Source of the DNA: an uncultured Bacteroidales bacterium
GTDB lineage: Bacteria > Bacteroidota > Bacteroidia > Bacteroidales > UBA10428
Direction: 5' to 3'
NCBI GenBank assembly: GCA_964521285.1
Contig: CAZFQS010000001.1
Coordinates: 62,438 to 126,437, forward strand
Length of the DNA: 64,000 nucleotides
Shown here: piece after piece, positions 1 through 64,000 of the stretch
Numbering within the stretch: the first letter of the stretch is position 1
Layout of the letters: each line of letters starts with the position of its first letter
Position numbers and translations under genes: made by a program
Notes under the pieces: model-generated
The model's database searches: none
What the model was told of the DNA's origin: nothing
Seen by the model: only the letters and a program-made list of their open reading frames with translations

Positions 1-2
1 TT

Positions 3-1154
3 TGGGTTGTTATACCGTTTGGCGTTTTGGGAGTACTAACCTTTACTACACCTGACATAAGTATCAATGGTAAAATAATATATGCTTATATAACTTATAT
101 TTTGCTTACAATGGCCTATACAATGATCAATGTGCCCTATTCTGCACTAATGGCGGTCATCACACCCGATTCTAAGGAACGAACTGTGATTTCCTCTTTC
201 CGGTTCGTAGCCGCATTTGTGGGGCAATTCATTGTTCAGTATGCCATTTTGAAATTGGTCAGTGTATTCGGGGATGGGAATGAGGCTAAGGGCTGGCAAT
301 TGGCTATGATTGTTCTTTCTGCTTTAGCGGTTATTCTGTATTTAATAACTTTTTCTACAACCAGGGAACGTGTTAAACCAATAAAAGAACAAAAGACACC
401 ATTTAAGCAGGATCTGATAGATTTATTTACCAACAAACCATGGGTACTGATAGCTGTCGCAACCATATTCCAGCTTATGTACAATTGCATGCGAAATGGT
501 AATATCATGTATTACTTTAAGTATTTTGTGCTGGATCAGCAAATGATTTTTTTTGGAAAAACCTATCATTTTTCTTATCAGGACCTGACAACTGCATTTA
601 TGCTTTCCGGTACCGCTTTGACCATTCTTGGAGCCATTCTGACAATTAAGTTGAGCAGGCGTTTTGACAAACCGAAAAGTTATGCCGGTTCTTTAGGTAT
701 AACCGCTATAGTAACAGCTCTTTACTATTTTCTCAACCCAAAGGATATTATCCTAATGTTTGCACTGAATCTTATTATTTCCTTTGCAATTGGAATTGTT
801 TCTGTATTACAATGGGCTATCTATACGGATACCACTTATTATTCGGAATGGAAAACAGGTCGTCGTGCTTCCGGGCTTCTCATGTCTGCCTCGCTGTTCG
901 CACTGAAGCTTGGAATAGCCCTGGGAAGTGCTTTTCTGGCATTCATCCTGGCCAGGTATGGTTTTGAAGCCAATGTACAACAGACGGCAGAAACATTAAC
1001 AGGCATACGTTTGGTTATGAGTGTTTACCCTGCCATTATCGCCTTCATTGGTGTTATTATTATATGGTTCTTTTATCCTTTATCAAACAAAATGTTGATC
1101 AGTATTGAGGAGGAACTATCTGCACGACGTCAATCTTCGAGTGATGATAATTGA
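3..1154 (+). CDS. Glycoside-pentoside-hexuronide (GPH/MFS_2) cation symporter, 5'-truncated by the window edge; probable xylo-oligosaccharide importer
   Basis: The frame is open from base 3 (WVVIPFGVLGVLTFTTP). GPH motifs: MAYTMINVPYSALMAVIT, ERTVISSFRF, TRERV, YSEWKTGRR, ANVQQTAETLTGIR. Multiple TM helices; adjacent to xylanases. Confidence 0.88.
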   Translation, partial: WVVIPFGVLGVLTFTTPDISINGKIIYAYITYILLTMAYTMINVPYSALMAVITPDSKERTVISSFRFVAAFVGQFIVQYAILKLVSVFGDGNEAKGWQLAMIVLSALAVILYLITFSTTRERVKPIKEQKTPFKQDLIDLFTNKPWVLIAVATIFQLMYNCMRNGNIMYYFKYFVLDQQMIFFGKTYHFSYQDLTTAFMLSGTALTILGAILTIKLSRRFDKPKSYAGSLGITAIVTALYYFLNPKDIILMFALNLIISFAIGIVSVLQWAIYTDTTYYSEWKTGRRASGLLMSASLFALKLGIALGSAFLAFILARYGFEANVQQTAETLTGIRLVMSVYPAIIAFIGVIIIWFFYPLSNKMLISIEEELSARRQSSSDDN

Positions 1155-1194
1155 CCTTTAGAAAATTCAACTTTAATTCGCCTAAATAATCTCT

Positions 1195-2292
1195 ATGGAG
1201 AAAAGTAGTATCCGGAATAATAAAAATAAACAAAATCAACCTGCTTTGAAAGATGTATTTAAGGATGATTTTGATATCGGTGTTGCCCTTAATCTGGATC
1301 AGATTTCAGGTAAGGAACCAAAAACCACTGCACACGTGGAAAAACACTTTAACAGTATCACACCTGAAAATATTCTAAAATGGGAAGAGGTTCATCCGGA
1401 ACCAAACAGATATCATTTCGAACCGGTCGATCGTTATGTGGCTTTTGGTGAGAAGAATAAAATGCATATCATCGGCCACACCCTTGTATGGTTTCATCAG
1501 ACACCAGACTGGGTATTCCGGGATGAGTCAGGTAAGCCCTTGGACCGGGAGGTATTACTAAAACGGATGAAAGAACATATCTTCACTGTGATGGGCCGGT
1601 ATAAAGGGCGAATACATGGCTGGGACGTCGTTAACGAAGCCATAGTACCTGACGGTCAGTTCAGAAAATGTAAATGGCTAGATATTATTGGTGAAGATTA
1701 TGTGATCAAAGCTTTTGAATATGCCCGCCAGGCTGATCCCGATGCCGAGCTGTATTACAATGATTATAATTTTTACAGGGGGCGTCAATGTGAAACTGTT
1801 ATACGTTTAATTCAAAACATGCAGTCAAAAGGTGTACGTATAGACGGGATTGGTTTACAGGGACACTGGGGTCTGGATTATCCCAGTTACGAACAGATTG
1901 AGAATATCATCGGGTCTCTTTCCAAACTGGGCGTCAAGTTAATGATTACGGAAATGGATGTTACAGTTCTTCCTTTTGCTGAAGATTATCTGGATAAAAA
2001 ACTTACCTCTTTAGATCCCGGAATGCAAATGAAGTTGAATCCATACGCCAAAGCATTGCCAGAATCTGTTCAAAAAGAGCAGGCCAAAAGATATGCTGAA
2101 TTCTTTTCGATTTTTCTAAAGCACCGTGACAAGTTCAAACGAGTCACTTTTTGGGGAACCCACGACAGACAATCCTGGCGCAGTGACTGGCCAGTCATTG
2201 GGCGGACCGACTTTCCCTTATTGTTCGACAGTAAATGTGACCCAAAACCAGCCCTTGATGCCATCATTCAAACAGGTCTGAGTAAAAAGTAA
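1195..2292 (+). CDS. GH10 endo-1,4-beta-xylanase, no signal peptide (cytoplasmic)
   Basis: TPENILKW, GHTLVWFHQTP, WDVVNEA (acid/base Glu), YNDYN, IDGIGLQGH, ITEMDV (nucleophile Glu), RVTFWG. The N-terminus is hydrophilic. Confidence 0.95.
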   Translation: MEKSSIRNNKNKQNQPALKDVFKDDFDIGVALNLDQISGKEPKTTAHVEKHFNSITPENILKWEEVHPEPNRYHFEPVDRYVAFGEKNKMHIIGHTLVWFHQTPDWVFRDESGKPLDREVLLKRMKEHIFTVMGRYKGRIHGWDVVNEAIVPDGQFRKCKWLDIIGEDYVIKAFEYARQADPDAELYYNDYNFYRGRQCETVIRLIQNMQSKGVRIDGIGLQGHWGLDYPSYEQIENIIGSLSKLGVKLMITEMDVTVLPFAEDYLDKKLTSLDPGMQMKLNPYAKALPESVQKEQAKRYAEFFSIFLKHRDKFKRVTFWGTHDRQSWRSDWPVIGRTDFPLLFDSKCDPKPALDAIIQTGLSKK

Positions 2293-2344
2293 AAAAATCA
2301 TAATACAATAAATCATTATTAACTATAATTATAATGAACATAAA

Positions 2345-3562
2345 ATGGAGAATAAAAAAGATATTGAAATTATAGCAGCAGGCCATACCTGCCTTGATTT
2401 AATACCTGCTTTTACAATCGAAGAAAAAGTAGACAATATGACCGATGTCCTGGTCCCCGGTAAAATGATAAATATGGGTAAGTGTGTTGTTGTCGGTGGC
2501 GGGCCGGTAACAAATGCCGGTGTATCTATACGGAGACTTGGTGTTAAAACTGAATTAATCGGAAAGGTAGGAAATGATGATTTTGGTAAACAGATTCTCC
2601 GGTGGTATGAAGAATATGAAGGTCATTTTGAAGGCATTAAAGTTGTGGATGGTGAATCAACCTCATATACAATAGCGATTTGCATACCAGGGATTGACCG
2701 TTTTTACCTTCATCATTGCGGTGCAAATGACACATTTGGTTATGATGATATGAACTTTGATCTTGTGCTGCGTTCAAAACTGATGCTTTTTGGTTACCCT
2801 CCATGGATGGCGAAGCTTTATGATAATAAAGGTATTGAATTAACAAAAATCCTGAAAAAGACAAAGGAATTAGGAACCACAACTGTACTTGATCTTTCGC
2901 TTCCTGATGTAAACAGCAGGGCCGGTCAGATCGATTGGTTAACAATTCTCAACAACTGGGTCCCTCTGACAGATATTATGGTACCCAGTGCAGAAGAAAT
3001 TTTCTATTTTCTTTATAAAGATAAATTTCTTAAGAAAAAGGCAAATCTCGGACCCAAGGAGAGTGTGCTTGATCATATGACTATAAGCGAAATTTCAGAT
3101 CTGGGAAATGATTTAATAAAAATGGGGACGGCAATAGCTATGGTAAAATGTGGCCATAGAGGATTATATATCCGGACTGCTGATATAGATCGGCTAAAGA
3201 AATCAGGTGCAGCAGAATGTGCTGATTTCGAAAACTGGGCTAATCGCGAACTTTGGTTTCCTGTATATGAGGAGGAAAAATTTGTGGGTGCATTGGGTTC
3301 CGGTGATTCGGCAATTGCAGGATTTCTTGCGGCATTTGTCTGGGGTCATACGATTGAATCCTGTCTGAAATATGCAAATGCTGCCGGAAGTATGAATGTT
3401 ACCGTTCCTGATGGTCTTTCCTGGAATAAAGGATTTGATGATTTAACAAAACGGATTCAAGCAGGCTGGAAGACAAAAGATTTGAAAATTGATGAAAAAG
3501 GCTGGAAGCATGAGCGTGGATTTTGGGTTGGTCCAAATAATCTTGGGAAATGGGAATCATAA
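2345..3562 (+). CDS. PfkB/ribokinase-family carbohydrate kinase, substrate unknown
   Basis: GGGPVTNAGVSIRRLG, GKVGNDDFG, C-terminal anion-hole motif GALGSGDSAIAGF, ANAAGS. Confidence 0.88.
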   Translation: MENKKDIEIIAAGHTCLDLIPAFTIEEKVDNMTDVLVPGKMINMGKCVVVGGGPVTNAGVSIRRLGVKTELIGKVGNDDFGKQILRWYEEYEGHFEGIKVVDGESTSYTIAICIPGIDRFYLHHCGANDTFGYDDMNFDLVLRSKLMLFGYPPWMAKLYDNKGIELTKILKKTKELGTTTVLDLSLPDVNSRAGQIDWLTILNNWVPLTDIMVPSAEEIFYFLYKDKFLKKKANLGPKESVLDHMTISEISDLGNDLIKMGTAIAMVKCGHRGLYIRTADIDRLKKSGAAECADFENWANRELWFPVYEEEKFVGALGSGDSAIAGFLAAFVWGHTIESCLKYANAAGSMNVTVPDGLSWNKGFDDLTKRIQAGWKTKDLKIDEKGWKHERGFWVGPNNLGKWES

Positions 3563-3590
3563 ATAAATTTAAAATAAAGGAGGAAATAAA

Positions 3591-5408
3591 ATGTTAAAAA
3601 AAAGAGATGAATTCATCAGGAAAAAGATAGAAGGCATGAGCCTGGCAGAAAAGGTAGGTCAGCTTTTAACCTTTACCCGCCGTGGCACATTGCTAACCCC
3701 AAGCGGAATTGAACAAATTACCAAACTGCATTGTGGCGGTCTTTGCCTTGAGCCATACGCACTAGAAACCTGTAAAAATCTTTACTGGGGCAATTCCCAG
3801 GTAGATAAAAACTTTAAAAAACCAAAGGATTATTTTACCATAGCAAATAACTATTTTGCCGGTAAGACTTTTGGTATCAGTATTACACCGGAAGAATACA
3901 CAAAAGATTTAAACAGGTTGCAGAAAATTGCCATGGACAGACCCTCCGGGATACCTCTCCACATGACCATTGACTTCGAAGGTGATTTTAAGAACGACTA
4001 CATGTCAGGCGGTATAAGGCAATTCCCTGGTCCAATGGGTATGGCTGCAATCGGTGATCCCAAACTGACCTATAAAATTGGCTATACCATTGCCAAGCAA
4101 CTAAGTGCTATAGGTGTTACACAGATGTATTCCCCGGTTTGCGACGTGAATACAAATCCCAGGAATCCTGAAATTGGAGTCAGGTCATTTAGTGATGACC
4201 CTCAGATGTGTGCTGAACATGCTGTTGCTTTGATTAAAGGTTTACAGGACGGAGGCATAGCTGCAACCGGGAAACATTTCCCGGGAAGAGGCAATTCGGG
4301 TAGTGACGCTCATGATGTATTGGAGATTTTAGATATGGATAAAAAAAGAATGCATGAAGTTGAATTGGTTCCTTTCAAAGCAGCAATAGATGCCCGAGTT
4401 AAAGCTATTATGACTGGGCATTCTGTTTATCCGGCCTATGATGATAAATACCCAACAACATTGTCAGTAAAAATACTGACCGGACTTCTCAGAAATGAAT
4501 TAGGATTCGATGGTGTTATTGTTTCTGATGCCATCGGTATGGCTGCAATTCTTAAAAAGTGGCCTCTCCCGCAAGCTTGCGCAATGGCAATAAAAGCAGG
4601 CTGTGATACAATACTCTTGAAGGCTGATGATGAATCCAGGTCACAGTGTTTCTTTGGGATTAAACAGGCTGTTGAGAAGGGGGAATTATCCGAAGAAAGA
4701 GTTGATGAATCTGTAAGGCGTCTTTTAATAATGAAATACGACCAGGGATTGTTTGAAACAGCCGGTAAAAAAGACCCAAAGGAAACATTCAAAATTACCA
4801 CCAGTAAAGAAATTATAGATTTCTCCTGGGATGTTGCCAAAAAAGCCCTGATAATAATGCGGGACGAAAAAAAATTGCTTCCGCTAAATCCGGAGAAAAG
4901 AATACTTGTCATTGAACAACGTATCCCTTATGAATTTATTGGTAAGGATCCATATTTCCACACTCACATGTTTTGCGAGGCAATGGTAAATCATTCAACA
5001 AATTTGATTCTGGCCGACACAGCATTTTCTGCATTTGATGAAGAAATTGAAGAATGTCTTCAGCTTGCCAGACAGGTTGACCTTGTTGTGATGACCAATT
5101 ACTATGCAAGGATCGTAAAATCAGGTAATAATCAACTACTTATAAAGAAGTTGAAGAATGCAGGACATCAGGTTGTAGTGGTAACCAACAATCCCTATAT
5201 AGAGGGCACTACAAAGGAAGCTGATGCCGTAATCTGTAATTTCAGTGGTACACCTGATTCCATAAGAGTTTCAACAGAACTGCTTTTTGGAAAGATTAAA
5301 CCATCTCCAAAAACCAGATTGCCAATCACTCTTGGTATTCACGAGGCAGTTGCTGACAAAAAGCTAAAACCGCCAAAGAAACATCCTTTGGATTTATCTT
5401 ATTGTTAG
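3591..5408 (+). CDS. GH3 glycoside hydrolase/phosphorylase of the NagZ-like subgroup, atypical, no signal peptide
   Basis: PVCDVNTNPRNPEIGVRSFSDDP, KHFPGRGNSGSDAH (cf. KHFPGHGxxxxDSH), IVSDAIGM nucleophile, C-terminal GH3_C-like domain. Strong GGAGGA Shine-Dalgarno upstream. Confidence 0.85.
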   Translation: MLKKRDEFIRKKIEGMSLAEKVGQLLTFTRRGTLLTPSGIEQITKLHCGGLCLEPYALETCKNLYWGNSQVDKNFKKPKDYFTIANNYFAGKTFGISITPEEYTKDLNRLQKIAMDRPSGIPLHMTIDFEGDFKNDYMSGGIRQFPGPMGMAAIGDPKLTYKIGYTIAKQLSAIGVTQMYSPVCDVNTNPRNPEIGVRSFSDDPQMCAEHAVALIKGLQDGGIAATGKHFPGRGNSGSDAHDVLEILDMDKKRMHEVELVPFKAAIDARVKAIMTGHSVYPAYDDKYPTTLSVKILTGLLRNELGFDGVIVSDAIGMAAILKKWPLPQACAMAIKAGCDTILLKADDESRSQCFFGIKQAVEKGELSEERVDESVRRLLIMKYDQGLFETAGKKDPKETFKITTSKEIIDFSWDVAKKALIIMRDEKKLLPLNPEKRILVIEQRIPYEFIGKDPYFHTHMFCEAMVNHSTNLILADTAFSAFDEEIEECLQLARQVDLVVMTNYYARIVKSGNNQLLIKKLKNAGHQVVVVTNNPYIEGTTKEADAVICNFSGTPDSIRVSTELLFGKIKPSPKTRLPITLGIHEAVADKKLKPPKKHPLDLSYC

Positions 5409-5428
5409 TATTACGGAGGAAATATCAT

Positions 5429-7990
5429 ATGCATAAACTTCACAGTATAGAAATAAAGGACGTTTTCACTATTTCCGGAGCTCAAATAAGCGAGATTTAT
5501 AAAAAAAATAAAATGTCAGTCCATTTTCAGGGAATGTCAAAAACACTTCAGTTCCCTCATACCATTGCTCTTCAGGGGGCTCCAACCTGTTCGGCAGGCA
5601 TTTCTCCCGAAGGGTTGTACAACAGGCTTAATGATGCGGGCAGATTGATCCTGTTGAATCAAAATGCCATTCAATTTGCTTCAGCACCATTTATACGCAT
5701 CTCAGCGGATCCTGATGTGGAAGATTCGAGAGATGAGCATATTATGCTCACCACAAGGAACCCCAGGCTGGTAGAAGGTCCGGATGATGTACCTGCCCTG
5801 AAGAACTATTATCACCCTGTTATATCTGAAAACCAATTCTCTGTCTCATTGGCCACACCTCTGGCAGAATTGGTCTATACATTGGAAAAAGTCAGGGTTA
5901 CCAGGAGAATAATTTCTCCTTTTCTCTCAGGAAATGATCAGATGTTAATGCCTGTGTGCGTTGAGGAATTCGAGGTAAAAAATACTTCCGGTAAAACTCA
6001 AAAAATTACTCTGGTCTTACCCAGGCCATCACTGGTAAATCTCCAGGAAAAAGAATTAAAACCGACAGACCAGGATACTATTTATTTATGCGCAACTCCT
6101 GTGAAAGGGCATGTTCATGAAGCTTTCAAATCAGCGGGTATGACAGGGATTATCATGGCAAGCAGGGAATGTCAGGATAAAATGGTCATTGGTGTGCCGG
6201 AAATGAACAATGTGAACATAGATACACAGCCATATTTTTGCCTGAACAGACTTAAACAGGATTTATTATTGAATGATGACGGAAGTTTTTACGAAAAGAG
6301 AGCCCCTATTATTAAACAAGATTATGGATCGGCCATTAGTCTTTGTTTTACACTTGAACCCGATGCATCAGTTATAATACCTCTTGTCATAGCTTTAGAC
6401 TTCCCGCAACAGCATTATATTGACGGTAAAATGTTTGATCGCTCGTATCTCAGAACTTTTAAAAACAAAGAAACCAGAGCTTTGGATATGACTAAAATTG
6501 CACTGGAAAACTATCCTGATTGGCTTGAACGTACATTGACTATCCAAAGCAGAATATTTGATCAAATATGTCACAGTCCTTCCTATAAAGACGATAAGGA
6601 CGGTGCATTGAGACTGTCACGATTAATTTTTAACGAATTCAGTTTTCCATTATCAAATGCTGCCATCTGGACTGAAGACAAAGATGGCAATGATGTAGCC
6701 AGGTTCCTGGAATGTTTTGACTATGCTTATATCAATCCTTCTGATGTTGACTGGTATTCCATGGTGTTGCTGGTTCTCTTTCCTAATATTGAACAGGAAC
6801 TCTGCCAGCGGTTTATTGACTCAATTCTGGCTGAAGATCCTACACCCCGATTTTATCATTACCACTCTTCATTTGTAGAAGCCAGAAAACACTATTATGA
6901 CTATACGGATGAATATGAAGGTGAATCGATGACACAGATACGGGATGCTTTTAAGATTAAAGGCAGCGTAGCCCATGATGTAGGCGCTATGCCGAAAGGT
7001 CATCCCTTACGAAATGTAAGTGATTACGCATGGTACAACAATAATTACTGGGTAGATCTTTTCCCGAAACTGGCATTAAGGGTTTTACGCAATGTCAAAT
7101 TCCTGGATAATACTAAATTCTTAAAGAAAAACTGGGAAACACTTAAGTTTGGCCAGGAATTTTTAATGGCTCTTGATATTGATAAAGACGGTGTTCCTGA
7201 AGGTAATCCGAATGAAGTTAAAAATACTTTTGATAATTTAACCTTATTTGGTGTGGATGCTTATGATGTCACTACTTTCCTGGCTGGTGTGCAGGCAATG
7301 ATTAAAATGGCAGACATGATGAAAGATGAACCTGCTAAAAAGCAATACCGGCAAATGTTTGAAAAAGCTTCGGAAAGTTTTGAAAAACTATGGAGAGAGA
7401 AGAAAAACAAAAAGGGTCGCACATTGCAGTATTATATCACCTGTTACGATCCGGAAACAGGGAAAACAAATACAGATACATGGACCAACCAGCTGGATGC
7501 TTTATGGTATTTGATCGCTATTGGCGAAGAACCCTTTATCTCCGGGGACAAGGCAAAAAAAATCCTAAAGACCATTTATGAGAATAACCGTACCACTATG
7601 GGCTGGGCAATGTGCCGAACAGAGGACGGAGAAGCAGTAGAATCGGAACAGGGGCAGGATGTCTATACAACATCAAATTATGTTTTTGCGCAGCTGCTTG
7701 ATTATTATGGAATGGGCAAAGAGAGTAAAGAGGTATACAAAGCAATGGATAAGGTAGTATTCCGGCACGGTAATACATTGATTACACCGGATAACCTCAG
7801 GGCTGAATTGGAAAAAGAAGAAGGAGAAGTAACCAAAGGCCCCCATTATATAGTAGCCGCTTATCCACGGCCAGGAGCGGTATTGACTCATATAGTGATG
7901 CAACACATCAAAGAGCTTCAGAATCAAACGAAATCTACAATAATAGATTCCGGGGAATTGAAATCTTATATAACTAATTTAATGAAGTAA
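5429..7990 (+). CDS. Divergent GH116 (GBA2-like) beta-glycosidase, no signal peptide
   Basis: FLECFDY nucleophile motif, SDVDWY, AHDVG, WVDL, DIDKDGVPEG..NTFDNL..G..AY (cf. PDQTYDTW..G.SAY), QLDALWY. Start moved from the TTG at 5402 to the ATG at 5429, which follows GGAGGA. Confidence 0.75.
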   Translation: MHKLHSIEIKDVFTISGAQISEIYKKNKMSVHFQGMSKTLQFPHTIALQGAPTCSAGISPEGLYNRLNDAGRLILLNQNAIQFASAPFIRISADPDVEDSRDEHIMLTTRNPRLVEGPDDVPALKNYYHPVISENQFSVSLATPLAELVYTLEKVRVTRRIISPFLSGNDQMLMPVCVEEFEVKNTSGKTQKITLVLPRPSLVNLQEKELKPTDQDTIYLCATPVKGHVHEAFKSAGMTGIIMASRECQDKMVIGVPEMNNVNIDTQPYFCLNRLKQDLLLNDDGSFYEKRAPIIKQDYGSAISLCFTLEPDASVIIPLVIALDFPQQHYIDGKMFDRSYLRTFKNKETRALDMTKIALENYPDWLERTLTIQSRIFDQICHSPSYKDDKDGALRLSRLIFNEFSFPLSNAAIWTEDKDGNDVARFLECFDYAYINPSDVDWYSMVLLVLFPNIEQELCQRFIDSILAEDPTPRFYHYHSSFVEARKHYYDYTDEYEGESMTQIRDAFKIKGSVAHDVGAMPKGHPLRNVSDYAWYNNNYWVDLFPKLALRVLRNVKFLDNTKFLKKNWETLKFGQEFLMALDIDKDGVPEGNPNEVKNTFDNLTLFGVDAYDVTTFLAGVQAMIKMADMMKDEPAKKQYRQMFEKASESFEKLWREKKNKKGRTLQYYITCYDPETGKTNTDTWTNQLDALWYLIAIGEEPFISGDKAKKILKTIYENNRTTMGWAMCRTEDGEAVESEQGQDVYTTSNYVFAQLLDYYGMGKESKEVYKAMDKVVFRHGNTLITPDNLRAELEKEEGEVTKGPHYIVAAYPRPGAVLTHIVMQHIKELQNQTKSTIIDSGELKSYITNLMK

Positions 7991-8149
7991 GCATTGTGCC
8001 AATACCACCAAAAAAATGAAAGTGCTTTCTTCGGATATATCATTGTTCATATCTCAAACCAAAGAAAGCTTTGATCAAGAGCTTTGCGGTCTGTTAAATC
8101 ATTTTGGATTGATAAATTTTATTTAACTCAAAAGCAGGAGGAAATTAAC

Positions 8150-9967
8150 ATGTCATTTAAAGTTTTTTACAGCTCAGTTTTTGTTCTGTGCCTTATGCCG
8201 TTTGTATGCTCATTTGGCGACTCTAATATACTTGATAACCACGGTTTTGAAAGAGGAAGGGACGGTTGGTTCGATCGAACCTGTGCAATAGAAGCTGTTT
8301 CATCACCGGTTCACAGTGGTACAGGAAGCGTGAAAGTAATCCACAGATTACAAAACTGGCAGGGAATTAAACAGTCAGTATTTGGCAAAATGATAGATGG
8401 AAAAACATATCAGGTATCAGGCTGGGTAAGGCTTGATAATGCCCAAAGTGATTTGGTCGCTATATCATTTGAACAACAGGATGATGGAGGTACTAGATAT
8501 TATAATGTAGCCCGGGCCCTGGCATCAGACACCGGATGGATTCAGCTTTCCGGAGAATTTACCTTGAATGTGACAGGTACGCTGTCTGTTCTGGATGTGT
8601 ACTTTGAAGGTCCTGCACCAGGAGTTAATTTTTATGTTGATGATGCGATTGTATATGGTCCTGAAATCGATGCTCCAAAAGTAATCCCGGCCAAACCCAA
8701 CGGGAAAGGCAGGATTAATATTGGTATTCGTCATCAGAAAATAGAAGGATTTGGTGCCTCCGGAGCATTTTATACAATGGACCTGTTAAAACATAAGAAA
8801 AAAGATGAACTGATGAATTTGCTTTTTAAAGACCTTGGCCTGGATATCTTCCGCATTAGAAATACATACGAAATGGACTCTAATACTTTCTACGAATCTG
8901 CTGAAATAGCCAGAAATGGTGAAGCTGCCCTCGGGCGCGATTTGAAGATTCTGGTTTCATCATGGTCACCGCCGGTTTACCTGAAAAGCAACGATAACAA
9001 AATAGGTGGAACGCTTAAGCAATGCAATGGAAAATATATGTATGATGAATTTGCACAGTGGTGGTATAATAGCATTGCTGCTTACAATAAAGCAGGTCTG
9101 AAAATTTATTATATAAGCATACAGAATGAAGTTGATTACGAAGCCCCATGGCAATCATGCAAATTTGCTCCTGCAGAAAATCCAGGTTCAAACCTGGCCG
9201 CCTATGACAAAGCCTTCGAGACGGTTTGGCACAAACTGAATTCTGAAATGGGTTCTGCCATGCCAAAGATGCTTGCACCCGAATCGTCCGGTTTAGGGAA
9301 CGCCAAAGAGTATATAGAAAATTTAGATAGTTTGTCACATGTTTATGGATATGCAGTACATTATTATGATTGCAGTGGGTGCGGCTCTTCTCCTGACAGG
9401 TTTATTCCACGAATGAACAGTCTGAGTAACTTTATTATGCAGTATGGCAACAAACCTTTGTTTCAGACAGAGTTTGAGGATGAACCAGGAACTTGGAAAG
9501 ATGCGATCAATATGGCATTGGTTATATACAATTCTCTTACAGCAGCTAAAGTTTCAGCTTATCTTTACTGGGATCTATTCTGGGCTCCGGGAACTGCTTT
9601 GGTCAGCCTGGACGATTCGTCTTCTTACACAATTAAGCCCACCTATTATGCCTTCAAGCAGTATTCAGCATATATTGATGCAGACTGGCAACGCTTGGAT
9701 GCTGTTACGGATAATGCTGGTCTGAGGTTATCGGCTTTTATCAGCCCTGATAATAAAAAATTAACGGCAGTAATACTCAATGTCAGTGACAGTGTGGATA
9801 TTTCGCTCAATCTTGCCATAAAGAATTTTTCTGTATCCAAAGGTGAAATTTATCGATCCAGTAAAATGGAAAACTGTGTTCTTGTGGGAAACTATGATGG
9901 AAAGGGTTTATTAAAAATACCTAAAAATTCTGTTACCACCCTTTTACTTTATGCCAAGGGAAAATGA
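8150..9967 (+). CDS. Exported CBM4/22-GH30 xylanase-like protein (glucuronoxylan xylanase subgroup likely)
   Basis: Signal peptide MSFKVFYSSVFVLCLMPFVCSFG. CBM_4_9 module (NHGFE...GKTYQVSGWVR...FYVDD). GH30 motifs GFGASGA, SSWSPP, IQNEVDY, FQTEF, AYLYWDLFW. ATG at 8150 follows GGAGGA. Confidence 0.85.
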   Translation: MSFKVFYSSVFVLCLMPFVCSFGDSNILDNHGFERGRDGWFDRTCAIEAVSSPVHSGTGSVKVIHRLQNWQGIKQSVFGKMIDGKTYQVSGWVRLDNAQSDLVAISFEQQDDGGTRYYNVARALASDTGWIQLSGEFTLNVTGTLSVLDVYFEGPAPGVNFYVDDAIVYGPEIDAPKVIPAKPNGKGRINIGIRHQKIEGFGASGAFYTMDLLKHKKKDELMNLLFKDLGLDIFRIRNTYEMDSNTFYESAEIARNGEAALGRDLKILVSSWSPPVYLKSNDNKIGGTLKQCNGKYMYDEFAQWWYNSIAAYNKAGLKIYYISIQNEVDYEAPWQSCKFAPAENPGSNLAAYDKAFETVWHKLNSEMGSAMPKMLAPESSGLGNAKEYIENLDSLSHVYGYAVHYYDCSGCGSSPDRFIPRMNSLSNFIMQYGNKPLFQTEFEDEPGTWKDAINMALVIYNSLTAAKVSAYLYWDLFWAPGTALVSLDDSSSYTIKPTYYAFKQYSAYIDADWQRLDAVTDNAGLRLSAFISPDNKKLTAVILNVSDSVDISLNLAIKNFSVSKGEIYRSSKMENCVLVGNYDGKGLLKIPKNSVTTLLLYAKGK

Positions 9968-9989
9968 TGAATTTAGCAAACAGCTGAAT

Positions 9990-12917
9990 TTAATCATTTT
10001 CTTCTTCCAACCTGTAATAACTTTCAGGCGGTCCCAGATAACTTGGACTGACTTTGCCTGTTTCAACAACAACCTTCTGTAAAACAATGCCCGGATCAAC
10101 CATCCAGAACTTAAGTATATGCCTGCCTGATTCAGTGATGTCATGTTCTGAAACACCGATTGTAATATTGCTTCTCACGGATTCCTCCCAATCCTGAAAT
10201 GTTTTGTCCTTATGGATATTTACAATCTGCGGTTGTTCATCATCAAAGGAAACAGCATAACATAATCCCTCATCGTTATGGAAATTTAATGTGGGTGATA
10301 TATAGGCTTTAACCTTTGCCTGTCCGCTGTTAAAGAGATGCATCTGGTATTCAAGATGAGGACTGTTACCTCCGGGGGACTGGCTTTCAGCCGTAACAGG
10401 AACAGGGGTCATTCCTGAAAGCGTGCGGCCCAGGTCCGGAATATGCAGCCACCGGACCGGTTCTGCATCAACTGCCCTGGTATAATGCTCAGCCTCCATA
10501 GAGACGTAACGATTACTTTCAACAAATCCTGTTATTTGGTCTTTTTCCGGAAACCCATAGTTGTTAACAATAGCCCTGACAATAACACTGGTACCATCCG
10601 GCCCGTTTACACTTATCGGAACATTGTGTATTCCGATAGGTACCTGCTGCCAGTCAACACTCACCCAGACACGCTGTTCCTCATCTACTTTTCCTTTATC
10701 GGGCGTAACATATAACCAGGTTTTTTCGGTTTCAATTACATAATCAAAAGGTACCTGCCCCCGGTTAAATACTTCTATATAATATTTCTGCTGATTAAAA
10801 GGATCAAAACCGGGTAATACAGCACTGCTCTTTTCCATTGGCCACCAGTTGTCTGATCCCTCAATTGCCACCCCCATTTCTGCAATATCGGGCAGGTCTA
10901 TCTCCTTAACTTCAGGCATGTTATTCTGTTCTGGTTGCTGCCAATAGGTATAACCGATATGTGTCTGCGACATCATATGATTCCACTTACCTCCTGCCAT
11001 TTCGGTATGGAAGTAATCTGTTAATTCCGCATCCTTGGCAAACAACTCTCTAACCCGCTGTGCCATTATATTTGTGGCAGCCCGCTTCTGGTTAGCATAT
11101 AAACGGTTCTTTCCTGCAGTAACATAGAGGTCGTTAAGATTTGCACAGGCTTTTACCGGAAAGAGTACAAGCTGGTAATATGCATCTTTATATTCGGGAG
11201 GCAATTTCATGTAAATCTTTTCAGCTTCATCAGCCAGCTTATTGTAGTCAGCTACGACAGTTTCCGCTTCTTTAAAGTCAGTCAGGCTATAAATATCCGG
11301 GTCAAGTAACTCAGGTTTTCTGCGTCCATTGTATTTAGTATATTTTGAGAGTATATCTGCAATAGCTGCCGAGTAACGGTCTCCAAATTGTTGCTTTGCC
11401 CACATCCTCGTGTATTCTGGCAGAGCTTCAGCAGGCCATTCCTCAGGATTCCATGCATAGTCAAGAAAAAACTGGGTAGGAAATTCCATGGGTTTTATAT
11501 CTCCTACATTAACTATCCAAATTTGCTTTGCGCTGTAACGATAAGCCAGGTGCATCTGTTCCCATACTCTTGGAATAGGATTTGTATTCAGCCATTTATA
11601 GTTTCTCGGTCCACCGACATAATCAAAATGATAATATATACCATATCCACCTGACCGGTGTGGGTCTCCAGGCCTGGGTAACTTTCTTATATTACCCCAG
11701 TTATCATCGCACAGTAACAATGTTACATCATCAGGCACCCTCATACCTTTATCATAATAGTCCTGCACTTCCTTATACAGAGCCCATTTCTGGGGAGTGG
11801 AAGCTGCCGGCTTGCCGGTTACTTCTTCAATAATTTCTCTCTGATCATTAACAATTCTTTCCAGCAGGGCTATCGCAGTACCTTCTGTCATCGGCTCATC
11901 ACCATCGCCCCTCATACCCACAGTAACAATACTCTCGTATGAGTCCATCCTTTGTATACCTTCCCTCCAGAACTCCTTTAAAGTATCTTCATTGAGTTCA
12001 TAATTCCATCTCCCCGAGCCAAAACGTCTCCATTCGTCATGAGCCCTCATCAGAGGTTCGTGGTGTGATGTCCCTATAACAATACCATATTCATCTGCTA
12101 ATTTCGGATTAAGCGTATCATCCGCGTAAAATGCCCTGCCCCACATTGCAGGCCACAGATAGTTACCTTTTAGCCTAAGTATAAGTTCAAAAACATTCTC
12201 ATAAAACTTATGGTTAAAACCCCCGAACTTTTCATAGGCCCACCCGGAAAGTGCCGGTGCCTCATCATTAATGAAAATCCCCCTGTATTTTACTGCAGGC
12301 TCTCCCCTTGTATAGCGCCCCGGCAACATAAAAAGATCAGGATTGTGTTCTACAGGTACATCAGCCCACCAGTACCATGGTGAAACACCTATATTTGCAG
12401 AAAGATCATATATGCCATATATTGTACCCCGCTTATCACTGCCTGCAATGACCAGGGCACGTTTAACACCTCGCAGAGGCTCTTCCAGAACCTCCATGAC
12501 AAATGATTCCCATCTGCCCTTAATATCCTCAACATCAAGTTTCCCGTCCTTTACCAGCTTATCTATAACAGGGCTTTTGCCCAGTGTGCCAATAAGCATA
12601 ACCTGTTCTAAAGCAGGTAATTTATTTATATAAATCCGGGGTTCTGTATTTGTTACACGGCCAATGTCATCCTGCAAATCCTCCACTGCCCTTATTACTC
12701 CAGGATAATCCTCCTCACTTACAAATAATGGGGAAGATTTTCCCTGTGCGGAAAGGACAAAGCTGAAACCGTCATTTTTCGTTGATATGTAGGACGTATT
12801 ATATGCATCCACGTTAGATTGTGGAAAAACTAAAGTACCCACTGAACAGAACAACATAAAGAAACCAAGTCTTGGTTTTTTATATAACAATAGAGAAAAG
12901 TCAGAATGTTTTGCCAT
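9990..12917 (-). CDS. GH115 xylan alpha-1,2-(4-O-methyl)glucuronidase
   Basis: GSDKRGTIYGIY, GVSPWYWWADVP, YRGIFINDE, LKGNYLWPAMW, GTSHHEPLMRA, DDNWGNIR, YYHFDYVGGPRNYKW, WIVNVGDIKP. Hydrophobic N-terminus. Confidence 0.95.
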   Translation of the reverse strand: MAKHSDFSLLLYKKPRLGFFMLFCSVGTLVFPQSNVDAYNTSYISTKNDGFSFVLSAQGKSSPLFVSEEDYPGVIRAVEDLQDDIGRVTNTEPRIYINKLPALEQVMLIGTLGKSPVIDKLVKDGKLDVEDIKGRWESFVMEVLEEPLRGVKRALVIAGSDKRGTIYGIYDLSANIGVSPWYWWADVPVEHNPDLFMLPGRYTRGEPAVKYRGIFINDEAPALSGWAYEKFGGFNHKFYENVFELILRLKGNYLWPAMWGRAFYADDTLNPKLADEYGIVIGTSHHEPLMRAHDEWRRFGSGRWNYELNEDTLKEFWREGIQRMDSYESIVTVGMRGDGDEPMTEGTAIALLERIVNDQREIIEEVTGKPAASTPQKWALYKEVQDYYDKGMRVPDDVTLLLCDDNWGNIRKLPRPGDPHRSGGYGIYYHFDYVGGPRNYKWLNTNPIPRVWEQMHLAYRYSAKQIWIVNVGDIKPMEFPTQFFLDYAWNPEEWPAEALPEYTRMWAKQQFGDRYSAAIADILSKYTKYNGRRKPELLDPDIYSLTDFKEAETVVADYNKLADEAEKIYMKLPPEYKDAYYQLVLFPVKACANLNDLYVTAGKNRLYANQKRAATNIMAQRVRELFAKDAELTDYFHTEMAGGKWNHMMSQTHIGYTYWQQPEQNNMPEVKEIDLPDIAEMGVAIEGSDNWWPMEKSSAVLPGFDPFNQQKYYIEVFNRGQVPFDYVIETEKTWLYVTPDKGKVDEEQRVWVSVDWQQVPIGIHNVPISVNGPDGTSVIVRAIVNNYGFPEKDQITGFVESNRYVSMEAEHYTRAVDAEPVRWLHIPDLGRTLSGMTPVPVTAESQSPGGNSPHLEYQMHLFNSGQAKVKAYISPTLNFHNDEGLCYAVSFDDEQPQIVNIHKDKTFQDWEESVRSNITIGVSEHDITESGRHILKFWMVDPGIVLQKVVVETGKVSPSYLGPPESYYRLEEEND

Positions 12918-13110
12918 ATTTTTTATTGTATTTGATGTGCAGAAAGTTAATTAATCACAAGTTTATTCTTCTCTGTTATCACCTTTAATAAATTTTACTT
13001 TTCATTTTACACTCTTAACATTCTTTTAGCTTAACTATCAAAAATAGTCAAATCCTCAGAATAAAAAAGGCAGAATCGCATCAATAATAACTATTAATTT
13101 AATTGGTAAA

Positions 13111-14123
13111 TTATAATTTTAAGTATCTGTTCAATTCATTTACCAGCTTTTGCTTTTTGCTATTTTCACACCATGCAGAATTTATTCCGTTTTCTGTTAG
13201 CTTTTTTATATCAGCAGATTTAAATCCGCATTCTTCCATCAACATAAGATATTCTTCCTCCATACTGTTATTGAACATCTTGGGATCATCTGTATTAACA
13301 AATACATTTAACCCTTTTTTATAGTAATCTCTTACAGGATGTTCTTTAATATTCTTTACTACACCTGTTCTTATATTTGATATGGGGCACATCTCCAGGG
13401 GTATCTGATTTTCTTTAAGATATTCAATAAGTTTATCATCTTCAAATGCTCTTGTGCCGTGTCCTATTCTGTCTGTCTTTAGCTGATTTATTGCGCCCCA
13501 TATACTATCTGCTCCTGAAGCTTCTCCGGCATGGGCCGTTGTTTTAAAGCCATATTCTCTTGCTTTTTCATATACTTCTTTAAAAGGTCCGGGTGGATAT
13601 TTATGTTCCGAACCCCCTATGCCGATACCGATAATTTTTTTATCCTTTAACTCACTAAGTTGATGAACAACATGCATGCTATTCTCAGGCCCTGCATCCC
13701 TGCACAGGTCAGCTATTAAAAATATCTCTATCTCATTTGAGTAATAATTAAACCCGATCCTGATTGCTTCAGTCAGTTTTTCAGTTCAATATTCTTACTA
13801 AAATGATCTGCCGGTGTATAAAACATCTCAACGTATTTAATATTTTGTTCCTTTAAATCACCGGCTACTTCTTTTGCAATAAAGGTAAAGTCTTCATATT
13901 CTCTTAAAAACTGATTTTTCCAGACCCAGGTTTCAATGAAATGTGAGAAATCTTTGTATTTAAATTTATCATGCAAGTCTTCGAGACTATTAATATTCTT
14001 ATTTCCACCATATTTAACTACCAGGCTCCATAAGGCTTTAACCGGTATTGCTCCTTCCAGATGAATATGTAATTCAACTTTAGGTAAATTCCTTATAAAT
14101 TGTTTATTATTAATCTGTTCCAT
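13111..14123 (-). pseudogene. add: Adenosine/adenine deaminase split by a single-base frameshift near 13777-13781
   Basis: ORF 13773..14123 has PKVELHIHLEG. ORF 13111..13677 has TTAHAGE, RIGHGTR, EMCPISN and NTDDP. The frames join across CTG-AAAAA-CTG if one base is added, giving about 337 aa. Confidence 0.85.
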
Positions 14124-14219
14124 TGGATCTCGCAGGATAGTACCGGTATCGGTTTTATTAAGCGAATATCAAAAAAGCTAAAATTACTGTCTTAAGAGAT
14201 ATTTTTTTTAGTATAAGTT

Positions 14220-15197
14220 TTATACCAGTTTTGAGTAGTGCCTCATGTATTGTGTTCTGCTGAACAGTTTTTGCTCTTCTGCAGTTTTTGACTTTAAAAT
14301 ACCCCTTATTTCATTAACAGTTTCATAGTCGTGACTTTTCATCCAGTTTGCTAGATCCTGTAAAAAGGTCTTTAAATAATCTATACCATTTTTATACAAA
14401 GTGGAACATAACTGGACTGTGGTAGCACCTACCATCAATAATTTTAAAGCTTCCCTTGCAGAATGCACACCTGTGGTCGCCGAAATATCACACGAAACAT
14501 TGTCAGCAAGCATTCCTATCCATCGAAGAGGGACAATAACTTCATCAGGGGAACTGAAGTAAGAACCGGAAGTAACCTCCAGTTTCTCAATATCAACATC
14601 AGGGCTGTAATACCTGTTAAATAACACCAATCCATTAATACCTGAGTAACTAAGCCTTAATAACATTTGAGGCAAATTGGTAAAAAAATAACTGACTTTT
14701 AAAGCAATAGGAAGACTTGTATTACTTTTAACATCTTTTATAATCTTTAAATATAAATCTTCAATCTGAGCAGCGGTGAGTTTCTGAAAGTCGGTTATAA
14801 AAATATTTAATTCCAGTGCATCTGCACCGGCATTTTCCAGTTCCCCTGCAAACTCTGTCCATTTATTGTTACTCATGCAATTGATGCTTGCTATTATTGG
14901 AACAGAAACATCTTTCTTTGCCTGGTGAATAATATCAAGATATCTGGTAATACTCTGCTCTTTTGCAAAGTACTTTAAGTAGTCTAAAGCTTCGGGATGC
15001 TGATAAGTATCATAACTTTCAAGGCTTTTATGGGTTTCATACATAATTTGTTCTTCAAATAATGATTTGAGAACTACTGCCCCGGCTCCATAATCTTCAA
15101 ATTTTTTAATATTATTCAGTGACAGGGTAAGGACTGAACTTCCTATCACAACCGGTGTTTTTAACTCTAATCCTAAATAACTTGTTTTCAGATCCAT
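14220..15197 (-). CDS. Dihydroorotate dehydrogenase-like FMN protein (DHOD_like family)
   Basis: LGLELKTPVVIGSS, GAGAVVLKSLFEEQI, PIIASIN, GADALELN, ALKVS, GLVLFNR, GATTVQLCS. Lacks the ELNxSCPN catalytic Cys. Confidence 0.8.
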   Translation of the reverse strand: MDLKTSYLGLELKTPVVIGSSVLTLSLNNIKKFEDYGAGAVVLKSLFEEQIMYETHKSLESYDTYQHPEALDYLKYFAKEQSITRYLDIIHQAKKDVSVPIIASINCMSNNKWTEFAGELENAGADALELNIFITDFQKLTAAQIEDLYLKIIKDVKSNTSLPIALKVSYFFTNLPQMLLRLSYSGINGLVLFNRYYSPDVDIEKLEVTSGSYFSSPDEVIVPLRWIGMLADNVSCDISATTGVHSAREALKLLMVGATTVQLCSTLYKNGIDYLKTFLQDLANWMKSHDYETVNEIRGILKSKTAEEQKLFSRTQYMRHYSKLV

Positions 15198-15457
15198 TGT
15201 TAAAGTTTTTTTTGTTACTTATGTTATTTATATTTTAAAACTAACAATAATATTTCGATCCTTTTACTATGTTTCATTTTATTTTTATTTTCAATTCACA
15301 TAAGCCTATTTTGGAAGCTAAGACCTGTCTTTGAGTCAAGCCTGTTTGTTAAGTTCCTAGACAGGCTGTTTCCAATGACCTGTATTCCATACCCTTATAC
15401 TATTTAAAATTATAATCAAAAAAAAAGGAATTTATACTAAAGTCAATAAAATAAGTG

Positions 15458-15465
15458 TACCTTTG
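15458..15465 (+). promoter_or_regulatory. Candidate Bacteroidota sigma70 -7 element (TACCTTTG) for the RRM-csp bicistron
   Basis: Matches TAnnTTTG about 345 nt upstream of the RRM ATG. Confidence 0.5.
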
Positions 15466-15808
15466 TATCTGATTTAGAAATTGGCTTTTTGATTTAACTG
15501 ATTTCCCTTATTAATTAGTTCAATTATTGTCCTCACTTCTTAAATCTTATAGTTATAATTAAAAACAATCATATTAATTTAATATAAGAGTAAAAACTGG
15601 CGAGACACCAGAATCAGATATTACTTTCGATTCTGTTATTTAGCCTGTAATTAAAAATTATAATTTATAGATTGAAATGCTTAGCACCAAGCAAGCGTTT
15701 TATGCTATAAGGAGTCTTCTTAATAAGTGAATTTCTGTGGAATTATAATAAGCTTTAAAATACAATTAAATAATCAATCTTAATTATAAACAAATAAATT
15801 TAGAAAAA

Positions 15809-16072
15809 ATGAATATTTATGTAGGTAACTTAAGTTACAAGGTAGATGAAAATGACTTAAAAGGTATTTTTGAGGAATACGGTGAAGTTACTTCGGTAAA
15901 AATCATCAAAGACAAGTACAGCGGAAGAAGTAAAGGTTTTGCATTTATTGAAATGACTAACAATAATGAGGCAAAAACAGCCATTAAAGAACTTAATGGA
16001 GGGGAATTAGACAACAGGAAGGTTGTTATTAATGAAGCAAAACCAAAACGTACAAATAACAATCGTTATTAA
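15809..16072 (+). CDS. Single-domain RRM RNA-binding protein (Rbp type)
   Basis: RNP2 IYVGNL, RNP1 KGFAFIEM, VVINEAKPK. Confidence 0.95.
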   Translation: MNIYVGNLSYKVDENDLKGIFEEYGEVTSVKIIKDKYSGRSKGFAFIEMTNNNEAKTAIKELNGGELDNRKVVINEAKPKRTNNNRY

Positions 16073-16095
16073 AATGAAATTATAAAGAAAATACT

Positions 16096-16296
16096 ATGGC
16101 AACCGGAAAAGTAAAATGGTATAATGAATCCAAAGGATATGGATTTATTGAAACCGAAGAAGGTGAAGACGTTTTTGTACATCGTTCAGGTTTATCAATT
16201 TCATATCTTGGACTTGAACCAGGTCAAAAAGTTGAATTTCAAACTAAAAGCGGGCAAAAGGGATTAGTGGCATTTGATGTCAAGTTAACAAATTAG
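16096..16296 (+). CDS. Cold-shock protein (CspA family)
   Basis: TGKVKWYNESKGYGFI, DVFVHRS, 66 aa. Confidence 0.95.
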   Translation: MATGKVKWYNESKGYGFIETEEGEDVFVHRSGLSISYLGLEPGQKVEFQTKSGQKGLVAFDVKLTN

Positions 16297-16490
16297 AAAG
16301 CTCAAATTAAAAAATAGAATAATCTGTATAATCAAATCCTGAAGATTTTATTAATTTTGGAATCCTAATAAAAATATAATATATTCATAATTTTATTACG
16401 ATACTGCTTCATGTAGTTTTTCAATCCTAATCGATATATATTTCCATATCTGCTGGGGCATTAATCATAAAATCCAAAACTATAACAATC

Positions 16491-17867
16491 ATGAAAATTT
16501 TACTAATTTCCCCGGCAAGAGATAAACACGCATATACAAACAAAGGTATAATGATTCCCCAGCTGGCCTTGTTTATTCTGGAAGGCCTTACACCAAAAGA
16601 ACACCAGGTTAAAATTGTGGAAGAAGAGTATATACCCATTGATTTTGAGGAAGATTGCGATATTGTTGGTATTAGTTTTATGACTTCAAATTCCAACAGA
16701 GCATATGATATTTCAAAAGAATTTAAAAAGAGGGGCAAAACGATTATTATGGGAGGTGTTCATCCTACTATCCTTCCCGATGAAGCACTTCAATATGCTG
16801 ATGCTGTCGTTATTGGTGAAGCTGAAGGTGTATGGGGACAGGTGTTACAGGATATCAAGAATAATAAATTAAAAAGCAGGTACCATGTCCCTGATCCTGA
16901 TTTAACAAAATATGTACCAAAAAATTTCTCAGCACTGAAAACTAAAAAGCTGTTTAATTTGTTTCCGGTTATGACTACCAGGGGATGCCCCTACAATTGT
17001 AACTTTTGTTGTGTTTCAAAAATATTTGGTAAAAAGGTAAAACACATACCTGTTGAGCATGTCGTTAGAGATATCGTTGAATCGCGGGCAAAAAGATTTA
17101 TTTTTTTAGATGATAACATTATAGGTGATCAACACTATGCCAAAAAGCTTTTTACAGCAATTAAACCCTTGAAAATAAAATGGCTCGCCCAAGCTTCCAT
17201 ATCTTTTGCAAAAAATACCGAATTGATGAAGCTTGCTAAAGATAGCGGCTGTAAGGGACTATTTATCGGACTGGAATCTGTTTCAGAAATTCAGTTGAAA
17301 AAGCTCAGGAAACTAGATGACAAAATTGAAAATGTGGAGCTAGCACTAAAAAAAATAAGGAAAATGGGTATAGTAATTCAAGCTTCGGTTATATTTGGCT
17401 TTGACGATGATAACCACCAGGTTTTCAGGGATACACTTAAATTTCTTATAAAAAATCAAATATGTTCAGCATCGTTCAACATTTTAACACCGTATCCGGG
17501 AACAATCATATATGATGAATTCAGGAAAAATGGACGTATTATCAATGACAGATGGGAATATTATGATCACCATACTGTTGTATTCAGGCCCTCAAATATG
17601 ACTCCTCTTGAACTCCAGTTAGGAAAAATTAATGCCAAGGAGAAATTTTACAGCCTTCCTTCAATAATAAAAAGATTCAGAGGAAATTTGGCCAATCCTT
17701 TCATTTACCTTGCGGCTAATCTTGGTTACATGAAGCTTGCCAAAGCTGAAAAGAAAAGAATAGCATATATTGAATCTACATTACAAGGGAAAGATATTAG
17801 TGATACTGTTTTTCTCGAATCAATGAAAAACGAAATTGACGATAAAAGCCTGGTTGAATCCAAATAG
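16491..17867 (+). CDS. Cobalamin-binding (class B) radical SAM protein, substrate unknown
   Basis: N-terminal B12-binding domain (GGVHPT, DAVVIGEAE), TTRGCPYNCNFC (CxxxCxxC), FLDDNI, LFIGLES, TPYPGT. Confidence 0.88.
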   Translation: MKILLISPARDKHAYTNKGIMIPQLALFILEGLTPKEHQVKIVEEEYIPIDFEEDCDIVGISFMTSNSNRAYDISKEFKKRGKTIIMGGVHPTILPDEALQYADAVVIGEAEGVWGQVLQDIKNNKLKSRYHVPDPDLTKYVPKNFSALKTKKLFNLFPVMTTRGCPYNCNFCCVSKIFGKKVKHIPVEHVVRDIVESRAKRFIFLDDNIIGDQHYAKKLFTAIKPLKIKWLAQASISFAKNTELMKLAKDSGCKGLFIGLESVSEIQLKKLRKLDDKIENVELALKKIRKMGIVIQASVIFGFDDDNHQVFRDTLKFLIKNQICSASFNILTPYPGTIIYDEFRKNGRIINDRWEYYDHHTVVFRPSNMTPLELQLGKINAKEKFYSLPSIIKRFRGNLANPFIYLAANLGYMKLAKAEKKRIAYIESTLQGKDISDTVFLESMKNEIDDKSLVESK

Positions 17868-17941
17868 CCATAAAATAACATGTGTGAATAATAAATCTGC
17901 CTTTCTGCCCAGTCTGACGTGCCAGAGAAAAAGTAAATTAT

Positions 17942-18727
17942 TTATTCATTCTTATCAGGTATAAAAAAATCATTTCGTGTCAGGCCGCATTCTCTAATTA
18001 TTTCCAACGCGTATTCAGGTCTTGTAAAGTTTTTATCAATATTATTTGTTCCAATAGTAAATTTTACTCCTGCCTGTTTTGCTTTTCTTATAAATTCAAC
18101 TGATGGTATTTTAAACCGGTTGTTTATCTCGATTGCTATATCATTTATTTTTGCAGCACTTATTACTTTATTCATCCTCTCCTCATTCCAGAAATAGTCA
18201 TATCTGTCAGACATTTGCCCGGGTAAATATGTAGGATTTACATAAATATCTATTGGTTCATTATTTAAAATATTAACTATTATGTTCACATAATAATCCA
18301 TAAAATGTTCTTCATTATCTATCCAGGTTTCTTCTTCAATCCAGATTCTGTTTCTTCTTCCTTTCTCATCTGTAAAGGTCATGGCATCTGTAAAAACATA
18401 ATCGAACTTTTTAACAGATTCTTCAGAGAATAATTTAATCCATTCTCTTCCTTCTGCCTGCATTCCCAAATAAAATTGAGGATATTTTCTTAAAACATTT
18501 ATGACTGAGTCAATCTGCGAATCATTTTGTATTGGAAATCCTAATCCGCAATTTACAGCAATACCATATTGTACACCATCACTTTGGGATTTTTGGATGG
18601 CTTCTTCTATAGTTAAATCACCCTTTAAGTGTATATGTAAATCAATTAAAGGGAATGTATCTATTTGCTGTCCTCGTACAGTAGCAAAAACAAAACTGCA
18701 GAATATCATCAGTAGTTCTTTTCTCAT
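17942..18727 (-). CDS. Exported PHP-like/amidohydrolase-fold protein of unknown function
   Basis: Signal-peptide-like N-terminus, DLHIHLKG, MQAEGREW, FDYVFTDAMT, IAIEINNR, GVKFTIGTNN (PHP-like C-terminal pattern). Confidence 0.55.
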   Translation of the reverse strand: MRKELLMIFCSFVFATVRGQQIDTFPLIDLHIHLKGDLTIEEAIQKSQSDGVQYGIAVNCGLGFPIQNDSQIDSVINVLRKYPQFYLGMQAEGREWIKLFSEESVKKFDYVFTDAMTFTDEKGRRNRIWIEEETWIDNEEHFMDYYVNIIVNILNNEPIDIYVNPTYLPGQMSDRYDYFWNEERMNKVISAAKINDIAIEINNRFKIPSVEFIRKAKQAGVKFTIGTNNIDKNFTRPEYALEIIRECGLTRNDFFIPDKNE

Positions 18728-18766
18728 ATTTTCAATTTCAACCTGAATTGCTATATTATGTTGTCA

Positions 18767-19855
18767 CTAGTACTTATCTTGCTTTCTCTTTTTCATACCC
18801 TCCTTGCACATTTTCCCGAACGCTCTGTCTTTTCTTCTTTTCTCAACAGTACTCATTTTAAATCGCAAATTTTCTTTTTCTATTTTCAGGTAATTATTAT
18901 AAGTTGCCTTGTCCAGTTTACCCGTTTCAATAGCAGCTAATACAGCACAGCCCTTTTCATGAGTATGTGTACAATCAGTAAATTTGCACTCTGCGGACAA
19001 ATTAAGTATCGAATCAAATGTTGTTTCTAATCCCCCTGTATTATCTGCAATCCCGATTTCCCTCATGCCCGGATTGTCGATTAAAACTCCTCCGCTCCCC
19101 AGCACTATTAATTCCCGGTGACTGGTAGCATGGCGTCCTTTCTTTGTGCTCAGACTTATTGTGAGTGTTTTCACAATTTCCTTTCCAGCCAGGTTATTTA
19201 TTAACGTGGACTTTCCTACACCTGAGGACCCCAGAAAACAGTACGTTTTACCTCTTTTCAGAACCGATTTTAATTTTTCGTATCCAGCTTTGGTATGATT
19301 GCTTATAGCCATTACCGGCATGTTTCCGATTCTGGCTTTCAATTTTTTTAATAAAGCTTTGGTTTTAGTTTCACCTATAAGATCCTTTTTGCTCAGTACA
19401 ATTACCGGTTTAACTTTAGCAGAATAACATATGGTTAAATATCGTTCCAGACGGTTTAAGTTAAAATCTCTGTCAGCAGACTGCATAATGAATCCAAAAT
19501 CAATATTCGCAGCAATAGGTTGTTTTTCTCCGAATTCTCCTACCGATTTTCTTTCAAGTAGATTTTTTCTTGGTATAATTTTACGGATTAAGGCCAGCTT
19601 ATCATTGAATAATGAGATGGCAACCCAGTCACCAACAACAGGAAAATCGGAACGATCTGAAGCTGTGAATCTTAAGTTACCGGTTATCTCAGCTGGAAAT
19701 TCATTTTTAGCTGTTTTTACAACATATCTTTCTTTATGTTCCGAGATAACTCTTCCTATCTCAAAAGATTCTAAGTTCTGTGCAATCCTGTATTTTTCCA
19801 GTTTGCTGCTATATCCTAAATCTTCCAGTGTCATATTTATCAAATTTAAATTCAT
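18767..19855 (-). CDS. rsgA: Ribosome small subunit-dependent GTPase A
   Basis: OB domain with VVGDWV, circularly permuted GTPase (LSKKDL, GSSGVGKSTL, TSHREL, DNPGMRE), zinc finger CKFTDCTHTHEKGC. Confidence 0.95.
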   Translation of the reverse strand: MNLNLINMTLEDLGYSSKLEKYRIAQNLESFEIGRVISEHKERYVVKTAKNEFPAEITGNLRFTASDRSDFPVVGDWVAISLFNDKLALIRKIIPRKNLLERKSVGEFGEKQPIAANIDFGFIMQSADRDFNLNRLERYLTICYSAKVKPVIVLSKKDLIGETKTKALLKKLKARIGNMPVMAISNHTKAGYEKLKSVLKRGKTYCFLGSSGVGKSTLINNLAGKEIVKTLTISLSTKKGRHATSHRELIVLGSGGVLIDNPGMREIGIADNTGGLETTFDSILNLSAECKFTDCTHTHEKGCAVLAAIETGKLDKATYNNYLKIEKENLRFKMSTVEKRRKDRAFGKMCKEGMKKRKQDKY

Positions 19856-20076
19856 TTTATTCTATATCCAAATATTCAACCTGACTCTTTTGCCAGTGCT
19901 TAGCTATATTGATAATTTGCCTAAAAGGGGTTGAATTTCCACAATCCGCTTAAATAAATTCTTTTAATGCATTCTGAGTTTCTCTTAAGTTATTATAAGT
20001 TAAAAAATATAAAAATACATAGTAAAACAGGCTAAATTTGTCCATAAGACTTTTTTATTTAAAAATATATGCTTAA

Positions 20077-20103
20077 TTTTAAAAGTAAAATATACTTTTA
20101 AAA
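20077..20103. promoter_or_regulatory. Candidate AraR (NrtR-family) operator: inverted repeat TTTTAAAAGTA-N5-TACTTTTAAAA
   Basis: Perfect 11-bp arms with a GT-N7-AC core, about 135 nt upstream of araA. The operon ends in an NrtR-type regulator. Confidence 0.55.
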
Positions 20104-20238
20104 ATATTACAATTTTCCCGTGCTTTTTACAATAATAGTCTGGATTTTCCTGAAAAATATGAATAGCACATAAATAATAGAATATAATATAGTATTAATA
20201 TACTTTAATAATTTAATAACAATCTTAAAAATTATATA

Positions 20239-21744
20239 ATGAATAACCCGGTTAATTATGAAGTCTGGTTTGTTACAGGCAGCCAGCATTTATACGGAGA
20301 AGAAACCCTTAAACAGGTAGAAAAAAACTCAAAAGATGTAGTTTCAGGCATATCAGATGCCATAAAATCGCCTGTAAAAATTAAGTTTAAATCTGTTCTG
20401 ACCACGCCTGAAGCAATAACAAAGATTTGCCATGAAGCAAACAGTTCGGAAAACTGTATAGGACTAGTTGCATGGATGCATACTTTTTCACCTGCTAAAA
20501 TGTGGATTACAGGCCTGAAAAATCTTGTAAAGCCTTACGTGCATATGCATACTCAATATAACAGAGATATACCATGGAATGAAATAGATATGGATTTCAT
20601 GAACCTTAATCAGTCAGCCCACGGAGGAAGAGAATTTGGCTTTATTAATGCCCGGATGGGCATTGAAAGGAAAGTGATTGTCGGTCACTGGAAAGATACA
20701 GAAGTAATAATAGAGCTGGATATATGGCTCAGAGCTGCTATTGGCAGGCATGAACTGTCAACATTAAAAGTCGCACGTTTTGGCGATAATATGCGTAGTG
20801 TTGCAGTTACCGAGGGTAACAAGGTTTCAGCCGAGATCCAGTTCGGATTATCTGTTCACGGATATGGTGTTGGTGACCTGGTCGACTATGTAAACAATGT
20901 ATCTGAAAGTGCTGTTAATGCTTTGTTTGATGAGTATAAAGAACAATATTCAATTAAAGCATCTATACTCGCTGACAAGAAATATATTGCTGCAATAAGG
21001 GATCAGGCAAAATTAGAATCAGGTATGAAATCTTTCCTTGAAGATGGAGGATTTAGAGCATTTACAACCACATTTGAAGATCTGCACGGACTAATTCAAT
21101 TGCCGGGACTTGCAGTGCAGAGGTTGATGAATCAGGGTTACGGATTTGGCGCCGAAGGTGACTGGAAAACTGCTGCCCTGGTAAGGGTGATGAAAGAAAT
21201 GGCTACAGGTATGAAGGGGGGAACCTCATTCATGGAGGATTATACCTATCACCTCGACCCTAAAGGAATGAAAGTGCTGGGAGCACATATGCTTGAAGTA
21301 TGTTCATCTATTGCGGCAGGTAAGCCCTCATTAGAAGTTCATCCCCTGTCAATCGGAGGGAAAGCTGATCCTGCACGCCTGGTATTTAAGGCTCCGACAG
21401 GTGAAGCACTAAATGTTTCACTTATGGATATGGGAAACCGTTACCGTTTACTTGTTAATAAAGTCGAAGTGGTTGACATTCCTGATTTACCTAAACTACC
21501 TGTTGCAAGAGTCCTTTGGGCACCGAAACCGGATTTGAAAGTTGCAGCCGGGGCATGGATACTTGCCGGAGGTGCACATCACACAGCATTTACACAATCG
21601 CTTTCAATTGATCATATTATTGATTTAGCTGAGATGGCAGGTATTGAATGCCTTGTAATTGATGAGAATACAAACATCCCTGATTTTAAAAAGGAAATAA
21701 AATTAAATGAGGTGTATTATTTTTTAGCTAAAGGTATCCGATAA
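20239..21744 (+). CDS. araA: L-arabinose isomerase
   Basis: [72 protein letters not shown]. Confidence 0.98.
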
Positions 21745-21761
21745 AATAAAAACTAATAATT

Positions 21762-22475
21762 GTGCTTAAAACACTAAAAGAAAGGGTATTACATTCAAAT
21801 TTGAGTCTTGTTAAACACGGACTGGTAATTTTTACCTGGGGAAATGTAAGCGGTATTGATCGTGAGAAAGGACTGGTTGTTATAAAACCCGGCGGGGTTT
21901 CCTACGATGATATGAAAGCTGATGATATGGTGGTCGTTGACCTTGAAGGAAATGTTGCTGAGGGTGATTTAAACCCCTCATCTGACACACCCACTCACCT
22001 TGTTTTATATAGAAACTTTGAGAAAATAGGTGGAATTGTACATACTCACAGCGAGTGGGCAACCAGCTGGGCACAGGCCGGAAGATCCATACCTGCTTAT
22101 GGTACCACCCACGCTGATTATTTCTATGGTGAAATACCTTGTACCAGAAAATTAACCAGAAAAGAAATAGATAAAGATTATGAATTGAATACCGGTAAAG
22201 TAATTGTTGAAAGGTTTAAAGAACTGGATTATGAAGCTTTGCCCGGTGTTTTGGTAAACGGCCATGCTCCTTTTGCCTGGGGGACTGATCCTGAAGAGGC
22301 AGTTCATAATGCTGTAGTTATGGAAGAGGTAGCAAAAATGGCATTGAGAACTGAAGTATTAGGGAATACGAATCCTGTGGACATGTATCTACTGGATAAA
22401 CATTACATGCGTAAGCATGGTAAAAAGGCCTATTACGGGCAAAATAAAAAAAATGACTCCCGGGACAAACAATGA
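21762..22475 (+). CDS. araD: L-ribulose-5-phosphate 4-epimerase
   Basis: [42 protein letters not shown] start. Confidence 0.97.
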
Positions 22476-22529
22476 AGCAACATTATAATCTTTAAACATA
22501 TTAATATTTTAATATAAAAAGTATATAAA

Positions 22530-24209
22530 ATGAATAATATAAAATATGTTATTGGAATAGATTACGGTACTGACTCAGTAAGATCAGTTCTTGTTAATGC
22601 AGCAAATGGAAAAGAAATCGCTGATTCGGTCTTTTACTATCCGAGGTGGAAAAAGGGAAAATATTGCTCACCAGCCGATAATCAGTTCAGGCAACATCCT
22701 CTTGATTATATTGAAGGACTGGAGTATACAATAAAGGAATTGCTGTCAAAAAGCGGTACTGATGTGGCAAATAATATAGCAGCTATGGCTGTAGATACCA
22801 CAGGGTCTACACCTGTTGCTGTTAATGAGAAGGGTGTACCATTGTCACTGACCCCAGGATTTGAAGAAAATCCTAATGCTATGTTTGTTCTCTGGAAAGA
22901 TCACACCTCAGTCAGAGAGGCAGAAGAAATTAACCATAAAGCAAAGAACTGGGGTGGTACAGATTATACGATGTATGAAGGCGGTGTTTACTCCTCAGAG
23001 TGGTTTTGGGCCAAGATCCTGCATGTACTTCGAGAAGATAAAAAGGTTCGCGAATCAGCATACTCATGGGTGGAACATTGCGACTGGATACCGGCTTTGC
23101 TTACAGGTGTAACTTCTGTTCACAAAGTAAAAAGAAGCAGGTGTGCGGCAGGGCATAAAGCGATGTGGCACGAGAAATGGGGCGGCCTCCCTTCAGAAGA
23201 TTTTCTTGTATCTATTGATCCCCTGCTATCGGGTCTGCGGGAAAAATTATACACCGATACTTACACTGTGGATAAGCAGGCAGGGAAAATAACAGGGGAA
23301 TGGGCAAAAAAACTCGGACTCCCGGAAGGTGTTATTATTGGCGTTGGCGCTTTCGATGCCCATTTGGGAGCAGTTGGAGGTGAAATAAAACCTTATTATA
23401 TGTGTAAAATAGTAGGTACTTCAACCTGCGATATCCTTGCTGCTCCAAAAGAAGACCTTGGAGATAACCTTGTTCAGGGTATTTGCGGACAGGTTGACGG
23501 GTCTGTTCTCCCCGGAATGATAGGTCTTGAAGCAGGACAATCGGCATTCGGAGATGTATATGCATGGTTTAAAGAGCTTTTATTATGGCCTGTGGAAAAC
23601 ATTTTACAAAAATCCGATAAGCTTGATAATAATACCAAAAATGAACTGATGAAAAATATCACAGATGAGCTTATTCCTGTACTATCTGATGAAGCAAAAA
23701 AAGTACCAATTGACGAATCAGGAGTCCTTGGTCTGGACTGGTTAAACGGGCGAAGAACTCCCGATGCAAATCAGAACCTTAAAGGAGCTATTGCCGGCCT
23801 GTCATTAGGTTCCGATGCACCCAGAGTATTCAGAGCCCTGGTAGAGGCTACGGCTTTCGGGTCCAAGGCTATTGTAGAAAGGTTTATTGAGCAAGGTGTC
23901 AGAATTGATGGAATTATCGCATTGGGGGGTGTTGCTAAAAAATCAGATTTTGTCATGCAGGTTTTAGCTGATGTATTAAATAAACCTCTGCTGGTTGCTA
24001 CCTCTGAACAGGCCTGTGCCCTTGGTTCAGCAATGGCAGCATCAGTTGCAGGAGGTATTTATACAACCTTTGATCAGGCAAAAGAAAAGATGGGAAACGG
24101 GTTTGAAAAGGAATATCATCCAAATCCCGCAAATGCTGAAAAATATCAAAAGATTTATAGTAAATACATTAAGCTTGGAAAATTTATAGAAAATGAACTA
24201 ATTAAATAA
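22530..24209 (+). CDS. araB: Ribulokinase
   Basis: IGIDYGTDSVR, FRQHPLDY, VLWKDH, YSSEWFWAK, RCAAGHK, FDAHLGAVG, EAGQSAFGD, DWLNGRRTP. Confidence 0.96.
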   Translation: MNNIKYVIGIDYGTDSVRSVLVNAANGKEIADSVFYYPRWKKGKYCSPADNQFRQHPLDYIEGLEYTIKELLSKSGTDVANNIAAMAVDTTGSTPVAVNEKGVPLSLTPGFEENPNAMFVLWKDHTSVREAEEINHKAKNWGGTDYTMYEGGVYSSEWFWAKILHVLREDKKVRESAYSWVEHCDWIPALLTGVTSVHKVKRSRCAAGHKAMWHEKWGGLPSEDFLVSIDPLLSGLREKLYTDTYTVDKQAGKITGEWAKKLGLPEGVIIGVGAFDAHLGAVGGEIKPYYMCKIVGTSTCDILAAPKEDLGDNLVQGICGQVDGSVLPGMIGLEAGQSAFGDVYAWFKELLLWPVENILQKSDKLDNNTKNELMKNITDELIPVLSDEAKKVPIDESGVLGLDWLNGRRTPDANQNLKGAIAGLSLGSDAPRVFRALVEATAFGSKAIVERFIEQGVRIDGIIALGGVAKKSDFVMQVLADVLNKPLLVATSEQACALGSAMAASVAGGIYTTFDQAKEKMGNGFEKEYHPNPANAEKYQKIYSKYIKLGKFIENELIK

Positions 24210-24216
24210 AATTACC

Positions 24217-25353
24217 ATGAAAAAACTAGTTATATTCTTAGTAATTGTTGCTTTGGTATCATGTAAAACTAAAGTGGGCGATAAAGAGTCATGCAAATCA
24301 GACCTCTTAAAAAAAGAAGCATTTGAGAAAGAAATAGATGGGAAGAAAACAAGTCTGTATATTTTGGAGAATGCTAATGGGATAAAAGTATATATTACAA
24401 ACTATGGAGCACGTGTTGTATCCTTGCTGACACCCGATAAAGAAGGGGAATGTGCAGACATAGTCCTGGGATTCGATAATATTGACAGCTATCTTAAAGA
24501 CAAAATGTACCTGGGATGTATTGTCGGACGCTATGCTAACAGGATAAATGACGGAAAATTTACTATTGATGGTCAGGAATACAATTTATTTTTGAATGAT
24601 GGTCCGAACACCCTTCATGGCGGCCAAAAAGGTTTTGATAAAAGGGTATGGGATGCCAGACAGGAAGGTAATACACTGACCCTGTCATATCTGTCACCCG
24701 ACGGTGAAGAAGGTTATCCCGGTAACCTGCAGATAAAGAAAATATATACCCTCACAGATGAAAATGAACTTAAAATGGAATATGAAGCTGAAACTGATAA
24801 GACTACTATAGTGAATTTATCTCATCACAGCTATTTCAATTTAAAAGGGGAAGGTGATACAACTATTCTCGACCACTACTTAATGGCTGATGCTGATTAT
24901 TTTACACCTGTTGACAGCACACTTATACCTACAGGGGAAATAAGGCCTGTTGTTAATACTCCTTTCGATTTTACAAAAGGAAAGCAAATAAGTCAGGATA
25001 TAGGTATGGAAAATGAACAGCTGAAATTTGGCCTTGGTTATGATCATAACTGGGTACTTAATAAAGATTCGGCAAATGCACTTACTTTTGCAGTAAAACT
25101 GTGGGAAGAAACAACCGGAAGGGTCATGGAAATTTACACTACTGAACCTGCTTTTCAGTTTTACAGTGGAAATTTTATGGACGGCTCTGTCACTGGAAAA
25201 TCAGGGAAGCCTTATAAATACAGGGCTGCTTTGGCCATTGAGCCCCAGCATTTTCCCGATTCTCCCAATCATCCCGAATTTCCTTCTACAGTACTCAGAC
25301 CTGGTGAAAAATACAGACAGCTTAGTATTCTGAAATTTGGTATTTCCGAATAG
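24217..25353 (+). CDS. galM: Aldose 1-epimerase (mutarotase), lipoprotein
   Basis: Lipobox-like LVSC, GRYANRI, LHGG, DGEEGYPG, HHSYFNL, GYDHNWV, QFYSGNF, EPQHFPDSPN. Confidence 0.95.
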   Translation: MKKLVIFLVIVALVSCKTKVGDKESCKSDLLKKEAFEKEIDGKKTSLYILENANGIKVYITNYGARVVSLLTPDKEGECADIVLGFDNIDSYLKDKMYLGCIVGRYANRINDGKFTIDGQEYNLFLNDGPNTLHGGQKGFDKRVWDARQEGNTLTLSYLSPDGEEGYPGNLQIKKIYTLTDENELKMEYEAETDKTTIVNLSHHSYFNLKGEGDTTILDHYLMADADYFTPVDSTLIPTGEIRPVVNTPFDFTKGKQISQDIGMENEQLKFGLGYDHNWVLNKDSANALTFAVKLWEETTGRVMEIYTTEPAFQFYSGNFMDGSVTGKSGKPYKYRAALAIEPQHFPDSPNHPEFPSTVLRPGEKYRQLSILKFGISE

Positions 25354-25361
25354 ACATTAGT

Positions 25362-26045
25362 ATGCCGGTTTCCTTATATAAACACCCAAAACACCTTGTG
25401 GCTGTTGACTGTATAATCTTTGGATATGAAGATGATGAACTGAAGTTATTATTGTCGCCAAGGAGGTTTCAGCCAGCACAGGGCGAATGGTCACTAATGG
25501 GAGGCTGGGTACAGAATAATGAAACAGTTGAAAAGGCTGCTGAGCGAGTATTATATCAAATAACAGGACTGAAAGATATCTATCTTGAGCAGGTGCATGT
25601 TTTTTCAAATCCTGAAAGGGATCCCGGGGGAAGAGTTATTAGTGTTGTATTTTATGCAATGATCAGGATTGATAGACATGATAAAGACCTGCTTAAAGAA
25701 CATGGAGCAGTATGGTGGACATTTTCAGAAAAGCCTGATTTAATATTCGATCATGATCAAATGGTAGAATATGCCCATGAAAAACTTAAACTTAAAGCAG
25801 GTTATTCGCTGATAGGTGAAAATCTTTTACCTGAAAAGTTTACCATACTCCAGCTTCGTACTCTATACGAAGCTATCTTTCAACGTAAGTTCGACCCGGG
25901 AAACTTCAGAAAAAAAATACTGTCATTAAAGGTGCTGGAAAAATTAAAAGATAAAAATACTACTGCTTCAAAAAAAGGGGCTTTCTATTATCGTTTTAAA
26001 AAGCATCCTGAAGAATTTATTCACGAAAGGATTGTTAAACAATGA
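25362..26045 (+). CDS. araR: NrtR-family NUDIX-wHTH transcriptional regulator, probable arabinose regulator
   Basis: VAVDCIIFG, WSLMGG, LEQVHVFSNPERDPGGRVIS, FDH, DPGNFRKK. Last gene of the ara operon. Confidence 0.8.
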   Translation: MPVSLYKHPKHLVAVDCIIFGYEDDELKLLLSPRRFQPAQGEWSLMGGWVQNNETVEKAAERVLYQITGLKDIYLEQVHVFSNPERDPGGRVISVVFYAMIRIDRHDKDLLKEHGAVWWTFSEKPDLIFDHDQMVEYAHEKLKLKAGYSLIGENLLPEKFTILQLRTLYEAIFQRKFDPGNFRKKILSLKVLEKLKDKNTTASKKGAFYYRFKKHPEEFIHERIVKQ

Positions 26046-26064
26046 TTTCCTGACATTGGGAAAA

Positions 26065-27006
26065 TTATGCCCTCTCAGATTGAATTTTATTGATCACTTC
26101 AATTACTGTATTTCTTATTTCAACAGGAGATGGATTAAGTTCTTCAGCAGTAAACCTGCCTGTAGAAATTTTTATACGATCAAAAACCTGCAAATAAAGA
26201 TTATAAATTATATGTAAACTTAACAGGTACCGGGCTTCAATTCTGGCAGAAAGCTTTTCTATTTCTTTAAGGGTTTTTATTCTGTAATATTCTGCTTTTA
26301 AATAATATTCTTTAATTACATTCCGAAAATTTTCAGTTACAGGCTCCCCGTTGGCCAGTCTTTTTAAATCAGAAGGGAGGAGATTATTTTTCTTCAGAAT
26401 ATCAATTGCAAAATAGTTGAGGTTGTTAATCTGGTCTTTTTGAAAATCACGGATAATGTGCACAAGATAACTAAATAATGCACATGGTCTGGCAATTTCA
26501 ATAATGTTAAATGCCGGAGAAACATATTCACCATCTTCTTTTCTCAGACAACATAAATGAACAAATAATGATGCCGGGGCAACTGATGCTCCTTCAGCAT
26601 ATTTTAAAAAATCATTATATGTGGCAAATCCGTCATTATGAATATCATATATCATTGATTTCGCAAAATTATTAAATAGCTTTAACGGAATTTTAAACCA
26701 TGTAATTGTATCGATTACTTCTTTTATAAGAGGGTCATTTGAAGTCGACTTATCGAGGCAGGAGACCCAGTTATTTACTTGCCCGGTAAATAACTGCTTT
26801 TCTGCTAATGTTAAAGTATTATTAAGGGCTTTATGATCATCAATCATGTCATCAATACTGCGCATGAATTTGTAACATGTCTTTGCCGCATTATATCTGT
26901 CATCGTCCCAGAATCTTGCTGCAATAAGTATATTTGGATGATCATTAATCTTCTCAAAATCAATGTTGTTTAATATATCTCTGGTTTCAAAGTTGCTCTC
27001 AGACAT
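26065..27006 (-). CDS. Squalene/phytoene synthase-family (head-to-head prenyl) enzyme
   Basis: YKFMRSIDDMIDD, YAEGASVAPA, HIIRDFQKD (second Asp-rich motif). Directly downstream of the desaturase. Confidence 0.75.
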   Translation of the reverse strand: MSESNFETRDILNNIDFEKINDHPNILIAARFWDDDRYNAAKTCYKFMRSIDDMIDDHKALNNTLTLAEKQLFTGQVNNWVSCLDKSTSNDPLIKEVIDTITWFKIPLKLFNNFAKSMIYDIHNDGFATYNDFLKYAEGASVAPASLFVHLCCLRKEDGEYVSPAFNIIEIARPCALFSYLVHIIRDFQKDQINNLNYFAIDILKKNNLLPSDLKRLANGEPVTENFRNVIKEYYLKAEYYRIKTLKEIEKLSARIEARYLLSLHIIYNLYLQVFDRIKISTGRFTAEELNPSPVEIRNTVIEVINKIQSERA

Positions 27007-27018
27007 TTGAATATTAAA

Positions 27019-28509
27019 TTATTTGAATTCCTTAATTATTCTTTCTGCAGTCAATTTTCCCGACATTAATGCTAAAGGCACACCATTTCCCGGATGTGTA
27101 CACCCCCCTGCAAAATATAAATTTTTATAGACTTTATGCCTGTTATGAGGTCTGAAATAACCCATCTGCATAATATTATGGCTTAGACTTCCAAAGGTAG
27201 CGCCAGCCGAAAGATTAAAAAGGGTTTTCCATGTCTGGGGTGTATAACATACTTCAAATTTTATATGCGTTTCAAAATCATTAATCCCTTCTTTAGATAA
27301 TCTTTGAAATATTGCTTTGCGGGCGTGTGATTTTAACATTGCCCATTCCTGTTCTTTAGTGCTATCAATATGTCCTACCGGAACTATCGCGGTTATTGAA
27401 TCCTGATTCTCCGGAGCTGCCGATTTATCTGATTTAACAGGTGAATGGATATAAAATATAGGTTCTTCCGGAAGTGATTTATCTGAAAAAATTGTATGAA
27501 AAGTTTCTTTAAAGGATTCTGATACGAAAACAGTATGCTGCTCAAGTTGCGAATATACGGTATCAATTGCCCAGTGAAAAACAAAAGCTGAGCATGTATA
27601 GTTCAACTTGTTAAATCTCTCTGCCTTCCTGGTTTCAGGTAAAAGATTATTATAAGAATAAGGTAAGTCTGCGTTCGAAATTATTATATCTGCCGTGTGA
27701 AACGAATCATCTTCCAGAATAACACCCTCTGATTTATTATTATTTATTTTAATTTTTTTTACCGGTGAGTTCAGACAAAATTTCACATTATTTTCTGCTG
27801 CAATTGAGGATAAATTTTCAGTAATTTTTTGCATACCTCCTTCGGGAAACCATACTCCTTCAGTAAGTTCCATCGATGGTATAAGGGTAAATATAGCTGA
27901 TGCCTTATATGGGTTTTGGCCCAGATACATATTTTGAAAAGTGAGAATAGCACGCAGCAATTCATTTTTAAAATGTTTGCTTATATATTTATAATGATTT
28001 ATGTATGCTTTCGATCTGATTAGCAGAATTATGTTTTTAATTATTGAATAATCGAAGATACTATAATAGTTATGATCAATTAAATGTTTCATAGACTCTT
28101 TATATGTACTGTACCCCTTGTACATTAATTTCAGGAATTTATCATAACTTCCCTGTTCCAATGTCTCAAACTGCTTTTGTAATCCTGCCAAATCTGACGA
28201 GAAATATAATTCTTCACCATTATGAAATTTGACTTTATAAACCGGGTCCATACGATATAACTTCAACTCCTCCATAAAGTTTTTCCCAAAAGCAGTATAT
28301 GTTTTTTCAAATACATCCGGCATCATTAATAAGGTTGCTCCAATATCAAACCGATGTCCGTTCATAACAAAATTTCCGCATCTGCCTCCGGGAACCGAAT
28401 TCTTTTCAAATATTGTTACGTTATATCCTTTTCTGGAAAGAAATATTCCTGCAGTTATACCACCTATACCGGCTCCAATAATAATTACTTCAAGCCTCTT
28501 GCCCATCAC
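27019..28509 (-). CDS. crtI: Phytoene/diapophytoene desaturase family (CrtI/CrtN)
   Basis: IIIGAGIGG, FEKNSVPGGRC, FDIGATLL, VWFPEGGM, GATFG, FRPHNR, YFAGGCTHPGNGVPLALMSG. Confidence 0.85.
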   Translation of the reverse strand: MMGKRLEVIIIGAGIGGITAGIFLSRKGYNVTIFEKNSVPGGRCGNFVMNGHRFDIGATLLMMPDVFEKTYTAFGKNFMEELKLYRMDPVYKVKFHNGEELYFSSDLAGLQKQFETLEQGSYDKFLKLMYKGYSTYKESMKHLIDHNYYSIFDYSIIKNIILLIRSKAYINHYKYISKHFKNELLRAILTFQNMYLGQNPYKASAIFTLIPSMELTEGVWFPEGGMQKITENLSSIAAENNVKFCLNSPVKKIKINNNKSEGVILEDDSFHTADIIISNADLPYSYNNLLPETRKAERFNKLNYTCSAFVFHWAIDTVYSQLEQHTVFVSESFKETFHTIFSDKSLPEEPIFYIHSPVKSDKSAAPENQDSITAIVPVGHIDSTKEQEWAMLKSHARKAIFQRLSKEGINDFETHIKFEVCYTPQTWKTLFNLSAGATFGSLSHNIMQMGYFRPHNRHKVYKNLYFAGGCTHPGNGVPLALMSGKLTAERIIKEFK

Positions 28510-28599
28510 ATATTATTTAAAACAGCAACAATATAATTATATTTAATTTTACAATCAAAAAATTCATTTACATTATCATCAGGATTCCTCTGGTAACTT

Positions 28600-29616
28600 C
28601 TATTTACTTGTTAATGTCTCAGGATTTACTATACAAGGGACTCTTTTGTTTTTATAAAATCCGATTATATTTTCAGCTGCTAATTTTGACATTTTGTCCC
28701 TTGTTTCAACTGTCGCAGAACCGATATGAGGTAAGACAGCTACATTTTCCATTGATAATAAAGGATTGTCCGGTTGCATTGGTTCAGGATTTGTTACATC
28801 AAGTCCGGCCCCCCAAATATTTCCATTCCTGAGCGCTTCAGTAAGATCCTGTTCATTATGGACCATTCCCCTTGATGTATTGATAAATATTGCTGACTGC
28901 TTCATTTTATTAAAAGCTGCCTTATTAAATAATCCTTTTGTTTCATTGTTAAGGGTGCAGTGCACTGATATCACATCACTTTGTTTTAATAAATCATCAA
29001 AACCAACAAGTCGTGCATCCAATAATTTCTCTGCTATCTTATTTTGTTTGCGGTTACAATAAATTATTTTCATGTTGTAAGCTCCTTTGCATCGTTTGGC
29101 CATTTCAACACCTATTCTGCCCAGGCCGAATACCCCTAAAGTCTTATTCTTAAGTTCTATCCCAAGATTTGCTGTCGGACGAAAGTAGGTCCACTGTCCT
29201 TTTGATATGGTTTTGTGCAGATAAAACATTTTTCGTGACACAGCAATCATCAATCCAAATGCGACATCAGCAGTGGCTTCACTCAACACATCTGGTGTAA
29301 AACCAACCGGGATACCCAGTCTTGTGGCTTCTGAAATGTCAATATTGTCAAATCCCACTGCATATTGAGAAATAATATCCAGATGCTTACACTCATTTAA
29401 AAAGAACTTATCGATATTTTCTGTCATAGTGCAGAGTAAGGCATTGTTTTTCCTGGCAGCCTCAATCAATTCCTGTTGTGTCATAGGTCTGTCCTTGTTC
29501 CAGGCTGTTACTTTAAACCCTTCTTTCTGCATCAATTCTATCCCTATTTCAGGATAGATTCTTGATACCAGAACTTTAATTTCTTCCGGTCTTTTCCTCA
29601 TATTGTTGTGTATCAT
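28600..29616 (-). CDS. D-isomer-specific 2-hydroxyacid dehydrogenase (glyoxylate/hydroxypyruvate reductase-like)
   Basis: AVGFDNID, TPDVLSEATAD, GVFGLGRIG, FINTSRG, GAGLDVTNPEP, LPHIGSAT. Confidence 0.93.
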   Translation of the reverse strand: MIHNNMRKRPEEIKVLVSRIYPEIGIELMQKEGFKVTAWNKDRPMTQQELIEAARKNNALLCTMTENIDKFFLNECKHLDIISQYAVGFDNIDISEATRLGIPVGFTPDVLSEATADVAFGLMIAVSRKMFYLHKTISKGQWTYFRPTANLGIELKNKTLGVFGLGRIGVEMAKRCKGAYNMKIIYCNRKQNKIAEKLLDARLVGFDDLLKQSDVISVHCTLNNETKGLFNKAAFNKMKQSAIFINTSRGMVHNEQDLTEALRNGNIWGAGLDVTNPEPMQPDNPLLSMENVAVLPHIGSATVETRDKMSKLAAENIIGFYKNKRVPCIVNPETLTSK

Positions 29617-29727
29617 ATGCTATTATAATATAAATCCGCGTATATATCAGGTTACGTCTCTAAAGGATGCGGGGAGTTTACAGTTATGCAAAAATAAATA
29701 TTCAATCAATATATTTTTTGCTGCAGA

Positions 29728-30078
29728 TCAACTTTTGGGTTTGTATCTGTTCTTATCAGCAAAGAAATCTATCAACCGGGATCTGCATTTGAATTCTGCT
29801 GAGTGTATAATGCCATCAGGTATATAGTAATAGTCACCTTTCTTATAAGTATCGGTCTTACCACCAATTGTAAGTTTCATCTCCCCTTCAATTACAATGC
29901 CCCATTGGGGGCCATGGGAATGTTCAGCAACTTTACCAATAGGCTCAATATCAAAAAATACAACCTGGTGATCCTTAGCCTGGGATATCCATCCGTGAAC
30001 ACCTTTAAATGGAATATCAGCTTCAGGTAAATTCCTTATTATTTCAGGATAAACATCATTTAAATTCTTACTTTTCAT
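29728..30078 (-). CDS. Cupin-domain protein
   Basis: EHSHGPQWGIVIEGEMKLTIGG and YYIPDGIIHS cupin motifs. Confidence 0.85.
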   Translation of the reverse strand: MKSKNLNDVYPEIIRNLPEADIPFKGVHGWISQAKDHQVVFFDIEPIGKVAEHSHGPQWGIVIEGEMKLTIGGKTDTYKKGDYYYIPDGIIHSAEFKCRSRLIDFFADKNRYKPKS

Positions 30079-30155
30079 CTTATTTTGATTTTATATTTGC
30101 GGTTTTAATAATGACTTTGGTATGATTAAAGCGGGTTAAATGACAACACTTGTTC

Positions 30156-30605
30156 TCAGATTCGTACTTTTATTACTACTTTTTTAACTTTTAATATTGA
30201 ATCTGTTTTTACTCCGGGCATATGAAGGTCATCAGGAAAGAATATAGCAAACATTCCTCCAGTCATTTCTACAAATGATGTTTCCTCATTGAAAAAGGCA
30301 CAATCCTTACTTTCATCATATTCCTTGGTCGGAATCTGATTTACAAGGGGGGCTACTCCTATCAGCTCGACACCTGAACAAATGTATTGAATATCAATAA
30401 ATTTACGATGTGCTTCAAGTACACAATCACTTACATTTTTTGTTTCGTACTCATTCACTATTGCGAAAATATTATCATTTTCAATTTCATATCTCCCGGG
30501 TTCAATCCTCGAAAAATCTGTTGAATTAATGTATTTAAATGCTTTGGCAATTCGTTTGCCGAGATTTAAATACAGGCCTGAATTTTCAATTTTGTCAATG
30601 ATCAT
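30156..30605 (-). CDS. YhcH/YjgK/YiaL family protein
   Basis: MIIDKI, EAHRKFIDIQY, FAIFFPDDLHMPG, KKVVIKV. Confidence 0.92.
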   Translation of the reverse strand: MIIDKIENSGLYLNLGKRIAKAFKYINSTDFSRIEPGRYEIENDNIFAIVNEYETKNVSDCVLEAHRKFIDIQYICSGVELIGVAPLVNQIPTKEYDESKDCAFFNEETSFVEMTGGMFAIFFPDDLHMPGVKTDSILKVKKVVIKVRI

Positions 30606-30606
30606 T

Positions 30607-31086
30607 TTATTCCCTGTTTATTAATTTTTTTATCTCATCGAGATGTAGCTTAAAATGTTGCAGATAATCGACTACCATAACCTCCAGCGATATTTTCTCA
30701 TTTAACCCGGATATCCATATATTCCCAAGTTTTTCAGTATTTATATTCTGAATCACATGCACAATGTGCAGGTTAGTGTATTTCCATAATTGAACCAGGC
30801 TGTTCCATTCTTTCTCCTGGTAGTTCTGAATGGCTATCCACCTGTCGTTATTGCCAAAATTTGCATAGTCAGGAAAAATCAAAGGACTTTCCTGGTATTG
30901 CAGGTGTATTATTCTATGCGTGTTATTTGAGGCAGAATCCACCATATGCCCTGTAATTTGCTTTATAGTGCGATTTTGACTATTTCGTCGTTCAGTAATA
31001 ACATTAACTGGAAGAGTCAATAATTTTTTTCCCCATTCTTTAATAAGAGTTAATAACTCCTGGCAGATTGACTCAAATTTATTCAT
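30607..31086 (-). CDS. DinB-like domain protein
   Basis: RTIKQITGHMVDSASNN, LWKYTNLHI, DYLQHFKLHL. Confidence 0.8.
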   Translation of the reverse strand: MNKFESICQELLTLIKEWGKKLLTLPVNVITERRNSQNRTIKQITGHMVDSASNNTHRIIHLQYQESPLIFPDYANFGNNDRWIAIQNYQEKEWNSLVQLWKYTNLHIVHVIQNINTEKLGNIWISGLNEKISLEVMVVDYLQHFKLHLDEIKKLINRE

Positions 31087-31196
31087 AGTCTCGCTTTTTA
31101 CTTTTAATTAATTATGTGTTTTCTAATATTGTTGTATTATTAGTGCTGCCAATGACAGTATTTTCATTTATAAATCAATACCAATTTAAACATTTT

Positions 31197-32321
31197 TTAT
31201 ATAACATCCTTTTTAAAAATTCTGTACTTTTTGTATACATTGCCATTCATTCGTTCCAATTCTGCCCTCATTTTAACATTGGTTTCCAGTACAAGGTGAC
31301 TGTCAATATATTTCAATCCGGCTTTGTGAGCTTCCTCAATCATTTTAACACCTATAACCGCGTCAATGCCCAAATTCTTGTAATCATCATGTATCCCTCC
31401 AAGCAACAAGTCCAGTTGCATTGCTTTTTTCCTGTAGTACAATATTTTTAGTATTCCGAACGGAAAAATATGACCCTTGCAGCTTCTGATACCCTGGCTT
31501 ATATCAGGCATTCCAATAATAAAGGCTATAACTTCATTGTCTTTATTTACTACTACCTTGATAAATCTTGGATCTAATATTGAAAAATAACGCCGTGTTA
31601 TATCATCCATCTCTTGCTCATTGAGGGGAGAAAAGGCATATATATCACTGTATACCTGGTTAAGCAGGTTCAGTACCGGCCTGATAAACGGCTTTAACTG
31701 TCTGTGTGATTTAAAATTATGTATATGTATATTGTTATTTTGAATTCCCCGCTCATAAATTTTGTTATAGAAATCAGGTATCTCATCAGGGATAGTTATC
31801 TTGTAAACCAGTAAATCCTCGTGTTTCGTGTAGCCGGCATTTTCAACATGTATTACCTGGTAAGGGTAATTGCAGTTGGTAGCAATGACTATTGGTTCTT
31901 CAAAACCTTCGATAAGCATTCCCTGAGGATCTTTGTCGGAAAAACCCAGGGGGCCCACCAGTCTTTTCATCTTTTTTGAGCTGATCCACTGTTCAACGGC
32001 TTTTAAAAGGGCATGTGCTACATCCTGCTCATCGTATGTTTCAAGTAAACAAAACCTTCCGTCATATTCATTATGAGCTTCATTATATTTATGGTTAATA
32101 ATTCCCATGATCCGGCCAACTGGTTTATTTCCTCTTATTGCCAATAAAAGAATTGTATCGCAATAATTGAAAAAGCGGTTTCTGCGGGGATTGAAATATT
32201 GCCATTCATCAATATATATCGGGGGCACCCAGTTTTTATGAGTTTTATGGATTTTTGCAGGAAGATAGATGAAGTGTTTCAGATGCTTCCTGCTCGTGAC
32301 TTCAATTATTTCAACGGCCAT
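31197..32321 (-). CDS. YghO-like GNAT-fold protein
   Basis: FIYLPAKIH..WVPP, GRIMG, DGRFCLLE, GPLGFSDKDPQG, NYPY, HLVLETN. Confidence 0.75.
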   Translation of the reverse strand: MAVEIIEVTSRKHLKHFIYLPAKIHKTHKNWVPPIYIDEWQYFNPRRNRFFNYCDTILLLAIRGNKPVGRIMGIINHKYNEAHNEYDGRFCLLETYDEQDVAHALLKAVEQWISSKKMKRLVGPLGFSDKDPQGMLIEGFEEPIVIATNCNYPYQVIHVENAGYTKHEDLLVYKITIPDEIPDFYNKIYERGIQNNNIHIHNFKSHRQLKPFIRPVLNLLNQVYSDIYAFSPLNEQEMDDITRRYFSILDPRFIKVVVNKDNEVIAFIIGMPDISQGIRSCKGHIFPFGILKILYYRKKAMQLDLLLGGIHDDYKNLGIDAVIGVKMIEEAHKAGLKYIDSHLVLETNVKMRAELERMNGNVYKKYRIFKKDVI

Positions 32322-32355
32322 TTTTTAAACTGAGTGTTCTAAAATTAAGAATATT

Positions 32356-35001
32356 TTACCATTCAAGAGTCATCTGCTGGCCATTCAAATTTTTATCTTC
32401 AATATTCTTTATATCTGGCGTTTCTTCCTTTATCTTTTCCTCTTCCTGTTCAGCCTTTGTCATTACAGGTTCGAGTTCTTTTACTACAGCAACTTCGTAA
32501 TTCGATAAGCGTTTGCCCTTGGCTTTATAACTCTTGACGCCTATGAACTTCGCTACCTCTATTATTTCATTGTTCCTGTGACTTTGGTCCCCGCCGAACT
32601 TCAACTCAAACCTCGGATATTCAACTTCAGTTATTCTTATCAGTCTTGATTCAGGATTATCACCAATAAAACTTACCGGTTTTTCTGTATTTTCTATTGT
32701 AAAACGTTTTACATAATAATACTTGAGTGTTGCATCAAAATATACTGCTGAAAATATTTTATCGGGATTATACTTCTCAATTATCAGCAAGTCATCCTCA
32801 AAATGGTTTGACAAGTCAAATGATGATAATCTGAATTTGCCTGACTTTGTAATTACCATTAACCTGTCATCACCCTTAAATTCTCCAAGCAGGTTACCTC
32901 TTCCGTCAGCATTGAGCCGGTTTACATCGGCGTCAAACCATACCTTCCTCCCTCCCAGTGTTGAAAGTCCTTTTTCTTTTAATACAATTTTGCTTACGGC
33001 ATACTTAGTGAGGATATTTCCCATCGAACTTCTACCTTTTATGGCGAGCTCCCCAAAGTCAGTTTCCAAAATCAAATTTCTTAGTCTGGGCCTGGGCTTT
33101 AAATGAACCCTGACAGTTTCGGCCTCACCATTAGGATTGGCACTTAAGTACAATATTCTTGAGCCGTCCTTTCCCTTTGTTAAATCGTACTCATTATCCC
33201 TTATTAATCCTGTAATGGCACATCTTTTCATCATTATATTGCCATTTTTCCCGTCTCTGTAAATTATATTAAAAATTGTCCTTGTATCATTCTTCTTAAA
33301 TACCCCTGCATAAAAAATGTCTTTTCCTACAAAAGTCTTCTCAGAAACTTTTGTTATCAGGTATTTTCCATCCCTGCGAATTACCAGAATGTCGTCAATA
33401 TCTGAACACTCCCCAATAAATTCATCTTTTCTCAGGGATGTGCCGAGAAATCCCTCTTCCCTGTTGATGTACAGTCTCTCGTTGGCAACAACTACCTTGG
33501 AAGCTATTATAGTATCAAAATTTTTAATCTCTGTTCTTCTTTCCCTTCCTTTTCCGTATTTTTTCTTTATCTGCCTGTAATAGTTAATTGTATATGGAAT
33601 TATATTTTCCAGATGATTCTTTACTTCGTCAATATTTGTCTCAATTTCCTTGATATAGTCATCAGCCTTTAAAGAACTGTATTTTGATATGCGTTTAATA
33701 GGTATATTAGACAAACGTATTAAATCATCCCTTGTCACTTCCCTTAAGAGCTTCTTTTTAAAAGGTTCAAATCCCTTATCGATAGTTTCCAGTATTTCTT
33801 CCTCGGTTTTACATTTTTTTATATCCTCGTAAAGTTCATTTTCTATAAATATTTTTTCCAGACTTGCTATATGCCATGCATCCTCAAGTTCTTCGAGTCT
33901 TATCTGCAGCTCTTTTTTAAGCAGATCGACTGTTCTTTGGGCTGATATTTTCAATATTTCTGAAACTCCCAAAAAAACGGGCTTGTCATCTTTAATAATA
34001 CAGGAATTGGGAGAAACGGGTATTTCACAATCCGTAAAGGCATAGAGAGCATCAATAGTCTTGTCCGGAGATATTCCCGGGGCAAGGCTTATCAGTATTT
34101 CTACATTTTCTGCAGTATTATCATCAATCTTTTTAATTTTTATTTTTCCCTTCTCATTGGCCTTTATTATTGACTCAATTAATGTGGGAGTAGTTCGGCC
34201 ATATGGCACCTCGGTAATTAATAATGTCTTCTTATCCAGTTTCCTTATCCTGGCTCTGATTTTTATCAACCCTCCGCGTAAGCCGTCATTATATCTTGAG
34301 AAATCTGCCAGTCCTCCGGTCGGAAAATCAGGATATAATTCAAACCCTTTACCTTGCAGGTGTGCTATAGATGCGTCAATAAGCTCAATAAAATTGTGCG
34401 GTAATATTTTTGATGCCAGTCCGACTGCTATTCCTTCTACTCCCAGGGCCAGCAACATAGGAAATTTCACAGGCAGGGTAATAGGCTCTTTATTTCTTCC
34501 GTCATACGAGGCTTTCCAGACTGTCGTTTTCGGATTAAATACAACATCCAGGGCAAATTTTGATAACCTTGCTTCAATATACCTTGGAGCTGCTGCCCCA
34601 TCACCTGTAAGCACATTACCCCAGTTACCCTGTGTGTCTATTAATAAATCTTTTTGTCCCAGCTGAACCAGGGCATCCCCAATAGATGCGTCTCCATGGG
34701 GATGAAACTGCATTGTATGACCTATAATATTGGCAACTTTATTGAACCTGCCATCATCCAGCCTTTTCATTGAATGCAGGATCCTCCGCTGGACAGGTTT
34801 AAACCCATCATCGAGGTGGGGCACTGCACGTTCAAGGATTACATATGATGCATAATCAAGAAACCAGTCCTTGTACATGCCAGACAACCTGGTAACATTG
34901 GTGTAAGCTTGAGATTGCGTACCCGAACTATCATCCAGCTCTAGTATATCATCATCTAAATTCTGTTGGTCCTTATTGTTTTCCTGGTTTTCCTGGTTCA
35001 T
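32356..35001 (-). CDS. parC: DNA topoisomerase IV subunit A (Bacteroidota type)
   Basis: YASYVILERAVP, DGFKPVQRR, HPHGDASI, AAPRYIE (catalytic Tyr). Paired with the B subunit. Confidence 0.9.
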   Translation of the reverse strand: MNQENQENNKDQQNLDDDILELDDSSGTQSQAYTNVTRLSGMYKDWFLDYASYVILERAVPHLDDGFKPVQRRILHSMKRLDDGRFNKVANIIGHTMQFHPHGDASIGDALVQLGQKDLLIDTQGNWGNVLTGDGAAAPRYIEARLSKFALDVVFNPKTTVWKASYDGRNKEPITLPVKFPMLLALGVEGIAVGLASKILPHNFIELIDASIAHLQGKGFELYPDFPTGGLADFSRYNDGLRGGLIKIRARIRKLDKKTLLITEVPYGRTTPTLIESIIKANEKGKIKIKKIDDNTAENVEILISLAPGISPDKTIDALYAFTDCEIPVSPNSCIIKDDKPVFLGVSEILKISAQRTVDLLKKELQIRLEELEDAWHIASLEKIFIENELYEDIKKCKTEEEILETIDKGFEPFKKKLLREVTRDDLIRLSNIPIKRISKYSSLKADDYIKEIETNIDEVKNHLENIIPYTINYYRQIKKKYGKGRERRTEIKNFDTIIASKVVVANERLYINREEGFLGTSLRKDEFIGECSDIDDILVIRRDGKYLITKVSEKTFVGKDIFYAGVFKKNDTRTIFNIIYRDGKNGNIMMKRCAITGLIRDNEYDLTKGKDGSRILYLSANPNGEAETVRVHLKPRPRLRNLILETDFGELAIKGRSSMGNILTKYAVSKIVLKEKGLSTLGGRKVWFDADVNRLNADGRGNLLGEFKGDDRLMVITKSGKFRLSSFDLSNHFEDDLLIIEKYNPDKIFSAVYFDATLKYYYVKRFTIENTEKPVSFIGDNPESRLIRITEVEYPRFELKFGGDQSHRNNEIIEVAKFIGVKSYKAKGKRLSNYEVAVVKELEPVMTKAEQEEEKIKEETPDIKNIEDKNLNGQQMTLEW

Positions 35002-35039
35002 AATAAAGTTAAACTTTTCAAGCTGTTGATTAAAAATAT

Positions 35040-36881
35040 TTATATTTCAACCAAATCCTCTTCGATGCGGAGATTATCTATAATAAATTCCTGGCGCTCG
35101 GGAGTGTTTTTACCCATATAAAAAGGTAAAATCTCTGAAACCGTATCATCTTTCTTTAACCTTACAGGATCCAGTCTCATATCCTTACCTATGAAGTGTT
35201 TAAACTCATCAGGTGATATTTCCCCCAGCCCCTTAAATCTGGTAATTTCAGGATTCGTTCCTAATTTTTCCACTGCCAGATCCTTTTCTTCCTGAGAATA
35301 GCAATATATTGTTTCTTTTTTGTTTCTTACCCTGAAAAGTGGTGTCTGAAGAATATAGAGATGCCCTTTTCTGACCAGGTCAGGGAAAAACTGTACAAAA
35401 AAGGTTATCAGAAGAAGCCGTATGTGCATGCCATCAACATCAGCGTCTGTAGCTATTACAACATTATGATATCTCAGGTTTTCAAGGTCATCTTCAATAT
35501 CTAATGCGGCTTGTAATAAGTTAAATTCTTCATTTTCGTATACTATCTTTTTTGTCAGCCCATAAGTATTTAATGGTTTGCCTTTAAGGCTGAAAACGGC
35601 CTGCGTATTAACATCCCTTGATTTTGTAATGGAACCGCTTGCTGAATCGCCTTCGGTAATAAATATTGTTGTTTCAAACCTCCTCTCATCGTTTGAGTTG
35701 TAATGAATTTTGCAGTCTCTCAGTTTTCTGTTATGAAGACTTGCCTTCTTGGCTCTTTCTCGTGCGATCTTTTTTATGCTCGAGATAGCTTTCCGCTCCT
35801 TTTCTGACTCTATAATTTTCCTTAAAATGACGTCAGCAGTTTCCGGATTCTTATGAAGATAATTATCAAGTTTGGTCTTGATAAAATCTCCAATAAAATT
35901 ACGGATTGATGGCCCGTTTGGCCCTATGTCCCTGGAGCCCAGCTTGGTTTTAGTCTGCGATTCAAAAACAGGCTCCTCAACCTTTATGCTTAGAGCGGCA
36001 ATTATTGAAGCCCTTATATCCGAGGGCTCAAAATCTTTTCTGTAAAAGTCGCGAATTGTCTTTACCAGGGCTTCCCTGAAGGCATTAAGGTGTGTTCCTC
36101 CCTGGATGGTGTTCTGACCATTTACAAAAGTGTAATATGTTTCTCCGTACTGGTTACCATGAGTTATAGCAATCTCAATATCAGTATCTTTAAGATGAAT
36201 TACAGGATATAAAATTTCAGAGTTTATATTCTCATTAAGAAGATCCAGCAAACCGTTTTTGGAACAGTATGATACTCCGTTGAGTTTTATGGTTAGGCCG
36301 CTATTCAGATACACATAGTTCTTAATCAATGATTCCACATAATCATCTATGAATCTGAATGTACCAAACATTTTTATATCAGGCACAAATGAAACAAGGG
36401 TCCCGTTCTTTGATTCGGTCTTATGTTCTTTTTGATCATCAGTCAGGTTACCCTCCTCAAAGCCCACAGCCTTTATAACCCCTTCACGAAATGACTTGAT
36501 GATAAATTTTGAGGATAGAGCATTTACTGCTTTAATACCTACTCCATTTAATCCGACAGATTTCTTAAAAACCTTTGAATCATATTTTGCACCTGTATTC
36601 ATTTTGGAAGCTACGTCCTTTACCTTACCAAGGGGTATACCTCTTCCGTAGTCCCTTATTTTTACTATATTTTCATTGATGACAATGTCTATCACCTTTC
36701 CGAAACCCATCATGTATTCATCAACGGAGTTGTCCAGGACTTCTTTAATCAGTACATATATACCGTCGTCCTGTGAGGAACCGTCCCCCAGTTTACCAAT
36801 ATACATCCCCGGCCGCTTACGTATATGTTCTCTCCAGTCAAGTGTGCGAATCGTCTCTTCTGAATATGCTGATGCGTTCAT
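35040..36881 (-). CDS. parE: DNA topoisomerase IV subunit B
   Basis: [55 protein letters not shown]. Confidence 0.92.
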
Positions 36882-36898
36882 AATCTAATCATTTGCCG

Positions 36899-36906
36899 CA
36901 AATATA
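36899..36906 (-). promoter_or_regulatory. Candidate -7 promoter element (TATATTTG) for parE-parC
   Basis: Matches TAnnTTTG just upstream of the parE ATG. Confidence 0.55.
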
Positions 36907-37062
36907 TAGAAAAGTTAATATGACAGGGAATTTCTTTATTAACAACAGGAAGGATAACAGCGTTGTTAACAATTTTATTTAATATTTGGAAATCATTCGT
37001 TTAGATAACGATTTTTCGTTAATAGGTAAAAAGTAATTGTTGAAAAATTTTGTTCTGCAGGA

Positions 37063-37118
37063 CAACAGAGTAATTCAACAACAGAGCAATACAACAATAG
37101 AGTAATAGAACAATAGAA
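37063..37118. repeat. Tandem octamer array 1 (7 units, consensus YAATAGAR)
   Basis: CAACAGAG TAATTCAA CAACAGAG CAATACAA CAATAGAG TAATAGAA CAATAGAA. Confidence 0.85.
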
Positions 37119-37126
37119 TATTAATT

Positions 37127-37483
37127 CTATTTTGCCAGAATACTGGCGTAAGTCAATGATGCGCCAAGAAGTCCGAGATCTCTTAAAAGAATAGACATCG
37201 CCATTTGATCACCACCGACAACTAGTGGTATATGTATGGTAGCAATAATAATCAACAGCAACAAAGCTAACAGTAAGCAGGCTATTTTTGCCTGTATTTT
37301 AGTTATAATACTCACTCCTGCCAATATAAAGGCAAGACCGGAAATGTAAACAATAGCTTCGGCAATAGGCCAGTTAGTTAATATATCACTGGCCATGTCT
37401 TCTGCATTCATAAAATGCATTACACCAAAAACAATAAAGGGTATTGCAAAAATAAATCTGCCTAAAGAACCTAATGTTTTCAT
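37127..37483 (-). CDS. DoxX-family small membrane protein
   Basis: LGRFIFAIPFIVFGVMHF, four hydrophobic segments, LLRDLGLLGASL. Confidence 0.8.
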   Translation of the reverse strand: MKTLGSLGRFIFAIPFIVFGVMHFMNAEDMASDILTNWPIAEAIVYISGLAFILAGVSIITKIQAKIACLLLALLLLIIIATIHIPLVVGGDQMAMSILLRDLGLLGASLTYASILAK

Positions 37484-37564
37484 GGATTTAATTTTTTTAA
37501 GTTTAAAATCAAATATATGATATAAGTCATAAATAAGTCAAATTTGAAATAAGAAATAAATTCA

Positions 37565-39289
37565 TTATTTAATCCAATGTTTTATTTCATCAATAGCAGG
37601 ATTTTTTAGCCCTAACTTATTTTTCTTGTTGTAACCGCAAAGTTCCTGGTGTAATTTGCCTGGATTTTCAACCTCTTTGAGTTTGGCTATAGCGGTGAAA
37701 CCTATAGTCTTCAGTGGCTCTACCCATTGCTTGGGGACACCTAATTCGATATATTTCTCATCCGGATCGATCTGCTCCTTTTTTTCAGGTCTCATTTGCG
37801 GAAAAAATAATACATCCTGTATACTTGGCTGGTTGGTCATAAACATAGCAAGGCGGTCAATTCCCAGGCCCATGCCCGAAGTTGGGGGCATACCGTATTC
37901 CAGTGCTCTCAGGAAATCCTGGTCAATAAACATTGCCTCATCATCTCCTTTTTCTGAAAGCTTAAGCTGTTCCTGGAAGCGCTCTCTCTGATCCAGGGGA
38001 TCATTTAATTCGGAATAAGCATTACACAGTTCCTTACCGTTAACTATTAACTCAAACCTTTCAGTTAGCTGAGGATTAGTGCGGTGCTTCTTACAAAGCG
38101 GAGACATCTCAACAGGGTAGTCCATAACAAAAGTAGGCTGAATAAGATGTGGTTCACACTTTTCATCGAAAATCCGCTCCGTCAGTTTTCCTTTGCCCAT
38201 AGTTTCATCTGTTTCAATCCCTAAATCATCACATGCTTCACGTAACTGCTGTTCATCCATCCCTCTAATATCAACTCCTGTATATTCCTTAACAGTATCC
38301 AGCATTGACTTGCGTATAAAAGGTCTCTTAAAGTCAAGTTCCACATTTCCATATTTAAATTTTGTAGTTCCATTAATATCCAGGGCTACCTTCTCAATCA
38401 TTTCTTCTGTAAAATCCATCATCCATATATAGTCCTTATATGCAACGTATATTTCCATTACCGTGAACTCAGGATTGTGCATACGATCCATACCTTCATT
38501 CCTGAAGTCCTTTGAGAATTCATATACCCCATCAAAACCACCAACAATTAACTTCTTAAGGTATAGCTCATTCGCTATTCTTAAATACAGGGGTATATCC
38601 AGTGCATTGTGATGAGTTATAAATGGTCTGGCAGCAGCACCCCCTGGTATAAGCTGTAATATTGGAGTTTCAACTTCAAGGTATCCCCTGGAATTAAAAA
38701 ATTCTCTAAGTGAATCTATAATTCCGGTTCGTTTTACAAATACCTGTTTCACCCTTGGATTTACAACTAAATCGACATACCGCTGGCGATACCTGAATTC
38801 AGCATCAGTAACCTCATCATATATTTTTCCATCCTTCTCTTTAACAATTGGCAATGGCCTTAAACATTTACTTAAGACAGTCATTTCCCTTGTATGAACT
38901 GTTATCTCTCCTGTCTGCGTTTTAAAAACAAAACCCTTAATTCCTATAAAATCCCCTATATCCAGTAACTTTTTAAATATTGTATTGTATAGTGTCTTGT
39001 CATCTCCCGGGCATAAATCATCCCGCCGCAAATATATCTGTATCCTTCCTTTATTATCCTGAATCTCTGCAAAAGATGCGTTACCCATAATCCTCCTGCT
39101 CATAATTCTTCCTGCAAGAGATACATCCTGGTAGTTATTCTTTTCAGGTTTATAATTTTCCTTTATTTCGTATGTACTCACATTTGTAATATACCCGGCT
39201 GCAGGATAGGGATCGATTCCGGCCTTTCTCAACTCTTCAAGTGCCTTTCTTCTGAATTGCTCCTGTTCGCTTAATTCCAATTGACTCAT
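37565..39289 (-). CDS. lysS: Lysyl-tRNA synthetase (class II) with the Bacteroidales C-terminal extension
   Basis: [60 protein letters not shown]. Confidence 0.98.
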
Positions 39290-39313
39290 TTATAAAGCTT
39301 TTTAAAACTTGTG

Positions 39314-39372
39314 CAAATATAATTTAACATAAGTAAGTAGCCCAAAATTTTTTTAATTATATACTAACTTTG
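39314..39372. promoter_or_regulatory. Divergent -7 elements for lysS (TATATTTG, minus strand, 39314-39321) and lipA (TAACTTTG, plus strand, 39365-39372)
   Basis: Two TAnnTTTG matches, each oriented toward its flanking gene. Confidence 0.55.
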
Positions 39373-39393
39373 TAAAACAAATAAGTTAGTAAA

Positions 39394-40272
39394 GTGAATA
39401 AATCAGGTAGTACAAAAAAAAGGCTTCCTCCCTGGATGAAAGTTCATATGCCACATGGTGTGAATTACTCCAGGGTAAAGAATCTGACAGTAAGTAAAAA
39501 ACTTAATACAATCTGTGTTAGTGGTAATTGTCCGAATAAAGCAGAATGCTGGAGTGCTGGTACTGCTACTTTTATGATTCTTGGAAATAAATGTACAAGA
39601 AACTGCAAATTCTGTCAGGTTAATACTATGAGGCCTGAACCGGTGGACATGGATGAACCAAATAGGCTTGCAGAGACTATCGGGCTACTTGGATTAAAAC
39701 ATTGTGTTATAACTTCAGTAGCAAGGGATGATTTACCTGACGGGGGATCCGGATTCTGGGCAGAGACAATCAGGACCATTAAGAGATTGAATCCGGATAT
39801 TTCAATGGAAGCACTTATTCCTGACTTCAAAAGAGGCACTAAGGCACTGGATCTGATAATTAAGGAAAAACCTGAAGTAATATCCCACAATCTGGAAACT
39901 GTTAGAAGACTTACTCCAAAAGTCAGATCCGTATCTACATATGACAGCAGCCTTGAGTTATTAGAATATACTGCATCTTCAGGAATTGTTGCCAAGTCAG
40001 GTATTATGGCAGGTCTGGGTGAAACAGAGGAAGAAGTTATGGAAACCATGGATGACCTTCTTACCGTTGGTGTTAAGGTATTTGTAATCGGACAGTACCT
40101 TCAGCCTTCAGAAAAGCATATTCAGGTAGAAGAATATATCAGACCTGAGATTTTTGAAAGGTTCAGGGAAACCGGACTGAAAAAAGGATTTGCATATGTT
40201 GAAAGTGGCCCCCAGGTAAGATCATCATACCATGCGGAAAGACACGTGAATATTAATACAGTACAAGAATAA
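39394..40272 (+). CDS. lipA: Lipoyl synthase
   Basis: CVSGNCPNKAEC, CTRNCKFC, HNLETV, KSGIMAGLGE, GQYLQPS, RSSYHA. Confidence 0.97.
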   Translation: MNKSGSTKKRLPPWMKVHMPHGVNYSRVKNLTVSKKLNTICVSGNCPNKAECWSAGTATFMILGNKCTRNCKFCQVNTMRPEPVDMDEPNRLAETIGLLGLKHCVITSVARDDLPDGGSGFWAETIRTIKRLNPDISMEALIPDFKRGTKALDLIIKEKPEVISHNLETVRRLTPKVRSVSTYDSSLELLEYTASSGIVAKSGIMAGLGETEEEVMETMDDLLTVGVKVFVIGQYLQPSEKHIQVEEYIRPEIFERFRETGLKKGFAYVESGPQVRSSYHAERHVNINTVQE

Positions 40273-40290
40273 AATTTATTAAAGGGAAAA

Positions 40291-40983
40291 ATGCCTGTAA
40301 AAGCTGTTTATGAAGATTTGGGAATTATTGATTACAAAAAGGCCTGGGATTACCAGGAGAAATTACATCAGGAAATTGTTAATATAAAATCCGGTAAAAT
40401 AAACAAAGAAATAACTAACAAGATTATCTTCTGCGAACATCCGCATGTTTATACTCTCGGCAGGAGTGGTAAGGAAAATAATCTCCTGATAAATGACAGT
40501 ATCCTGAATTCAATAAATGCAACTTATTACAGAACAAACCGGGGTGGAGATATAACTTATCACGGGCCGGGACAAATCGTAGGCTATCCTATATTTGATC
40601 TGGAACAGCTGAAGCTGGGCGCAAAAAGCTATATTTTCAAATTAGAGGAATCAATTATTAAAGTCCTTAAAGATTATAACATCTCCGCTAAGAGAATTAA
40701 AGGGGCAACTGGTGTCTGGATTGATTCAAAAAGTGAGGGAAATCTCAAAAAGATATGTGCAATTGGTATACGAATAAGCAAATTCATTACAATGCATGGA
40801 TTTGCACTAAATGTAACCACTGATCTTAAATATTTTAACTATATAAACCCCTGTGGTTATACTGATAAGGGAGTTACTTCCATAAAATATGAAATTGGCT
40901 ATTCACCCGCAATTGAAGAAGTTAAGAAGAAAATCTTAGACCATATTATAAATGAGTTCGAAATTCACTTACTTTATTTTTAA
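40291..40983 (+). CDS. lipB: Lipoyl(octanoyl) transferase
   Basis: CEHPHVYTLG, RGGDITYHGPGQIVGYP, KICAIG, TMHGFALNV, INPCG. Confidence 0.96.
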   Translation: MPVKAVYEDLGIIDYKKAWDYQEKLHQEIVNIKSGKINKEITNKIIFCEHPHVYTLGRSGKENNLLINDSILNSINATYYRTNRGGDITYHGPGQIVGYPIFDLEQLKLGAKSYIFKLEESIIKVLKDYNISAKRIKGATGVWIDSKSEGNLKKICAIGIRISKFITMHGFALNVTTDLKYFNYINPCGYTDKGVTSIKYEIGYSPAIEEVKKKILDHIINEFEIHLLYF

Positions 40984-41045
40984 TACTTCTAATTTAAATT
41001 TTAAATTTACATTAAAATATATCTTCTCATAGCTTGTCAATTAGT

Positions 41046-42761
41046 ATGGAAAAAGTCTGGAAAATAAAAGAAAACGGATACGATTCAGCTATAGATAAAC
41101 TGTCAGATGAACTGAATATTGATGCTGTACTATCAACATTGCTGGTCCAGCGCGGAATAAGAACATTTGACCAGGCAAAGGCTTTTTTCCTTCCGGATAT
41201 ATTAAACCTTTATGATCCTTTCCTTATGAAGGATATGAGTGAAGCAGTGGAAAGAATTGAAAAAGCAATGATCCAGGGAGAGAAAATACTGGTGTATGGA
41301 GACTATGATGTTGATGGTACCACATCAGTAGCAATGGTATATTCGTTTTTCAGCAAGTATTATGATAAGCTGTATTATTATATCCCTGACCGCTACAATG
41401 AAGGTTACGGTATTTCTTATAAAGGTATCGAATATGCTGAACTTAACAGGATCAAATTAATCATCGCTCTGGATTGCGGAATAAAGGCAATTGATAAAAT
41501 CAAATATGCCAGAGACAAAGGAATTGATTTTATTGTGTGTGATCATCATACTCCGGGACCGAACTTACCTAAGGCAGTTGCCGTTCTTGACCCTGAAAGA
41601 AAGGATTGCAACTATCCTTTTAAATATTTATCAGGTTGTGGCGTAGGCTTCAAATTATTACATGCCTATTCAATAAAAAATAATATTTCTTTTGATGAAC
41701 TTTTACAATATCTTGATCTGGTAGCTGTAAGCATTGCTTCTGATATTGTTCCCCTGATTGATGAAAATCGTATACTTTCATATCACGGACTAAAAAAACT
41801 GAATAAAGATCCCTGTGTTGGCTTAAAAGCTATTATTTGTATTGCCGGACTTGAAGACAAACCCATTAATGTTGATGATATTGTTTTTAAGATAGGGCCA
41901 AGAATTAATGCTGCAGGAAGAATTGAATCCGGGAAACAGGCTGTTGACTTGTTAATTTCTGAAGATGAGGAAGAGGCAATTTTGCATTGCAAAAAGATTA
42001 ATTCCTACAACCAGGCAAGAAGAAATATTGATAAAAATATTACCGAAGAAGCGTTAAAAGAGATAGAAAGCTACGGTAATAAATATAAATATTCAACGGT
42101 ACTGTATAACAGGAACTGGCATAAAGGTGTGGTTGGTATTGTTGCTTCACGCTTAATTGAATCATTTTACAGGCCTACAATAATTCTTACTGAATCAAAC
42201 GGTTTTGCTACAGGTTCTGCCCGTTCGGTTATCGGATTTGATCTTTATAAAGCAATAAGTGAATGTGCCAATCTGCTGGAAAGTTTCGGAGGACACACAT
42301 ATGCTGCCGGACTGACACTTAAAATAAATAATGTACAAAGATTAAGGGACAGGTTTGAAGAAATAGTTAAAAATGCTATTAATCCGGATCAACTTATTCC
42401 CCAGATCGAAATTGACACAGAACTTAATTTAAAAAATATCACTCCCGCCTTTTTTAAAGTCTTAAAACAATTTGAACCCTTTGGTCCGAATAATGTGAAT
42501 CCCGTTTTCTTTGCTGAAAATGTTGTGGATAATGGCACCGGCAAGATTGTGGGTTCAGGTGAGGAGCATCTTAAACTAAGTCTGATCCAGGAGGAGGAAC
42601 CATATAATGTCTTTCCGGCTATAGCTTTCAACCAGGCTCATCATTATGAAAAAATAAGTAAGGGACTGGGCTTCGATATTGCATATACATTAAATGAAAA
42701 CCATTTCAGAGGAGTAACCACTATCCAGCTAAATATTAAGGATATCAAAGTTGATGAGTGA
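41046..42761 (+). CDS. recJ: Single-stranded DNA exonuclease RecJ
   Basis: YGDYDVDG, ALDCG, DHH (VCDHH), PRINAAGR, GSARS, GGHTYAAG, EPFGPNN. ATG at 41046 preferred over the TTG at 41034. Confidence 0.96.
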   Translation: MEKVWKIKENGYDSAIDKLSDELNIDAVLSTLLVQRGIRTFDQAKAFFLPDILNLYDPFLMKDMSEAVERIEKAMIQGEKILVYGDYDVDGTTSVAMVYSFFSKYYDKLYYYIPDRYNEGYGISYKGIEYAELNRIKLIIALDCGIKAIDKIKYARDKGIDFIVCDHHTPGPNLPKAVAVLDPERKDCNYPFKYLSGCGVGFKLLHAYSIKNNISFDELLQYLDLVAVSIASDIVPLIDENRILSYHGLKKLNKDPCVGLKAIICIAGLEDKPINVDDIVFKIGPRINAAGRIESGKQAVDLLISEDEEEAILHCKKINSYNQARRNIDKNITEEALKEIESYGNKYKYSTVLYNRNWHKGVVGIVASRLIESFYRPTIILTESNGFATGSARSVIGFDLYKAISECANLLESFGGHTYAAGLTLKINNVQRLRDRFEEIVKNAINPDQLIPQIEIDTELNLKNITPAFFKVLKQFEPFGPNNVNPVFFAENVVDNGTGKIVGSGEEHLKLSLIQEEEPYNVFPAIAFNQAHHYEKISKGLGFDIAYTLNENHFRGVTTIQLNIKDIKVDE

Positions 42762-42774
42762 AAAGTTAATCAAC

Positions 42775-43266
42775 TTAAGTCATTTCCCTGAGTACATCCA
42801 CTGATATATTTTTTAATTTTTCAGTTATCACTTTTAACTGGTCTGGCCTCAGCCTCTCGCGTTTATGGCTGTCAAGAATATTATCAATATTATATTTTAA
42901 CCTGGGGTACCAGTCTCCGGGATGAGGAAGATCTCCCGGTTTTCTGGGTATAATATGAATATGCATATGTGCAATTGACTGCCCGGCTTCATCCCTTTCC
43001 TGTAATGTCCAGTTGAATGCTTCAGTACCAAATGCCTTTGACAATATTTTAATCACTGATCTGCTGAATTTTATAAATTCAAATAATTCTTCATCTGTTA
43101 ACTCAAAAAAACTTGTGATGTGCTTTTTTGGTATGACTAACGTATGGCCAGGTAATATTGGAGCTATATTATAAACAGCAATGAAACTTTCATTTTCAAA
43201 AAAAGATAAATCCTTAATTCCGGATGTACAAAAGGGACAATCAATATTATTTTCTCTTTCCGGCAT
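42775..43266 (-). CDS. HIT-family nucleotide hydrolase
   Basis: CPFC, PGHTLVIPKKH, AGQSIAHMHIHIIPR (HxHxH). Confidence 0.93.
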   Translation of the reverse strand: MPERENNIDCPFCTSGIKDLSFFENESFIAVYNIAPILPGHTLVIPKKHITSFFELTDEELFEFIKFSRSVIKILSKAFGTEAFNWTLQERDEAGQSIAHMHIHIIPRKPGDLPHPGDWYPRLKYNIDNILDSHKRERLRPDQLKVITEKLKNISVDVLREMT

Positions 43267-43306
43267 CGTTTACACTTTTATATTATTGCCTTATAAAGGT
43301 AACCAT

Positions 43307-43354
43307 TAATACAGCAATAAAACAATAGAGCAATAGAGTAATAGAGCAATAGAA
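43307..43354. repeat. Tandem octamer array 2 (6 units), abutting the gltD stop codon
   Basis: TAATACAG CAATAAAA CAATAGAG CAATAGAG TAATAGAG CAATAGAA. Confidence 0.88.
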
Positions 43355-44782
43355 TTATTTCATTAAATAGCGGTTAATCTCTTTTGCTGCCTCACGTCCC
43401 TGATAAATTGCCCTGACTACCAATGAAGCTCCGAGGGAAGCGTCGCCGGCAGCAAAAACTCCCGGGACATTTGTTGTATAGCTGTTGTTTATATTAATAT
43501 TACCTTTCCCGTCAAACACTATTCCAAGATGCTTTAAAAGCCTGTTATGCTCTGTATGTAAAAATCCCATCGCAAGGAAAACCATATCTACATCTAATGT
43601 AAAATCTGACCCGGGCGCTTCAACCATCTTCATTTTTTTTGTTGCTTCATTCATTTTCCAGTCGACTTTTGCACAATGCACCCTTTCAAGCTTGATGCCA
43701 CTTCCTGCAAATTTCTTCGTAAGAATACTCCATTCTCTTTTACATCCTTCTTCCTGTGATGTCGAGGTTCGCAAGATCGCTGGCCACCCGGGCCATTCCG
43801 GATTCCAGTCTTCTTTCCATATTCTTGGTTTCGGTAAAATCTCAAACTGGTATACTTCTTTTGCCCCCTGTCTGTTTGCCATTCCTACACAATCGGAACC
43901 TGTATCTCCTCCGCCAATAACAAGAACAATCTTATCCCTGGCATTGATAATTTCATGCTCCTTCAATTCACCGGCAATATATTTATTTGATTTCTTCAGG
44001 TAATCCATCGCAAAATAAATTCCTTCAAATCCCCTGCCCTGTATATCCAGATTTCTGGGCTCACCTGCACCGGCAGCCAGAAGAATTGCATCAAATGTTT
44101 TTCTTAAGTAGTGGGCAGACAGGTCTTCCCCGATAACAACATCGGTCTCAAATTCTATCCCTTCCTGCTCCATTTGTTCTATTCTTCTGTCAATTACCCA
44201 CTTTTCCAGCTTAAAATCCGGTATCCCGTATCTGAGAAGTCCTCCTGCTTTATAGTCTTTTTCAAATACGACCACTTTATGTCCGCTGCGTCTTAATTGC
44301 TGGGCAGCAGAGAGTCCGGCCGGCCCTGATCCTATAACAGCAACCTTTTTACCTGTCTCAGTAAAAGGATGTTTAGGTTCAACCCAGCCTTTTTTAAATG
44401 CATTCTCAATTATTGCAAGCTCAATTTGTTTGATTGTAACCGGACTGGTATTTATTGAAAGCGTGCATGCACTTTCGCAGGGGGCAGGGCACACTCTTCC
44501 CGTTATTTCCGGAAGATTATTTGTTTTTTCAAGCTGCTCGTAAGCCTCGCGCCAGTTATTCCTGTAAACCAAATCATTCCAGTCCGGTATCAGGTTGAAT
44601 ACAGGACAGCCGACCGAATGGCAAAAAGGAATACCACAATCCATACACCTCGCGCCCTGATTACGCAGTTCCTGTTCCGACCGAAGAATAATAAACTCAT
44701 TATAATTCTTAACCCGTTCTTCTTTCTTTTTATAAGAATAGTCTTTTCTCGTATAGTCAATAAATCCTGTTATTTTACCCAT
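43355..44782 (-). CDS. gltD: Glutamate synthase small subunit
   Basis: MGKITGF start (ATG 44782, after GAGGAGG), ARCMDCGIPFC, TGRVCPAPCE, GSGPAGL, GGGDTGSDC, FAAGD. Confidence 0.96.
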   Translation of the reverse strand: MGKITGFIDYTRKDYSYKKKEERVKNYNEFIILRSEQELRNQGARCMDCGIPFCHSVGCPVFNLIPDWNDLVYRNNWREAYEQLEKTNNLPEITGRVCPAPCESACTLSINTSPVTIKQIELAIIENAFKKGWVEPKHPFTETGKKVAVIGSGPAGLSAAQQLRRSGHKVVVFEKDYKAGGLLRYGIPDFKLEKWVIDRRIEQMEQEGIEFETDVVIGEDLSAHYLRKTFDAILLAAGAGEPRNLDIQGRGFEGIYFAMDYLKKSNKYIAGELKEHEIINARDKIVLVIGGGDTGSDCVGMANRQGAKEVYQFEILPKPRIWKEDWNPEWPGWPAILRTSTSQEEGCKREWSILTKKFAGSGIKLERVHCAKVDWKMNEATKKMKMVEAPGSDFTLDVDMVFLAMGFLHTEHNRLLKHLGIVFDGKGNININNSYTTNVPGVFAAGDASLGASLVVRAIYQGREAAKEINRYLMK

Positions 44783-44783
44783 T

Positions 44784-47700
44784 TTAATAAACCTCCTCTG
44801 TGAGTGAAACAACTTCCGTATCTTTTGATTCTGCTTTTTTAATTCTCTCAAGTGCTTTTTTATAGTCTATTGGCATGACTTTAACAAATTGTGGCTGTAT
44901 TTCAGTCCAGTCTCTTAATAAACCTTGAGCATATTCGCTGCCAGTATACTTGATATGATTACTAATCAAAGTATATAGTCTTTTATGGTCCGCCTTTCCC
45001 ACAACCGGCTCAACATCAATCATTTCAAGATTACATTTTGTATCAAAAAGCTGGTCCTGGTCGAGTACATACGCTATCCCTCCGCTCATGCCCGCACCGA
45101 AATTTATTCCTGTTTTCCCCAGTATAACTACAACGCCCCCTGTCATATATTCACATCCATGATCACCAATTCCCTCAACAACAGCCACAGCTCCGGAGTT
45201 TCTGACTGCAAATCTCTCTCCTGCCATTCCGTTAATATAAACTTCACCACGGGTAGCTCCAAAAAGGCTGACATTACCTATTATTATATTATTTTGAGGC
45301 CTGAACTGGGAGTTTTTAGGGGGATATACAACAATTTTGCCTCCTGACAGCCCCTTGCCAAGATAATCATTACATTCTCCTTCAAGTTCAAAAGTAATAC
45401 CAGCTGCAAGAAATGCCCCAAAACTTTGTCCTGCGGCTCCGGTAAACTTACAGTTTATGGTATTTTCAGGCATTCCTTTTGAACCATATCTTTTTGAGAC
45501 CTCGGCACTCAGGGTTGCTCCTACAGCACGGTTTGAATTAGCTATAGAGGCGAACATATTTATACATTGCATATTTTCCAGTGCATTTCCTGATTTTTCT
45601 ATAAGTTCAATGTCAATTGTATTTGAGAGATCATATTTGTTTGAAGAGATGAAATGGAGTTTGTTTTTCTTATTCGTTAATGGTACTGTTAGTATTTTTG
45701 AGAAATCCAGCTCTTTTGTTTTCCAGTTACCTGATAGGTTATCAGCTTCCATTATATCAGCCTGACCAATCATTTCATTGAAAGTGCGAAAACCGAGTTC
45801 AGCCATTATTTCCCGTACGTCGCGTGCAACAAATCTCATAAAATTCATAAGATATTCCGGCTTACCCGTAAATCTCTTCCTTAATTCAGGATTCTGAGTT
45901 GCAACTCCTACCGGACATGTGTTAAGGTGGCACTTTCTCATCATTATGCATCCCATTGTTATCAGGGCAGTCGTACCAAATCCGAACTCATCAGCCCCGA
46001 GAAGGGCTCCTATAACCACATCTCTTCCCGTATGTAATTTTCCGTCAACCTGAACACGTACACGATTTCTTAATTTATTAATTACCAGTGTTTGCTGGGT
46101 TTCTGCCAGTCCCATTTCCCAGGGTATACCTGCATGCTTTATGGACGATACGGGTGATGCCCCTGTTCCTCCATCATGTCCGCTAATCAATACCATATCG
46201 GCTCCTCCTTTTGCCACACCTGCAGCTATTGTCCCTACGCCCACCTCTGCTACAAGTTTAACGGATACCTTAACATCAGGATTTGCACTTTTTAAATCAA
46301 AAATAAGTTCTGATAAGTCCTCTATAGAATAAATATCATGATGTGGAGGCGGAGATATCAACATCACACCCGGTATAGAATGCCTCACTCTGGCAACATT
46401 AATGTCAACCTTATGTCCGGGTAGCTGCCCTCCTTCACCGGGCTTGGCCCCCTGGGCCATTTTAATCTGTAATTCCCTGGAATTAACAAGATAGTTGCTT
46501 GTTACCCCGAATCTTGCGGAAGCAATCTGCTTGATCATGCTTTTGGAAATATCACCGTTGGGCAGAGTATTATATCTCCCTTCATCTTCTCCCCCTTCAC
46601 CGGAATTACTTGCTGCACCGAGCCTGTTCATTGCAATGGCTATTGTTTCATGAGCTTCTTTACTTATTGATCCGAATGACATCGCAGAACTTACAAACCG
46701 TTTAATAATTGATTTCTCAGATTCAACTTCCTCAATTGGAACAGCCTCTCTTTTCTTAAATTTGAATAATCCTCGCAGTGTGCAAAGATTTTTTATTTTA
46801 TTATTAATCAGTTCAGCATACTCTTTATAAAGCGAATAATCATTTTCTCTTACTGCTTTTTGTAATAGTATTACAACCTCTGGTGATATAATGTGTTTTT
46901 CAGAAAAGCTCCTGTAATGAATATTTCCTCCTGACTCCAGTCCGTTTGACCGGTTATTTCTGTTGTACGCATTTCTGTGGCGATTTAGGCATTCTTCAAA
47001 AATATGAGTTAATCCAATGCCCCCTATTCTTGAGGGTGTACCTGGAAAATATTTGTTAATCATAGCCGAATTCAGTCCGATTGCCTCAAACAGCTGGGCC
47101 CCACGATAACTTCTTATTGTTGAAACTCCCATTTTCGACATAATCTTAAGCAGTCCTTTCTTAATAGCAGTAATGTAATTATCTATGGCAGTTTCCAGTT
47201 TGATTTCTTCAGAAATTTTCCCTTTGGCTTTGAGATCAGCAACAGTTTCAAAAGCTAAATATGGATTTACAGCACTTGCTCCAAATCCTATCAGAAGAGC
47301 AAAGTGCATTACTTCCCTTGCCTCTCCTGTTTCAACCACGAGACCGGCTAACTGCCTTTTCCCTTTACTTACAAGGTAATGATGTATAGCTGACGTAGCA
47401 AGAAGAGCAGGTACAGGTATGTTATTTTCATCCACTCCCCTGTCACTTAAAATTATCAGTGAATAGCCTTCATCAACCTTCCTTACTACTTCATCACATA
47501 TTTTTTTAATGGCTTTTTCAATATTCTTCCCGTTTTCTTTTACATTAAATATAATCGGGACAGTTGCTGTACGGAAATCCTCAATTGTAACATTACGCAG
47601 TTTATCAACATCTTCATTTGTCAGTATGGGATGCTGCAGTTTTAACTGATGACAGTGAAGCGGAGTTTCTTCAAGTAAATTCCTCTCCTTTCCTATATAA

Positions 47701-49316
47701 CTCATTAATGACATTACCAGGTTTTCACGATATGGATCAATAGGCGGATTTGTTACCTGGGCAAAAAGTTGTTTGAAATAGTTATAAAGAAGTTGCGGAT
47801 GTTCCGATAATACAGCAAGAGCGGTATCATTTCCCATGGAGCCCACCGGTTCTTGCGAATTTTCAGCCATGGGAGTAATTATCATGTTTATATCTTCGAG
47901 CGTATATCTGAATACTTTTTGCAGTAAATTCAGAAAACCGGGTTCCGTAATCACCGGGCCCGGCGGCTGAAAGAGCCCTCTTAACTCTATACGGTTTTGC
48001 TCCAGCCACCTTCTGTAAGGTTTCCTGCGGGAAATGGTCGATTTAACTTCATTATCGTATATGATTCTTTTTTTCTGTGTATCAACAAGTATCATTTTGC
48101 CCGGAGAAAGATGTCCTTTCTGCAGTACATCCTCGGGTTGAATTTCCAGTACACCGAACTCAGAGGCCATTATCAGTCTTCCGCTTTTTGTTATAGTATA
48201 CCTGGCTGGTCTGAGTCCGTTTCTGTCAAGCGCTGCCCCTACTTTAACGCCATCGGTAAAAATTAAAGCAGCCGGGCCATCCCATGGCTCCATTAAAGCT
48301 GAATGATACTCATAAAACGCACGTTTATCTTCACTTATATGATATTTGCTGCCAAAAGCCTCAGGAACCATCATCATCATTGAATGTTCAAGTGAAAAGC
48401 CACTTTGAAATAAAAGCTCATAAACATTGTCAAAAATTCCCGAGTCACTTAAATCAGTATTAATTACTGGTAAGAGTCTTCTGGTATCCTCACCGAAAAG
48501 ATCTGAGGATATTGTCTTTTCCCGGGCTTTCATTTTATTAATGTTCCCGCGCAAAGTATTAATCTCCCCGTTGTGGGCTATATATCTGAAGGGCTGCGCC
48601 AGTGGCCATGACGGGAAGGTATTTGTACTATAACGCTGATGAACAATAATAATGGCACTTTGAAAATCCTTATCTTTCAAATCAAGATAAAATTCTTCAA
48701 ACTGGGGTGCCACAAATAATCCTTTATATATAATAGTATTAGATGAAAATGAAGGTATATAGAACTCATCTATGGATATTCCTGATTCTGATACTTCATT
48801 CTCTATAATCCGGCGGACAACATATAATTTTCTTTCAAGTTCAATGCCTGATAAAGAGGGAAATTCCACAAATACCTGGCAGATGTATGGCATTGAATCC
48901 ATGGCTGTTCTGCCTAAACAACCCGGACATGTAGGAACATCTCTCCACCCTAATATTTTTCCTCCTTCTTTATAAATTATATCCTCAATTAAAGCAATCA
49001 CCTTTTTCCTGACACTATTATCATGCGGAAGAAACAGCATACCTGCTCCGTATTCACCGGCCGCAGGGAGGTTAAACTTTTGTTTAGCGGCTTCCTTTAG
49101 CAGAAAAGAATGGGGTAACTGTATCAGTATACCTGCCCCATCCCCGGTCTTAAGATCACCGCCTGTTGCCCCTCGATGTACCAGATTCTTTAATATTGTT
49201 ATTCCATCAGTTATTAGCTGATGGGAAGGTTGTCCGTTTATAGTAGCAATAAATCCTACCCCACAACCGTCATGTTCGTAAAAGGGATCATATAAACCTG
49301 CTTTCTCCATACTCAA
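44784..49316 (-). CDS. gltB: Glutamate synthase large subunit
   Basis: EHDGCGVGF (Ntn Cys), HQRYSTNTFPSW, HNGEINT, EPWDGPA, SNSGEGG, QGAKPGEGGQLPG, CIMMRKCHLNTC [3Fe-4S], GXGXG domain. Confidence 0.98.
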   Translation of the reverse strand: MSMEKAGLYDPFYEHDGCGVGFIATINGQPSHQLITDGITILKNLVHRGATGGDLKTGDGAGILIQLPHSFLLKEAAKQKFNLPAAGEYGAGMLFLPHDNSVRKKVIALIEDIIYKEGGKILGWRDVPTCPGCLGRTAMDSMPYICQVFVEFPSLSGIELERKLYVVRRIIENEVSESGISIDEFYIPSFSSNTIIYKGLFVAPQFEEFYLDLKDKDFQSAIIIVHQRYSTNTFPSWPLAQPFRYIAHNGEINTLRGNINKMKAREKTISSDLFGEDTRRLLPVINTDLSDSGIFDNVYELLFQSGFSLEHSMMMMVPEAFGSKYHISEDKRAFYEYHSALMEPWDGPAALIFTDGVKVGAALDRNGLRPARYTITKSGRLIMASEFGVLEIQPEDVLQKGHLSPGKMILVDTQKKRIIYDNEVKSTISRRKPYRRWLEQNRIELRGLFQPPGPVITEPGFLNLLQKVFRYTLEDINMIITPMAENSQEPVGSMGNDTALAVLSEHPQLLYNYFKQLFAQVTNPPIDPYRENLVMSLMSYIGKERNLLEETPLHCHQLKLQHPILTNEDVDKLRNVTIEDFRTATVPIIFNVKENGKNIEKAIKKICDEVVRKVDEGYSLIILSDRGVDENNIPVPALLATSAIHHYLVSKGKRQLAGLVVETGEAREVMHFALLIGFGASAVNPYLAFETVADLKAKGKISEEIKLETAIDNYITAIKKGLLKIMSKMGVSTIRSYRGAQLFEAIGLNSAMINKYFPGTPSRIGGIGLTHIFEECLNRHRNAYNRNNRSNGLESGGNIHYRSFSEKHIISPEVVILLQKAVRENDYSLYKEYAELINNKIKNLCTLRGLFKFKKREAVPIEEVESEKSIIKRFVSSAMSFGSISKEAHETIAIAMNRLGAASNSGEGGEDEGRYNTLPNGDISKSMIKQIASARFGVTSNYLVNSRELQIKMAQGAKPGEGGQLPGHKVDINVARVRHSIPGVMLISPPPHHDIYSIEDLSELIFDLKSANPDVKVSVKLVAEVGVGTIAAGVAKGGADMVLISGHDGGTGASPVSSIKHAGIPWEMGLAETQQTLVINKLRNRVRVQVDGKLHTGRDVVIGALLGADEFGFGTTALITMGCIMMRKCHLNTCPVGVATQNPELRKRFTGKPEYLMNFMRFVARDVREIMAELGFRTFNEMIGQADIMEADNLSGNWKTKELDFSKILTVPLTNKKNKLHFISSNKYDLSNTIDIELIEKSGNALENMQCINMFASIANSNRAVGATLSAEVSKRYGSKGMPENTINCKFTGAAGQSFGAFLAAGITFELEGECNDYLGKGLSGGKIVVYPPKNSQFRPQNNIIIGNVSLFGATRGEVYINGMAGERFAVRNSGAVAVVEGIGDHGCEYMTGGVVVILGKTGINFGAGMSGGIAYVLDQDQLFDTKCNLEMIDVEPVVGKADHKRLYTLISNHIKYTGSEYAQGLLRDWTEIQPQFVKVMPIDYKKALERIKKAESKDTEVVSLTEEVY

Positions 49317-49360
49317 GCTATCTGAATTAAAAAATTATTACTTATTTCGCAGGGTTGGGA

Positions 49361-51991
49361 TTAAGTTTTATTATTAAGATATAATACTCCTTCCTGCTCC
49401 ATAGAATTTAAAATTAAACGTAAACTAAATTCATTTTTCATATCTTCAGTATCTATAACCTTAACAGTATCAGCCCATAATTTTGCATTTGGCAACAATT
49501 CCAGTAATCGGTTATATGAGCTGTCAAAGAAATTATTATTCAAAACATAGCCTTCATTATCAGGATAAATAGCAAAATAAACCATATCCATCTCTACCAG
49601 ATCATTAAAGAAATGCGTTCCTAACGACACATCAGGAATTAATCCCTCATGCATATAGGCTATTTCACCCAAAACTGAAACAGTGTTTATTTCAGAAAAT
49701 GAAACCGGGACACCCAGTGATGGTGTGGTAGTACCCCACCTGCCCGGGCCAATTAAGGTTATATTTTTTTTATTTTCCTTTGTTTTGTCATTTAAATGTG
49801 TTAGTTCTCCTATCAGCCTGGCAACTGAGTATCTGTGACTCATACTGAGCTTTCCGTACACTGAAGGAATAACATAAATTATTCTGTCTATTTTTGTGGA
49901 TATGCTGTTTCCAACAATCGGACCTTTTGTTTTAATTATAATATTCCTGCTGTCTATATCTTCAGGTATTTTAAGGCTTCGTAAATCACCTGTAACCTGA
50001 AATGGCCTGCACTGGACGAGATTAATTTTATAGCTGTAATCATCCTGAAAGTTTACTGTAAATTCAATATCCACATGGTAGTTATAAGCTTTTCTCAGGG
50101 TTTCCAGCATATCCCTTATACTATTTACAAACTTTGTATCAGATAAAAGCCTGTTAAAAGTAAGTACATGAGAAAATATGTTCTGCATATTCCTTTCTCT
50201 TGCTATTTGTTCCAGCTCTTCATCACGGGATGTGAATAATTCCAGAGGCAGATCTGACATAACCTTTGCCAGATCCATGAAATAGTTGGATACCAATTGA
50301 TTAGAAGACAAATCAAGAATATCTACACGCTTCTGGGTATACTTTTTTACTTCATCGAAGTTTGCTTCGGGTCTCTTCAAAGGCGCATTAAGGGCCACAA
50401 TGCGAATATAATCATCATCATATCTGTTAACAGCCCTGGTCCCCAGTCCGAAAACCATGCGTATCATTCCGGCTCTGGGATCAATATCTTTATCCCATAC
50501 ATAAGGATTAAATGAAAAACCCACTCCTGCAATATGAGGAAAATAAAAATCATCATATTTAGCACCCGAAACCCTTTGAACCAGAATGGCCATTTGTTCG
50601 TCCTGATCTAAAAGATTAAGGTGAGAACGGTAAGCCAGAGCCTCTCTTTTCATAGTACTTGCATAAACAATGCGCACTGCAGACATAAACCGGTCAAGTC
50701 TTTCTTCCGGAGTACCCTGATTTGCGCAGAAAATGCTTTCATACTTTCCTGAAAACGAATTCCCGTAAGCATCTTCGAGAAGACTGCTCGAACGCACAAT
50801 AATGGGTGATTGCCCGAAATAATTAAGCATCTCGACAAACTGTTCTTTTATATCATCGGGGAAGGTGCCTGTTAGTATTACTTTACTTACTTCTTCGGCA
50901 TCATCAAATATTGAACCGCTGTTCTTCAACTTTCTCCTCATCCACCAGCAGCCATTCCTGATGAGATAAGTATAAAACACATCTGAACCAATAAAGAATG
51001 AGTCATGCTCTTCAAGAACCTCCTGCCATCTTTTATCCGCTTTCCTCAATATAGCCCTTGCTACAAGCATCCCAACCGATTTACCACCTATAAGTCCGGT
51101 TCCTATCATTCTTTTACCTATATCAATAAGATCCGAAAGCTCCAAATATTCTTTTGCCAGCTTAAGAATTCTTGGATCCCTGGTAACAGCCATTTTAAGA
51201 AGACGAGTAACCAGTTCATCTGTCTTTTTGTCATTCAGGCTACCTTTTTTTGTACTATATATTTCCTGGGCTTCAAAAAAGCTTCGTCTCCAGATATCAA
51301 GTCTGTGTACAGTATAATCAAGCCATGGCTGAGGTATAGATTTCAGTATCTCTGATATTACAGCACTTTTTGTCACAGGTTTAAATTCTTCTCCTTCCCG
51401 GCTATGCAGCATATACATGGTTGGCGAATAACGTTTATATACTTTCAATGGATGGATATAGAGTTTCTCTTTATTCCTGTATACATCGAAAACAATCTGG
51501 GCCGTGTTATGAATTGCATTTATTGTCATTGGCATATGAACATTCCTGAGAATACCGAAATATGCAACTGTTTTATAATCATAAAGATAGGGACATGTTA
51601 GCATAAAAAAGTTAGCCATCATACGATCACTATACCAATCTACCACAAGATCAGACAAACAGTCAAAAATATAGTATGTACCATAACCATATTCTTCTAT
51701 TATATCAAATATTGTTGAAATTAGTGCTTCGAATCCTTCATCAGGATTTAATGTATACATTTTAGCAACATTATCTTCAGGTAACAAAGCCTGGTGTTCT
51801 GCAAATCTGAAATAAATAATCGGTATTTTGTTTTTAACTGCTTCATTATAAAACGGATTAATGAAAGGTATGTACTCTTCTATAGAATCAACCTGCCATA
51901 TAATATTATCGCCCGGAACAACGCCCTGAATGACTTTATCCAAACCGTTCATCCCGGTACTCATATAGGTATATACTTTGTCAATACTCAT
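49361..51991 (-). CDS. Uncharacterised PEP/pyruvate-binding (PPDK_N ATP-grasp) domain protein with a degenerate KaiC/RecA-like N-terminal domain
   Basis: N-terminal STGMNGLDKVIQG without Walker A. ATP-grasp motifs IGGKS, VRSSSLLED, FSGKYES, MAILVQ, GLGTRAV, DIEF, VQCRP. No GGxTSHAA phospho-His domain or pyruvate-binding barrel. C-terminal GPGRWG and SLGTHFF. Confidence 0.75.
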   Translation of the reverse strand: MSIDKVYTYMSTGMNGLDKVIQGVVPGDNIIWQVDSIEEYIPFINPFYNEAVKNKIPIIYFRFAEHQALLPEDNVAKMYTLNPDEGFEALISTIFDIIEEYGYGTYYIFDCLSDLVVDWYSDRMMANFFMLTCPYLYDYKTVAYFGILRNVHMPMTINAIHNTAQIVFDVYRNKEKLYIHPLKVYKRYSPTMYMLHSREGEEFKPVTKSAVISEILKSIPQPWLDYTVHRLDIWRRSFFEAQEIYSTKKGSLNDKKTDELVTRLLKMAVTRDPRILKLAKEYLELSDLIDIGKRMIGTGLIGGKSVGMLVARAILRKADKRWQEVLEEHDSFFIGSDVFYTYLIRNGCWWMRRKLKNSGSIFDDAEEVSKVILTGTFPDDIKEQFVEMLNYFGQSPIIVRSSSLLEDAYGNSFSGKYESIFCANQGTPEERLDRFMSAVRIVYASTMKREALAYRSHLNLLDQDEQMAILVQRVSGAKYDDFYFPHIAGVGFSFNPYVWDKDIDPRAGMIRMVFGLGTRAVNRYDDDYIRIVALNAPLKRPEANFDEVKKYTQKRVDILDLSSNQLVSNYFMDLAKVMSDLPLELFTSRDEELEQIARERNMQNIFSHVLTFNRLLSDTKFVNSIRDMLETLRKAYNYHVDIEFTVNFQDDYSYKINLVQCRPFQVTGDLRSLKIPEDIDSRNIIIKTKGPIVGNSISTKIDRIIYVIPSVYGKLSMSHRYSVARLIGELTHLNDKTKENKKNITLIGPGRWGTTTPSLGVPVSFSEINTVSVLGEIAYMHEGLIPDVSLGTHFFNDLVEMDMVYFAIYPDNEGYVLNNNFFDSSYNRLLELLPNAKLWADTVKVIDTEDMKNEFSLRLILNSMEQEGVLYLNNKT

Positions 51992-52110
51992 CCTTAAATA
52001 CCATTAAATAAGCCAGTAAACCCAGACAATTACTATTTAATTAAAAAAATTCGCAAGCAATAAAAATTATTTAAGCATGCCTTAAAAATCTCAGAATTGC
52101 ATTTATGAAG

Positions 52111-52126
52111 GCAATTATTATACCAA
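52111..52126 (-). promoter_or_regulatory. Sigma54 (-24/-12) promoter for the PPDK_N-gltB-gltD operon
   Basis: The minus strand reads TTGGTATAATAATTGC: exact GG-N10-GC spacing with TGGYAY and TTGC. It lies about 120 nt upstream of the ATG at 51991, divergent from a sigma54 activator gene. Confidence 0.75.
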
Positions 52127-52257
52127 ATATTTTAGTTTTTTTAATTGAGAAGTTTCCAATGTGTAACTTATTGGCTTTATGGCTATAATTCAGAGAGTTA
52201 GACATACAACAAATATTTAGCAGATATTACGGATTTATTTTATAATTACTTAAAAAA

Positions 52258-52312
52258 GCACTATATTTGTGCAATAATCATATTTATATCTTTTATTGCA
52301 CATATTTTAGTC
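52258..52312. promoter_or_regulatory. NtrC-type upstream activator sites: perfect GCAC-TATATTT-GTGC (52258-52272) and degenerate GCAC-ATATTTT-AGTC (52298-52312)
   Basis: GCAC-N7-GTGC palindrome about 135 bp upstream of the -24 element, with a second half-match 40 bp further. Confidence 0.65.
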
Positions 52313-52334
52313 AAAATTACTAAAATAATTAATT

Positions 52335-54407
52335 ATGGAACCTAAAAATAGCAACAGGAGGAAAAATACATATAAATTACAAATCCTTGAAGACATCCTT
52401 GATATAATTAATTCAGCCATTTCTCCCAGCGAGCTTTTAAATTATCTTATTGATAAATGTATTGAAATAACAGGAGCACTTACAGGAAGTATAAGGATAA
52501 TAAATCCTGAAACAAACATTCTGGAGATCAAAGTATTCAGGGGACTTAATCCAAGTAAAATTTTGAAAATTAAGTTAAAACTGGGAGAAGGTGTTACCGG
52601 ACGTGTCGCAGAAACAGGATTACCTCTTCTGGTCAATAATGTAGATGATATTGAGTATTATATCAGGGTGAGAAAAGACTTAAAATCAGAACTTGCAGTC
52701 CCGCTTAAAGCTGAAAATACAACATTTGGTGTAATAAGTGTCGATAGTAATAAACTGAATGCCTTTACTAAAGAGCATCAAAATTTGCTGGAAACAATAT
52801 CAACTTTTGCTGTACAGATTTTACAGAAAGCAAACTTAATAGAAAATCTGAAAGACAGGATCGAAAGGCAAAATCTGCTTTTAAAGGTTGCTGATATACT
52901 GGCTCAGGAATTCGAACTCGAAAAGGTTTTTGAAAAAATAATGGATTATATCTCAAAAGTAATGGACATAAAAAGAGGGTCTATTATTCTTCTTGACAAA
53001 CATGAAAAACTTAAAGCCTTTAAAGGATACAACTTAAGTGACGATGCAATAGAAAGGGGAGTCTATCAGGTGGGTGAAGGAGTGGTTGGCAAGGTTTTTA
53101 AATATGGCAATGGTATAAAAATAAAAGATATAACAAAAAGTATTGATTTTCTGAATAGAATGAAAATCAGGCGGGGAACAGGAGAAAAGAATTCATTTTT
53201 TGCAGTACCGATCAAATACGAAGATAAAACTGTAGGCGTATTAAATATTGAAAAGGAATATATCTCAGATGAAGATTTTAAAAGTACCTTCGAGACAATA
53301 ACTTTAATTGCAACTCTGGTTTCCAACAAGGTTTATAATTATGTCATCTCAAAAAGAGAAAAGGAATTACTGCTAAAGAAAAATATAGAATTGCAGAAAA
53401 AACTAAAGCAAAAAGAAATTAATCCTGATTTTGTAGGAAAAAATAAAAGAATATTAAAATTACTTGATACAGTTAATGTGATTGCAGGTACTGACGCCAC
53501 AGTACTAATAACCGGACCAACAGGAGCAGGTAAAGAAATAATAGCAAAATTAATTCACAATAAAAGCAGAAGATTTGAAAATCAATTTGTTAGTATTAAT
53601 TGTGCTGCTATACCGGAAAATCTTCTTGAATCAGAATTATTCGGATATAAAAAGGGAGCATTTACAGACGCAGTTAATGACAAAAAGGGGAAATTTCTTC
53701 TGGCAAATAACGGAACAATCTTTTTTGATGAAATCGGAGACCTTGATTTGAACTTGCAGGCAAAAATCCTTAGAGTCATTCAGGAGAAAACAATAGAACC
53801 ATTAGGCAGTGAAAAAAGCATAAAAGTTGATGTCAGAATAATTGCAGCTACCAATAAGAACTTAAAAACACTTACAATGGAAAACAAGTTCAGGGAGGAC
53901 CTTTTTTACAGATTAAATGTTATAAATATCGATATTCCTCCTCTTGCTGAAAGGAAAGATGATATTCCTCTTCTTCTTGAACACTTTATTAATATTTATA
54001 ATAAGAAATATAACAGGGATATTGAAGGAATTACATCCGGGTGTTACCACGCACTTATGAATTATCGCTGGCCAGGCAATATAAGAGAGCTTGAAAACAT
54101 CATTGAAAGAGCTGTTATACTTTCAAACGGCAGGTCCATCGATATTGGTGATCTGCCGGAAGATCTTACAAATTATGTTGTAAGTGATGACAAGGATTTA
54201 CTGAAACAACTAATCGAAGAAGAAATTAAAATTCAGGATAAAGGGGAAATATATAAAACAGTAATAAATAAAATTGAGAAATTCTTAATAGAATTTGCGC
54301 TGATAAAATCTAATAATAACCGGACTGAAGCAGCTGATTATTTAGGAATTCACAGAAATACGCTACATTTGAAATTAAAAAACTCACATAATATAACCAT
54401 TGATTAG
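52335..54407 (+). CDS. Sigma54-dependent enhancer-binding protein, GAF-GAF-AAA+-HTH (NifA-like architecture, NtrC/Fis-like HTH)
   Basis: Two GAF repeats (LGEGVTGRVAETG..SELAVPL; VGEGVVGKV..FFAVPI), Walker A GPTGAGKE, ESELFG, GAFTDA, FFDEIGD, FREDLFYRLNV, WPGNIREL, HTH LGIHRNTL. No receiver domain. Confidence 0.93.
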   Translation: MEPKNSNRRKNTYKLQILEDILDIINSAISPSELLNYLIDKCIEITGALTGSIRIINPETNILEIKVFRGLNPSKILKIKLKLGEGVTGRVAETGLPLLVNNVDDIEYYIRVRKDLKSELAVPLKAENTTFGVISVDSNKLNAFTKEHQNLLETISTFAVQILQKANLIENLKDRIERQNLLLKVADILAQEFELEKVFEKIMDYISKVMDIKRGSIILLDKHEKLKAFKGYNLSDDAIERGVYQVGEGVVGKVFKYGNGIKIKDITKSIDFLNRMKIRRGTGEKNSFFAVPIKYEDKTVGVLNIEKEYISDEDFKSTFETITLIATLVSNKVYNYVISKREKELLLKKNIELQKKLKQKEINPDFVGKNKRILKLLDTVNVIAGTDATVLITGPTGAGKEIIAKLIHNKSRRFENQFVSINCAAIPENLLESELFGYKKGAFTDAVNDKKGKFLLANNGTIFFDEIGDLDLNLQAKILRVIQEKTIEPLGSEKSIKVDVRIIAATNKNLKTLTMENKFREDLFYRLNVINIDIPPLAERKDDIPLLLEHFINIYNKKYNRDIEGITSGCYHALMNYRWPGNIRELENIIERAVILSNGRSIDIGDLPEDLTNYVVSDDKDLLKQLIEEEIKIQDKGEIYKTVINKIEKFLIEFALIKSNNNRTEAADYLGIHRNTLHLKLKNSHNITID

Positions 54408-54439
54408 TATTTTTATAGTTATATACAAAATCTATTAAA

Positions 54440-57079
54440 ATGAAAAAAATTCTGCTTTTAACAATTAGTTGCTGCTTTATAATCTATAATATCTTTTCTC
54501 AACAGGATAATGAGATTATAACTCCCGAAGAATTTTTTGGATTCAGACCCGGTGAAGAAGGTATGTTATTTAAATACGAATCTTTAATAAATTATCTGGA
54601 TAAACTTGCCAAAGTATCCCCAAGAGTAAAAATGACAGAAATAGGAGAATCTCCTTTAGGAAAAAAGATGTATATAGTCTTTTTGTCATCAGAAGAGAAT
54701 ATAAAAAATCTTGAAAATCTTAAAATATTAAACAGGGAACTGGCTCTTAATTATAATATCGAGCCAGAAGAAAAAGAAAAATATGTTCGGGAAGGAAAAG
54801 TGTTTGTACTGGTTACCCTTTCAATGCATTCCAATGAAGTCGGGCCTACTCAATCAGCCCCTTTAATCGCTCATCAGCTGGCTGTAACAGATGATCCTGA
54901 ACTTCTTGGTTATCTTGACCAGGTAGTATTGATGGTAGTACCCTGTCATAATCCTGATGGTATGGATATGGTTGTGGACCATTATAAAAAATATAAGGGC
55001 ACAATATACGAAGGAACCAGATTGCCGGGTTTATATCATAAATATGTAGGTCATGATAATAACAGAGATTTTGTTAGCCTAACGCAGGAAGATACAAAAG
55101 TAATTGCCAATATTTACAACAAATCATGGTTCCCTCAGGTATTATTAGAAAAACACCAGATGCACATCGATGGAACAAGATATTTTGTGCCCCCGGTTAA
55201 TGATCCTATTTCAGAAAATATTAATGAACAATTATGGAACTGGACATGGATTTTTGGTTCTGCCATGGCGAAAGATATGACCGAAAAAGGCCTTGAAGGG
55301 GTATCTCAACACTACCTGTTTGATGATTACTGGCCGGGATCAACAGAAACAGCCTTATGGAAGAACGTAATAGGGCTTCTTACTGAATGTGCGAGTGCAA
55401 AATATGCAACTTCGGTATATATCGAGCCAAATGAATTAAAAGTATTCAGTAAGGGTCTTGCAGAGCATAAAAAAAGTATAAATATGCCTTTACCATGGGA
55501 AGGCGGATGGTGGAAACTTAGCGATATAGTTGAATATGAAATGGTTTCTTTTTATTCACTGATAAAAACTTCTGCAATTCATAAAAAGGAAATTTTAAAG
55601 TTAAGAAATGATATCTGTCAGATTGAAGTTAAAAAGGGAAAAACCGAACCACCTTATTATTATTTGTTTCCTTCTGACCAGCATGATCCGGGAGAGATAG
55701 TTAAGCTTATTAATCTGCTGGACGAGCACGGTATTGATGTATATAAAGTATCAGATTCATTTACCCTTGATAACAAACAGATAAATGAGAATGATTACAT
55801 AGTGCCTTTAGCCCAGCCGTTCAGGTCATTTTTAATTGAAGTATTAGAAAAACAAACCTTTCCGGTCAGACATTATACTCCTGGTGGTGAAATTATGAAA
55901 CCATATGACATAACAAGCTGGTCATTGCCATTACACATGGGTGTCAAGGTTATTAAAATAAATACTTATTCCGAAAACTTAGATAAATCTCTTGTTAAGC
56001 AGGAACTTCCCTTGAAAAGTAATATTTCATTCCCTGAAAAATATAGTGCTGTAATATTCCCGTCACAATTTAATGATAGTTACCGGGCTGTCTTCGAAGC
56101 AATAAACCAGCAGATTAAGGTAGAAAGAGTACATGACAGTTTTGAAATTAACGGTAATAAAGTATGGGCCGGCAGTTTTGTAATATATATTGATAAAAAC
56201 AATCAGCAAAAGCTCGAAAAAATTATTAATGGAATAAATATATCTCCTTTATTTTTAACAGAGTCAATAAACATTAAATCCGAAAAAATAAATATACCGA
56301 GGATCGGACTGGTTGAATCTTACTTTCACGATATGGACGCAGGCTGGACAAGATATTTATTCGACAGTTATTCTATCAATTTTAAAGTATTAAGGCCAGC
56401 TGATATTGCTAACAAGGACTTAACAAAAGAATTTGATGTAATAGTCTTTCCTGATATGGATAATAATGTGTTAACAGAAGGTAAATATAAGTCCGATGAT
56501 GACAGCTATATTATTCCTGTGTATCCCCCTGAATATGCAAAAGGTATGGGTAAGGAAGGGATGGAAAAGGTACTTGATTTTATTAATAAGGGCGGTTCCG
56601 TAATCTCATGGGGAAGGTCAGCGAAATTATTTATGGGGCCTCTGGCAATTACAAAACAAAATGATGAAAAAGAAGAATTTCAGCTGCCTGTTAATGATAT
56701 TTCTGAAGAGCTTAAAAAACAAAAATTTTATTGTCCGGGTTCATTACTAAAGACAGAGCTAATAGAAAACCATCCATTAACCTGGGGAATGCCCAAATCT
56801 GCAGGTGTTTTTTCACGAGGGACACCAGTACTAACTACTTCAATTCCCTGGTTTGATATGGACAGGAGGGTAATTGCCACCTTACCTGAAAAAAACATAC
56901 TTTTAAGCGGGTATATTGAAAATGAAGATTTAATCAGCAATAAATCAATGATGGTATGGATAAAGAAAGGTAAAGGACAGCTGGTATTGTACGGATTTTA
57001 TCCCCAGTTCAGAGCTTCAACAGCAGGTACATATAAACTGTTGTTTAATGCGCTGCTTTTGCCGGAGATTAAACAATAA
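54440..57079 (+). CDS. Exported M14 zinc carboxypeptidase-family protein with a C-terminal class-I GATase/DJ-1-like domain
   Basis: Signal peptide, HSNE (HxxE), HNPDG, GHDNNRD, EKHQM. C-terminal MDAGWTRYLFD..DVIVFP..GKGQLVLYGF.PQFRA. Confidence 0.8.
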   Translation: MKKILLLTISCCFIIYNIFSQQDNEIITPEEFFGFRPGEEGMLFKYESLINYLDKLAKVSPRVKMTEIGESPLGKKMYIVFLSSEENIKNLENLKILNRELALNYNIEPEEKEKYVREGKVFVLVTLSMHSNEVGPTQSAPLIAHQLAVTDDPELLGYLDQVVLMVVPCHNPDGMDMVVDHYKKYKGTIYEGTRLPGLYHKYVGHDNNRDFVSLTQEDTKVIANIYNKSWFPQVLLEKHQMHIDGTRYFVPPVNDPISENINEQLWNWTWIFGSAMAKDMTEKGLEGVSQHYLFDDYWPGSTETALWKNVIGLLTECASAKYATSVYIEPNELKVFSKGLAEHKKSINMPLPWEGGWWKLSDIVEYEMVSFYSLIKTSAIHKKEILKLRNDICQIEVKKGKTEPPYYYLFPSDQHDPGEIVKLINLLDEHGIDVYKVSDSFTLDNKQINENDYIVPLAQPFRSFLIEVLEKQTFPVRHYTPGGEIMKPYDITSWSLPLHMGVKVIKINTYSENLDKSLVKQELPLKSNISFPEKYSAVIFPSQFNDSYRAVFEAINQQIKVERVHDSFEINGNKVWAGSFVIYIDKNNQQKLEKIINGINISPLFLTESINIKSEKINIPRIGLVESYFHDMDAGWTRYLFDSYSINFKVLRPADIANKDLTKEFDVIVFPDMDNNVLTEGKYKSDDDSYIIPVYPPEYAKGMGKEGMEKVLDFINKGGSVISWGRSAKLFMGPLAITKQNDEKEEFQLPVNDISEELKKQKFYCPGSLLKTELIENHPLTWGMPKSAGVFSRGTPVLTTSIPWFDMDRRVIATLPEKNILLSGYIENEDLISNKSMMVWIKKGKGQLVLYGFYPQFRASTAGTYKLLFNALLLPEIKQ

Positions 57080-57088
57080 CCTTAAAGA

Positions 57089-57607
57089 TTAAAGAAACCT
57101 CACAATCTCATCCAATGGTTTCCTATCTTTACGGCCTTTCTTCTTGAATCCCTTTTGTGTATAACCTAATGGTGTAATAGCATATACCTTCTCATCCATT
57201 TTAAGAGATAATGCATCACTGAGTATTTCGGGATTGAATGCCGCTATCCAGCAGGTCCCCACCCCTTCGTTCTCAGCCGCTAAAATTATATGATCCATAG
57301 CTATTGTCAAATCTGCTTCCAGTGAATTATATCCGTCATGTTGTCTTACCCAGGCATCGGCTTTTCTCCCTGCAACTACTAATATATGAGGTGCATCTTT
57401 AAACCAGTCACGGTGATAACAGGTTCTCACCTTGTCAAGCATTTCTTCAGACGAGATAACCAAAAAATGCCAGGGTTGTTTGTTTGCTGCAGATGGAGCT
57501 AATCTGCCAGCATTAAGAATCCTGTTAAGCTTATCTTTTTCAACCGGTCTTGTCCGATCATAATTCCTTATGCTCTCCCGATTTTTAATTAAATCATAAA
57601 AGTCCAT
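57089..57607 (-). CDS. Nitroreductase-family protein
   Basis: RESIRNY, AGRLAPSAANKQPWHF, GVGTCWIAAF, TPLGY, RKPLDEIV. Confidence 0.93.
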   Translation of the reverse strand: MDFYDLIKNRESIRNYDRTRPVEKDKLNRILNAGRLAPSAANKQPWHFLVISSEEMLDKVRTCYHRDWFKDAPHILVVAGRKADAWVRQHDGYNSLEADLTIAMDHIILAAENEGVGTCWIAAFNPEILSDALSLKMDEKVYAITPLGYTQKGFKKKGRKDRKPLDEIVRFL

Positions 57608-57776
57608 CTTATTATTGTTTTTAGGGTTAAAGGAGTAATATTTAAGTCTGCTATTTTATATAACTGATAAATTTATTCAAATTTAAGCCTAAAATGGATG
57701 TTAAGACCAGTATTTTGAAGATTTGTTTGTCTGGTAAGTGGAATTTAAAATCAGGTTATCATGTATTAGCTTTTAG

Positions 57777-57824
57777 CAATAAAACAATAGAGTAATAAAA
57801 CAATAGAGCAATTCAGCAATTATA
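57777..57824. repeat. Tandem octamer array 3 (5-6 units)
   Basis: CAATAAAA CAATAGAG TAATAAAA CAATAGAG CAATTCAG CAATTATA. Confidence 0.82.
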
Positions 57825-57843
57825 TTTTAAGGTAGGATATAAA

Positions 57844-58314
57844 TTAATATACAAGCTCATTTGTAACATTTCCTGCTTCATCATAAGTAATCCATTTCCC
57901 TGTTTTACAGTTGTTTGAAAATTGTCCGGTTTCTTTTAGTTTCCCATTTGAATGCCACAATTTATATGGGCCGTTATAAACATCATTATTAAAATATACT
58001 TCACAGTATTTATTCCCGTTAACGTCCCAAAATTCCCATTTACCGGCCATCTTACCACTTTCATAATTGCCCCTCCATTTTAAGCTTCCGTTTTCGAAAT
58101 AACTGCAGGATTTGCCATCCAGCATACCATCTGCAAACTCAAATTTTTCTTTTAACAGAAAGGTATCACTAAATAATACTTTGCAAATTCCGGAAAAAGG
58201 TTTTATATCATTATTTAAATACAGAAGATCCTGCTTAATATCCTCTTCGGTAATTATTATTTCCCTGGAACAAGCTATGAATACTAAACAAAATAATATA
58301 ACAAAGTATTTCAT
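57844..58314 (-). CDS. MORN-variant repeat lipoprotein (YwqK-like repeats)
   Basis: Lipobox-like FIAC; repeats YFENGSLK, FWDVNGNK, WHSNGKLK, TYDEAGN. Confidence 0.75.
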   Translation of the reverse strand: MKYFVILFCLVFIACSREIIITEEDIKQDLLYLNNDIKPFSGICKVLFSDTFLLKEKFEFADGMLDGKSCSYFENGSLKWRGNYESGKMAGKWEFWDVNGNKYCEVYFNNDVYNGPYKLWHSNGKLKETGQFSNNCKTGKWITYDEAGNVTNELVY

Positions 58315-58527
58315 CGTTTATTACGGTTGATTCAATTAGGTAATGTTTTCAACCATATAAACGCTAACTTTAAATACCAGGTTAATTATTATTGATAAAT
58401 TTGAATTTTTTGATTACCAGTGTTTAATAAATACAGATAAATGGCTGAACAAAATTATTGCAAAAACATTAAAATACAGCGCTATAGTATGACTATATTT
58501 ATATAGAAGAGGTTTCAAAATACATTA

Positions 58528-59028
58528 TTATTTTCTTTTATAAGTAATAAATGAATACGAGAAGCTATTATTTTTATCCGGGGGATAATCCTCCTTTTCA
58601 ATTTCAATCCATTTGTCATAATTCAACTCAGGGAAATAGGTGTCAGCATCAAATGATTTATGTACCCTGGTTATGTATAGTTTTGTTGCATATTTTAGAA
58701 ACTGGGAGTAAATTGTTCCCCCGCCTATAATAAAATTCTCTTTGCCATCATCACATTTATTTAATGCATCATCAATAGAATACGCCATTATACAGCCATT
58801 GAATTTGTCATTTTTATCATCTGAAATAACTATATTTCTTCTGTCGGGCAAGGGCCCCCCAGGTAATGATTCAAATGTTCTTTTTCCCATTATGACTGTA
58901 TGACCAGTAGTGATTTTTCTAAACCTCTTTAAATCATTTGATATATGCCAAAGCAGTTTATTATCCTTTCCAATAGCATTATTTTCTGCAATAGCTATAA
59001 TTATTGAAATTTTCTTCATCTTCGCCAT
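58528..59028 (-). CDS. folA: Dihydrofolate reductase
   Basis: IGKDNKLLW, DLKRFR, MGKRTFES, PLPDRRN, IIGGGTIY, ADTYFP. Confidence 0.96.
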   Translation of the reverse strand: MAKMKKISIIIAIAENNAIGKDNKLLWHISNDLKRFRKITTGHTVIMGKRTFESLPGGPLPDRRNIVISDDKNDKFNGCIMAYSIDDALNKCDDGKENFIIGGGTIYSQFLKYATKLYITRVHKSFDADTYFPELNYDKWIEIEKEDYPPDKNNSFSYSFITYKRK

Positions 59029-59823
59029 TTATACTGAAATCTCTCCCTTAATATGTGGATGAGGATTGTAATTCTCCAAAGAGAAATCATCATAATCGAA
59101 ATCAAAAATATTTCCTATGTTCCTTTTGAATTTCATGGTTGGTAATTTACGAGGCTTCCTGGTTAACTGAAGTCTTACCTGGTCAATATGATTGGAATAA
59201 ATATGTGCATCACCAAAAGTATGAATAAATTCTTTTGGAGTGAGTTTAGTAACGTGAGCAATCATAATAAGTAAGAGTGAATAAGAAGCAATATTGAAAG
59301 GTACGCCCAGGAATATGTCCGCACTCCTTTGATAAAGCTGGCAGGACAAAGTTCCATTTTCCACATAAAACTGGAATAATACATGACAGGGTGGAAGAGC
59401 CATATGCTCCAGATCAGCAACATTCCATGCACTGATGATATGTCGACGCGAATCAGGATTATTCTTAATCGAATTTATCAATCCTGTTATCTGATCAATA
59501 TGTTTACCCTCACAAGATGGCCATGAACGCCATTGATAACCGTAAATACGTCCCAAATCCCCGTTTTCATCAGCCCATTCATCCCATATTTTTACTCCGT
59601 TATCATTAAGGTATTTAATATTTGTATCTCCCTTTAAAAACCATAATAACTCATAAATTATTGATTTTAAATGAAGTTTTTTTGTTGTAAGTAAGGGAAA
59701 TCCTTTGCTAAGATCGAACCTCATCTGGTAGCCAAAAATATTCAGTGTCCCCGTGCCGGTTCTATCTTCCTTTTTTGTGCCATTCTTTAACACGAAATCT
59801 AATAAATCCAAATACTGTCTCAT
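59029..59823 (-). CDS. thyA: Thymidylate synthase
   Basis: [52 protein letters not shown]. Confidence 0.98.
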
Positions 59824-60070
59824 TAATGAATCTCACTAAGTTAAAGGCAGATATTATTATTTGAATAATCAAGACTAAATTTTGGTACTTAAGTCTATGA
59901 TTAGTATAATTCAGAATGTAATTTTGTACTATAAAAATGTAAAATTAATAAAGTGGAACTAATAACAAAGGATGCAATATTTAAATTTATTTACATCTGT
60001 TGATTACTTTTGTGTTATCAATACGAACAAGAGTATTAAAATTTAGTATTTTTATCGCAGTCTGGAATTT

Positions 60071-61174
60071 ATGAGTAAAACGGCAACATATATATTTATT
60101 ATCATTGGAGTAATAATATTGGGATTCATCCTGTGGTATTTCAAGAGTATTGTTGCCTATATACTTATTTCACTTGTTTTATCTCTTATAGGAGGCCCAA
60201 TTGTCAAACTTCTAGGAAAATTAAAAATTGGTAAAATATCTTTCTCAAAAGGAATTCGTGCGCTTATCACCTTAGTATTACTATGGATTGTTTTTTTTAC
60301 TTTTTTCAGAATATTTGTTCCGCTGATTGCAAAAGAAGCTAATGACTTTTCAAAAATAAATATTCAGGCAGTAGTAGAGGACCTTAACGACCCCCTAACA
60401 AGAGCAGATAAATTCATTGCGAAATTTAAATTATCTGCAGATGATGATGTATCAGTTAAAAATTTCTTCACAGAAAAACTGGCATCAATATTAAATATCA
60501 CTTTATTCTCAAATATATTTTCAACTATAGCCGGCCTCCTGGGAGATATATTTATTGCAATATTTGCTATTTCATTTATGACCTTCTTCTTTTTAAAAGA
60601 CGAGAGGATGTTTACGGAATCTATAATTCTTTTAGTACCTGATAAACATGTGGAAGCCTTCAGGCATGCATTAACATCTGTGCAAAAGCTATTAAGGAGA
60701 TATTTTATAGGTATTACGGGGCAAATAACCGGTATTATTATATTGGTTACAACTGGCCTCACAATAGTAGGTGTTGGTTTTAAACATAGTTTATTAATAG
60801 GATTCATGGCAGGAATACTGAATGTTATCCCATACCTTGGCCCATTACTGGGAGCTATTCTGGGTATAGTTTTGGGTGTTGCAACTCACCTGAACATGGA
60901 ATTTTATTCGGAATTATTACCCTTGATTGGTTATATGATCCTGGTGTTTATAATTGTACAGACTGTTGATAACGTGATATTCCAGCCATTTATTTATTCC
61001 AGCAGTGTTAATGCACATCCAATGGAAATCCTTCTAATTATTATGATTGCCGGCAGCCTTGCAGGTATTGCCGGAATGATTCTTGCAATACCAAGCTATA
61101 CAGTTTTAAGGGTGTTTGCAAAAGAATTTTTTAATAAATTTAAGGTCGTAAAAAAACTGACTGAAAAAATTTAG
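60071..61174 (+). CDS. AI-2E family (PerM/TqsA) transporter
   Basis: Multiple TM segments, FFFLKD, LNVIPYLGP, QTVDN.IFQP, VNAHP, GMILAIP. Confidence 0.9.
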   Translation: MSKTATYIFIIIGVIILGFILWYFKSIVAYILISLVLSLIGGPIVKLLGKLKIGKISFSKGIRALITLVLLWIVFFTFFRIFVPLIAKEANDFSKINIQAVVEDLNDPLTRADKFIAKFKLSADDDVSVKNFFTEKLASILNITLFSNIFSTIAGLLGDIFIAIFAISFMTFFFLKDERMFTESIILLVPDKHVEAFRHALTSVQKLLRRYFIGITGQITGIIILVTTGLTIVGVGFKHSLLIGFMAGILNVIPYLGPLLGAILGIVLGVATHLNMEFYSELLPLIGYMILVFIIVQTVDNVIFQPFIYSSSVNAHPMEILLIIMIAGSLAGIAGMILAIPSYTVLRVFAKEFFNKFKVVKKLTEKI

Positions 61175-61191
61175 TAGATTGCTCAACTTAT

Positions 61192-63093
61192 ATGACACAA
61201 AAATTTAAAATATCATTCGCACTGTTAATATTTTTGTTTATAAACAATGTTTGCGGGCAATATAACTTTCAGGCCGATGTTGTTGAAGGCTGTGATGAGC
61301 TTATAGGCATTAATTTCTCGCTTATAACTCCTGCCATTAGTGACAGTATTATATTAATAAGCTGGGATTTTGAGGGCGGTGATCCTCCGTTTAGTTTAAC
61401 TGCCGACAAAAATGAAGTTATTACAGTTAATTATAACAGTCCGGGCGCTTACCGGGTATTCGTAAATATTACTTTCACTTTTACAGATACAACAATAGAC
61501 AAAATTGATTATATTAATGTCCATCAGACAGTTTCTGCGGATTTTTCTTATTCAGATTCCCTGGAAATATCACCTTATACAAGGGTTTTCAGACACAGCG
61601 CGCCCCTCCTGGAGAATGAGTCTGCTTATAATTTTGACTGGGATTTTAATGATGGCACTACTGATACAGGCAGGGAGGTCGTTCATACATTTCCGGGGCC
61701 GGATACATATAATGTTAGCCTTACAGTTACTGACAGTTACGGGTGTTCAGATTCATATTCTGATAACGTGGTCGTTGAGCAACAGGCATCACCATATTCA
61801 ATAACTATGAGTGATTCTCAGGGCTGTGATTCAATTCGTGTGAAATTTACCCTTATCAATAATTCAGGAGTTGATACCTTAACATCAATATACTGGGATT
61901 TTGGTAACGGCCAGATAAGTAACTCATTTGATCCCGATATAGTTACCTATTATCCGGGGGTCTATTCAGTTAATTATATTCTGAACGGCGGAAGCGATAA
62001 TATCCTGATAGATACTATAAAGGTTTACCGGACAGCCATCGCTTCATTTGCTTATTCTGATACTTCTGAAATAGCTCCTTACAGTGCTGTATTCCGGCAT
62101 AATGGACAAATATTTTATAATATAACGGACTATAGCTTTGACTGGGATTTTGATGATGGAACTACTAATACGGGCCAATCAGTAATTCATACATTTCCGG
62201 GACCTGACACATATAATGTCAGACTAACGGTTAGTGATATTTATGGTTGCTCAGATTCCCGAACCAGGGCCGTAGTTATTACCGAGCCTATGGAGACTTT
62301 TATAACAGCAAGTGAAACTGAAGGTTGCGATTCCCTGAAAGTAAAGTTCGGACTGACAAATCTTGATACTGATACTATTACATCAATATACTGGGATTTT
62401 GGGAATGGGGAGACAAGTGACAACATTGATCCTGATACTGTTACCTACGAAAATACTGTCAGAGCCCAAAGAGCATTTGACATTACAATAATAATAAATG
62501 GTGACTCTGCAAATGCTAAAGCACATAATGATTTTATTACCGTTTACCGTACTGTTACAGCTGATTTCAGATGCGCCGACACCCTTACTACAAATCAATC
62601 AATAATCAAAGTATGCTGGAATACCGATCACCTGTATGTTACATCCTCAACATATGAATTTCTGTGGGATTTCGAAGGAATAGGTGAAGTTACAGGCAGA
62701 AGGCCTTTGTTATCGTTTCCTGCAAAAGATGACACTATAAGTGCCAGTCTGATTATAAATGATCTTACACATGGCTGTACTGATACCATAATTAGAGATC
62801 TTATTCTTTTAACAGAATTAAAGATCCAAAACTTCTTCACTCCCAATGATGACAATATATTTGATGAGTTTATTATTGAGGGGGGAAGTATGCCTTTGCA
62901 CATTATAATTTTTAGCCGGACAGGTACCCTGGTTTATGAAGCCAAAGGGCCCAAAACTATACGATGGGACGGAAAAACTGCTTCAGGACAGAAATTGAAG
63001 ACAGGTGTATACTTTTACATTTTGAAAGCCCTTGAAGCTGATCCTGCAGAAAGATACACGAAAAAAGGTTTTGTACATCTTTTCAGGGAGTAG
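61192..63093 (+). CDS. Multi-PKD surface protein with T9SS type-B (gliding-motility-associated) C-terminal domain
   Basis: Signal peptide; repeated WDFxDG/WDFGNG PKD motifs; a duplicated unit (HTFPGPDTYNVxLTVxDxYGCSDS twice); CTD IQNFFTPNDDNIFD..IFSRTG.LVY..WDG..GVYFY. Confidence 0.85.
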   Translation: MTQKFKISFALLIFLFINNVCGQYNFQADVVEGCDELIGINFSLITPAISDSIILISWDFEGGDPPFSLTADKNEVITVNYNSPGAYRVFVNITFTFTDTTIDKIDYINVHQTVSADFSYSDSLEISPYTRVFRHSAPLLENESAYNFDWDFNDGTTDTGREVVHTFPGPDTYNVSLTVTDSYGCSDSYSDNVVVEQQASPYSITMSDSQGCDSIRVKFTLINNSGVDTLTSIYWDFGNGQISNSFDPDIVTYYPGVYSVNYILNGGSDNILIDTIKVYRTAIASFAYSDTSEIAPYSAVFRHNGQIFYNITDYSFDWDFDDGTTNTGQSVIHTFPGPDTYNVRLTVSDIYGCSDSRTRAVVITEPMETFITASETEGCDSLKVKFGLTNLDTDTITSIYWDFGNGETSDNIDPDTVTYENTVRAQRAFDITIIINGDSANAKAHNDFITVYRTVTADFRCADTLTTNQSIIKVCWNTDHLYVTSSTYEFLWDFEGIGEVTGRRPLLSFPAKDDTISASLIINDLTHGCTDTIIRDLILLTELKIQNFFTPNDDNIFDEFIIEGGSMPLHIIIFSRTGTLVYEAKGPKTIRWDGKTASGQKLKTGVYFYILKALEADPAERYTKKGFVHLFRE

Positions 63094-63187
63094 TTATACT
63101 TGTAAAATTATAGTCGACAGCATAAATTTACAGATTCAGGTTGCTAAATATACCCGTTTAATAATAAGCTGAAATAGTTTTACCCGT

Positions 63188-63403
63188 ATGACAGGAAATG
63201 TATTCAGAAATATATTTCGGTTTTATCTTGATGGTTTTAAAAGTATGACATATGGTAAAACCCTTTGGATTATAATTTTAATAAAGCTATTTATAATATT
63301 TGCCGTTTTAAAACTTTTTTTCTTTCCGGATTTTTTAAAGAAAAATTTCTCTTCAGATAATGAGCGAAGTGATTACGTAATTGATCAACTTGCGAAACCT
63401 TAG
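63188..63403 (+). CDS. DUF4492 small membrane protein (cytochrome bd-associated in Bacteroidota)
   Basis: FYLDGFKSMTYGKTLWIIILIKLFIIFAVLKLFFFP; immediately upstream of cydA. Confidence 0.85.
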   Translation: MTGNVFRNIFRFYLDGFKSMTYGKTLWIIILIKLFIIFAVLKLFFFPDFLKKNFSSDNERSDYVIDQLAKP

Positions 63404-63412
63404 CCTAAGATA

Positions 63413-64000
63413 ATGGATGGAATTGATATATCATTAATTAACTGGTCAAGAGGCCAATTTGCTTTAACTGCTATTTATCACTGGCTGTTTGTCCCTCTCA
63501 CCCTTGGATTGTCTTTTATAATTGCTTTTATCGAGACTATCTATGTCAGAACAGGTAACGAAGAATGGAAAAGGATTACAAAATTCTGGATGACTTTGTT
63601 TGGAATAAACTTTGCTATCGGAGTAGCAACCGGTATTATCCTTGAATTTGAGTTTGGCACTAACTGGTCTAATTATTCCTGGTTTGTTGGTGACATTTTT
63701 GGAGCCCCCCTGGCTATCGAAGGAATAATGGCTTTCTTTCTTGAATCTACCTTTATTGCAGTTATGTTTTTTGGCTGGAATAAAGTAAGTAAAAAGTTCC
63801 ATTTATTATCAACCTGGCTTGTAGCTGTCGGAGCGAGTTTATCAGGCCTGTGGATTCTGGTTGCAAATGCATGGATGCAATACCCTGTTGGCATGCAATT
63901 CAATCCGGAAACTGCACGTAATGAGATGTTAAATTTTTTGGATGTCTTTCTCTCTCCGGTGGCCCTTAATAAATTTATTCATACTATTACCTCAGGTTTT
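63413..64000 (+). CDS. cydA: Cytochrome bd ubiquinol oxidase subunit I, 3'-truncated (absent from the ORF track)
   Basis: Manual translation: [75 protein letters not shown]. Confidence 0.97.

Follow-up and report, generated by a model that had tools for sequence, protein, structure and literature searches.

A PfkB-family sugar kinase, a NagZ-type GH3 and a divergent GH116 form a real and uncharacterised three-gene module. It was found in 46 loci that span at least nine bacterial phyla, plus one archaeal-looking contig. The copy described here lies in a 64,000-nucleotide stretch of a contig from an uncultured Bacteroidales bacterium, referred to as the window. The module may serve as a self-contained cytoplasmic finishing unit for imported xylo-oligosaccharides, with the kinase acting on a ketose. 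This reading is favoured tentatively, and its probability is put somewhat short of an even chance.

Few polysaccharides are as abundant as xylan, and the cytoplasmic end steps of its use are considered solved, with β-xylosidases, XylA and XylB as the enzymes. The module is an additional, invariant three-gene unit inside the xylan loci of many uncultured lineages. No description of a kinase–GH3–GH116 module, and no characterised member of any of its three clades, was found in the literature.

Organisation of the locus

The window begins with the 3' part of a gene for a YagG-like oligosaccharide:cation symporter of the GPH/MFS_2 type (1..1154 (27-1154), plus strand; PF13347, 213 bits; TIGR00792 gph, 274 bits). 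The window boundary truncates the gene at its 5' end; the complete gene in locus L001 encodes 469 aa. Four genes follow on the same strand. They encode a predicted cytoplasmic GH10 endo-xylanase of 365 aa (1195..2292; PF00331, 331 bits), a long PfkB-family sugar kinase of 405 aa (2345..3562; PF00294, 67.6 bits), a two-domain GH3 with NagZ-type catalytic residues (3591..5408; PF00933, 258 bits; PF01915, 33 bits) and a divergent GH116 of 853 aa, predicted to be a retaining β-glycosidase (5429..7990; PF04685, 164.7 bits; PF12215, 57.4 bits). The intergenic gaps along this run measure 40, 52, 28 and 20 nt when the GH116 gene is taken to start at ATG 5429. Although that reading frame already opens at TTG 5402, its earliest in-frame start, the ATG is favoured by the alignment of orthologs and by the L001 gene call. 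A search for an internal terminator in the run found no convincing one, and none of the RNA runs searched holds sequence of the locus.

Two further genes complete the neighbourhood. The first (8150..9967, plus strand) encodes a protein predicted to be secreted, with a CBM4_9 domain (PF02018, 89 bits) joined to a GH30-like, XynC-like domain with weak GH30 matches; its most likely start is ATG 8150, giving a signal-like N-terminus, MSFKVFYSSVFVLCLMPFVC. It is a flanking xylan gene outside the conserved trio and is not kept beside the trio elsewhere. The second, the gene of a GH115 α-glucuronidase likewise predicted to be secreted (9990..12917, minus strand; PF15979, 527 bits; PF17829, 216 bits), also has a signal-like N-terminus and is convergent with the run.

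A Kyte–Doolittle scan found no hydrophobic N-terminal segment in the GH10, PfkB, GH3 and GH116 proteins of the window (maximum 0.7–1.6), whereas the N-termini of the GH30-like protein (2.5) and GH115 (2.2) are hydrophobic. In related loci, the threshold of the scan was exceeded by 0–2% of the PfkB, GH3 and GH116 orthologs, against 100% of the GH43 and GH67 proteins. All four enzymes are thus predicted from their N-termini to be cytoplasmic. The sequence-only reading had described co-oriented genes with gaps of 20–52 nt and four enzymes lacking the signal peptides of the flanking GH30 and GH115, and both descriptions were borne out, as were the reading frames and families.

Import appears to rely on the GPH symporter. 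The SusC/SusD pair beside CAZymes by which a Bacteroidota polysaccharide utilisation locus (PUL) is recognised is missing, and neither a TonB-dependent receptor nor a SusD gene occurs within 7.6 kb upstream or 20 kb downstream on the window's contig. GPH genes flank the trio in 25 of 43 genome loci.

Conservation and genomic context

The order of the three genes is collinear, with one exception, on every contig long enough to display it. Chance cannot plausibly account for an arrangement that is repeated in 46 independent loci. The carriers are uncultured lineages of sediments, peat and digesters and include Planctomycetota, KSB1, Acidobacteriota, Neomarinimicrobiota, Chloroflexota, Bacteroidota, WOR-3 and Ratteibacteria. 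Kinase orthologs from 41 species are 77–99% identical (median 83%). pS ranges from 0.63 to 1.03 and dN from 0.08 to 0.14, with synonymous sites saturated, and GC3 varies from 0.31 to 0.88 and tracks that of the host. The saturated synonymous sites, together with a GC3 that follows the host, identify this as purifying selection rather than recent transfer. By these substitution patterns, the module is a long-standing resident under strong constraint, as would be expected for a core catabolic step. It has clearly moved between phyla as a unit, and probably into an archaeon too.

About 40 of the 46 loci also hold a xylan CAZyme (GH10, GH43, GH67, GH115 or GH8). The proposal that the trio should be conserved together and next to xylan genes was checked on this set, and the trio proved to be a collinear unit almost always beside such genes. 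In most loci a GH10 gene, 47–70% identical to that of the window, lies immediately 5' of the kinase gene. GH115 adjoins the trio in 8 of the 43 genome loci, mainly in Planctomycetota, and also in L047 and L049.

The PfkB kinase

Membership of the kinase in the PfkB family is well founded: PF00294 scores 67.6 bits against a cut-off of 25.8, and the required motifs are present. G52/G53, N57, E217/E218 (SAEE) and G320/D321 (GSGD) are invariant or nearly so among 45 family members, and the AF2 model (pLDDT 95) has a generic ribokinase fold. Its place within the family is less usual. The named PfkB equivalogs of NCBIfam, among them ribokinase, fructokinase, KDG kinase, IolC, 1-PFK, tagatose kinase and ribose-1-P kinase, gave 15 matches, all far below their cut-offs; the best was the IolC N-domain (68.8 bits, cut-off 300). 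Identity to each of the solved structures is 15–20%, the best PDB sequence match being the Thermococcales kinase PH1459. A helical insert and a C-terminal extension make the protein about 100 residues longer than known PfkB kinases. The enzyme is not XylB (FGGY family, TIGR01312), as it carries the PfkB domain alone, with no FGGY N- or C-terminal domains.

The xylose genes in the neighbourhood bear on whether this kinase simply stands in for XylB. A bona fide XylA lies within the operon in L012, L017 and L047, and in L012 and L047 there is no XylB within 10 kb. In L049, a bona fide XylB (TIGR01312, 607 bits) and XylA occur beside the module, and the L017 operon holds, next to XylA, a probable XylB whose best match, from a partial query, is TIGR01312 at 277 bits (cut-off 380 bits). 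In L049, and probably in L017, there would be no need of another xylulokinase, so that a simple xylulokinase replacement is doubtful. XylA is found within 10 kb in only about 4–6 of the 46 loci, whereas GH3 and GH116 always adjoin the kinase, so that the constant partners of the kinase are the glycosidases and not the isomerase. The claim that this is not merely the standard xylulokinase step is therefore upheld, both by the failure to match any named equivalog and by the coexistence with XylB.

Further indications come from the kinase paralogs, which are 31–50% identical and never lie beside GH3 or GH116. Some are fused to mannitol dehydrogenase. A D-lyxose isomerase gene immediately adjoins the kinase gene in at least 10 paralog loci, GH38 is directly adjacent in others (6 visible on maps), GH42 likewise in two (L085, L087), and DeoC/LacD aldolases lie nearby. 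The closest kinase outgroup, P0126, is the gene after a FucI-type isomerase. The recurring pattern is a glycosidase, an aldose–ketose isomerase and a ketose kinase. The sequence-only reading had proposed that the kinase acts on a released non-xylose sugar or substituent, or on a sugar-1-phosphate. The isomerase neighbours and the mannitol dehydrogenase fusions point instead to a more ordinary reaction, ketose phosphorylation, and the substrate of the module kinase is possibly a ketose as well, with D-xylulose among the candidates.

Proposed route

The finishing reading can be laid out as a sequence of steps, in which the order and the substrates of all three enzymes are inferred. GH30, GH115, GH67 and GH43 enzymes would trim xylan outside the cytoplasm, and GPH symporters would import the resulting oligosaccharides. 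The signal-less GH10 would then shorten them to short oligomers, from which the NagZ-like GH3 and the GH116, as retaining exo-β-glycosidases, would release monomers. The released sugar would be converted to a ketose, most likely D-xylulose formed by XylA, and the PfkB enzyme would phosphorylate this ketose as the last step. It is possible that such a route is undescribed. GH3 and GH116 may both simply be β-xylosidases; two xylosidases with a PfkB-type xylulokinase would provide a useful annotation rule and a new metagenome marker for xylan users.

A broader departure, considered fairly unlikely, is a route unknown for xylan. In it, the GH3 would cleave with phosphate, the kinase would accept a sugar-1-phosphate, an intact glycoside or even xylose instead of a free ketose, or both would apply. 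Part of the energy of the glycosidic bond would then be saved, or the sugar would be trapped, with the classical XylA/XylB sequence bypassed. The exceptional conservation, which for the kinase extends across phyla and to an archaeal-looking contig, would reflect a tightly coupled three-enzyme system. If the GH3 were phosphorolytic, or the kinase acted on a glycoside or sugar-1-phosphate, this would be the first energy-conserving or kinase-coupled xylo-oligosaccharide route.

The GH3 enzyme and a phosphorolytic reading

The GH3 motif KHFPGRGNSGSDAH aligns with KHFPGHGDTGEDSH of 6k5j and KHFPGHGDTDVDSH of YbbD. It contains the signature of the NagZ/Nag3 subgroup, KH(F/I)PG(H/L)G-x4-D(S/T)H with its Asp–His dyad, with two substitutions relative to the consensus (R for H/L and A for S/T), and the nucleophile Asp is found in VSDAIGM. 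All of the 13 orthologs compared have D128, R198, K228, H229, D239, H241 and D313. The best PDB matches are GH3 GlcNAcases (6k5j) and YbbD, and the β-glucoside phosphorylase BglP (5vqd) is matched at 2e-33. With 147.3 bits, the protein stays below the cut-off (207) of the NagZ equivalog NF003740. The label "NagZ-type" thus stands for the catalytic motif and the best structural matches but not at the level of the equivalog.

GH3 enzymes with the His/Asp dyad are phosphorylases (PMC8950772). This dyad is the one that makes Nag3 and BglP phosphorylases, and it counts against the finishing reading. The GH3 could instead generate a β-pentose- or β-hexose-1-phosphate, which the PfkB enzyme would phosphorylate or otherwise process while GH116 hydrolyses the remainder, in parallel to the archaeal pairing of a nucleoside phosphorylase with a PfkB ribose-1-phosphate kinase. 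Besides the match to BglP and the invariant Asp239/His241 dyad in KHFPG-x-G-x4-D-x-H, several observations agree with this: the kinase gene always lies directly 5' of the GH3 gene with gaps of 20–50 nt, most hosts are anaerobes and stand to gain from economy in ATP, and the kinase has PH1459 as its best PDB sequence match and partial matches to the ribose-1-phosphate kinase models. Those partial matches, however, do not extend beyond a generic N-terminal motif, and their scores fall far short of the cut-offs. Xylopyranose-1-phosphate offers no primary hydroxyl to a PfkB kinase, and no enzyme is known to take it onward. No mutase or bisphosphate-processing gene is conserved across the trio loci, and the paralog contexts point to free ketoses. 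On balance, a phosphorolytic module is regarded as unlikely.

The GH116 enzyme and other substrates

Assignment to GH116 is supported by both Pfam domains and by equivalents of the nucleophile, the acid/base and the substrate-binding residues. The best PDB match is TxGH116 (133 bits, 9e-38), and FLECFDY, PSDVD, AHDVG and NTFDN align to its residues. E441, D452, H507, T591 and D593 of TxGH116 correspond to E428, D439, H516, T600 and D602, which are invariant in 15 orthologs. Single-sequence and profile alignments end short of the 6-OH-binding region (E777/R786, R792), and the C-terminal ~85 residues are unalignable to TxGH116. In this region, the clade has TP(D/E) followed by an invariant charged insertion (R791, E795, E797, E800, H806, R814). 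The GH116 family, which shares clan O with the cytoplasmic GH52 β-xylosidases, also includes β-xylosidase activity (PMC10167657).

The nearest characterised GH116 enzymes, such as TxGH116, are β-glucosidases, and NagZ-like GH3 enzymes act on GlcNAc or Glc. The trio might accordingly be co-regulated with xylan genes while targeting cello- or laminari-oligosaccharides, aryl β-glycosides of lignin–carbohydrate complexes or GlcNAc-type glycosides; the kinase, whose paralogs look fructokinase-type, would then act on a ketose from the released hexose, such as fructose. GH10 or GPH genes are missing around the trio in L019, L031, L040 and L048. In L048 a canonical β-xylosidase-type GH3 comes after the trio, which speaks for the finishing reading. 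Such a shift of substrate is judged decidedly unlikely: about 40 of the 46 loci are xylan loci, cellulase, laminarinase and chitinase genes are absent as recurrent neighbours across them, the accompanying transporter belongs to the YagG xyloside type, and β-xylosidase activity is found in GH116 as well.

The charged insertion, situated in the C-terminal active-site loop, is one of the points in favour of a glycoside-kinase reading. Here the PfkB enzyme would phosphorylate a primary hydroxyl of the intact imported oligosaccharide or glycoside, for instance on an arabinofuranosyl or hexosyl decoration, and GH3, GH116 or both would be phospho-glycosidases, as in the pairs BglK/6-phospho-β-glucosidase and MngA/MngB, the latter being a GH38 enzyme that acts on a phosphorylated mannoside. 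In three separate clades of the kinase family (GH3/GH116, GH38 and GH42), the kinase gene abuts a cytoplasmic glycosidase gene. PfkB enzymes that act on glycosides also exist, namely the acarbose 7-kinase 6wb7, which matches the module kinase weakly, and the nucleoside kinases. Against this, the xylan backbone has no primary hydroxyl, to our knowledge no phospho-glycosidase occurs in GH3 or GH116, and free ketoses account better for the isomerase genes beside the paralog kinases, so that this variant appears very unlikely.

That the trio is an unrelated cassette inserted into a xylan locus, as the sequence-only reading had offered as an alternative, would fit the joint transfer of the three genes across phyla and, probably, to an archaeon, but it is contradicted by the xylan genes that accompany the trio in about 40 of the 46 loci and at least nine phyla, usually right after a cytoplasmic GH10, and retains next to no probability.

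Relation to known systems

The finishing module favoured here has its closest counterparts in Geobacillus stearothermophilus and Paenibacillus sp. JDR-2, which combine an intracellular GH10 (XynA2/IXT6) with GH52, GH39 and GH43 β-xylosidases and with XylA/XylB. The likeness lies in oligosaccharide import followed by a signal-less GH10 and several cytoplasmic exo-enzymes. In the present loci, however, a NagZ-type GH3 and a GH116 take the exo-acting role, GPH rather than ABC transporters handle import, the α-glucuronidases are exported, and the invariant partner is a PfkB instead of an FGGY kinase.

With the NagZ, Nag3 and BglP enzymes, including YbbD and 6k5j, the module GH3 shares the motif, the nucleophile Asp and the two-domain architecture. 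It differs in a clade-specific Cys-rich N-terminal segment, in its score under the NagZ equivalog cut-off and in its xylan context, as opposed to peptidoglycan or chitin. The module GH116 retains both domains, the nucleophile, the acid/base and the 3-OH/4-OH residues of TxGH116 from Thermoanaerobacterium xylanolyticum and of the β-glucosidase/xylosidase SSO1353, but the similarity is distant, and the unalignable C-terminal stretch with its charged insertion sets it apart.

The kinase shares fold and catalytic motifs with ribokinase, fructokinase, KDG kinase, IolC, YdjH and YihV, from which it is distinguished by its extra ~100 residues and its failure in every equivalog model. The logic of YihQ–YihS–YihV (glycosidase, isomerase and sulfofructose kinase) resembles the gene contexts of the kinase paralogs. 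Whichever reading proves correct, the wider family of ~400-aa PfkB kinases, which comprises 469 clusters at 50% identity (E<1e-30), gains its first functional hypothesis.

Gene content of the xylan locus

The adjacent genes for a PfkB kinase, a GH3 and a GH116 enzyme form an exceptionally conserved module that has not previously been described in the literature searched. On the plus strand, the locus opens with a symporter gene of the MFS_2/GPH family (27–1154; Pfam/NCBIfam), the 5' part of which lies beyond the window start; the complete gene, present in the contig copy L001, encodes 469 aa. It is followed by GH10 (1195–2292), the 405-aa kinase (2345–3562), a two-domain GH3 (3591–5408) and GH116 (5429–7990), all read from the ORF listing and Pfam/NCBIfam. 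For GH116, the earliest in-frame start is TTG 5402, but the L001 gene call and the ortholog alignment favour ATG 5429, which leaves gaps of 40, 52, 28 and 20 nt between the five genes. An N-terminal hydrophobicity scan revealed no signal-like segment in GH10, PfkB, GH3 or GH116 and a clear one in the GH30-like and GH115 proteins encoded downstream. The gene list, order and signal-less enzymes proposed from the sequence alone are thus borne out.

Downstream of GH116 lies a plus-strand CBM4_9–GH30-like gene (8150–9967), with 8150 as its probable start; TTG 8084, ATG 8150 and 8195 (the gene caller's choice) are the candidates. Its product carries CBM4_9 at the N-terminus and is strongly divergent, with 20–25 bits for the GH30 Pfam models and 62 bits for XynC against a cut-off of 650. 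Next comes GH115 on the minus strand (9990–12917), convergent with the trio genes. Two adjacent minus-strand ORFs, 13111–13677 (188 aa) and 13773–14123 (116 aa), both match the adenosine/AMP deaminase family and look like a single gene interrupted by a frameshift or by faulty assembly.

Neither xylA nor xylB was found in the window. A complete L-arabinose cluster (20239–26045, plus strand; araA, araD, FGGY-type araB, aldose 1-epimerase and a NUDIX-type AraR), about 12 kb downstream of the xylan genes, fits growth on marsh-grass arabinoxylan. The contig stems from a salt-marsh metagenome, and the sequence is present in metagenomic DNA runs from salt marsh and marine sediment; the runs listed include no RNA. 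Its Bacteroidales affiliation is supported by the nearest relatives and one T9SS-tagged protein. The contig surroundings of the trio hold no SusC/SusD pair, and Rfam, terminator and promoter scans of the region gave nothing informative.

Conservation of the trio and its xylan context

The kinase search yielded more than 1000 homologs; the best 120 all match at 82–100% identity along the entire protein. Among these 120, the sources with names are Bacteroidales, Sedimentisphaerales, KSB1 and Bacteroidota MAGs, with no isolate among the named top matches. Taking one genome per GTDB species yielded 43 loci, to which three long contigs with Pfam annotation were added; gene order was read by tblastn with the window proteins and an ORF map. 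The 43 loci span Planctomycetota (Sedimentisphaerales, Pirellulales and Phycisphaerae), Acidobacteriota/Terriglobia, KSB1, Bacteroidota, Neomarinimicrobiota, Anaerolineae, Ratteibacteria and WOR-3.

A GH3 ortholog (71–85% identical to the window GH3) directly follows the kinase, and a GH116 ortholog (59–76%) comes next in all sufficiently long loci save L040, which has PfkB–GH3 alone. In most loci, a GH10 without signal peptide lies directly upstream. Further neighbours are one to three GPH symporters, GH43 with a beta-xylosidase C-domain and GH67 (both Pfam-verified), GH115, and GH8 (Rex-type, mostly without signal); some loci also have XylA, with or without XylB. At least one xylan-type neighbour gene is present in about 40 of 46 loci, and two of the remaining six or so are too short for the xylan context to be judged. 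The trio is therefore co-conserved beside xylan genes. The sequence-only reading had weighed an undescribed cytoplasmic sugar route against an unrelated cassette inserted into the xylan locus. This recurrence leads to rejection of the cassette, and the co-conservation and the signal-less enzymes lend the cytoplasmic reading partial support. Cytoplasmic end-processing of xylan fragments is a plausible role for the module.

Sequence divergence and transfer history

Among 41 species, pairwise identity of the kinase has a minimum of 77% and a median of 83%. Minimum and median across species are 64% and 76% for GH3, 58% and 70% for GH116, 48% and 57% for GH115, 36% and 46% for GPH, and 20% and 53% for GH10. 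In codon-level comparisons with the window copy, kinase nucleotide identity is only 70–82%, and the proportion of synonymous differences (0.63–1.03) is saturated; dN amounts to 0.08–0.14 for the kinase, 0.10–0.21 for GH3 and 0.15–0.28 for GH116. Trio GC3 follows the GC of each host, with values between 0.31 and 0.88. Given the saturated synonymous sites and the host-adapted GC3, recent horizontal transfer is rejected as an explanation for the high identity, and the amino-acid conservation reflects unusually strong purifying selection. The module has clearly moved across phylum boundaries, yet its copies have had time to ameliorate within their hosts.

The 420-kb contig of L048 (JGI 3300035643) carries URO-D, PfkB, GH3, GH116 and a canonical beta-xylosidase-type GH3, and its kinase shares 85% identity with the Bacteroidales kinase. 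The neighbours are archaeal-type: NurA, a HerA-like ATPase, RIO kinase, an Sm-like protein and H+-PPase. These neighbour genes are suggestive, not proof, of an archaeal contig, and the locus suggests that the module has passed between domains.

The kinase and its wider family

The kinase passes the PfkB Pfam model but scores far under the cut-off of each named NCBIfam equivalog; its best PDB sequence match is PH1459 (1e-12). The motifs GG, N57, E218 and GSGD/D321 are kept. An AlphaFold (AF2) model built from a 45-sequence alignment reached a pLDDT of 95. Naming the enzyme by this predicted structure failed, as Foldseek returned only generic PfkB neighbours (ribokinases, YdjH, YihV, KDG kinase, IolC) at 15–20% identity, with about 100 kinase residues unmatched.

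An exhaustive search of 50%-identity representatives gave 469 clusters at E<1e-30, almost all of about 400 aa (proteins P0155, P0164, P0172 and P0176 and the paralog loci L051–L131 are noted members of this family). The xylan-locus clade is a single cluster at this level, its next relatives being at most 50% identical, and in several representatives the kinase is fused to an enzyme of the mannitol-dehydrogenase family. Paralog context was read from 80 metagenome loci with kinases 41–61% identical to the family member P0124, and in none of the 80 did GH3, GH116, GH10 or GPH lie beside the kinase. Instead, a D-lyxose/mannose isomerase immediately precedes or follows it in at least 10 loci (Pfam-verified, on maps), GH38 directly abuts it in several (six on maps) and GH42 in two (L085, L087). 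DeoC/LacD-type aldolases, mannitol-dehydrogenase-like and Zn-dependent dehydrogenases and URO-D proteins also lie nearby, and P0126, the closest outgroup found (46% identical), comes after a FucI-type isomerase. These contexts suggest unexplored isomerase–ketokinase(–aldolase) routes for mannose-type or pentose sugars, in which the aldose freed by a glycosidase would be turned into a ketose by an isomerase or polyol dehydrogenase and then phosphorylated by the PfkB enzyme. On the strength of this recurring pattern, the window kinase is regarded as a probable ketose kinase.

Candidate substrates and the glycosidases

In the leading proposal, the kinase would phosphorylate D-xylulose formed by XylA. 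In L012, a bona fide XylA separates GH10 from the kinase; in L047 and L017 it lies directly upstream of GH10–PfkB, and neither L012 nor L047 has a XylB within 10 kb. Against this stand a bona fide XylB–XylA pair adjoining the module in L049, a probable XylB in the module operon of L017 (best match TIGR01312, under cut-off, truncated query), and the scarcity of XylA itself, which most loci lack, whereas GH3 and GH116 are never missing beside the kinase in loci long enough to show them, L040 apart. The assignment to D-xylulose is therefore tentative, at somewhat less than an even chance, and the two XylB cases weaken the view of the kinase as a plain XylB replacement.

A divergent XylA-like TIM-barrel isomerase is encoded downstream of the trio in Terriglobia (L014:15746-16816) and Anaerolineae (L028:12815-13660). 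Scoring 147 and 95 bits against the class I XylA cut-off of 447, these proteins may have another specificity and be partners of the kinase.

Phosphorolysis by GH3, with the kinase acting on the sugar-1-phosphate, is an unlikely alternative.

The GH3 enzyme aligns best with the GH3 GlcNAcases 6k5j and YbbD and also with the beta-glucoside phosphorylase 5vqd, and it scores under the NagZ equivalog cut-off. Its catalytic motif is KHFPGRGNSGSDAH. In 13 orthologs there is no variation at the nucleophile D313, at the Asp-His dyad (D239/H241) or at D128, R198, K228 and H229. Phosphorylase activity has been shown for GH3 enzymes carrying such a dyad (PMC8950772). Residues 46–67 (window 3726–3791) form an invariant, clade-wide, Cys-containing N-terminal segment, LHCGGLCLEPYALETCKNLYWG, where other NagZ-like GH3s have a simpler conserved Gly-Gly segment.

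A non-xylan substrate, handled by genes co-regulated with those for xylan, is likewise unlikely, given how regularly xylan-type genes flank the trio; the context of L040 is non-xylan.

A kinase acting on the glycoside, followed by phospho-glycosidases, would be slightly less likely still.

By alignment, GH116 keeps the nucleophile, acid/base and 3-OH/4-OH ligands of TxGH116, and the equivalents of E441, D593, D452, H507 and T591 are invariant among orthologs. The last ~85 residues, where the 6-OH ligands E777 and R786 lie in TxGH116, did not align to that enzyme by full protein, C-terminal peptide or profiles; they include a charged, clade-specific, invariant insertion. Clan O unites GH116 with GH52 xylosidases, and beta-xylosidase activity occurs in GH116 (PMC10167657).

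A KDG kinase serving glucuronate from GH115/GH67 is unsupported: KDG-kinase models score only ~36 bits, uxaC, uxuA, uxuB and eda are not recurrent in trio loci, and the paralog contexts hold isomerases and polyol dehydrogenases, not a hexuronate pathway.

Relation to known systems and corrinoid neighbours

The closest described system is the intracellular processing of xylo-oligosaccharides in Geobacillus and Paenibacillus by intracellular GH10, GH52/39/43 xylosidases and XylAB. In the trio module, all three enzymes belong to other clades, and the invariant partner is a PfkB kinase. Its enzyme families are already known, but the literature searched contained no account of the module, which may hide new chemistry.

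A corrinoid methyltransferase system occurs within the trio xylan operons of several anaerobe lineages (L030:300-3138, L030:16473-18068, L016, L021, L022:15047-16078, L041, L043, L045, L048:8173-9288). A possible function is O-demethylation of ferulate or 4-O-methyl-glucuronate; no literature description of sugar O-demethylation by such a system was found. In L030 it consists of a URO-D-family methyltransferase, another URO-D protein, a corrinoid protein that binds B12 and a RACo reductive activator, the last encoded directly 3' of GH116. URO-D genes also lie beside the kinase paralogs next to GH38.

Follow-up and report, generated by a model that had tools for sequence, protein, structure and literature searches.

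A NagZ-lineage GH3 enzyme with an altered active-site signature, co-inherited with a PfkB-family kinase and a GH116 enzyme, as a candidate exo-glycosidase of cytoplasmic xylan-oligosaccharide breakdown

What does a glycosidase of the NagZ branch do in the middle of a xylan operon, directly downstream of a sugar kinase? The question is raised by a GH3 gene (3591..5408, forward strand) in a stretch of 64,000 nucleotides, here called the window, from an uncultured Bacteroidales bacterium. We suggest, with a probability of about 45%, that its product is a competent cytoplasmic retaining exo-beta-glycosidase of the NagZ branch, that its substrate is neither GlcNAc nor a muropeptide, and that it forms one leg of a xylan-oligosaccharide module together with the PfkB-family kinase and a GH116 enzyme. 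The analysis covered the integrity of the gene, the fold, the conservation of the catalytic residues, the clade signature, co-inheritance with the neighbouring genes and purifying selection.

The open reading frame encodes 605 amino acids without internal stops and without a signal peptide. The match to PF00933 (Glyco_hydro_3; E 1.6e-76, 258 bits versus a cut-off of 27) places the protein in family GH3, and Glyco_hydro_3_C was matched weakly in Pfam. The AF2 model (pLDDT 94.3) has the two-domain GH3 fold, and the top Foldseek matches were 6k5j (E 4e-41, TM 0.78/0.90), BsNagZ and BglP (5vqe); no characterised protein comes closer than 28% identity. Asp313 in the motif SDAIGM (residues 312-317; 4524..4541, forward strand) lies after strand 7, aligns with D318 of BsNagZ and is the predicted catalytic nucleophile. 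According to translation and alignment, KHFPGRGNSGSDAH (residues 228-241; 4272..4313, forward strand) carries Lys228 and His229, predicted by alignment to bind the sugar, and D239-A240-H241 on the loop after KHFPG, with Asp239/His241 as the invariant acid/base dyad. In alignment A1 (67 sequences) conservation of D128, E130, R198, K228, H229, D239, H241 and D313 is complete or reaches at least 90%, and 196 close homologues (clade A) show no variation at any of them. The enzyme is predicted to be a retaining glycosidase of the NagZ lineage with intact catalytic residues.

The motifs surrounding these residues are changed. Arg30-Arg31 (3678..3683, forward strand) is located at the C-terminal end of strand beta-1, as placed from the AF2 model, and Arg31 is invariant in clade A and its sister clade B and rare elsewhere. 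The alignment puts GGLCLEPY (residues 49-56; 3735..3758, forward strand) where canonical NagZ has GGxxLFxRN and the related RG-type enzymes described below have GGLRxxP; Cys52, Glu54 and Tyr56 are clade-specific, and a 43-amino-acid insertion follows directly. DFEGDFKNDY (D128-Y137; 3972..4001, forward strand), located within TIDFEGDFKNDY and invariant in the 196 sequences, replaces DQEGGxVxR: Asp128 is kept, Gln, Gly, Val and Arg have become Phe129, Asp132, Lys134 and Asp136, and the alignment of Asp136 with the canonical Arg amounts to a charge reversal. This Arg is a conserved +1-subsite residue in structure-determined GH3 NAGases (PMC6987092). Finally, the NagZ-type consensus KH(F/I)PG(H/L)GX4D(S/T)H (bioRxiv 10.1101/2022.04.25.489410) is not matched in full, since in all 196 sequences Arg233 stands in for H/L and Ala240 for S/T; in the five best solved matches of this segment, the counterpart of Arg233 is always His.

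The original prediction had read all three motifs (the dyad segment, DFEGDFKNDY and SDAIGM) exactly, and the NagZ consensus it quoted is the published one. Its claim of altered GlcNAc-recognition motifs stands in so far as the NagZ recognition positions are changed, but the missing Arg belongs to the +1 subsite and not to GlcNAc recognition. An ordinary beta-N-acetylglucosaminidase serving peptidoglycan recycling or chitin utilisation appears highly improbable at this locus. The best solved relatives are indeed GH3 beta-N-acetylglucosaminidases (6k5j at 1e-68, BsNagZ), and JGI labels the homologues beta-N-acetylhexosaminidase. Against such a role, the protein reaches 147.3 bits with the NagZ equivalog PRK05337 (NCBIfam), under the cut-off of 207, and every member departs from NagZ at two consensus positions and at the +1 Arg. 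The same genome encodes further His-type GH3s, it has a canonical-looking NagZ elsewhere, and the GH3 studied here is outscored on PF00933 by another one of the genome.

The gene order of the operon is GPH-GH10-PfkB-GH3-GH116. The first gene (1..1154, forward strand) encodes a GPH-family (MFS_2) glycoside-pentoside-hexuronide:cation symporter (PF13347 E 5e-63, TIGR00792); it starts 256 nt before the window, its full open reading frame has 469 amino acids, and it is preceded by unrelated genes. The GH10 endo-xylanase (1195..2292, forward strand; PF00331 E 9e-99) begins with MEKSSIRNNKNKQNQ..., has no hydrophobic leader or signal peptide and is predicted to be cytoplasmic. The kinase (2345..3562, forward strand) and the GH116 protein (5429..7990, forward strand; PF04685, PF12215) also lack signal peptides, and the nucleophile (LECFDY) and acid/base (TFD) of the latter align with those of TxGH116. 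GH3 and GH116 are the only exo-acting candidates in the operon. Beyond it lie a CBM4_9 protein with a GH30-like (XynC-type) domain (8150..9967, forward strand), predicted to be secreted by a signal peptide after an internal Met, and, convergent to the operon, a GH115 alpha-glucuronidase (9990..12917, reverse strand; PF15979 E 4e-158) with a hydrophobic leader, likewise predicted to be secreted. This division, with GH10, kinase, GH3 and GH116 lacking a signal peptide and GH30 and GH115 having one, supports a cytoplasmic xylan-oligosaccharide module.

The association extends well beyond this genome. We collected 80 related loci from more than 10 phyla, and counts are given for the 77 whose GH3 open reading frame clustered. 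The kinase lies directly upstream of GH3 in 75 of the 77 (79-88% identical), and GH116, directly downstream of GH3 in the window, is present in 70 (60-82% identical). Other neighbours are GH10 (51 loci), GPH (43), GH43 (19), GH115 (18) and xylA (14), and more rarely GH8 (11), xylB (9) and GH67 (4). The context is invariably xylan, which again speaks against an ordinary NagZ.

The clade A signature consists of TFTxRG, GG(L/I/V)CLEPY, D(F/M)EGDFKNDY, KHF(P/A)GRG..DAH and (I/V)VSDAIGM; its residues are invariant in the 196 close homologues and near-identical in 119 clade B sequences. In the tree the clade holding this GH3 has 100% support and a long stem, and it has gained three basic (R31, K134, R233) and three acidic residues (E54, D132, D136). 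Identity within the clade is 75-85% across more than 10 phyla, and conservation of the GH3 and the kinase across phyla resembles that of core translation proteins. With pS of 0.64-1.0 and dN of 0.10-0.16, omega is at most about 0.08 at saturated synonymous sites, and the GH3 is under strong purifying selection. Recent horizontal transfer as the sole cause of the high identity was rejected on account of this saturation. Transfer is still needed, because only 4 of 301 genomes of the window's own phylum carry the clade and phyla are mixed on the tree. Such rarity is no housekeeping pattern, and it is very unlikely that the enzyme serves as a housekeeping NagZ. The carriers are uncultivated Fidelibacterota, KSB1, Planctomycetota, Verrucomicrobiota, Acidobacteriota, Bacteroidota/Ignavibacteriota, Chloroflexota and Spirochaetota from peat, sediments and digesters.

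Whether KHFPGRG defines a clade had been posed as a question, and the phylogeny answers it on a larger scale: among the Asp/His-dyad GH3s, the Arg is the mark of a wide RG-type branch that is nearly monophyletic and uncharacterised, with 4 changes of the label on the tree versus 20.6 when labels were shuffled. The RG-type relatives share with this GH3 KHFPGRGDSxxDAH, DQEGDxSxD and NPEI..R, and in both strand 2 is followed by an insertion. They are 37-44% identical to it and keep an Arg at position 52 (GGLR), but Arg31, Lys134 and Phe129 are absent from them. In place of PfkB and GH116 they are accompanied by GH154, sulfatases and other glycosidases; they adjoin or are fused to GH154 (PF10022, BcGDH beta-glucuronate dehydratase), and these other members of the RG-type have no adjacent kinase. 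A literature search on DUF2264 returned no match. Since these kinase-less relatives carry Arg233, the residue is not explicable by the kinase of this operon. The idea of a new specificity fares better: a substrate other than GlcNAc or muropeptides is supported by the cytoplasmic xylan-oligosaccharide operon and the canonical-looking NagZ encoded elsewhere. Arg233 itself occurs well beyond this gene.

The link to the kinase itself is real, given the 75 loci and the occurrence of a non-orthologous PfkB beside the sister clade. The kinase is a highly divergent PfkB-family protein of 405 amino acids (PF00294 E 1.5e-18; E 2.6e-12 to its best solved relative) that keeps the GG motif and the catalytic Asp of GSGD. 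In the xylan loci of clade B the GH3 (66% identical) and GH116 (63% identical) stay together, arranged as GH3-GH116-PfkB, where the PfkB has 295-309 amino acids and is unrelated to the 405-aa kinase (E 0.015). Because the PfkB of clade B is a different, short protein encoded at another place in the locus, the association with a kinase is functional and goes beyond inherited gene order. A complex prediction of GH3 (residues 1-590) with the kinase scored 0.00, which speaks neither for nor against binding. Fold and HMM searches were uninformative on the substrate of the kinase: the best matches were generic (ribokinase, YdjH, IolC, and weakly KDG kinase), and in NCBIfam no kinase examined reached a curated cut-off, the window kinase giving weak matches and one clade B kinase none. 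A replacement xylulokinase or ribulokinase was rejected, since a xylB-like gene lies beside xylA on contig 42 and araA-araD-araB lies inside the window, so that neither pentulose requires this kinase. A reversed reaction yielding ATP from xylose-1-phosphate was rejected on thermodynamic grounds (estimated from textbook free energies).

Two non-orthologous PfkB proteins tied to the same GH3-GH116 pair suggest that kinase activity itself is needed. This might mean that PfkB first phosphorylates the imported oligosaccharide or a decoration on it, at the 5-OH of an arabinofuranosyl side chain or at an anomeric or secondary hydroxyl, that the GH3 then acts as a phospho-glycoside hydrolase in which Arg31, Lys134 and Arg233 hold the phosphate, and that GH116 takes the unphosphorylated remainder. 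Pairs of a kinase and a phospho-beta-glycosidase do exist in non-PTS uptake, such as BglK with phospho-beta-glucosidase, and PfkB enzymes act on anomeric and secondary hydroxyls in heptose-7-phosphate 1-kinase and inositol 3-kinase. The three extra invariant basic residues, located in motifs predicted to be near the active site, would fit as well. However, xylopyranosyl residues have no primary hydroxyl, with the gain of Glu54, Asp132 and Asp136 no net cationic shift is evident, Arg233 is common to kinase-less relatives, and we know of no GH3 phospho-glycosidase. We consider such a route unlikely. A cationic anion-binding pocket, considered from sequence alone, was dropped, as two arginines were lost besides the balanced gains.

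The original prediction suggested a possible phosphorylase, in which phosphate attacks the glycosyl-enzyme and releases a beta-sugar-1-phosphate, for example beta-xylose-1-phosphate, as in Nag3 and BglP. GH3 phosphorylases with an Asp/His dyad are established (PMC8950772), and H241 corresponds to the His acid/base of Nag3 and BglP. The dyad is intact and invariant, the GH3 is cytoplasmic, and the rank of BglP (TM 0.76/0.82) among the top structural matches of the model may point the same way. A His acid/base is, however, necessary and not sufficient for phosphorolysis: RmNag3, which has the dyad, showed no clear effect of phosphate (PMC6987092), and H. seropedicae Nag3 was reported without phosphorylase activity (PMC4680927). 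BglP is only 20-21% identical to the protein studied here. The phosphorylase had been said to fit the adjacent kinase, but a sugar-1-phosphate made by phosphorolysis needs no kinase, and the obligatory kinase would be left unexplained. To our knowledge, no route uses beta-xylose-1-phosphate. Phosphorolysis seems improbable.

A further explanation starts from the uronates of xylan. An enlarged C2/C6 pocket could accept a residue that bears or neighbours (4-O-methyl)glucuronate, so that the GH3 would clear glucuronoxylan fragments refractory to ordinary xylosidases and the kinase would act on a uronate-derived product. The transporter family includes hexuronides among its substrates by name, a secreted GH30 glucuronoxylanase-like enzyme and GH115 are present at the locus, and beta-glucuronate dehydratases are encoded beside, or fused to, the RG-type relatives. 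By analogy, SN243, a NagZ-type GH3, binds a C6 carboxylate through Arg, and the weak best matches of the kinase (IolC, KDG kinase, YdjH) include kinases of keto-deoxy-acid sugars. Yet glucuronate is alpha-linked in xylan while GH3 and GH116 are retaining enzymes for beta-linkages, position 52, an Arg in the RG-type relatives, is Cys here, and GH115 or GH67 occurs within 10 kb in only 22 of the 77 loci. We regard a uronate-directed role as quite doubtful.

We return to the exo-glycosidase proposed at the outset. Xylan oligosaccharides would enter via the GPH symporter and be pre-cut by the signal-peptide-less GH10, and PfkB, GH3 and GH116 would complete their breakdown in the cytoplasm. From this context, the GH3 would most likely take off a non-reducing-end beta-xylosyl-type residue, possibly decorated, GH116 would perform a complementary exo step, and the kinase would trap a liberated product other than xylulose or ribulose. 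In the active site, Asp313 would attack the anomeric carbon, His241, positioned by Asp239, would protonate the leaving group, and the glycosyl-enzyme would be resolved by water, phosphate being less likely. Lys228, His229, Arg198 and Asp128 are expected to grip the hydroxyls of the sugar like their counterparts across the family, and Arg31, Cys52, Glu54, Tyr56, Phe129, Asp132, Lys134, Asp136, Arg233 and Ala240 may redefine the -1 and +1 subsites. What we infer in this scheme is the substrate, the order of the steps and water over phosphate. Some points weigh against it: in a plain pairing of xylosidase and product kinase, xylose, with no primary hydroxyl and its own pathway here, leaves the kinase without an obvious substrate; the 19 loci with GH43 already carry a beta-xylosidase, so that a second or third would be redundant there; and conservation over the whole length exceeds that usual for a simple exo-xylosidase.

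Few biopolymers are as abundant as xylan, and the way bacteria degrade it is generally regarded as well charted. The GH3 probably marks an undescribed step in it. PfkB-GH3-GH116 constitutes a three-gene module with no characterised member, and our literature search found no paper joining GH116, xylan and PfkB. Its conservation pattern suggests a step or substrate feature outside current models of hemicellulose turnover. It is conceivable, though somewhat unlikely, that the trio is an unrecognised phosphorylation-dependent route for xylan oligosaccharides, in which the GH3 would be the first phospho-glycoside hydrolase of its family or the first phosphorylase acting on beta-xylosides. If so, the kinase and a rebuilt NagZ-type GH3 would share one substrate molecule, and the route would be valuable to anaerobic bacteria and to bacteria of peat and sediment, having spread over more than 10 phyla at omega below 0.1. 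For annotation, this would be the third case, after BglP and SN243, in which the automatic label 'beta-N-acetylhexosaminidase' on a NagZ-like GH3 is probably wrong, and the clade signature offers an explicit flag for such cases.

Compared with known systems, the protein resembles the Paenibacillus sp. FPU-7 GH3 (6K5J) and B. subtilis NagZ/YbbD (3BMX, 3NVD, 4GYJ) in its two domains, the Asp nucleophile, the Lys-His pair, the Arg of GVRSF and the Asp/His dyad after KHFPG. Identity is only 25-28%, and the protein differs from them by Arg for His/Leu, Ala for Ser/Thr, DFEGDFKND for DQEGGxVxR, and GGLCLEPY with the 43-aa insertion for GGxxLFxRN. It is cytoplasmic and encoded in a xylan operon, and it is not a lipoprotein of cell-wall turnover. 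With BglP (BglX, 5VQD/5VQE) and C. fimi Nag3, which are retaining beta-glycoside phosphorylases and extend the NagZ lineage to non-GlcNAc substrates, it shares the His/Asp acid-base, the lineage and a similar size and fold; the substrates of BglP are cello-oligosaccharides, and a module with kinase and GH116 was not reported for either enzyme in the literature searched. SN243 (7QE1), a metagenomic NagZ-type GH3 beta-glucuronidase without GlcNAc-ase activity (bioRxiv 10.1101/2022.04.25.489410), likewise has a modified signature and shows that such a scaffold can recognise another sugar. It is secreted, has 821 amino acids as expressed, and carries Gly at the H/L position, X6 before the dyad and DPH, whereas the present GH3 has Arg, X4 and DAH and is cytoplasmic. 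The SN243-type signature KHFPGGGX6DPH with its carboxylate-binding Arg, conserved from NagZ, is absent here, and Tyr56 is the counterpart of the one N-terminal Arg that HG-type rows conserve, an equivalence by alignment only. SN243, as a beta-glucuronidase, and BglP, as a beta-glucoside phosphorylase, are precedents for NagZ-type GH3 enzymes with non-GlcNAc specificity.

The GH3 gene (3591-5408, plus strand) encodes a 605-aa protein in an open frame, its ATG preceded by AAGGAGG, and inspection of the translation revealed no signal peptide at the N-terminus. Membership of GH3 is confident (PF00933, E 1.6e-76), with a weak match to the GH3 C-terminal domain. The three motifs quoted in the original prediction are all present in the translation, namely the signature loop KHFPGRGNSGSDAH (residues 228-241, nt 4272-4313), DFEGDFKNDY (residues 128-137) and SDAIGM, which includes Asp313. 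Since Asp128, Glu130, Arg198, Lys228, His229, Asp239, His241 and Asp313 show little or no variation in the homologue alignment, the enzyme has an intact nucleophile, sugar-binding core and Asp/His acid/base dyad, and retention of the dyad had been rightly recognized. The closest solved relatives, 6k5j (1e-68) and B. subtilis NagZ/YbbD (~1e-62), are both two-domain GH3 beta-N-acetylglucosaminidases, followed by the GH3 phosphorylase BglP (5vqd, 2e-33). A confident AlphaFold2 model built from 67 homologues (pLDDT 94.3) superposed best on these same proteins, with TM 0.78/0.90 for 6k5j and 0.76/0.82 for 5vqe. Phosphorolysis by the GH3 enzyme, as originally proposed, has precedent in Nag3 and BglP (PMC8950772); however, the Asp/His dyad is no guarantee of it (PMC6987092; PMC4680927) and a kinase is no consequence of phosphorylase activity, which leaves this alternative distinctly unlikely.

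Column-by-column comparison of the best 150 representatives from a library of 1.8 billion proteins sorted the Asp/His-dyad GH3s into three motif states. Canonical HG-type proteins carry GGxxLFxRN after strand 2, the Asp-motif DQEGGxVxR and the loop KHFPGHGDTxxDSH; RG-type proteins carry GGLRxxP with an insertion, DQEGDxSxD and KHFPGRGDSxxDAH; the clade of the window enzyme (clade A) carries GGLCLEPY, DFEGDFKNDY and KHFPGRG(N/D)SxxDAH, and is further marked by Arg31, which closes strand 1. In a 71-sequence tree, 4 changes suffice to explain the RG label, whereas shuffled labels need 20.6; support is 98% for clade A and 100% for clade A plus its sister, clade B. The check originally proposed is thus positive in that KHFPGRG does define a clade, but one far wider than the window gene. 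In the alignment, Asp136 occupies the position of the DQEGGxVxR arginine, whose loss had been taken as a change in GlcNAc recognition; as GH3 NAGases are described as conserving this arginine in the +1 subsite (PMC6987092), its loss concerns the aglycone side instead. When the signature segment was matched to solved structures, all five top hits, none of them RG-type, had histidine at the position of Arg233. Relative to its relatives, clade A has gained the basic residues Arg31, Lys134 and Arg233 as well as the acidic residues Glu54, Asp132 and Asp136 and has lost two arginines, so that no net cationic shift follows from sequence alone. The same genome encodes a second aberrant His-type GH3 on contig 4 (L007:1171-2937), a lipoprotein of 588 aa that contains KHFPGDGSTIRDQH and has MEDYERG where DQEGG is expected; its gene follows a large glycosidase-like ORF.

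No kinase neighbour was found beside the RG-type proteins of 37-44% identity examined. P0123 and P0127 are followed by PF10022, with the RG-type GH3 directly upstream of it at L096:8001-11879 and L098:1377-3964, and P0124 is a PF10022-GH3 fusion. PF10022 corresponds to GH154, for which beta-glucuronate 4,5-dehydratase activity was recently demonstrated (PMC12269599). Since RG-type relatives lack the kinase and adjoin or are fused to GH154, Arg233 is an old trait of the RG-type subfamily and not an adaptation to the adjacent kinase. This subfamily may deal with uronate-containing glycans; a uronate-aware specificity of the window enzyme itself is considered highly unlikely. One RG-type GH3/PF10022 locus lies amid sulfatases, fucosidases and an alginate-lyase-like gene.

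More than 120 clusters (90% identity) share 80-96% identity with the window GH3, beyond which identity falls to 44% or less among the best 150 representatives. Scanning one genome per species yielded 80 loci with 75-85% identical GH3, some on megabase contigs, in Fidelibacterota, KSB1, Spirochaetota, Planctomycetota, Verrucomicrobiota, Bacteroidota, Ignavibacteriota, Acidobacteriota, Chloroflexota and WOR-3. Of the 605 positions, 190 do not vary in 196 full-length sequences, every signature residue among them. Between the window and related loci synonymous sites are saturated (pS 0.64-1.0) while dN is 0.10-0.16, so omega is at most about 0.06-0.08 for GH3 and kinase, and very recent transfer does not by itself account for the high identity. 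Lateral spread with strong purifying selection thereafter is indicated by the shallow crown and long stem of the clade, by the partial mixing of phyla on the GH3 tree and by the gene's rarity in the window's own phylum, where only 4 of 301 evenly sampled genomes carry it and none of the sampled genomes of the same order or class does.

The window operon comprises a GPH symporter gene beginning 256 nt ahead of the window, with unrelated genes further upstream, GH10, a 405-aa PfkB kinase (2345-3562), GH3, GH116 and a secreted CBM4_9-GH30, with a secreted GH115 convergent to it; GH10 and GH116 lack signal peptides. The longest GH116 ORF opens at a TTG overlapping the GH3 stop (5402-5428), the ATG at 5429 with its upstream GGAGGA-like site being likelier. 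The GH30-CBM4_9 ORF likewise opens at a TTG (8084-8149) and probably starts at Met 8150, because signal-peptide-like sequence appears only after this internal Met. Apart from housekeeping genes, the remainder of the window holds a complete L-arabinose operon (araA, araD, araB, galM and a NUDIX-type NtrR-like regulator; 20239-26045), 7 kb from the xylan operon. At the 80 loci, tblastn placed a 79-88% identical kinase directly upstream and a 60-82% identical GH116 directly downstream almost everywhere. Clustering of all ORFs recovered GH3 in 77 of the 80, the kinase in 75, GH116 in 70, GH10 in 51 and GPH in 43, besides GH43 beta-xylosidase (19), GH115 (18), xylA (14), GH8 (11), xylB (9) and GH67 (4). 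From these recurrent neighbours, the genomic context is cytoplasmic processing of imported xylan oligosaccharides.

The window kinase is a very divergent PfkB (best solved relative E 2.6e-12; no NCBIfam model near its cut-off) that keeps the GG and GSGD motifs and whose fold does not discriminate between ribokinase, YdjH and IolC. A role as stand-in xylulokinase or ribulokinase was rejected, with xylB-xylA elsewhere in the genome and araBAD in the window. The clade B GH3 (about 615 aa, 66% identical to the window GH3) carries KHFAGRGDSATDAH, with the signature GG(L/I/V)CLEPY / DMEGDFKNDY / KHFAGRGDSxxDAH. In xylan loci (L113:10001-15319, L115:10001-15537, L116:10001-15466; neighbours GH10, GPH, GH115, GH8, GH30 and GH52) its gene order is GH3-GH116-PfkB, with a GH116 orthologous to that of the window (63% identity) and a short PfkB of 295-309 aa that is not orthologous to the window kinase and shows practically no relationship to it (E 0.015). 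The same GH3-GH116 pair is thus joined by two different PfkB kinases in different positions, which argues most strongly for a functional link and for the kinase activity being part of the pathway. A route in which the kinase would act first, giving a phospho-glycoside, is rated unlikely. A 412-aa paralogue of the long PfkB (36% identity, full length) lies on contig 12 (L102:262-3950) between a Zn-dependent alcohol dehydrogenase and a xylose-isomerase-like TIM barrel; this string may represent a polyol or ketose route and hint at the substrate class of the PfkB subfamily.

The safest of the readings considered, at a probability of roughly 45%, is that the GH3 enzyme is a retaining exo-beta-glycosidase of rebuilt specificity, in which Asp313 and the Asp239/His241 dyad would serve as catalytic residues, and which jointly with GH116 would complete the cytoplasmic degradation of xylan-derived oligosaccharides, the kinase capturing a product. 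Since xylose has no primary hydroxyl and already has its own route, the exo-glycosidase reading offers the kinase no obvious substrate. Neither the solved-structure matches nor the literature yielded a characterized protein from clade A, from clade B or from the RG-type group at large; within GH3 the enzyme represents a new variant, and the PfkB-GH3-GH116 trio may constitute a new catabolic module. An ordinary NagZ, as the closest solved relatives might suggest, is extremely improbable, and SN243, a GH3 that resembles NagZ but is purely a beta-glucuronidase, illustrates that labelling by similarity to NagZ can mislead.

What the first reader, a model, noticed from the sequence alone, without database searches (positions are those of the whole stretch)
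43355..54407. Candidate new sigma54 nitrogen-assimilation module: one-component GAF-GAF activator driving an [unknown ATP-grasp protein]-gltB-gltD operon
Seen in sequence: three minus-strand genes (49361-51991, gltB, gltD) are separated by only 44 nt and 1 nt. They diverge from a GAF-GAF-AAA+-HTH enhancer-binding protein that has no receiver domain. The 343-nt spacer holds an exactly spaced -24/-12 element (TTGGTATAATAATTGC, minus strand, 52111-52126). It also holds a perfect GCAC-N7-GTGC palindrome (52258-52272) about 135 bp further upstream, plus a degenerate second copy 40 bp beyond. Established: GCAC-N7-GTGC is the NtrC box. The activator HTH (LGIHRNTL) resembles NtrC's (LGWGRNTL). The GAF domain of Azotobacter NifA binds 2-oxoglutarate. 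Inference: glutamate synthase is switched on directly by a ligand-sensing activator, without NtrB/NtrC phosphorelay, and is co-expressed with an uncharacterised ATP-dependent protein. I do not recall this arrangement being described in Bacteroidota.
Basis: partly seen in the sequence, partly recalled or inferred. Interest (0 to 1): 0.85.

Follow-up and report, generated by a model that had tools for sequence, protein, structure and literature searches.

The report
Sigma-54 switch for glutamate synthase operon
An uncultured Bacteroidales bacterium appears to switch on its glutamate synthase genes with a sensor-activator and a sigma-54 promoter, and the first gene of that operon belongs to an uncharacterised ATP-binding protein family that sits next to glutamate-making genes in many bacterial and archaeal phyla.

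Summary

Pattern counts alone are not above chance. The evidence is comparative. In five orthologous spacers (80-92% protein identity), the three best-conserved blocks are exactly the two GCAC-N7-GTGC-type boxes and TTTGGTAyAGTAATTGCCT.

Orthologues of the GAF-GAF activator in Spirochaetota and Auribacterota MAGs sit beside glnA, GSIII, amtB-glnB or glnE. In two of these loci the same box lies upstream of canonical TTGGCAC-N5-TTGCA promoters; a third has a variant box.

The activator family is not new. It is about 40% identical over its full length to Leptospira GAF-GAF activators. These are probably EbpA orthologues, and EbpA activates amtB and is needed for nitrogen-limited growth. The regulator is therefore a new member of a known kind, with a new target.

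The more interesting part is the first operon gene. It has a KaiC-like N-domain without a P-loop, an intact PPDK-type ATP-grasp, and a C-domain with no solved structural match. It has no phosphohistidine or PEP-binding domain, so it is not a PEP synthase. It is 50-60% identical across more than 15 phyla, including archaea. In 48 of 84 loci it lies within 6 kb of GDH, gltBD, glnA, amtB or NrpR. I found no paper describing it.

The parts
43355..44782 (-). gltD, glutamate synthase small subunit. Last gene of the core operon.
   Evidence: TIGR01317 scores 616 bits against a cutoff of 448. The ATG at 44782 lies 1 nt after the gltB stop and is preceded by AGGAGG. Orthologue gene calls give 475 aa.
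44784..49310 (-). gltB, glutamate synthase large subunit.
   Evidence: NF008730 scores 1789 bits against a cutoff of 1047. All four Pfam domains are present. The probable start is ATG 49310; the ORF also allows TTG 49316.
49361..51991 (-). First operon gene: an 876-aa protein of an uncharacterised family. It has a P-loop-less KaiC-like N-domain, a helical linker, a PPDK-type ATP-grasp, and a C-terminal alpha/beta domain with no solved structural match.
   Evidence: The only Pfam hit is PPDK_N, residues 300-679. Foldseek matches KaiC/FlaH (E 1e-9) and rifampin phosphotransferase (E 7e-11). The C-domain model has pLDDT 85.7 and no PDB fold match. Neighbourhood census.
51992..52099 (-). Predicted 5' untranslated leader, about 108 nt, from the predicted start site near 52099 to the ATG at 51991.
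   Evidence: Inferred from the position of the -12 GC. Poorly conserved among orthologues. No Rfam match.
52109..52127 (-). Sigma-54-type -24/-12 promoter, TTTGGTATAATAATTGCCT. GG is at 52123-52124 and GC at 52111-52112.
   Evidence: 16 of 19 columns are invariant in five orthologous spacers, against a 25% background. GG and AATTGCCT are invariant, and the changes fall in the inter-element positions.
52186..52204 (.). Conserved block midway between enhancer and promoter. It reads ATTCAR-N4-TTA on the plus strand, like an IHF/HU-type bending site.
   Evidence: Fourth best conserved block, 10 of 19 columns. The IHF reading is my inference from the WATCAA-N4-TTR consensus and was not tested.
52258..52272 (.). 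UAS1, the perfect dyad GCACTATATTTGTGC, centred about 166 bp upstream of the predicted start site and 63 bp upstream of the activator ATG.
   Evidence: Best conserved block of the spacer, 18 of 19 columns. It is the only perfect match in the 64 kb. The same dyad lies upstream of sigma-54 promoters next to an orthologous activator.
52298..52312 (.). UAS2, a degenerate dyad: GCACATATTTTAGTC on the plus strand, TGACTAAAATATGTGCA on the operon strand. It lies 40 bp from UAS1.
   Evidence: 13 of 19 columns are invariant. A nearly identical box, TGACTGAAATTTGTGCAA, lies upstream of glnA in L089, which carries a 59%-identical activator. The L089 amtB operon has two boxes 39 bp apart.
52335..54407 (+). 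GAF-GAF-AAA+-HTH_8 enhancer-binding protein without a receiver domain. This is the proposed activator.
   Evidence: Pfam hits. It scores below the NifA and NtrC equivalog cutoffs. It is 84-93% identical to the orthologues found in its own clade, and an EBP lies beside the operon in every such locus with enough flank. It is 52-64% identical to Spirochaetota and Auribacterota proteins and about 40% to Leptospira proteins.
42775..43266 (-). HIT-family hydrolase gene, 88 nt downstream of gltD. It may be the tail of the transcript. Its membership of the operon is uncertain.
   Evidence: Pfam HIT. The same position is kept in L001. No terminator-like site was predicted in between, but an 8-bp tandem repeat fills the gap.

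Best explanation
**What it is.** The region is a sigma-54 nitrogen-assimilation switch in an uncultured Bacteroidales bacterium.

**How it most likely works**
1. The GAF-GAF-AAA+-HTH protein (52335-54407) binds as dimers to two GCAC-N7-GTGC-type boxes (52258-52272 and 52298-52312).
2. It is looped, probably over a bend at 52186-52204, to sigma-54 RNA polymerase held at TTGGTATAATAATTGC (52111-52126).
3. It uses ATP to open that promoter.
4. One transcript then runs through the PPDK_N-family gene, gltB and gltD.
5. The boxes lie 23-77 bp upstream of the activator's own ATG and overlap a Bacteroidota-type TAnnTTTG element. Binding therefore probably also represses the activator gene.
6. The signal is probably a nitrogen-status metabolite (2-oxoglutarate and/or glutamine) read by the GAF domains, with no phosphorelay.

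**The first gene.** It is not a PEP synthase. It is an ATP-binding protein of a very conserved, uncharacterised family that works with the glutamate-forming step. My best guess is an ATP-dependent enzyme acting on a substrate or intermediate of GDH/GOGAT. My second guess is a modifier of those enzymes.

**Shown:** the gene identities, the motif positions, their conservation, the regulon pattern in relatives, and the gene neighbourhoods.

**Inferred:** binding, sigma-54 dependence, the ligand, co-transcription, autoregulation, and the biochemical role of the first gene.
For: **Gene calls.**

**Synteny.** The arrangement EBP <-> PPDK_N-gltB-gltD is kept wherever enough flank was available, in four diverged lineages plus the window.

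**Footprint.** UAS1, the -24/-12 element and UAS2 are the three most conserved blocks of an otherwise 25%-invariant spacer.

**Orthologous activators elsewhere**
- L090 (52% identity): two GCAC-N7-GTGC boxes plus TTGGCACGCGGATTGCA upstream of amtB-glnB, and one box plus TTGGCATGTTCTTTGCA upstream of GSIII.
- L089 (59%): TGACTGAAATTTGTGCAA plus TTGGCACATCTTTTGCT upstream of glnA, and two boxes 39 bp apart plus TGGCACGTTGTTTGC at the amtB operon.
- L095 (55%): divergent from amtB-glnB, with GCATAAATTATATGC in the spacer.
- L094 (60%): beside glnE.

**DNA-binding helix.** LG[IL][HN]RNTL is the prevailing form in the family, Leptospira included.

**Precedent.** Leptospira EbpA has the same architecture. 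Recombinant EbpA and RpoN bind the upstream and promoter regions of amtB, and EbpA is needed for nitrogen-limited growth (PMC12655853).

**GAF domains.** GAF2 is nearest to Nlh1/Nlh2/NifA and GAF1 to PtsP.

**A second lineage.** In L092, whose PPDK_N-family protein is 64% identical to the window's, a single-GAF activator is divergent from the same operon, with TGGCATGGTTGTTGC 45 nt before the ATG.

**Operon.** Gaps are 50 nt and 1 nt, and no terminator-like site was predicted between the genes.

**First gene.** The PEPS-like ATP-grasp motifs are intact (RSSSLLEDxxxxSFSGKYES, DEQMAxLVQ, DIEFT; my reading). In 48 of 84 loci from more than 15 phyla it has GDH (33), gltB (14), gltD (14), NrpR (6), glnA (4) or amtB (3) within 6 kb. 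Two canonical NtrC boxes precede it in Dechloromonas.
Against: - No experiment exists: no start-site mapping, binding assay or expression data.
- rpoN could not be looked for, because only 64 kb is available.
- The -24 half is TGGTAT rather than TGGCAC. The consensus score is ordinary for this AT-rich window.
- TGGTATAAT also reads as an extended -10.
- UAS1 overlaps a TAnnTTTG motif, so part of its conservation could be the activator's own promoter.
- The L1 loop reads GAFTDA instead of GAFTGA. That form occurs only in this clade.
- The HTH is no closer to NtrC than to Fis.
- The ligand is untested.
- Sigma-54 promoters are not generally enriched upstream of the PPDK_N-family gene in other phyla (5 loci against 3.8 expected). 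The regulatory link is therefore lineage-specific.
- L093 has the same operon with neither an activator nor a clear -24/-12 element.
Confidence: 0.7

Rival explanations
1. The operon is read from an ordinary sigma-A promoter, with the conserved TGGTATAAT acting as an extended -10. The palindromes serve only as the activator's own promoter or operator.
For: The consensus scan finds TTAAAA-16-TATAAT with an upstream TG at 52144-52117. UAS1 contains TATATTTG, which fits the Bacteroidota -7 motif TAnnTTTG (my knowledge). The -24/-12 score is not above background.
Against: - Orthologues read TATAGT, TACAGT and TATAGA at that hexamer, while GG and AATTGCCT stay invariant. That is the sigma-54 pattern, not the -10 pattern.
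- Bacteroidota sigma-A does not use TTGACA/TATAAT (my knowledge).
- The same boxes stand upstream of canonical TTGGCAC-N5-TTGCA promoters beside orthologous activators.
Confidence: 0.07
2. The promoter is sigma-54 dependent but is driven by a different activator encoded elsewhere, for example a true NtrC. GCAC-N7-GTGC is also the NtrC box. The adjacent GAF-GAF protein would then only autoregulate or control other genes.
For: The box equals the enterobacterial NtrC half-sites (my knowledge). Canonical NtrC-type boxes precede the PPDK_N-family gene in Dechloromonas. The rest of the genome was not available.
Against: - Activator and operon stay adjacent and divergent in every lineage of the clade where enough flank was available.
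- Orthologous activators in other phyla sit next to genes that carry the same box.
- The recognition helix is conserved through the family.
Confidence: 0.1
3. The activator senses something other than nitrogen status, such as redox state, formate, NO or a cyclic nucleotide, as other GAF activators do (FhlA, NorR). The link to glutamate synthase would then serve another purpose.
For: GAF domains bind many ligands. NCBIfam gives comparable sub-threshold scores to NifA, NorR and FhlA models. No ligand was tested.
Against: - Every orthologue examined outside Leptospira sits beside glnA, GSIII, amtB-glnB, glnE or GOGAT genes.
- Leptospira EbpA is needed for nitrogen-limited growth.
- The nearest solved GAF domains are NifA-type and PtsP-type.
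Confidence: 0.13
4. The PPDK_N-family protein is a covalent or allosteric regulator of GDH/GOGAT, in the way GlnE acts on glutamine synthetase, rather than a metabolic enzyme.
For: - Its partners alternate between GDH and GOGAT, which share only the glutamate-forming chemistry.
- The P-loop-less KaiC-like domain looks like a scaffold or binding module.
- It has no phosphohistidine or substrate-binding domain of known dikinases.
Against: - 50-60% identity between bacteria and archaea is unusually high for a regulator.
- In some genomes a short paralogue is adjacent or fused, which suggests a hetero-oligomeric enzyme.
- There is no direct evidence either way.
Confidence: 0.3

Closest known systems
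Leptospira EbpA-RpoN pathway (Hu et al. 2017, as summarised in review PMC12655853)
   Same: Same architecture: GAF-GAF, AAA+ sigma-54 interaction domain and Fis-type HTH, with no receiver domain. Leptospira homologues are about 40-41% identical over 95-97% of the length. The pathway controls nitrogen-assimilation genes and matters under nitrogen limitation.
   Different: The known EbpA targets are amtB and two lipoprotein genes, not GOGAT. In Leptospira the activator gene is not next to nitrogen genes. The window clade has GAFTDA in the L1 loop. The EbpA binding site could not be compared, because the primary papers were not held.
NifA and the Aquifex NifA-like homologues Nlh1/Nlh2
   Same: All are GAF-regulated sigma-54 activators. 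GAF2 plus AAA+ gives the best NCBIfam hit (NifA, 439 bits). GAF2 is nearest to the solved Nlh1/Nlh2/NifA GAF domains.
   Different: The score is below the NifA equivalog cutoff of 529 bits. The window protein has an extra N-terminal GAF. No nif genes are nearby. The box is NtrC-like, not the NifA TGT-N10-ACA (my knowledge).
Enterobacterial NtrB-NtrC / glnAp2 system
   Same: Same DNA logic: two GCAC-N7-GTGC dyads more than 100 bp upstream of a -24/-12 promoter of a nitrogen-assimilation operon, overlapping a divergent or upstream sigma-70-type promoter.
   Different: There is no receiver domain, so NtrB cannot phosphorylate it. The score is below the NtrC equivalog cutoff (320 against 559 bits). 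In E. coli, gltBD is not a direct sigma-54/NtrC target (my knowledge).
Geobacter sulfurreducens RpoN regulon
   Same: A sigma-54 promoter is predicted for a GOGAT operon, and GDH is RpoN dependent (PMC2725144).
   Different: The activators differ (GnfM and others, PMC2995071). The GOGAT is of a different type. The PPDK_N-family gene is not mentioned.
PEP synthase, PPDK and rifampin phosphotransferase
   Same: The central ATP-grasp (PPDK_N) is homologous and its nucleotide-binding motifs are intact.
   Different: It has no PEP-utilizers phosphohistidine domain and no PEP/pyruvate TIM barrel. It has an added P-loop-less KaiC-like N-domain and an unmatched C-domain.

Membership tests
Sigma-54 (-24/-12) promoter | GG and GC dinucleotides exactly 10 nt apart, within TGGCAC-N5-TTGCW | tested here: met
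   TGGTAT-N5-TTGCC has the correct GG-N10-GC spacing and TTGC. Two positions of the -24 hexamer and the W position differ. The match alone is not above chance.
Sigma-54 (-24/-12) promoter | Conserved in orthologous upstream regions | tested here: met
   16 of 19 columns are invariant in five spacers, against a 25% background.
Sigma-54 (-24/-12) promoter | rpoN present in the genome, and a transcription start about 12 nt downstream of the GC | not testable with these tools
   Only 64 kb is available, and no rpoN was found among the window ORFs that were scanned. No transcript data exist.
Bacterial enhancer-binding protein | AAA+ sigma-54 interaction domain with Walker A and a GAFTGA loop | tested here: met
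   PF00158 at E 2.6e-68 and the GPTGAGKE Walker A. The loop reads GAFTDA, a variant confined to this clade, so its full function is unproven.
Bacterial enhancer-binding protein | C-terminal Fis-type HTH and upstream dyad binding sites | tested here: met
   HTH_8 at E 4.8e-10. Two conserved dyads are present. Binding itself was not tested.
NtrC (NR-I) response regulator | N-terminal receiver domain phosphorylated by NtrB | tested here: not met
   There is no Response_reg hit. TIGR01818 scores 320 bits against a cutoff of 559 and aligns only from the AAA+ domain onward.
NifA | Equivalog-level match and control of nif genes | tested here: not met
   TIGR01817 scores 439 bits against a cutoff of 529. 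There are no nif genes in the window or in orthologous loci.
EbpA-type GAF-GAF activators (Leptospira) | GAF-GAF-AAA+-HTH architecture, full-length homology and a nitrogen-assimilation regulon | tested here: met
   40-41% identity over 95-97% of the length to Leptospira proteins of the same architecture. Nitrogen genes lie beside the orthologues. That the Leptospira hits are EbpA is inferred from the review's statement that saprophytic species have only EbpA.
PEP synthase / pyruvate phosphate dikinase | Phosphohistidine swivel domain (PEP-utilizers) | tested here: not met
   No Pfam hit on residues 672-876 even at E<=10. No PDB sequence hit. A confident C-domain model has no PDB fold match.
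PEP synthase / pyruvate phosphate dikinase | PEP/pyruvate-binding TIM barrel | tested here: not met
   PPDK_N is the only Pfam domain. NCBIfam PEP synthase scores 47 bits against a cutoff of 740.
KaiC/RecA-type ATPase | RecA-like fold | tested here: met
   Foldseek matches KaiC and FlaH at E 1e-9 to 1e-7 over about 220-240 alignment columns.
KaiC/RecA-type ATPase | Walker A P-loop | tested here: not met
   The sequence after GLDKVIQGVVPGDNIIWQV reads DSIEEY, with no GxxxxGK[ST] (my reading).
NADPH-GOGAT (GltBD) | Equivalog-level matches for the large and small subunits | tested here: met
   NF008730 scores 1789 bits against 1047. TIGR01317 scores 616 bits against 448.

The most novel reading that the evidence does not exclude
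The 870-aa protein (P-loop-less KaiC-like domain, ATP-grasp, unmatched C-domain) is an unrecognised ATP-dependent component of primary ammonium assimilation, shared by many anaerobic bacteria and archaea. It might couple ATP to the 2-oxoglutarate amination step so that GDH or GOGAT works at low ammonium, or it might act as a GlnE-like switch for these enzymes. It would then be part of the nitrogen-limitation regulons of at least three unrelated regulator types: GAF-type sigma-54 activators, NtrC and NrpR.
Probability: 0.3. Interest if true: 0.9.

Novelty: new variant of a known kind. Interest (0 to 1): 0.62.

Why it matters
- Nitrogen control in Bacteroidales is poorly understood, and to my knowledge the order lacks the NtrBC paradigm. 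This locus gives a concrete, testable circuit: one ligand-sensing activator, two boxes, and one sigma-54 promoter driving GOGAT.
- The circuit ties into a regulator family that also governs glnA, GSIII and amtB in Spirochaetota and relatives.
- GS, GOGAT and GDH are treated as the complete core of ammonium assimilation. A large, strongly conserved ATP-binding protein that travels with GDH or GOGAT genes in more than 15 phyla, and sits under nitrogen regulators, suggests a missing player.
- Databases currently label this family 'pyruvate, water dikinase' or 'PEP/pyruvate-binding domain protein'. For this family the dikinase label is wrong.

Tried and rejected
1. **Pattern statistics alone.** TGG-N8-TTGC (12 found, 8.8 expected), one-mismatch palindromes (5 found, 7.2 expected) and a weighted sigma-54 score do not single out the site.
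2. **General sigma-54 control of the PPDK_N family.** Five loci have an upstream hit against 3.8 expected. Rejected: the control is lineage-specific.
3. **A '620-aa unknown' neighbour in 8 loci.** It is the antisense ORF of GDH in high-GC genomes.
4. **The 1470-aa forms as fusions with that ORF.** Rejected. They are a short paralogue (ATP-grasp plus C-domain) fused to the full-length protein.
5. **The C-domain as a diverged phosphohistidine swivel domain,** suggested by SLGTHFFNDLVE resembling GGxTSHxAxxARE. There is no sequence or fold support.
6. **An RNA element in the 108-nt leader or elsewhere.** No Rfam family reaches threshold in the window.
7. **Recent horizontal transfer judged by base composition.** There is no GC anomaly.
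8. **Literature on the family.** Searches found no paper describing it.
9. **Primary EbpA papers.** They are not held, so the EbpA binding site could not be compared.

Full report
**1. What is in the sequence**

The minus strand carries three genes.
- gltD, 43355-44782.
- gltB, 44784-49310.
- An 876-aa gene, 49361-51991, whose only Pfam match is the PPDK_N ATP-grasp (residues 300-679).

Diverging from them, 343 nt away, is a 690-aa protein with two GAF domains, a sigma-54 interaction AAA+ domain, an AAA lid and a Fis-type HTH. It has no receiver domain.

gltB and gltD pass NCBI's equivalog cutoffs. The activator stays below the NifA, NorR, NtrC and FhlA cutoffs.

gltD starts 1 nt after the gltB stop. 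gltB most likely starts at ATG 49310, which gives a 50-nt gap; the 44-nt figure applies if TTG 49316 is used. No terminator-like site was predicted between the three genes.

LysS in the same window is 73-88% identical to proteins of Bacteroidales MAGs. The host is therefore an uncultured Bacteroidales. The rest of the window encodes polysaccharide-degrading functions.

**2. Is it more than chance?**

Not by pattern matching.
- TGG-N8-TTGC occurs 12 times in the window against 8.8 expected.
- A weighted consensus score puts the site among about 30 equal or better ones.
- The perfect palindrome is unique in the 64 kb, but the one-mismatch class is at chance level.

The decisive evidence is comparative. 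I fetched orthologous loci whose first-gene product is 92%, 83%, 80% and 80% identical. Wherever enough flank was available, they keep activator <-> PPDK_N-gltB-gltD.

In the alignment of the five spacers only 25% of columns are invariant. The best-conserved 19-column blocks are:

| Rank | Window coordinates | Element | Invariant columns |
|---|---|---|---|
| 1 | 52254-52272 | UAS1 | 18 of 19 |
| 2 | 52109-52127 | -24/-12 element, TTTGGTAyAGTAATTGCCT | 16 of 19 |
| 3 | 52295-52313 | UAS2 | 13 of 19 |
| 4 | 52186-52204 | Unassigned block | 10 of 19 |

Within the promoter block, GG and AATTGCCT never change. The substitutions fall between the two elements. That pattern fits sigma-54 and does not fit a -10 hexamer.

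The fourth block lies midway between enhancer and promoter. It reads ATTCAR-N4-TTA, which looks like an IHF/HU-type bending site. That reading is my inference.

**3. The activator family and its regulon**

The closest relatives outside the window's clade are not Bacteroidota. They come from Spirochaetota and Auribacterota MAGs (52-64% identity), followed by Leptospira (about 40% over 95-97% of the length).

| Locus | Identity to window activator | Neighbouring genes and motifs |
|---|---|---|
| L089 | 59% | Divergent from glnA and flanked by GOGAT-like genes and amtB-glnB. glnA is preceded by TGACTGAAATTTGTGCAA, almost the window's UAS2, and TTGGCACATCTTTTGCT. The amtB operon has two boxes 39 bp apart and TGGCACGTTGTTTGC. 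|
| L090 | 52% | amtB-glnB has two perfect GCAC-N7-GTGC boxes and TTGGCACGCGGATTGCA. GSIII has one box and TTGGCATGTTCTTTGCA. |
| L095 | 55% | Divergent from amtB-glnB, with GCATAAATTATATGC in the spacer. |
| L094 | 60% | Beside glnE. |

LG[IL][HN]RNTL is the prevailing form of the recognition helix in the family.

This is therefore a family of one-component nitrogen regulators with an NtrC-like box. The window carries a member whose adjacent target is a GOGAT operon.

The family already has a characterised member, Leptospira EbpA. It has GAF-GAF, AAA+ and HTH domains. Recombinant EbpA and RpoN bind the upstream and promoter regions of amtB, and EbpA is needed for growth under nitrogen limitation and for survival in water (review PMC12655853). 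The primary papers were not available.

Sigma-54 control of GOGAT and GDH has been reported for Geobacter (PMC2725144). A 2025 cross-phylum survey of sigma-54 regulons never mentions glutamate synthase. Where it discusses Bacteroidota it names other functions, such as chaperones, proteases and ABC permeases (PMC12316311). B. thetaiotaomicron has gltB-gltD-asnB with a different organisation (PMC10434189). For Bacteroidota the arrangement therefore does seem undescribed.

**4. The signal**

There is no receiver domain, so this protein cannot be the target of an NtrB-type kinase. That follows directly from the sequence.
- GAF2 is most similar to the solved GAF domains of Aquifex Nlh1/Nlh2 and of NifA.
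- GAF1 is most similar to the GAF domain of PtsP (EI-Ntr).

From the literature I recall, NifA and EI-Ntr GAF domains respond to 2-oxoglutarate and, for EI-Ntr, glutamine. This fits direct metabolite sensing but does not prove it.

Two cautions apply. The L1 loop reads GAFTDA, a form seen only in this clade. And the HTH is no more NtrC-like than Fis-like.

**5. Autoregulation**

The two boxes lie 23-77 bp upstream of the activator's ATG. UAS1 contains TATATTTG, which fits the Bacteroidota sigma-A -7 motif (my knowledge). Binding probably occludes the activator's own promoter, as at glnAp1 in enterobacteria. This is inference.

**6. The first operon gene**

Databases call it 'pyruvate, water dikinase' or 'PEP/pyruvate-binding domain protein'. 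It is neither.

*Structure*
- The AlphaFold model has pLDDT 72.5.
- An N-terminal RecA/KaiC/FlaH-like domain matches at Foldseek E 1e-9. Its P-loop is replaced: the sequence runs ...PGDNIIWQVDSIEEY....
- A helical linker follows.
- The ATP-grasp is most similar to rifampin phosphotransferase and PEP synthase.
- By my reading of the sequence against PEP synthase motifs recalled from memory, the nucleotide-binding motifs are intact.
- The last 200 residues have no Pfam match even at E<=10 and no PDB sequence match.
- Modelled alone with good confidence (pLDDT 85.7, pTM 0.86), they have no PDB fold match either; the best E is 0.31.
- The protein therefore lacks both the phosphohistidine swivel domain and the PEP/pyruvate barrel. 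It carries invariant His, Thr and Asp residues (MHEG, SLGTHFFND) in an unmatched domain.

*Distribution*
- A profile of the C-domain finds 1769 cluster representatives among 1.84 billion. The full-length hits are almost all about 850-900 aa with the domain at the C-terminal end, or longer fusions of about 1080-1650 aa.
- In some lineages a short paralogue (ATP-grasp plus C-domain) is adjacent or fused.
- The family is 48-64% identical to the window protein in Fibrobacterota, Spirochaetota, Planctomycetota, Verrucomicrobiota, Lentisphaerota, Omnitrophota, Acidobacteriota, Proteobacteria, Asgard archaea and Methanomassiliicoccales, among others.

*Neighbourhood*

In 84 non-redundant loci, many cut short by contig ends, 48 have a nitrogen-assimilation gene within 6 kb.

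| Neighbour within 6 kb | Loci |
|---|---|
| GDH | 33 (21 within 500 bp, mostly on the same strand) |
| gltB | 14 |
| gltD | 14 |
| NrpR | 6 |
| glnA | 4 |
| amtB | 3 |

GAF-type activators recur as well. In Dechloromonas two textbook NtrC boxes precede the gene.

The protein's partners therefore alternate between the two glutamate-forming enzymes. Its regulators are of the kinds that control nitrogen-assimilation genes.

*Proposed role*

I commit to this reading: an ATP-dependent protein acting at the glutamate-forming step. It is either an enzyme that activates a substrate or intermediate (for comparison, PigC and RedH are distant hits of the ATP-grasp; from memory, they phosphorylate a carbonyl oxygen to drive a condensation), or a modifier of GDH/GOGAT. 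Neither was testable here. I found no paper on the family.

**7. Rivals**

- The sigma-A/extended -10 reading is contradicted by the substitution pattern and by the canonical promoters beside orthologous activators.
- The 'other activator' reading is weakened by conserved adjacency.
- The 'other signal' reading is weakened by the uniformly nitrogen-related neighbourhoods.
- Sigma-54 control is not a universal property of the PPDK_N family. L093 has the operon with no activator. L092 has it with a single-GAF activator, GCAC-N6-GTGC dyads and a clear TGGCATGGTTGTTGC.

**8. Verdict**

The regulator is a new member of a known kind (EbpA/NifA-like GAF activators) with a new target, and apparently the first such case in Bacteroidales. 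The uncharacterised first gene is the part that deserves follow-up.

Noticed in passing
window 43308-43353: An 8-bp tandem repeat (AATAGAGC, 5.8 copies) fills most of the 88-nt gap between gltD and the HIT gene. No canonical terminator is predicted there.
   Followed up: partly
window 54440-57079: An 879-aa M14 carboxypeptidase-like gene follows the activator after 32 nt on the same strand. The pairing is kept in L084 and L088 but not in L001, so it may be co-transcribed with the activator.
   Followed up: partly
window 44792-44797: A strong Shine-Dalgarno-like AGGAGG lies 9 nt upstream of the gltD ATG, inside the end of gltB. To my knowledge this is unusual for Bacteroidales, which mostly lack such sites.
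   Followed up: no
L026 9775-9827 (Dechloromonas sp. SSD3 chromosome): Two canonical NtrC-type boxes, TGCACTCCATTGGTGCA and GCGCACTACAGTGGTGCGC, lie about 190-225 bp upstream of the PPDK_N-family gene, with GDH divergent. I did not see a clear -24/-12 element.
   Followed up: partly
P0018, P0064 and L032 14989-20091: Forms of about 1460-1700 aa fuse a short paralogue (ATP-grasp plus C-domain, no KaiC-like domain) to the full-length protein. The L032 form also gives a weak, sub-threshold match to a nucleotidyltransferase domain near its end. In Acidobacteriota loci the short paralogue is a separate adjacent gene.
   Followed up: partly
window 52335-54407 (residues about 441-446): The sigma-54 contact loop reads GAFTDA. 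Among 120 homologues this form occurs only in the window's own clade (4 sequences); the rest are mostly GAFTGA or GSFTGA.
   Followed up: partly
window 49361-54407 compared with 37565-39289: The activator and the PPDK_N-family protein have their nearest outside relatives in Spirochaetota, Fibrobacterota and Chitinivibrionia (60-64% identity). LysS is clearly Bacteroidales. This hints that the module was acquired horizontally, although GC content shows no anomaly.
   Followed up: partly
L094 10273-14118: Next to an orthologous activator and glnE lies a 1281-aa TIR-NACHT-HEAT protein, which looks like a defence or STAND-type NTPase gene.
   Followed up: no
L092 5800-6160: The single-GAF activator locus carries several GCAC-N6-GTGC dyads, one base shorter in spacing than in the GAF-GAF family, upstream of its sigma-54 promoter.
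   Followed up: no
window 1-30000: The left half of the window encodes GH115, GH116, a CBM4/9 protein, L-arabinose isomerase and an FGGY kinase. This fits a polysaccharide-degrading lifestyle. The right end encodes cytochrome bd oxidase, as in L001.
   Followed up: partly

What the first reader, a model, noticed from the sequence alone, without database searches (positions are those of the whole stretch)
49361..51991. Orphan half-PEP-synthase: pseudo-KaiC domain + ATP-grasp + possible novel phospho-His module
Seen: the N-terminus begins like KaiC/RecA ATPases (STGMNGLDKVIQG, later YIFDCLSDL), but PGDNIIWQ stands where Walker A should be. The centre keeps the ATP-grasp residues of PEP synthase/PPDK (GGKS, VRSSS..ED, FSGKYES, ILVQ, GLG, DIEF, QCRP). 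The canonical GGxTSHAA swivel domain and the pyruvate-binding barrel are missing. A different C-terminal domain carries GPGRWG and SLGTHFF. Established: dikinases need the phospho-His swivel domain and an acceptor domain, so this cannot be a standard PpsA or PPDK. Inference: it is a new ATP-dependent kinase/ligase or regulator, with the GTHFF His as a possible phospho-carrier and the dead KaiC fold as a sensor. Its position before gltB suggests it acts on GltBD, 2-oxoglutarate or glutamate pools.
Basis: partly seen in the sequence, partly recalled or inferred. Interest (0 to 1): 0.75.

Follow-up and report, generated by a model that had tools for sequence, protein, structure and literature searches.

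The report
Nitrogen-linked ATP-grasp enzyme, novel His-domain
A large, highly conserved but uncharacterised enzyme keeps only the ATP-using half of PEP synthase, joined to a dead KaiC-like domain and a histidine-bearing domain with no known structural relative; it sits inside the ammonium-assimilation gene clusters of many anaerobic bacteria and archaea, which points to an unrecognised ATP-dependent step or control in glutamate synthesis.

Summary
The 876-aa ORF (49361-51991, minus strand) and every quoted motif are real. It has three domains. Residues ~8-230 form a RecA/KaiC-fold domain whose P-loop is deleted. Residues 300-679 form a PPDK_N ATP-grasp with all nucleotide/Mg residues intact. 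Residues ~684-876 form a confidently modelled domain with no PDB neighbour and no profile similarity to the canonical swivel domain. It is not an orphan: more than 8000 homologues exist, at about 60% identity across phyla and in archaea. The GTHFF histidine (His793) is present in 224/232 C-domains, including 30%-identical variants; His781 is subfamily-specific. The nitrogen link is strong and broader than gltB: 28/39 pseudo-KaiC-type loci lie within 7 kb (8 kb in the metagenome loci) of GOGAT, GS, GDH, Amt/PII or AsnB. Relatives with a different N-terminus are repeatedly preceded by gdh. In the window the gene heads a gene-gltB-gltD operon behind a conserved sigma54 -24/-12 element, next to a GAF-GAF sigma54 activator. 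No canonical swivel partner occurs in 1.58 Mb around 113 loci plus the window. Most likely it is a His-dependent ATP phosphotransferase serving the 2-oxoglutarate/glutamate node. The acceptor and the regulatory-versus-metabolic question remain untested. I found no publication on the family.

The parts
49361..51991 (-). CDS of the 876-aa three-domain protein ('X')
51302..51970 (-). N-terminal pseudo-KaiC/RecA-fold domain (res ~8-230). The P-loop is replaced by VDSIEEY (51872-51892); the Walker-B-like strand YIFDCLSDL is at 51647-51673
   Evidence: Foldseek KaiC/RecA hits; hhalign to RadA; AF2 secondary structure
49955..51094 (-). PPDK_N-type ATP-grasp domain (res 300-679) with GGK304, R400-SSS, E406-D407, D641-x-E643, Q660-x-R662
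   Evidence: Pfam E=1.4e-50; Foldseek to rifampin phosphotransferase and HpeI; residues conserved across all variants examined
49364..49942 (-). C-terminal alpha/beta domain (res 684-876) with no detectable known relative. It carries the GPGRWG loop (49733-49750), MHEG (49643-49654) and SLGTHFFND (49601-49627)
   Evidence: AF2 domain model pLDDT 83.9, pTM 0.85; no PDB neighbour; no PDB sequence hit; hhalign negative against swivel domains
49613..49615 (-). Codon of His793, family-wide invariant, at the N-terminus of a helix after a low-confidence loop (781-790)
52110..52125 (-). Sigma54-type -24/-12 element TGGTATAATAATTGCC, 118-134 nt upstream of the ATG
   Evidence: conserved in L001-L004 and L022; background 0.012 per kb
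52335..54407 (+). Divergent GAF-GAF-Sigma54_activat-HTH_8 enhancer-binding protein
   Evidence: Pfam; conserved in L001-L003 at 84-85%
44784..49316 (-). gltB (glutamate synthase large subunit), 44 nt downstream, with no terminator in between
43355..44782 (-). gltD (small subunit). The likely true start is ATG 44782, 1 nt after the gltB stop codon

Best explanation
X is a catalytically active member of the PPDK/PEP-synthase ATP-grasp superfamily that has lost the canonical swivel and pyruvate/PEP domains. I propose the following mechanism. ATP binds in the intact ATP-grasp. A phosphoryl group is passed to the invariant His793, which sits at a helix N-terminus behind a flexible loop in a C-terminal alpha/beta domain of a new type (with the GPGRWG loop, R751, E776, S789 and D797). 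From there it goes to an acceptor at the 2-oxoglutarate-to-glutamate node. The P-loop-less KaiC-like N-domain is an exchangeable targeting or sensing module. In this organism X is the first gene of a sigma54-dependent X-gltB-gltD operon, probably switched on by the divergent GAF-GAF activator. My committed guess for the acceptor is a protein of the assimilation machinery (GOGAT/GDH/GS/PII), which would make X a VadK-like regulatory autokinase rather than a PEP synthase. Shown: architecture, residue conservation, gene linkage, promoter element. Inferred: ATP turnover, phospho-His793, the acceptor.
For: The ATP-grasp is intact: Pfam PPDK_N E=1.4e-50. GGK304, R400, S402/S403, E406, D407, E643, Q660 and R662 are strictly conserved, and position 641 is D or E, even in ~30%-identical variants and in both modules of tandem forms. 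K304 lies in the GGK motif that in RPH and PPDK holds the essential Lys22 (PMC4844700); this is a motif-level equivalence, and no residue alignment to RPH was made here. Best structural neighbours are the dikinases RPH (E=7e-12) and HpeI. The C-domain is more conserved than the rest. G[TS]H[FYL][FY] occurs in 224/232 domains and GPGR[WF] in 206/232. G750, R751, E776, S789, [ST]792 and H793 are strictly conserved; position 797 is D/E except N in three degenerate first modules. The His sits at a helix N-cap after a low-pLDDT loop. Linkage: 28/39 pseudo-KaiC-type loci have GOGAT, GS, GS-III, GDH, Amt, PII or AsnB within 7 kb (8 kb in the metagenome loci), in at least 14 lineages including Methanoregula, Hodarchaeota, Elusimicrobiota, Spirochaetales, Fibrobacteres, Omnitrophota and Clostridia. 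GS/GOGAT/Amt/PII linkage is 24/39 against 0/72 for the variant subfamily (Fisher p=2e-14). The variant subfamily is instead preceded by gdh in 10 of 22 clusters at >=60% identity. A sigma54 element is conserved in 3 independent lineages and there is no terminator before gltB. The X stop overlaps the gltB start in L030. Precedent for a truncated dikinase acting as a His-autophosphorylating metabolic regulator: VadK (bioRxiv 10.1101/2025.10.30.685616).
Against: There is no biochemical data and no transcript data. The C-domain is not detectably homologous to any known phospho-His domain, so the phospho-carrier role rests on conservation and position only. The distance between His793 and the ATP site could not be measured. 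Nearly all characterised PPDK_N enzymes act on small molecules or glucans, not proteins, which favours the metabolic rival. About 60% identity across phyla over 870 aa is more typical of a core enzyme than of a regulator. About 28% of pseudo-KaiC-type loci, and the tandem forms, show no nitrogen context.
Confidence: 0.35

Rival explanations
1. Small-molecule dikinase. The same ATP to His793 chemistry applies, but the acceptor is a metabolite of the node (2-oxoglutarate, glutamate, glutamine or ammonia). X would then be a pathway enzyme working with GOGAT/GDH, not a regulator.
For: All well-characterised relatives except VadK phosphorylate small molecules or glucans (RPH; HpeHI; weak NCBIfam hits to PEP synthase, PigC, RedH and RPH). 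Conservation is similar to that of GltB/GltD themselves (X 60%, GltB 69%, GltD 65% between the window and L004). There is operonic, sometimes overlapping, coupling to gltB and to gdh (gaps of 16-104 nt). GDH and GOGAT share only substrates, not fold.
Against: No known metabolite or pathway needs such a product. No recognisable acceptor-binding domain is present. Core-only 600-aa forms exist. Linkage also extends to Amt/PII/GS, which fits regulon-wide control.
Confidence: 0.3
2. ATP-grasp kinase or ligase without a phospho-His intermediate. His793 would be a general base or ligand in a substrate site of the C-domain, and transfer from ATP would be direct.
For: The C-domain has no similarity to swivel domains. 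It carries a GxGxxG-like loop plus an invariant Arg, Glu and Asp that could form a binding site.
Against: All characterised PPDK_N-type enzymes named here use a His carrier. The [ST]-His at a helix N-cap behind a mobile loop resembles known phospho-carrier sites; this is my inference.
Confidence: 0.15
3. The link to nitrogen metabolism is regulon hitch-hiking. X would act on something else that matters under N limitation, such as glycogen or carbon storage as in glucan-water dikinases.
For: The Geobacter tandem form lies between an alpha-amylase-family gene and pgi. L008 has an alpha-amylase neighbour. 11 of 39 pseudo-KaiC loci are unlinked.
Against: Other tandem loci have no carbohydrate context. 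Linkage is specifically to the 2-OG/Glu/NH4+ genes in at least 14 lineages and to gdh in the variant branch. No carbohydrate-binding module is detected.
Confidence: 0.1
4. Ordinary PEP synthase/PPDK (the database label 'pyruvate, water dikinase'), or a split dikinase whose swivel and acceptor half is encoded elsewhere.
For: Source annotations say so. Split dikinases exist (HpeHI).
Against: PF00391 and PF02896 are absent. The score is 47 bits against a 739.75 cutoff. No canonical swivel ORF occurs in 1.58 Mb around 113 loci plus the window, while positive controls reach E=1e-35 to 1e-48. No PEP-utilizer neighbour appears in the Pfam-labelled contigs.
Confidence: 0.04

Closest known systems
Rifampin phosphotransferase (RPH) and the two-component HpeHI hydroxyphenylethanone dikinase
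   Same: They are the best structural matches of the ATP-grasp (5hv3 E=6.8e-12; 9goj E=6.5e-10). In RPH the catalytic His lies in a C-terminal domain, as proposed here, and the substrate-binding module is variable (PMC4844700; PMC12167813).
   Different: Their His sits in a canonical swivel domain and they have a RIF-binding-type acceptor domain. X has neither. X has a pseudo-KaiC N-domain and a nitrogen-gene context.
PEP synthase (PpsA) / pyruvate phosphate dikinase
   Same: PPDK_N ATP-grasp with the same GGK, RSS..ED, D-x-E and Q-x-R-P motifs.
   Different: X lacks the GGxTSH mobile domain and the PEP/pyruvate TIM barrel, and scores far below the family cutoffs.
VadK (Rv1127c), the truncated PPDK of Mycobacterium tuberculosis
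   Same: A dikinase that lost the acceptor barrel. It autophosphorylates on His and binds or regulates enzymes of a metabolic pathway (bioRxiv 10.1101/2025.10.30.685616). It is the conceptual model for the regulatory reading.
   Different: VadK keeps the canonical His domain, is 490 aa, has no KaiC-like domain and acts on the methylcitrate cycle. No activity data exist for X.
KaiC / RecA / RadA P-loop ATPases
   Same: The fold of residues ~8-230, the STG..LD..G leader motif and the Walker-B-type hhhhD strand.
   Different: The Walker A loop is deleted and replaced by VDSIEEY, so the domain cannot bind nucleotide in the classical way.

Membership tests
PEP synthase / PPDK (EC 2.7.9.2 / 2.7.9.1) | PPDK_N ATP-grasp nucleotide-binding domain | tested here: met
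   PF01326 E=1.4e-50, res 300-679
PEP synthase / PPDK (EC 2.7.9.2 / 2.7.9.1) | PEP-utilizers mobile (swivel) domain with GGxTSH | tested here: not met
   No PF00391 hit. Foldseek of the C-domain has no PEP-utilizer hit. hhalign gives 0.2% and 0.55%
PEP synthase / PPDK (EC 2.7.9.2 / 2.7.9.1) | PEP/pyruvate-binding TIM barrel (PEP-utilizers_C) | tested here: not met
   No PF02896 hit. TIGR01418 scores 47 bits against a cutoff of 739.75
RPH / HpeHI-type small-molecule dikinases | ATP-grasp structurally like RPH | tested here: met
   5hv3 E=6.8e-12 over 401 columns
RPH / HpeHI-type small-molecule dikinases | Swivel His domain plus RIF-BD-like acceptor domain, in cis or on an adjacent partner | tested here: not met
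   The NF041857 hit covers only the ATP-grasp. No swivel ORF occurs in 1.58 Mb of flanks
KaiC/RecA-like ATPases | RecA-like fold | tested here: met
   KaiC 7s65_B E=3.7e-8; KaiC CI 4tl6_C with target-normalised TM 0.63
KaiC/RecA-like ATPases | Walker A GxxxxGK[ST] | tested here: not met
   VDS-IEEY aligns to RadA GNPGAGKST. There is a two-residue beta1-helix connection in the model
VadK-like regulatory truncated dikinase | ATP- and Mg-dependent autophosphorylation on a conserved His | not testable with these tools
   Only conservation of His793 could be shown
Sigma54-dependent nitrogen-assimilation operon | -24 GG / -12 GC element at correct spacing upstream, with an enhancer-binding protein nearby | tested here: met
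   TGGYAY-N5-TTGC is present in the window, L001-4 and L022. The GAF-GAF-AAA+ EBP lies divergently upstream. Dependence on RpoN was not tested

The most novel reading that the evidence does not exclude
X together with GOGAT or GDH forms an ATP-driven (AMP-forming) route of ammonium assimilation. X would activate the 2-oxo group of 2-oxoglutarate by phosphorylation, analogous to pyruvate to PEP and to PigC-type carbonyl activation. Free NH3 could then form 2-iminoglutarate at low ammonium, and the imine would be reduced by the GltB synthase site/GltD or by GDH. This would be a GS-independent high-affinity pathway in anaerobes and archaea.
Probability: 0.06. Interest if true: 0.95.

Novelty: new variant of a known kind. 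Interest (0 to 1): 0.72.

Why it matters
GS-GOGAT, GDH, Amt and PII are regarded as the complete core of prokaryotic ammonium assimilation. Here a ~870-aa protein, conserved about as well as GltB/GltD, sits inside these clusters in Fibrobacterota, Elusimicrobiota, Spirochaetota, Omnitrophota, Clostridia, methanogens and Asgard archaea. It is annotated only as 'PEP/pyruvate-binding domain protein' or, wrongly, as 'pyruvate, water dikinase'. If it is a regulator, it would be a covalent or phospho-His control layer for nitrogen assimilation. If it is a metabolic enzyme, it would add an ATP-dependent step at the 2-oxoglutarate/glutamate node. Either way it corrects a widespread misannotation, defines a new His-bearing domain, and gives directly testable predictions (H793A, ATP to AMP, growth at low ammonium).

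Tried and rejected
1. My own hypothesis was that the C-domain is a divergent PEP-utilizer swivel domain, because the order of elements (beta-loop-[ST]H-helix-beta) is similar and the family profile runs in register into the first hairpin of the PpsA swivel domain. I rejected it. Foldseek found no PEP-utilizer hit (best E=0.035, TM 0.29). hhalign gave 0.2% with thin profiles and 0.55% with 217 C-domains against 14 real swivel domains fetched from plasmids and E. coli.
2. A nucleotidyltransferase-like reading of GPGRWG has no Foldseek or Pfam support. Only a distant variant (P0232) carries an extra, separate NTP_transf_2 domain.
3. Sequence searches of the N-domain and the C-domain against the PDB found nothing.
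4. A split-dikinase partner was not found.
5. The tandem 1460-1510-aa forms were checked as a clue to a carbohydrate function. One locus lies next to an alpha-amylase-family gene and pgi, but two others have unrelated contexts.
6. The second sigma54-pattern match, at 23693-23708, lies inside an ORF on the other strand and is probably chance.
7. Rfam found no RNA families in the window. No RNA-seq runs hold the locus.
8. Seven literature searches for the family or its nitrogen link found nothing specific.
9. dnaN upstream of the variant subfamily (23 loci) is judged clade synteny, because it covers only 6 clusters at a median 55% identity.
Full report
OBSERVATION. The ORF is exactly as described: ATG at 51991, stop at 49361, minus strand, 876 aa. 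gltB (1510 aa) follows 44 nt downstream on the same strand, and then gltD. Pfam sees a single domain, PPDK_N (PF01326; residues 300-679; E=1.4e-50). It sees neither the PEP-utilizers mobile domain nor the PEP-utilizers_C barrel. NCBIfam models for PEP synthase, PPDK, PigC/RedH and rifampin phosphotransferase match only the ATP-grasp part, at 14-47 bits against cutoffs of 450-1350. The only PDB sequence hits are marginal matches to the ATP-grasp parts of 9goj and 8a8e.

NOT AN ORPHAN. The search for homologous proteins returned the full 8000 scored candidates. The best 120 are nearly all full-length ~870-aa proteins, apart from a few ~1,460-1,510-aa tandem forms. Identity is 92-80% in close relatives and a plateau of 57-64% in Fibrobacterota, Chitinivibrionales, Elusimicrobiota, Spirochaetales, Omnitrophota and others. 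The exhaustive HMMER search of 50%-identity representatives gave 3597 clusters at E<1e-3 and 795 at E<1e-30. A scan of one genome per species found members in Methanoregula, Methanomassiliicoccales, Hodarchaeota, Clostridia, Lentisphaerae and Bacteroidales MAGs; the last are the closest, at 81-83%. A 27-sequence alignment has 68% mean column identity. The sources label the family 'PEP/pyruvate-binding domain-containing protein', 'pyruvate, water dikinase' or 'hypothetical'.

ANATOMY. The full-length AF2 model is confident (pLDDT 82.2, pTM 0.83). Foldseek against the PDB splits it in two. About 400 columns match rifampin phosphotransferase (5hv3, E=6.8e-12) and about 370 match the ATP-grasp component HpeI (9goj, E=6.5e-10). 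About 230 N-terminal columns match KaiC (7s65_B, E=3.7e-8) and RecA. The N-domain has no sequence-level PDB hit. A profile alignment to E. coli RadA is weak (E=0.003) but in register with the classic motifs. STGMNGLDKVIQ-GVVPGDNIIWQ aligns with STGFKEFDRVLGGGVVPGSAILIG. VDS-IEEY occupies the place of the Walker A loop GNPGAGKST. YYIFD aligns with the Walker B strand LMVID. The N-domain is very conserved (invariant H66, E88, D110, S113, W119, S121-D122-R123, H152, T163, Q165, D169, K183, R187, H196), so it is functional and not a relic.

The ATP-grasp keeps GGK(302-304), R400-S-S-S, E406-D407, D641-x-E643 and Q660-x-R662. These are conserved in every variant I examined, down to ~30% identity, and in both modules of the tandem forms; position 641 is D or E. 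The GGK lysine is the motif-level equivalent of Lys22, which is essential in RPH and implicated in PPDK (PMC4844700). I infer an active nucleotide site.

THE C-TERMINAL DOMAIN. Modelled alone (res 668-876, 25-sequence alignment) it is confident (pLDDT 83.9, pTM 0.85). It is an alpha/beta domain. The strand ITLIGP leads into the GPGRWG loop. After a low-confidence loop (781-790 in the full model), [ST]792-His793 caps helix 792-800. Foldseek finds no significant PDB neighbour (best E=0.035, TM about 0.29; no PEP-utilizer, EI, PPDK or RPH hit among the 50 listed). A profile search of PDB sequences also finds nothing. I suspected a divergent swivel domain and tested that with real sequences: E. 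coli PpsA and PtsI, plus 12 diverse swivel domains fetched from plasmids. hhalign probability was 0.2% and 0.55% with deeper profiles (Neff 5.1 against 4.2). I therefore treat the domain as having no detectable known relative.

G[TS]H[FYL][FY] is present in 224/232 C-domains and GPGR[WF] in 206/232. MHxG (His781) is present only in about half, the closer subfamily. Strictly conserved in all modules examined are G750, R751, E776, S789, [ST]792 and H793. Position 797 is D/E, with N in three degenerate first modules. Position 749 is P, with F in those same modules.

ARCHITECTURAL VARIANTS. The core (res ~260-873) recurs in several forms: without any N-domain (~600 aa); with a different ~150-aa or ~300-aa N-terminus; with an added C-terminal nucleotidyltransferase domain (P0232); and as tandem [core]-[pseudo-KaiC + core] proteins of 1460-1510 aa. 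The N-domain therefore behaves as an exchangeable module on a self-contained ATP-grasp plus His-domain engine.

GENOMIC CONTEXT. I called ORFs in 25 genome loci and clustered them. I then scored neighbours against reference GS, GOGAT, GltD, GDH, Amt and PII sequences and Pfam-checked the ambiguous ones.
- gltB-gltD follows X directly in the window, in three Bacteroidales MAGs, and in Chitinispirillaceae and Fibrobacteres.
- In seven Methanoregula loci the order is glnA-X-amt-glnK, with the split archaeal GOGAT divergent upstream and gdhA downstream.
- Hodarchaeota has the split GOGAT downstream.
- Omnitrophota and Lentisphaerae have GDH-family genes alongside.
- Desulfoscipio has a Glu_synthase-domain gene, GS, GDH and Amt nearby.
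- A Eubacteriales MAG has amt-glnK, glnN (GS-III), asnB, X and a class-II GATase in a row.
- Contigs with precomputed Pfam labels add Spirochaetales (X-gltB-gltD), Elusimicrobiota (amt-glnK-pyrG-X-gltB-gltD-glnN, with the X stop overlapping the gltB start), a GAF/ANTAR-gdh-X contig, and Omnitrophota (gltB-gltD-X...gdh).
- Eight more pseudo-KaiC-type loci from metagenomes give 5 further linked cases.
In all, 28 of 39 pseudo-KaiC-type loci are linked (within 7 kb in the genome loci and Pfam-labelled contigs, within the 8-kb flanks of the metagenome loci), in at least 14 lineages. Unlinked loci are mostly Clostridia.

As an internal control, 72 loci of the ~775-aa variant subfamily contain no GS, GOGAT, Amt or PII gene (0/72 against 24/39; Fisher p=2e-14). 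Yet 14 of them carry a ~420-aa ELFV dehydrogenase nearby, in most cases directly upstream on the same strand with gaps of 16-104 nt. These 14 fall in 10 of the 22 clusters at >=60% identity. The neighbours I scanned are Pfam-confirmed and best match glutamate dehydrogenase models at E=1e-142 to 1e-186, although below the strict equivalog cutoff. So the link to the 2-oxoglutarate-to-glutamate enzymes (GOGAT or GDH) is a property of the whole core superfamily. The wider link to GS, Amt and PII goes with the pseudo-KaiC form. The tandem forms have no consistent context.

REGULATION. A sigma54-type element, TGGTATAATAATTGCC, lies at 52110-52125, 118-134 nt upstream of the ATG. The same TGGYAY-N5-TTGC element is found 96-127 nt upstream of X in L001-L003 and, as the exact consensus TGGCAC-N5-TTGC, in Chitinispirillaceae (L004) and Fibrobacteres (L022), whose intergenic regions are otherwise unrelated. 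The strict pattern occurs at 0.012 per kb in all fetched DNA. Presence in three independent lineages is therefore a phylogenetic footprint. It is absent from the Spirochaetales, Elusimicrobiota and Omnitrophota loci. The divergent gene (52335-54407) is a GAF-GAF-Sigma54_activat-HTH_8 activator and is conserved in L001-L003. No terminator separates X from gltB. The probable gltD start (ATG 44782) lies 1 nt after the gltB stop codon. I conclude that X-gltB-gltD is a sigma54-dependent operon. Nitrogen-limitation control is an inference.

MECHANISM. Shown: an intact dikinase-type ATP site; a family-wide invariant [ST]-His at a helix N-terminus behind a mobile loop, in a domain fused to that ATP-grasp; no canonical swivel domain in cis, nor in 1.58 Mb of flanking DNA around 113 loci plus the window (positive controls E=1e-35 to 1e-48); and tight, recurrent operonic coupling to GOGAT and GDH. 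Inferred: ATP-dependent phosphorylation of His793, as in RPH (His825), HpeH and VadK (His422), followed by transfer to an acceptor.

I cannot decide between a protein acceptor and a metabolite acceptor.
- For the regulatory reading (VadK-like): the variety of linked genes, the exchangeable N-domain and the signalling-type pseudo-ATPase domain.
- For the metabolic reading (2-OG, Glu, Gln or NH3): the family precedent, the enzyme-like level of conservation, and the fact that GDH and GOGAT share substrates but not folds.
I commit to the regulatory version at about 0.35, with the metabolic version at about 0.30. The general statements are much more secure: about 0.9 that X is an active ATP-grasp enzyme that is not a PEP synthase, and about 0.85 that it is functionally tied to ammonium assimilation.

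COMPARISON AND NOVELTY. X belongs to the PPDK_N ATP-grasp superfamily but fails the defining tests for PEP synthase/PPDK and for RPH/HpeHI-type dikinases (no swivel domain, no known acceptor domain). It has the KaiC/RecA fold but not the P-loop. It is conceptually closest to VadK. I found no paper on the family, although the searchable library is incomplete. I rate it a new variant of a known kind: the ATP-grasp engine is known; the His-bearing domain, the architecture and the biological context are new.

SOURCE. The exact locus is held by many salt-marsh and marsh sediment metagenomes. No RNA run could be listed.

Noticed in passing
window 52110-52125 (-): A sigma54-type -24/-12 element lies upstream of the gene. 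It is conserved in Bacteroidales-MAG, Chitinispirillaceae and Fibrobacteres orthologous loci and absent from the Spirochaetales, Elusimicrobiota and Omnitrophota loci.
   Followed up: yes
window 52335-54407 (+): A divergent GAF-GAF-AAA+(sigma54)-HTH_8 activator (NifA-like layout) is conserved at 84-85% in L001-L003. It is the likely regulator of the X-gltBD operon. The ligand of its GAF domains is unknown.
   Followed up: partly
window 43355-44851 and 49310-49316 (-): The mechanical ORF starts are probably too long. gltD most likely starts at ATG 44782 (MGKITGF), 1 nt after the gltB stop codon, which matches the 475-aa orthologues. gltB may start at ATG 49310 rather than TTG 49316.
   Followed up: partly
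L006 9956-12595 (+) and 12693-15302 (-): This Omnitrophota contig carries two convergent paralogues of the family side by side, the second preceded by a GDH gene.
   Followed up: no
P0018, P0020, P0022, P0041, P0050, P0064 (loci L028, L046, L047): Tandem 1460-1510-aa forms (Geobacter sp. OR-1 and metagenomes) consist of a core-only module followed by a pseudo-KaiC + core module. Both modules keep the ATP-grasp residues R751, E776, S789 and H793. This hints that cores work in pairs. They have no conserved gene context.
   Followed up: partly
P0232 (1064 aa), residues 943-1002: A distant variant has an extra C-terminal NTP_transf_2/Pol-beta-type nucleotidyltransferase domain.
   Followed up: no
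L074-L125 (23 loci): In one clade of the ~775-aa variant subfamily the gene lies directly downstream of dnaN, sometimes as dnaN-gdh-X. This is probably clade synteny rather than function.
   Followed up: partly
window 54440-57079 (+): An 879-aa protein has a hydrophobic N-terminus that looks like a signal peptide (my reading of the sequence) and only a partial Peptidase_M14 match (res 50-215). The remaining ~650 aa are unassigned.
   Followed up: no
window 23693-23708 (-): The second match to the sigma54 pattern (TGGTACTTTTTTTGCT) lies inside the ORF 22530-24209 on the opposite strand and is likely chance.
   Followed up: partly
window 39394-40983 (+): The lipoate synthesis pair lipA (radical SAM/LIAS_N) and lipB/lplA-type ligase lies next to recJ, lysS and parE/parC-like genes. 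This is ordinary housekeeping context. Nearest genomes are 'uncultured Bacteroidales' MAGs, and the source habitat is salt-marsh sediment.
   Followed up: no
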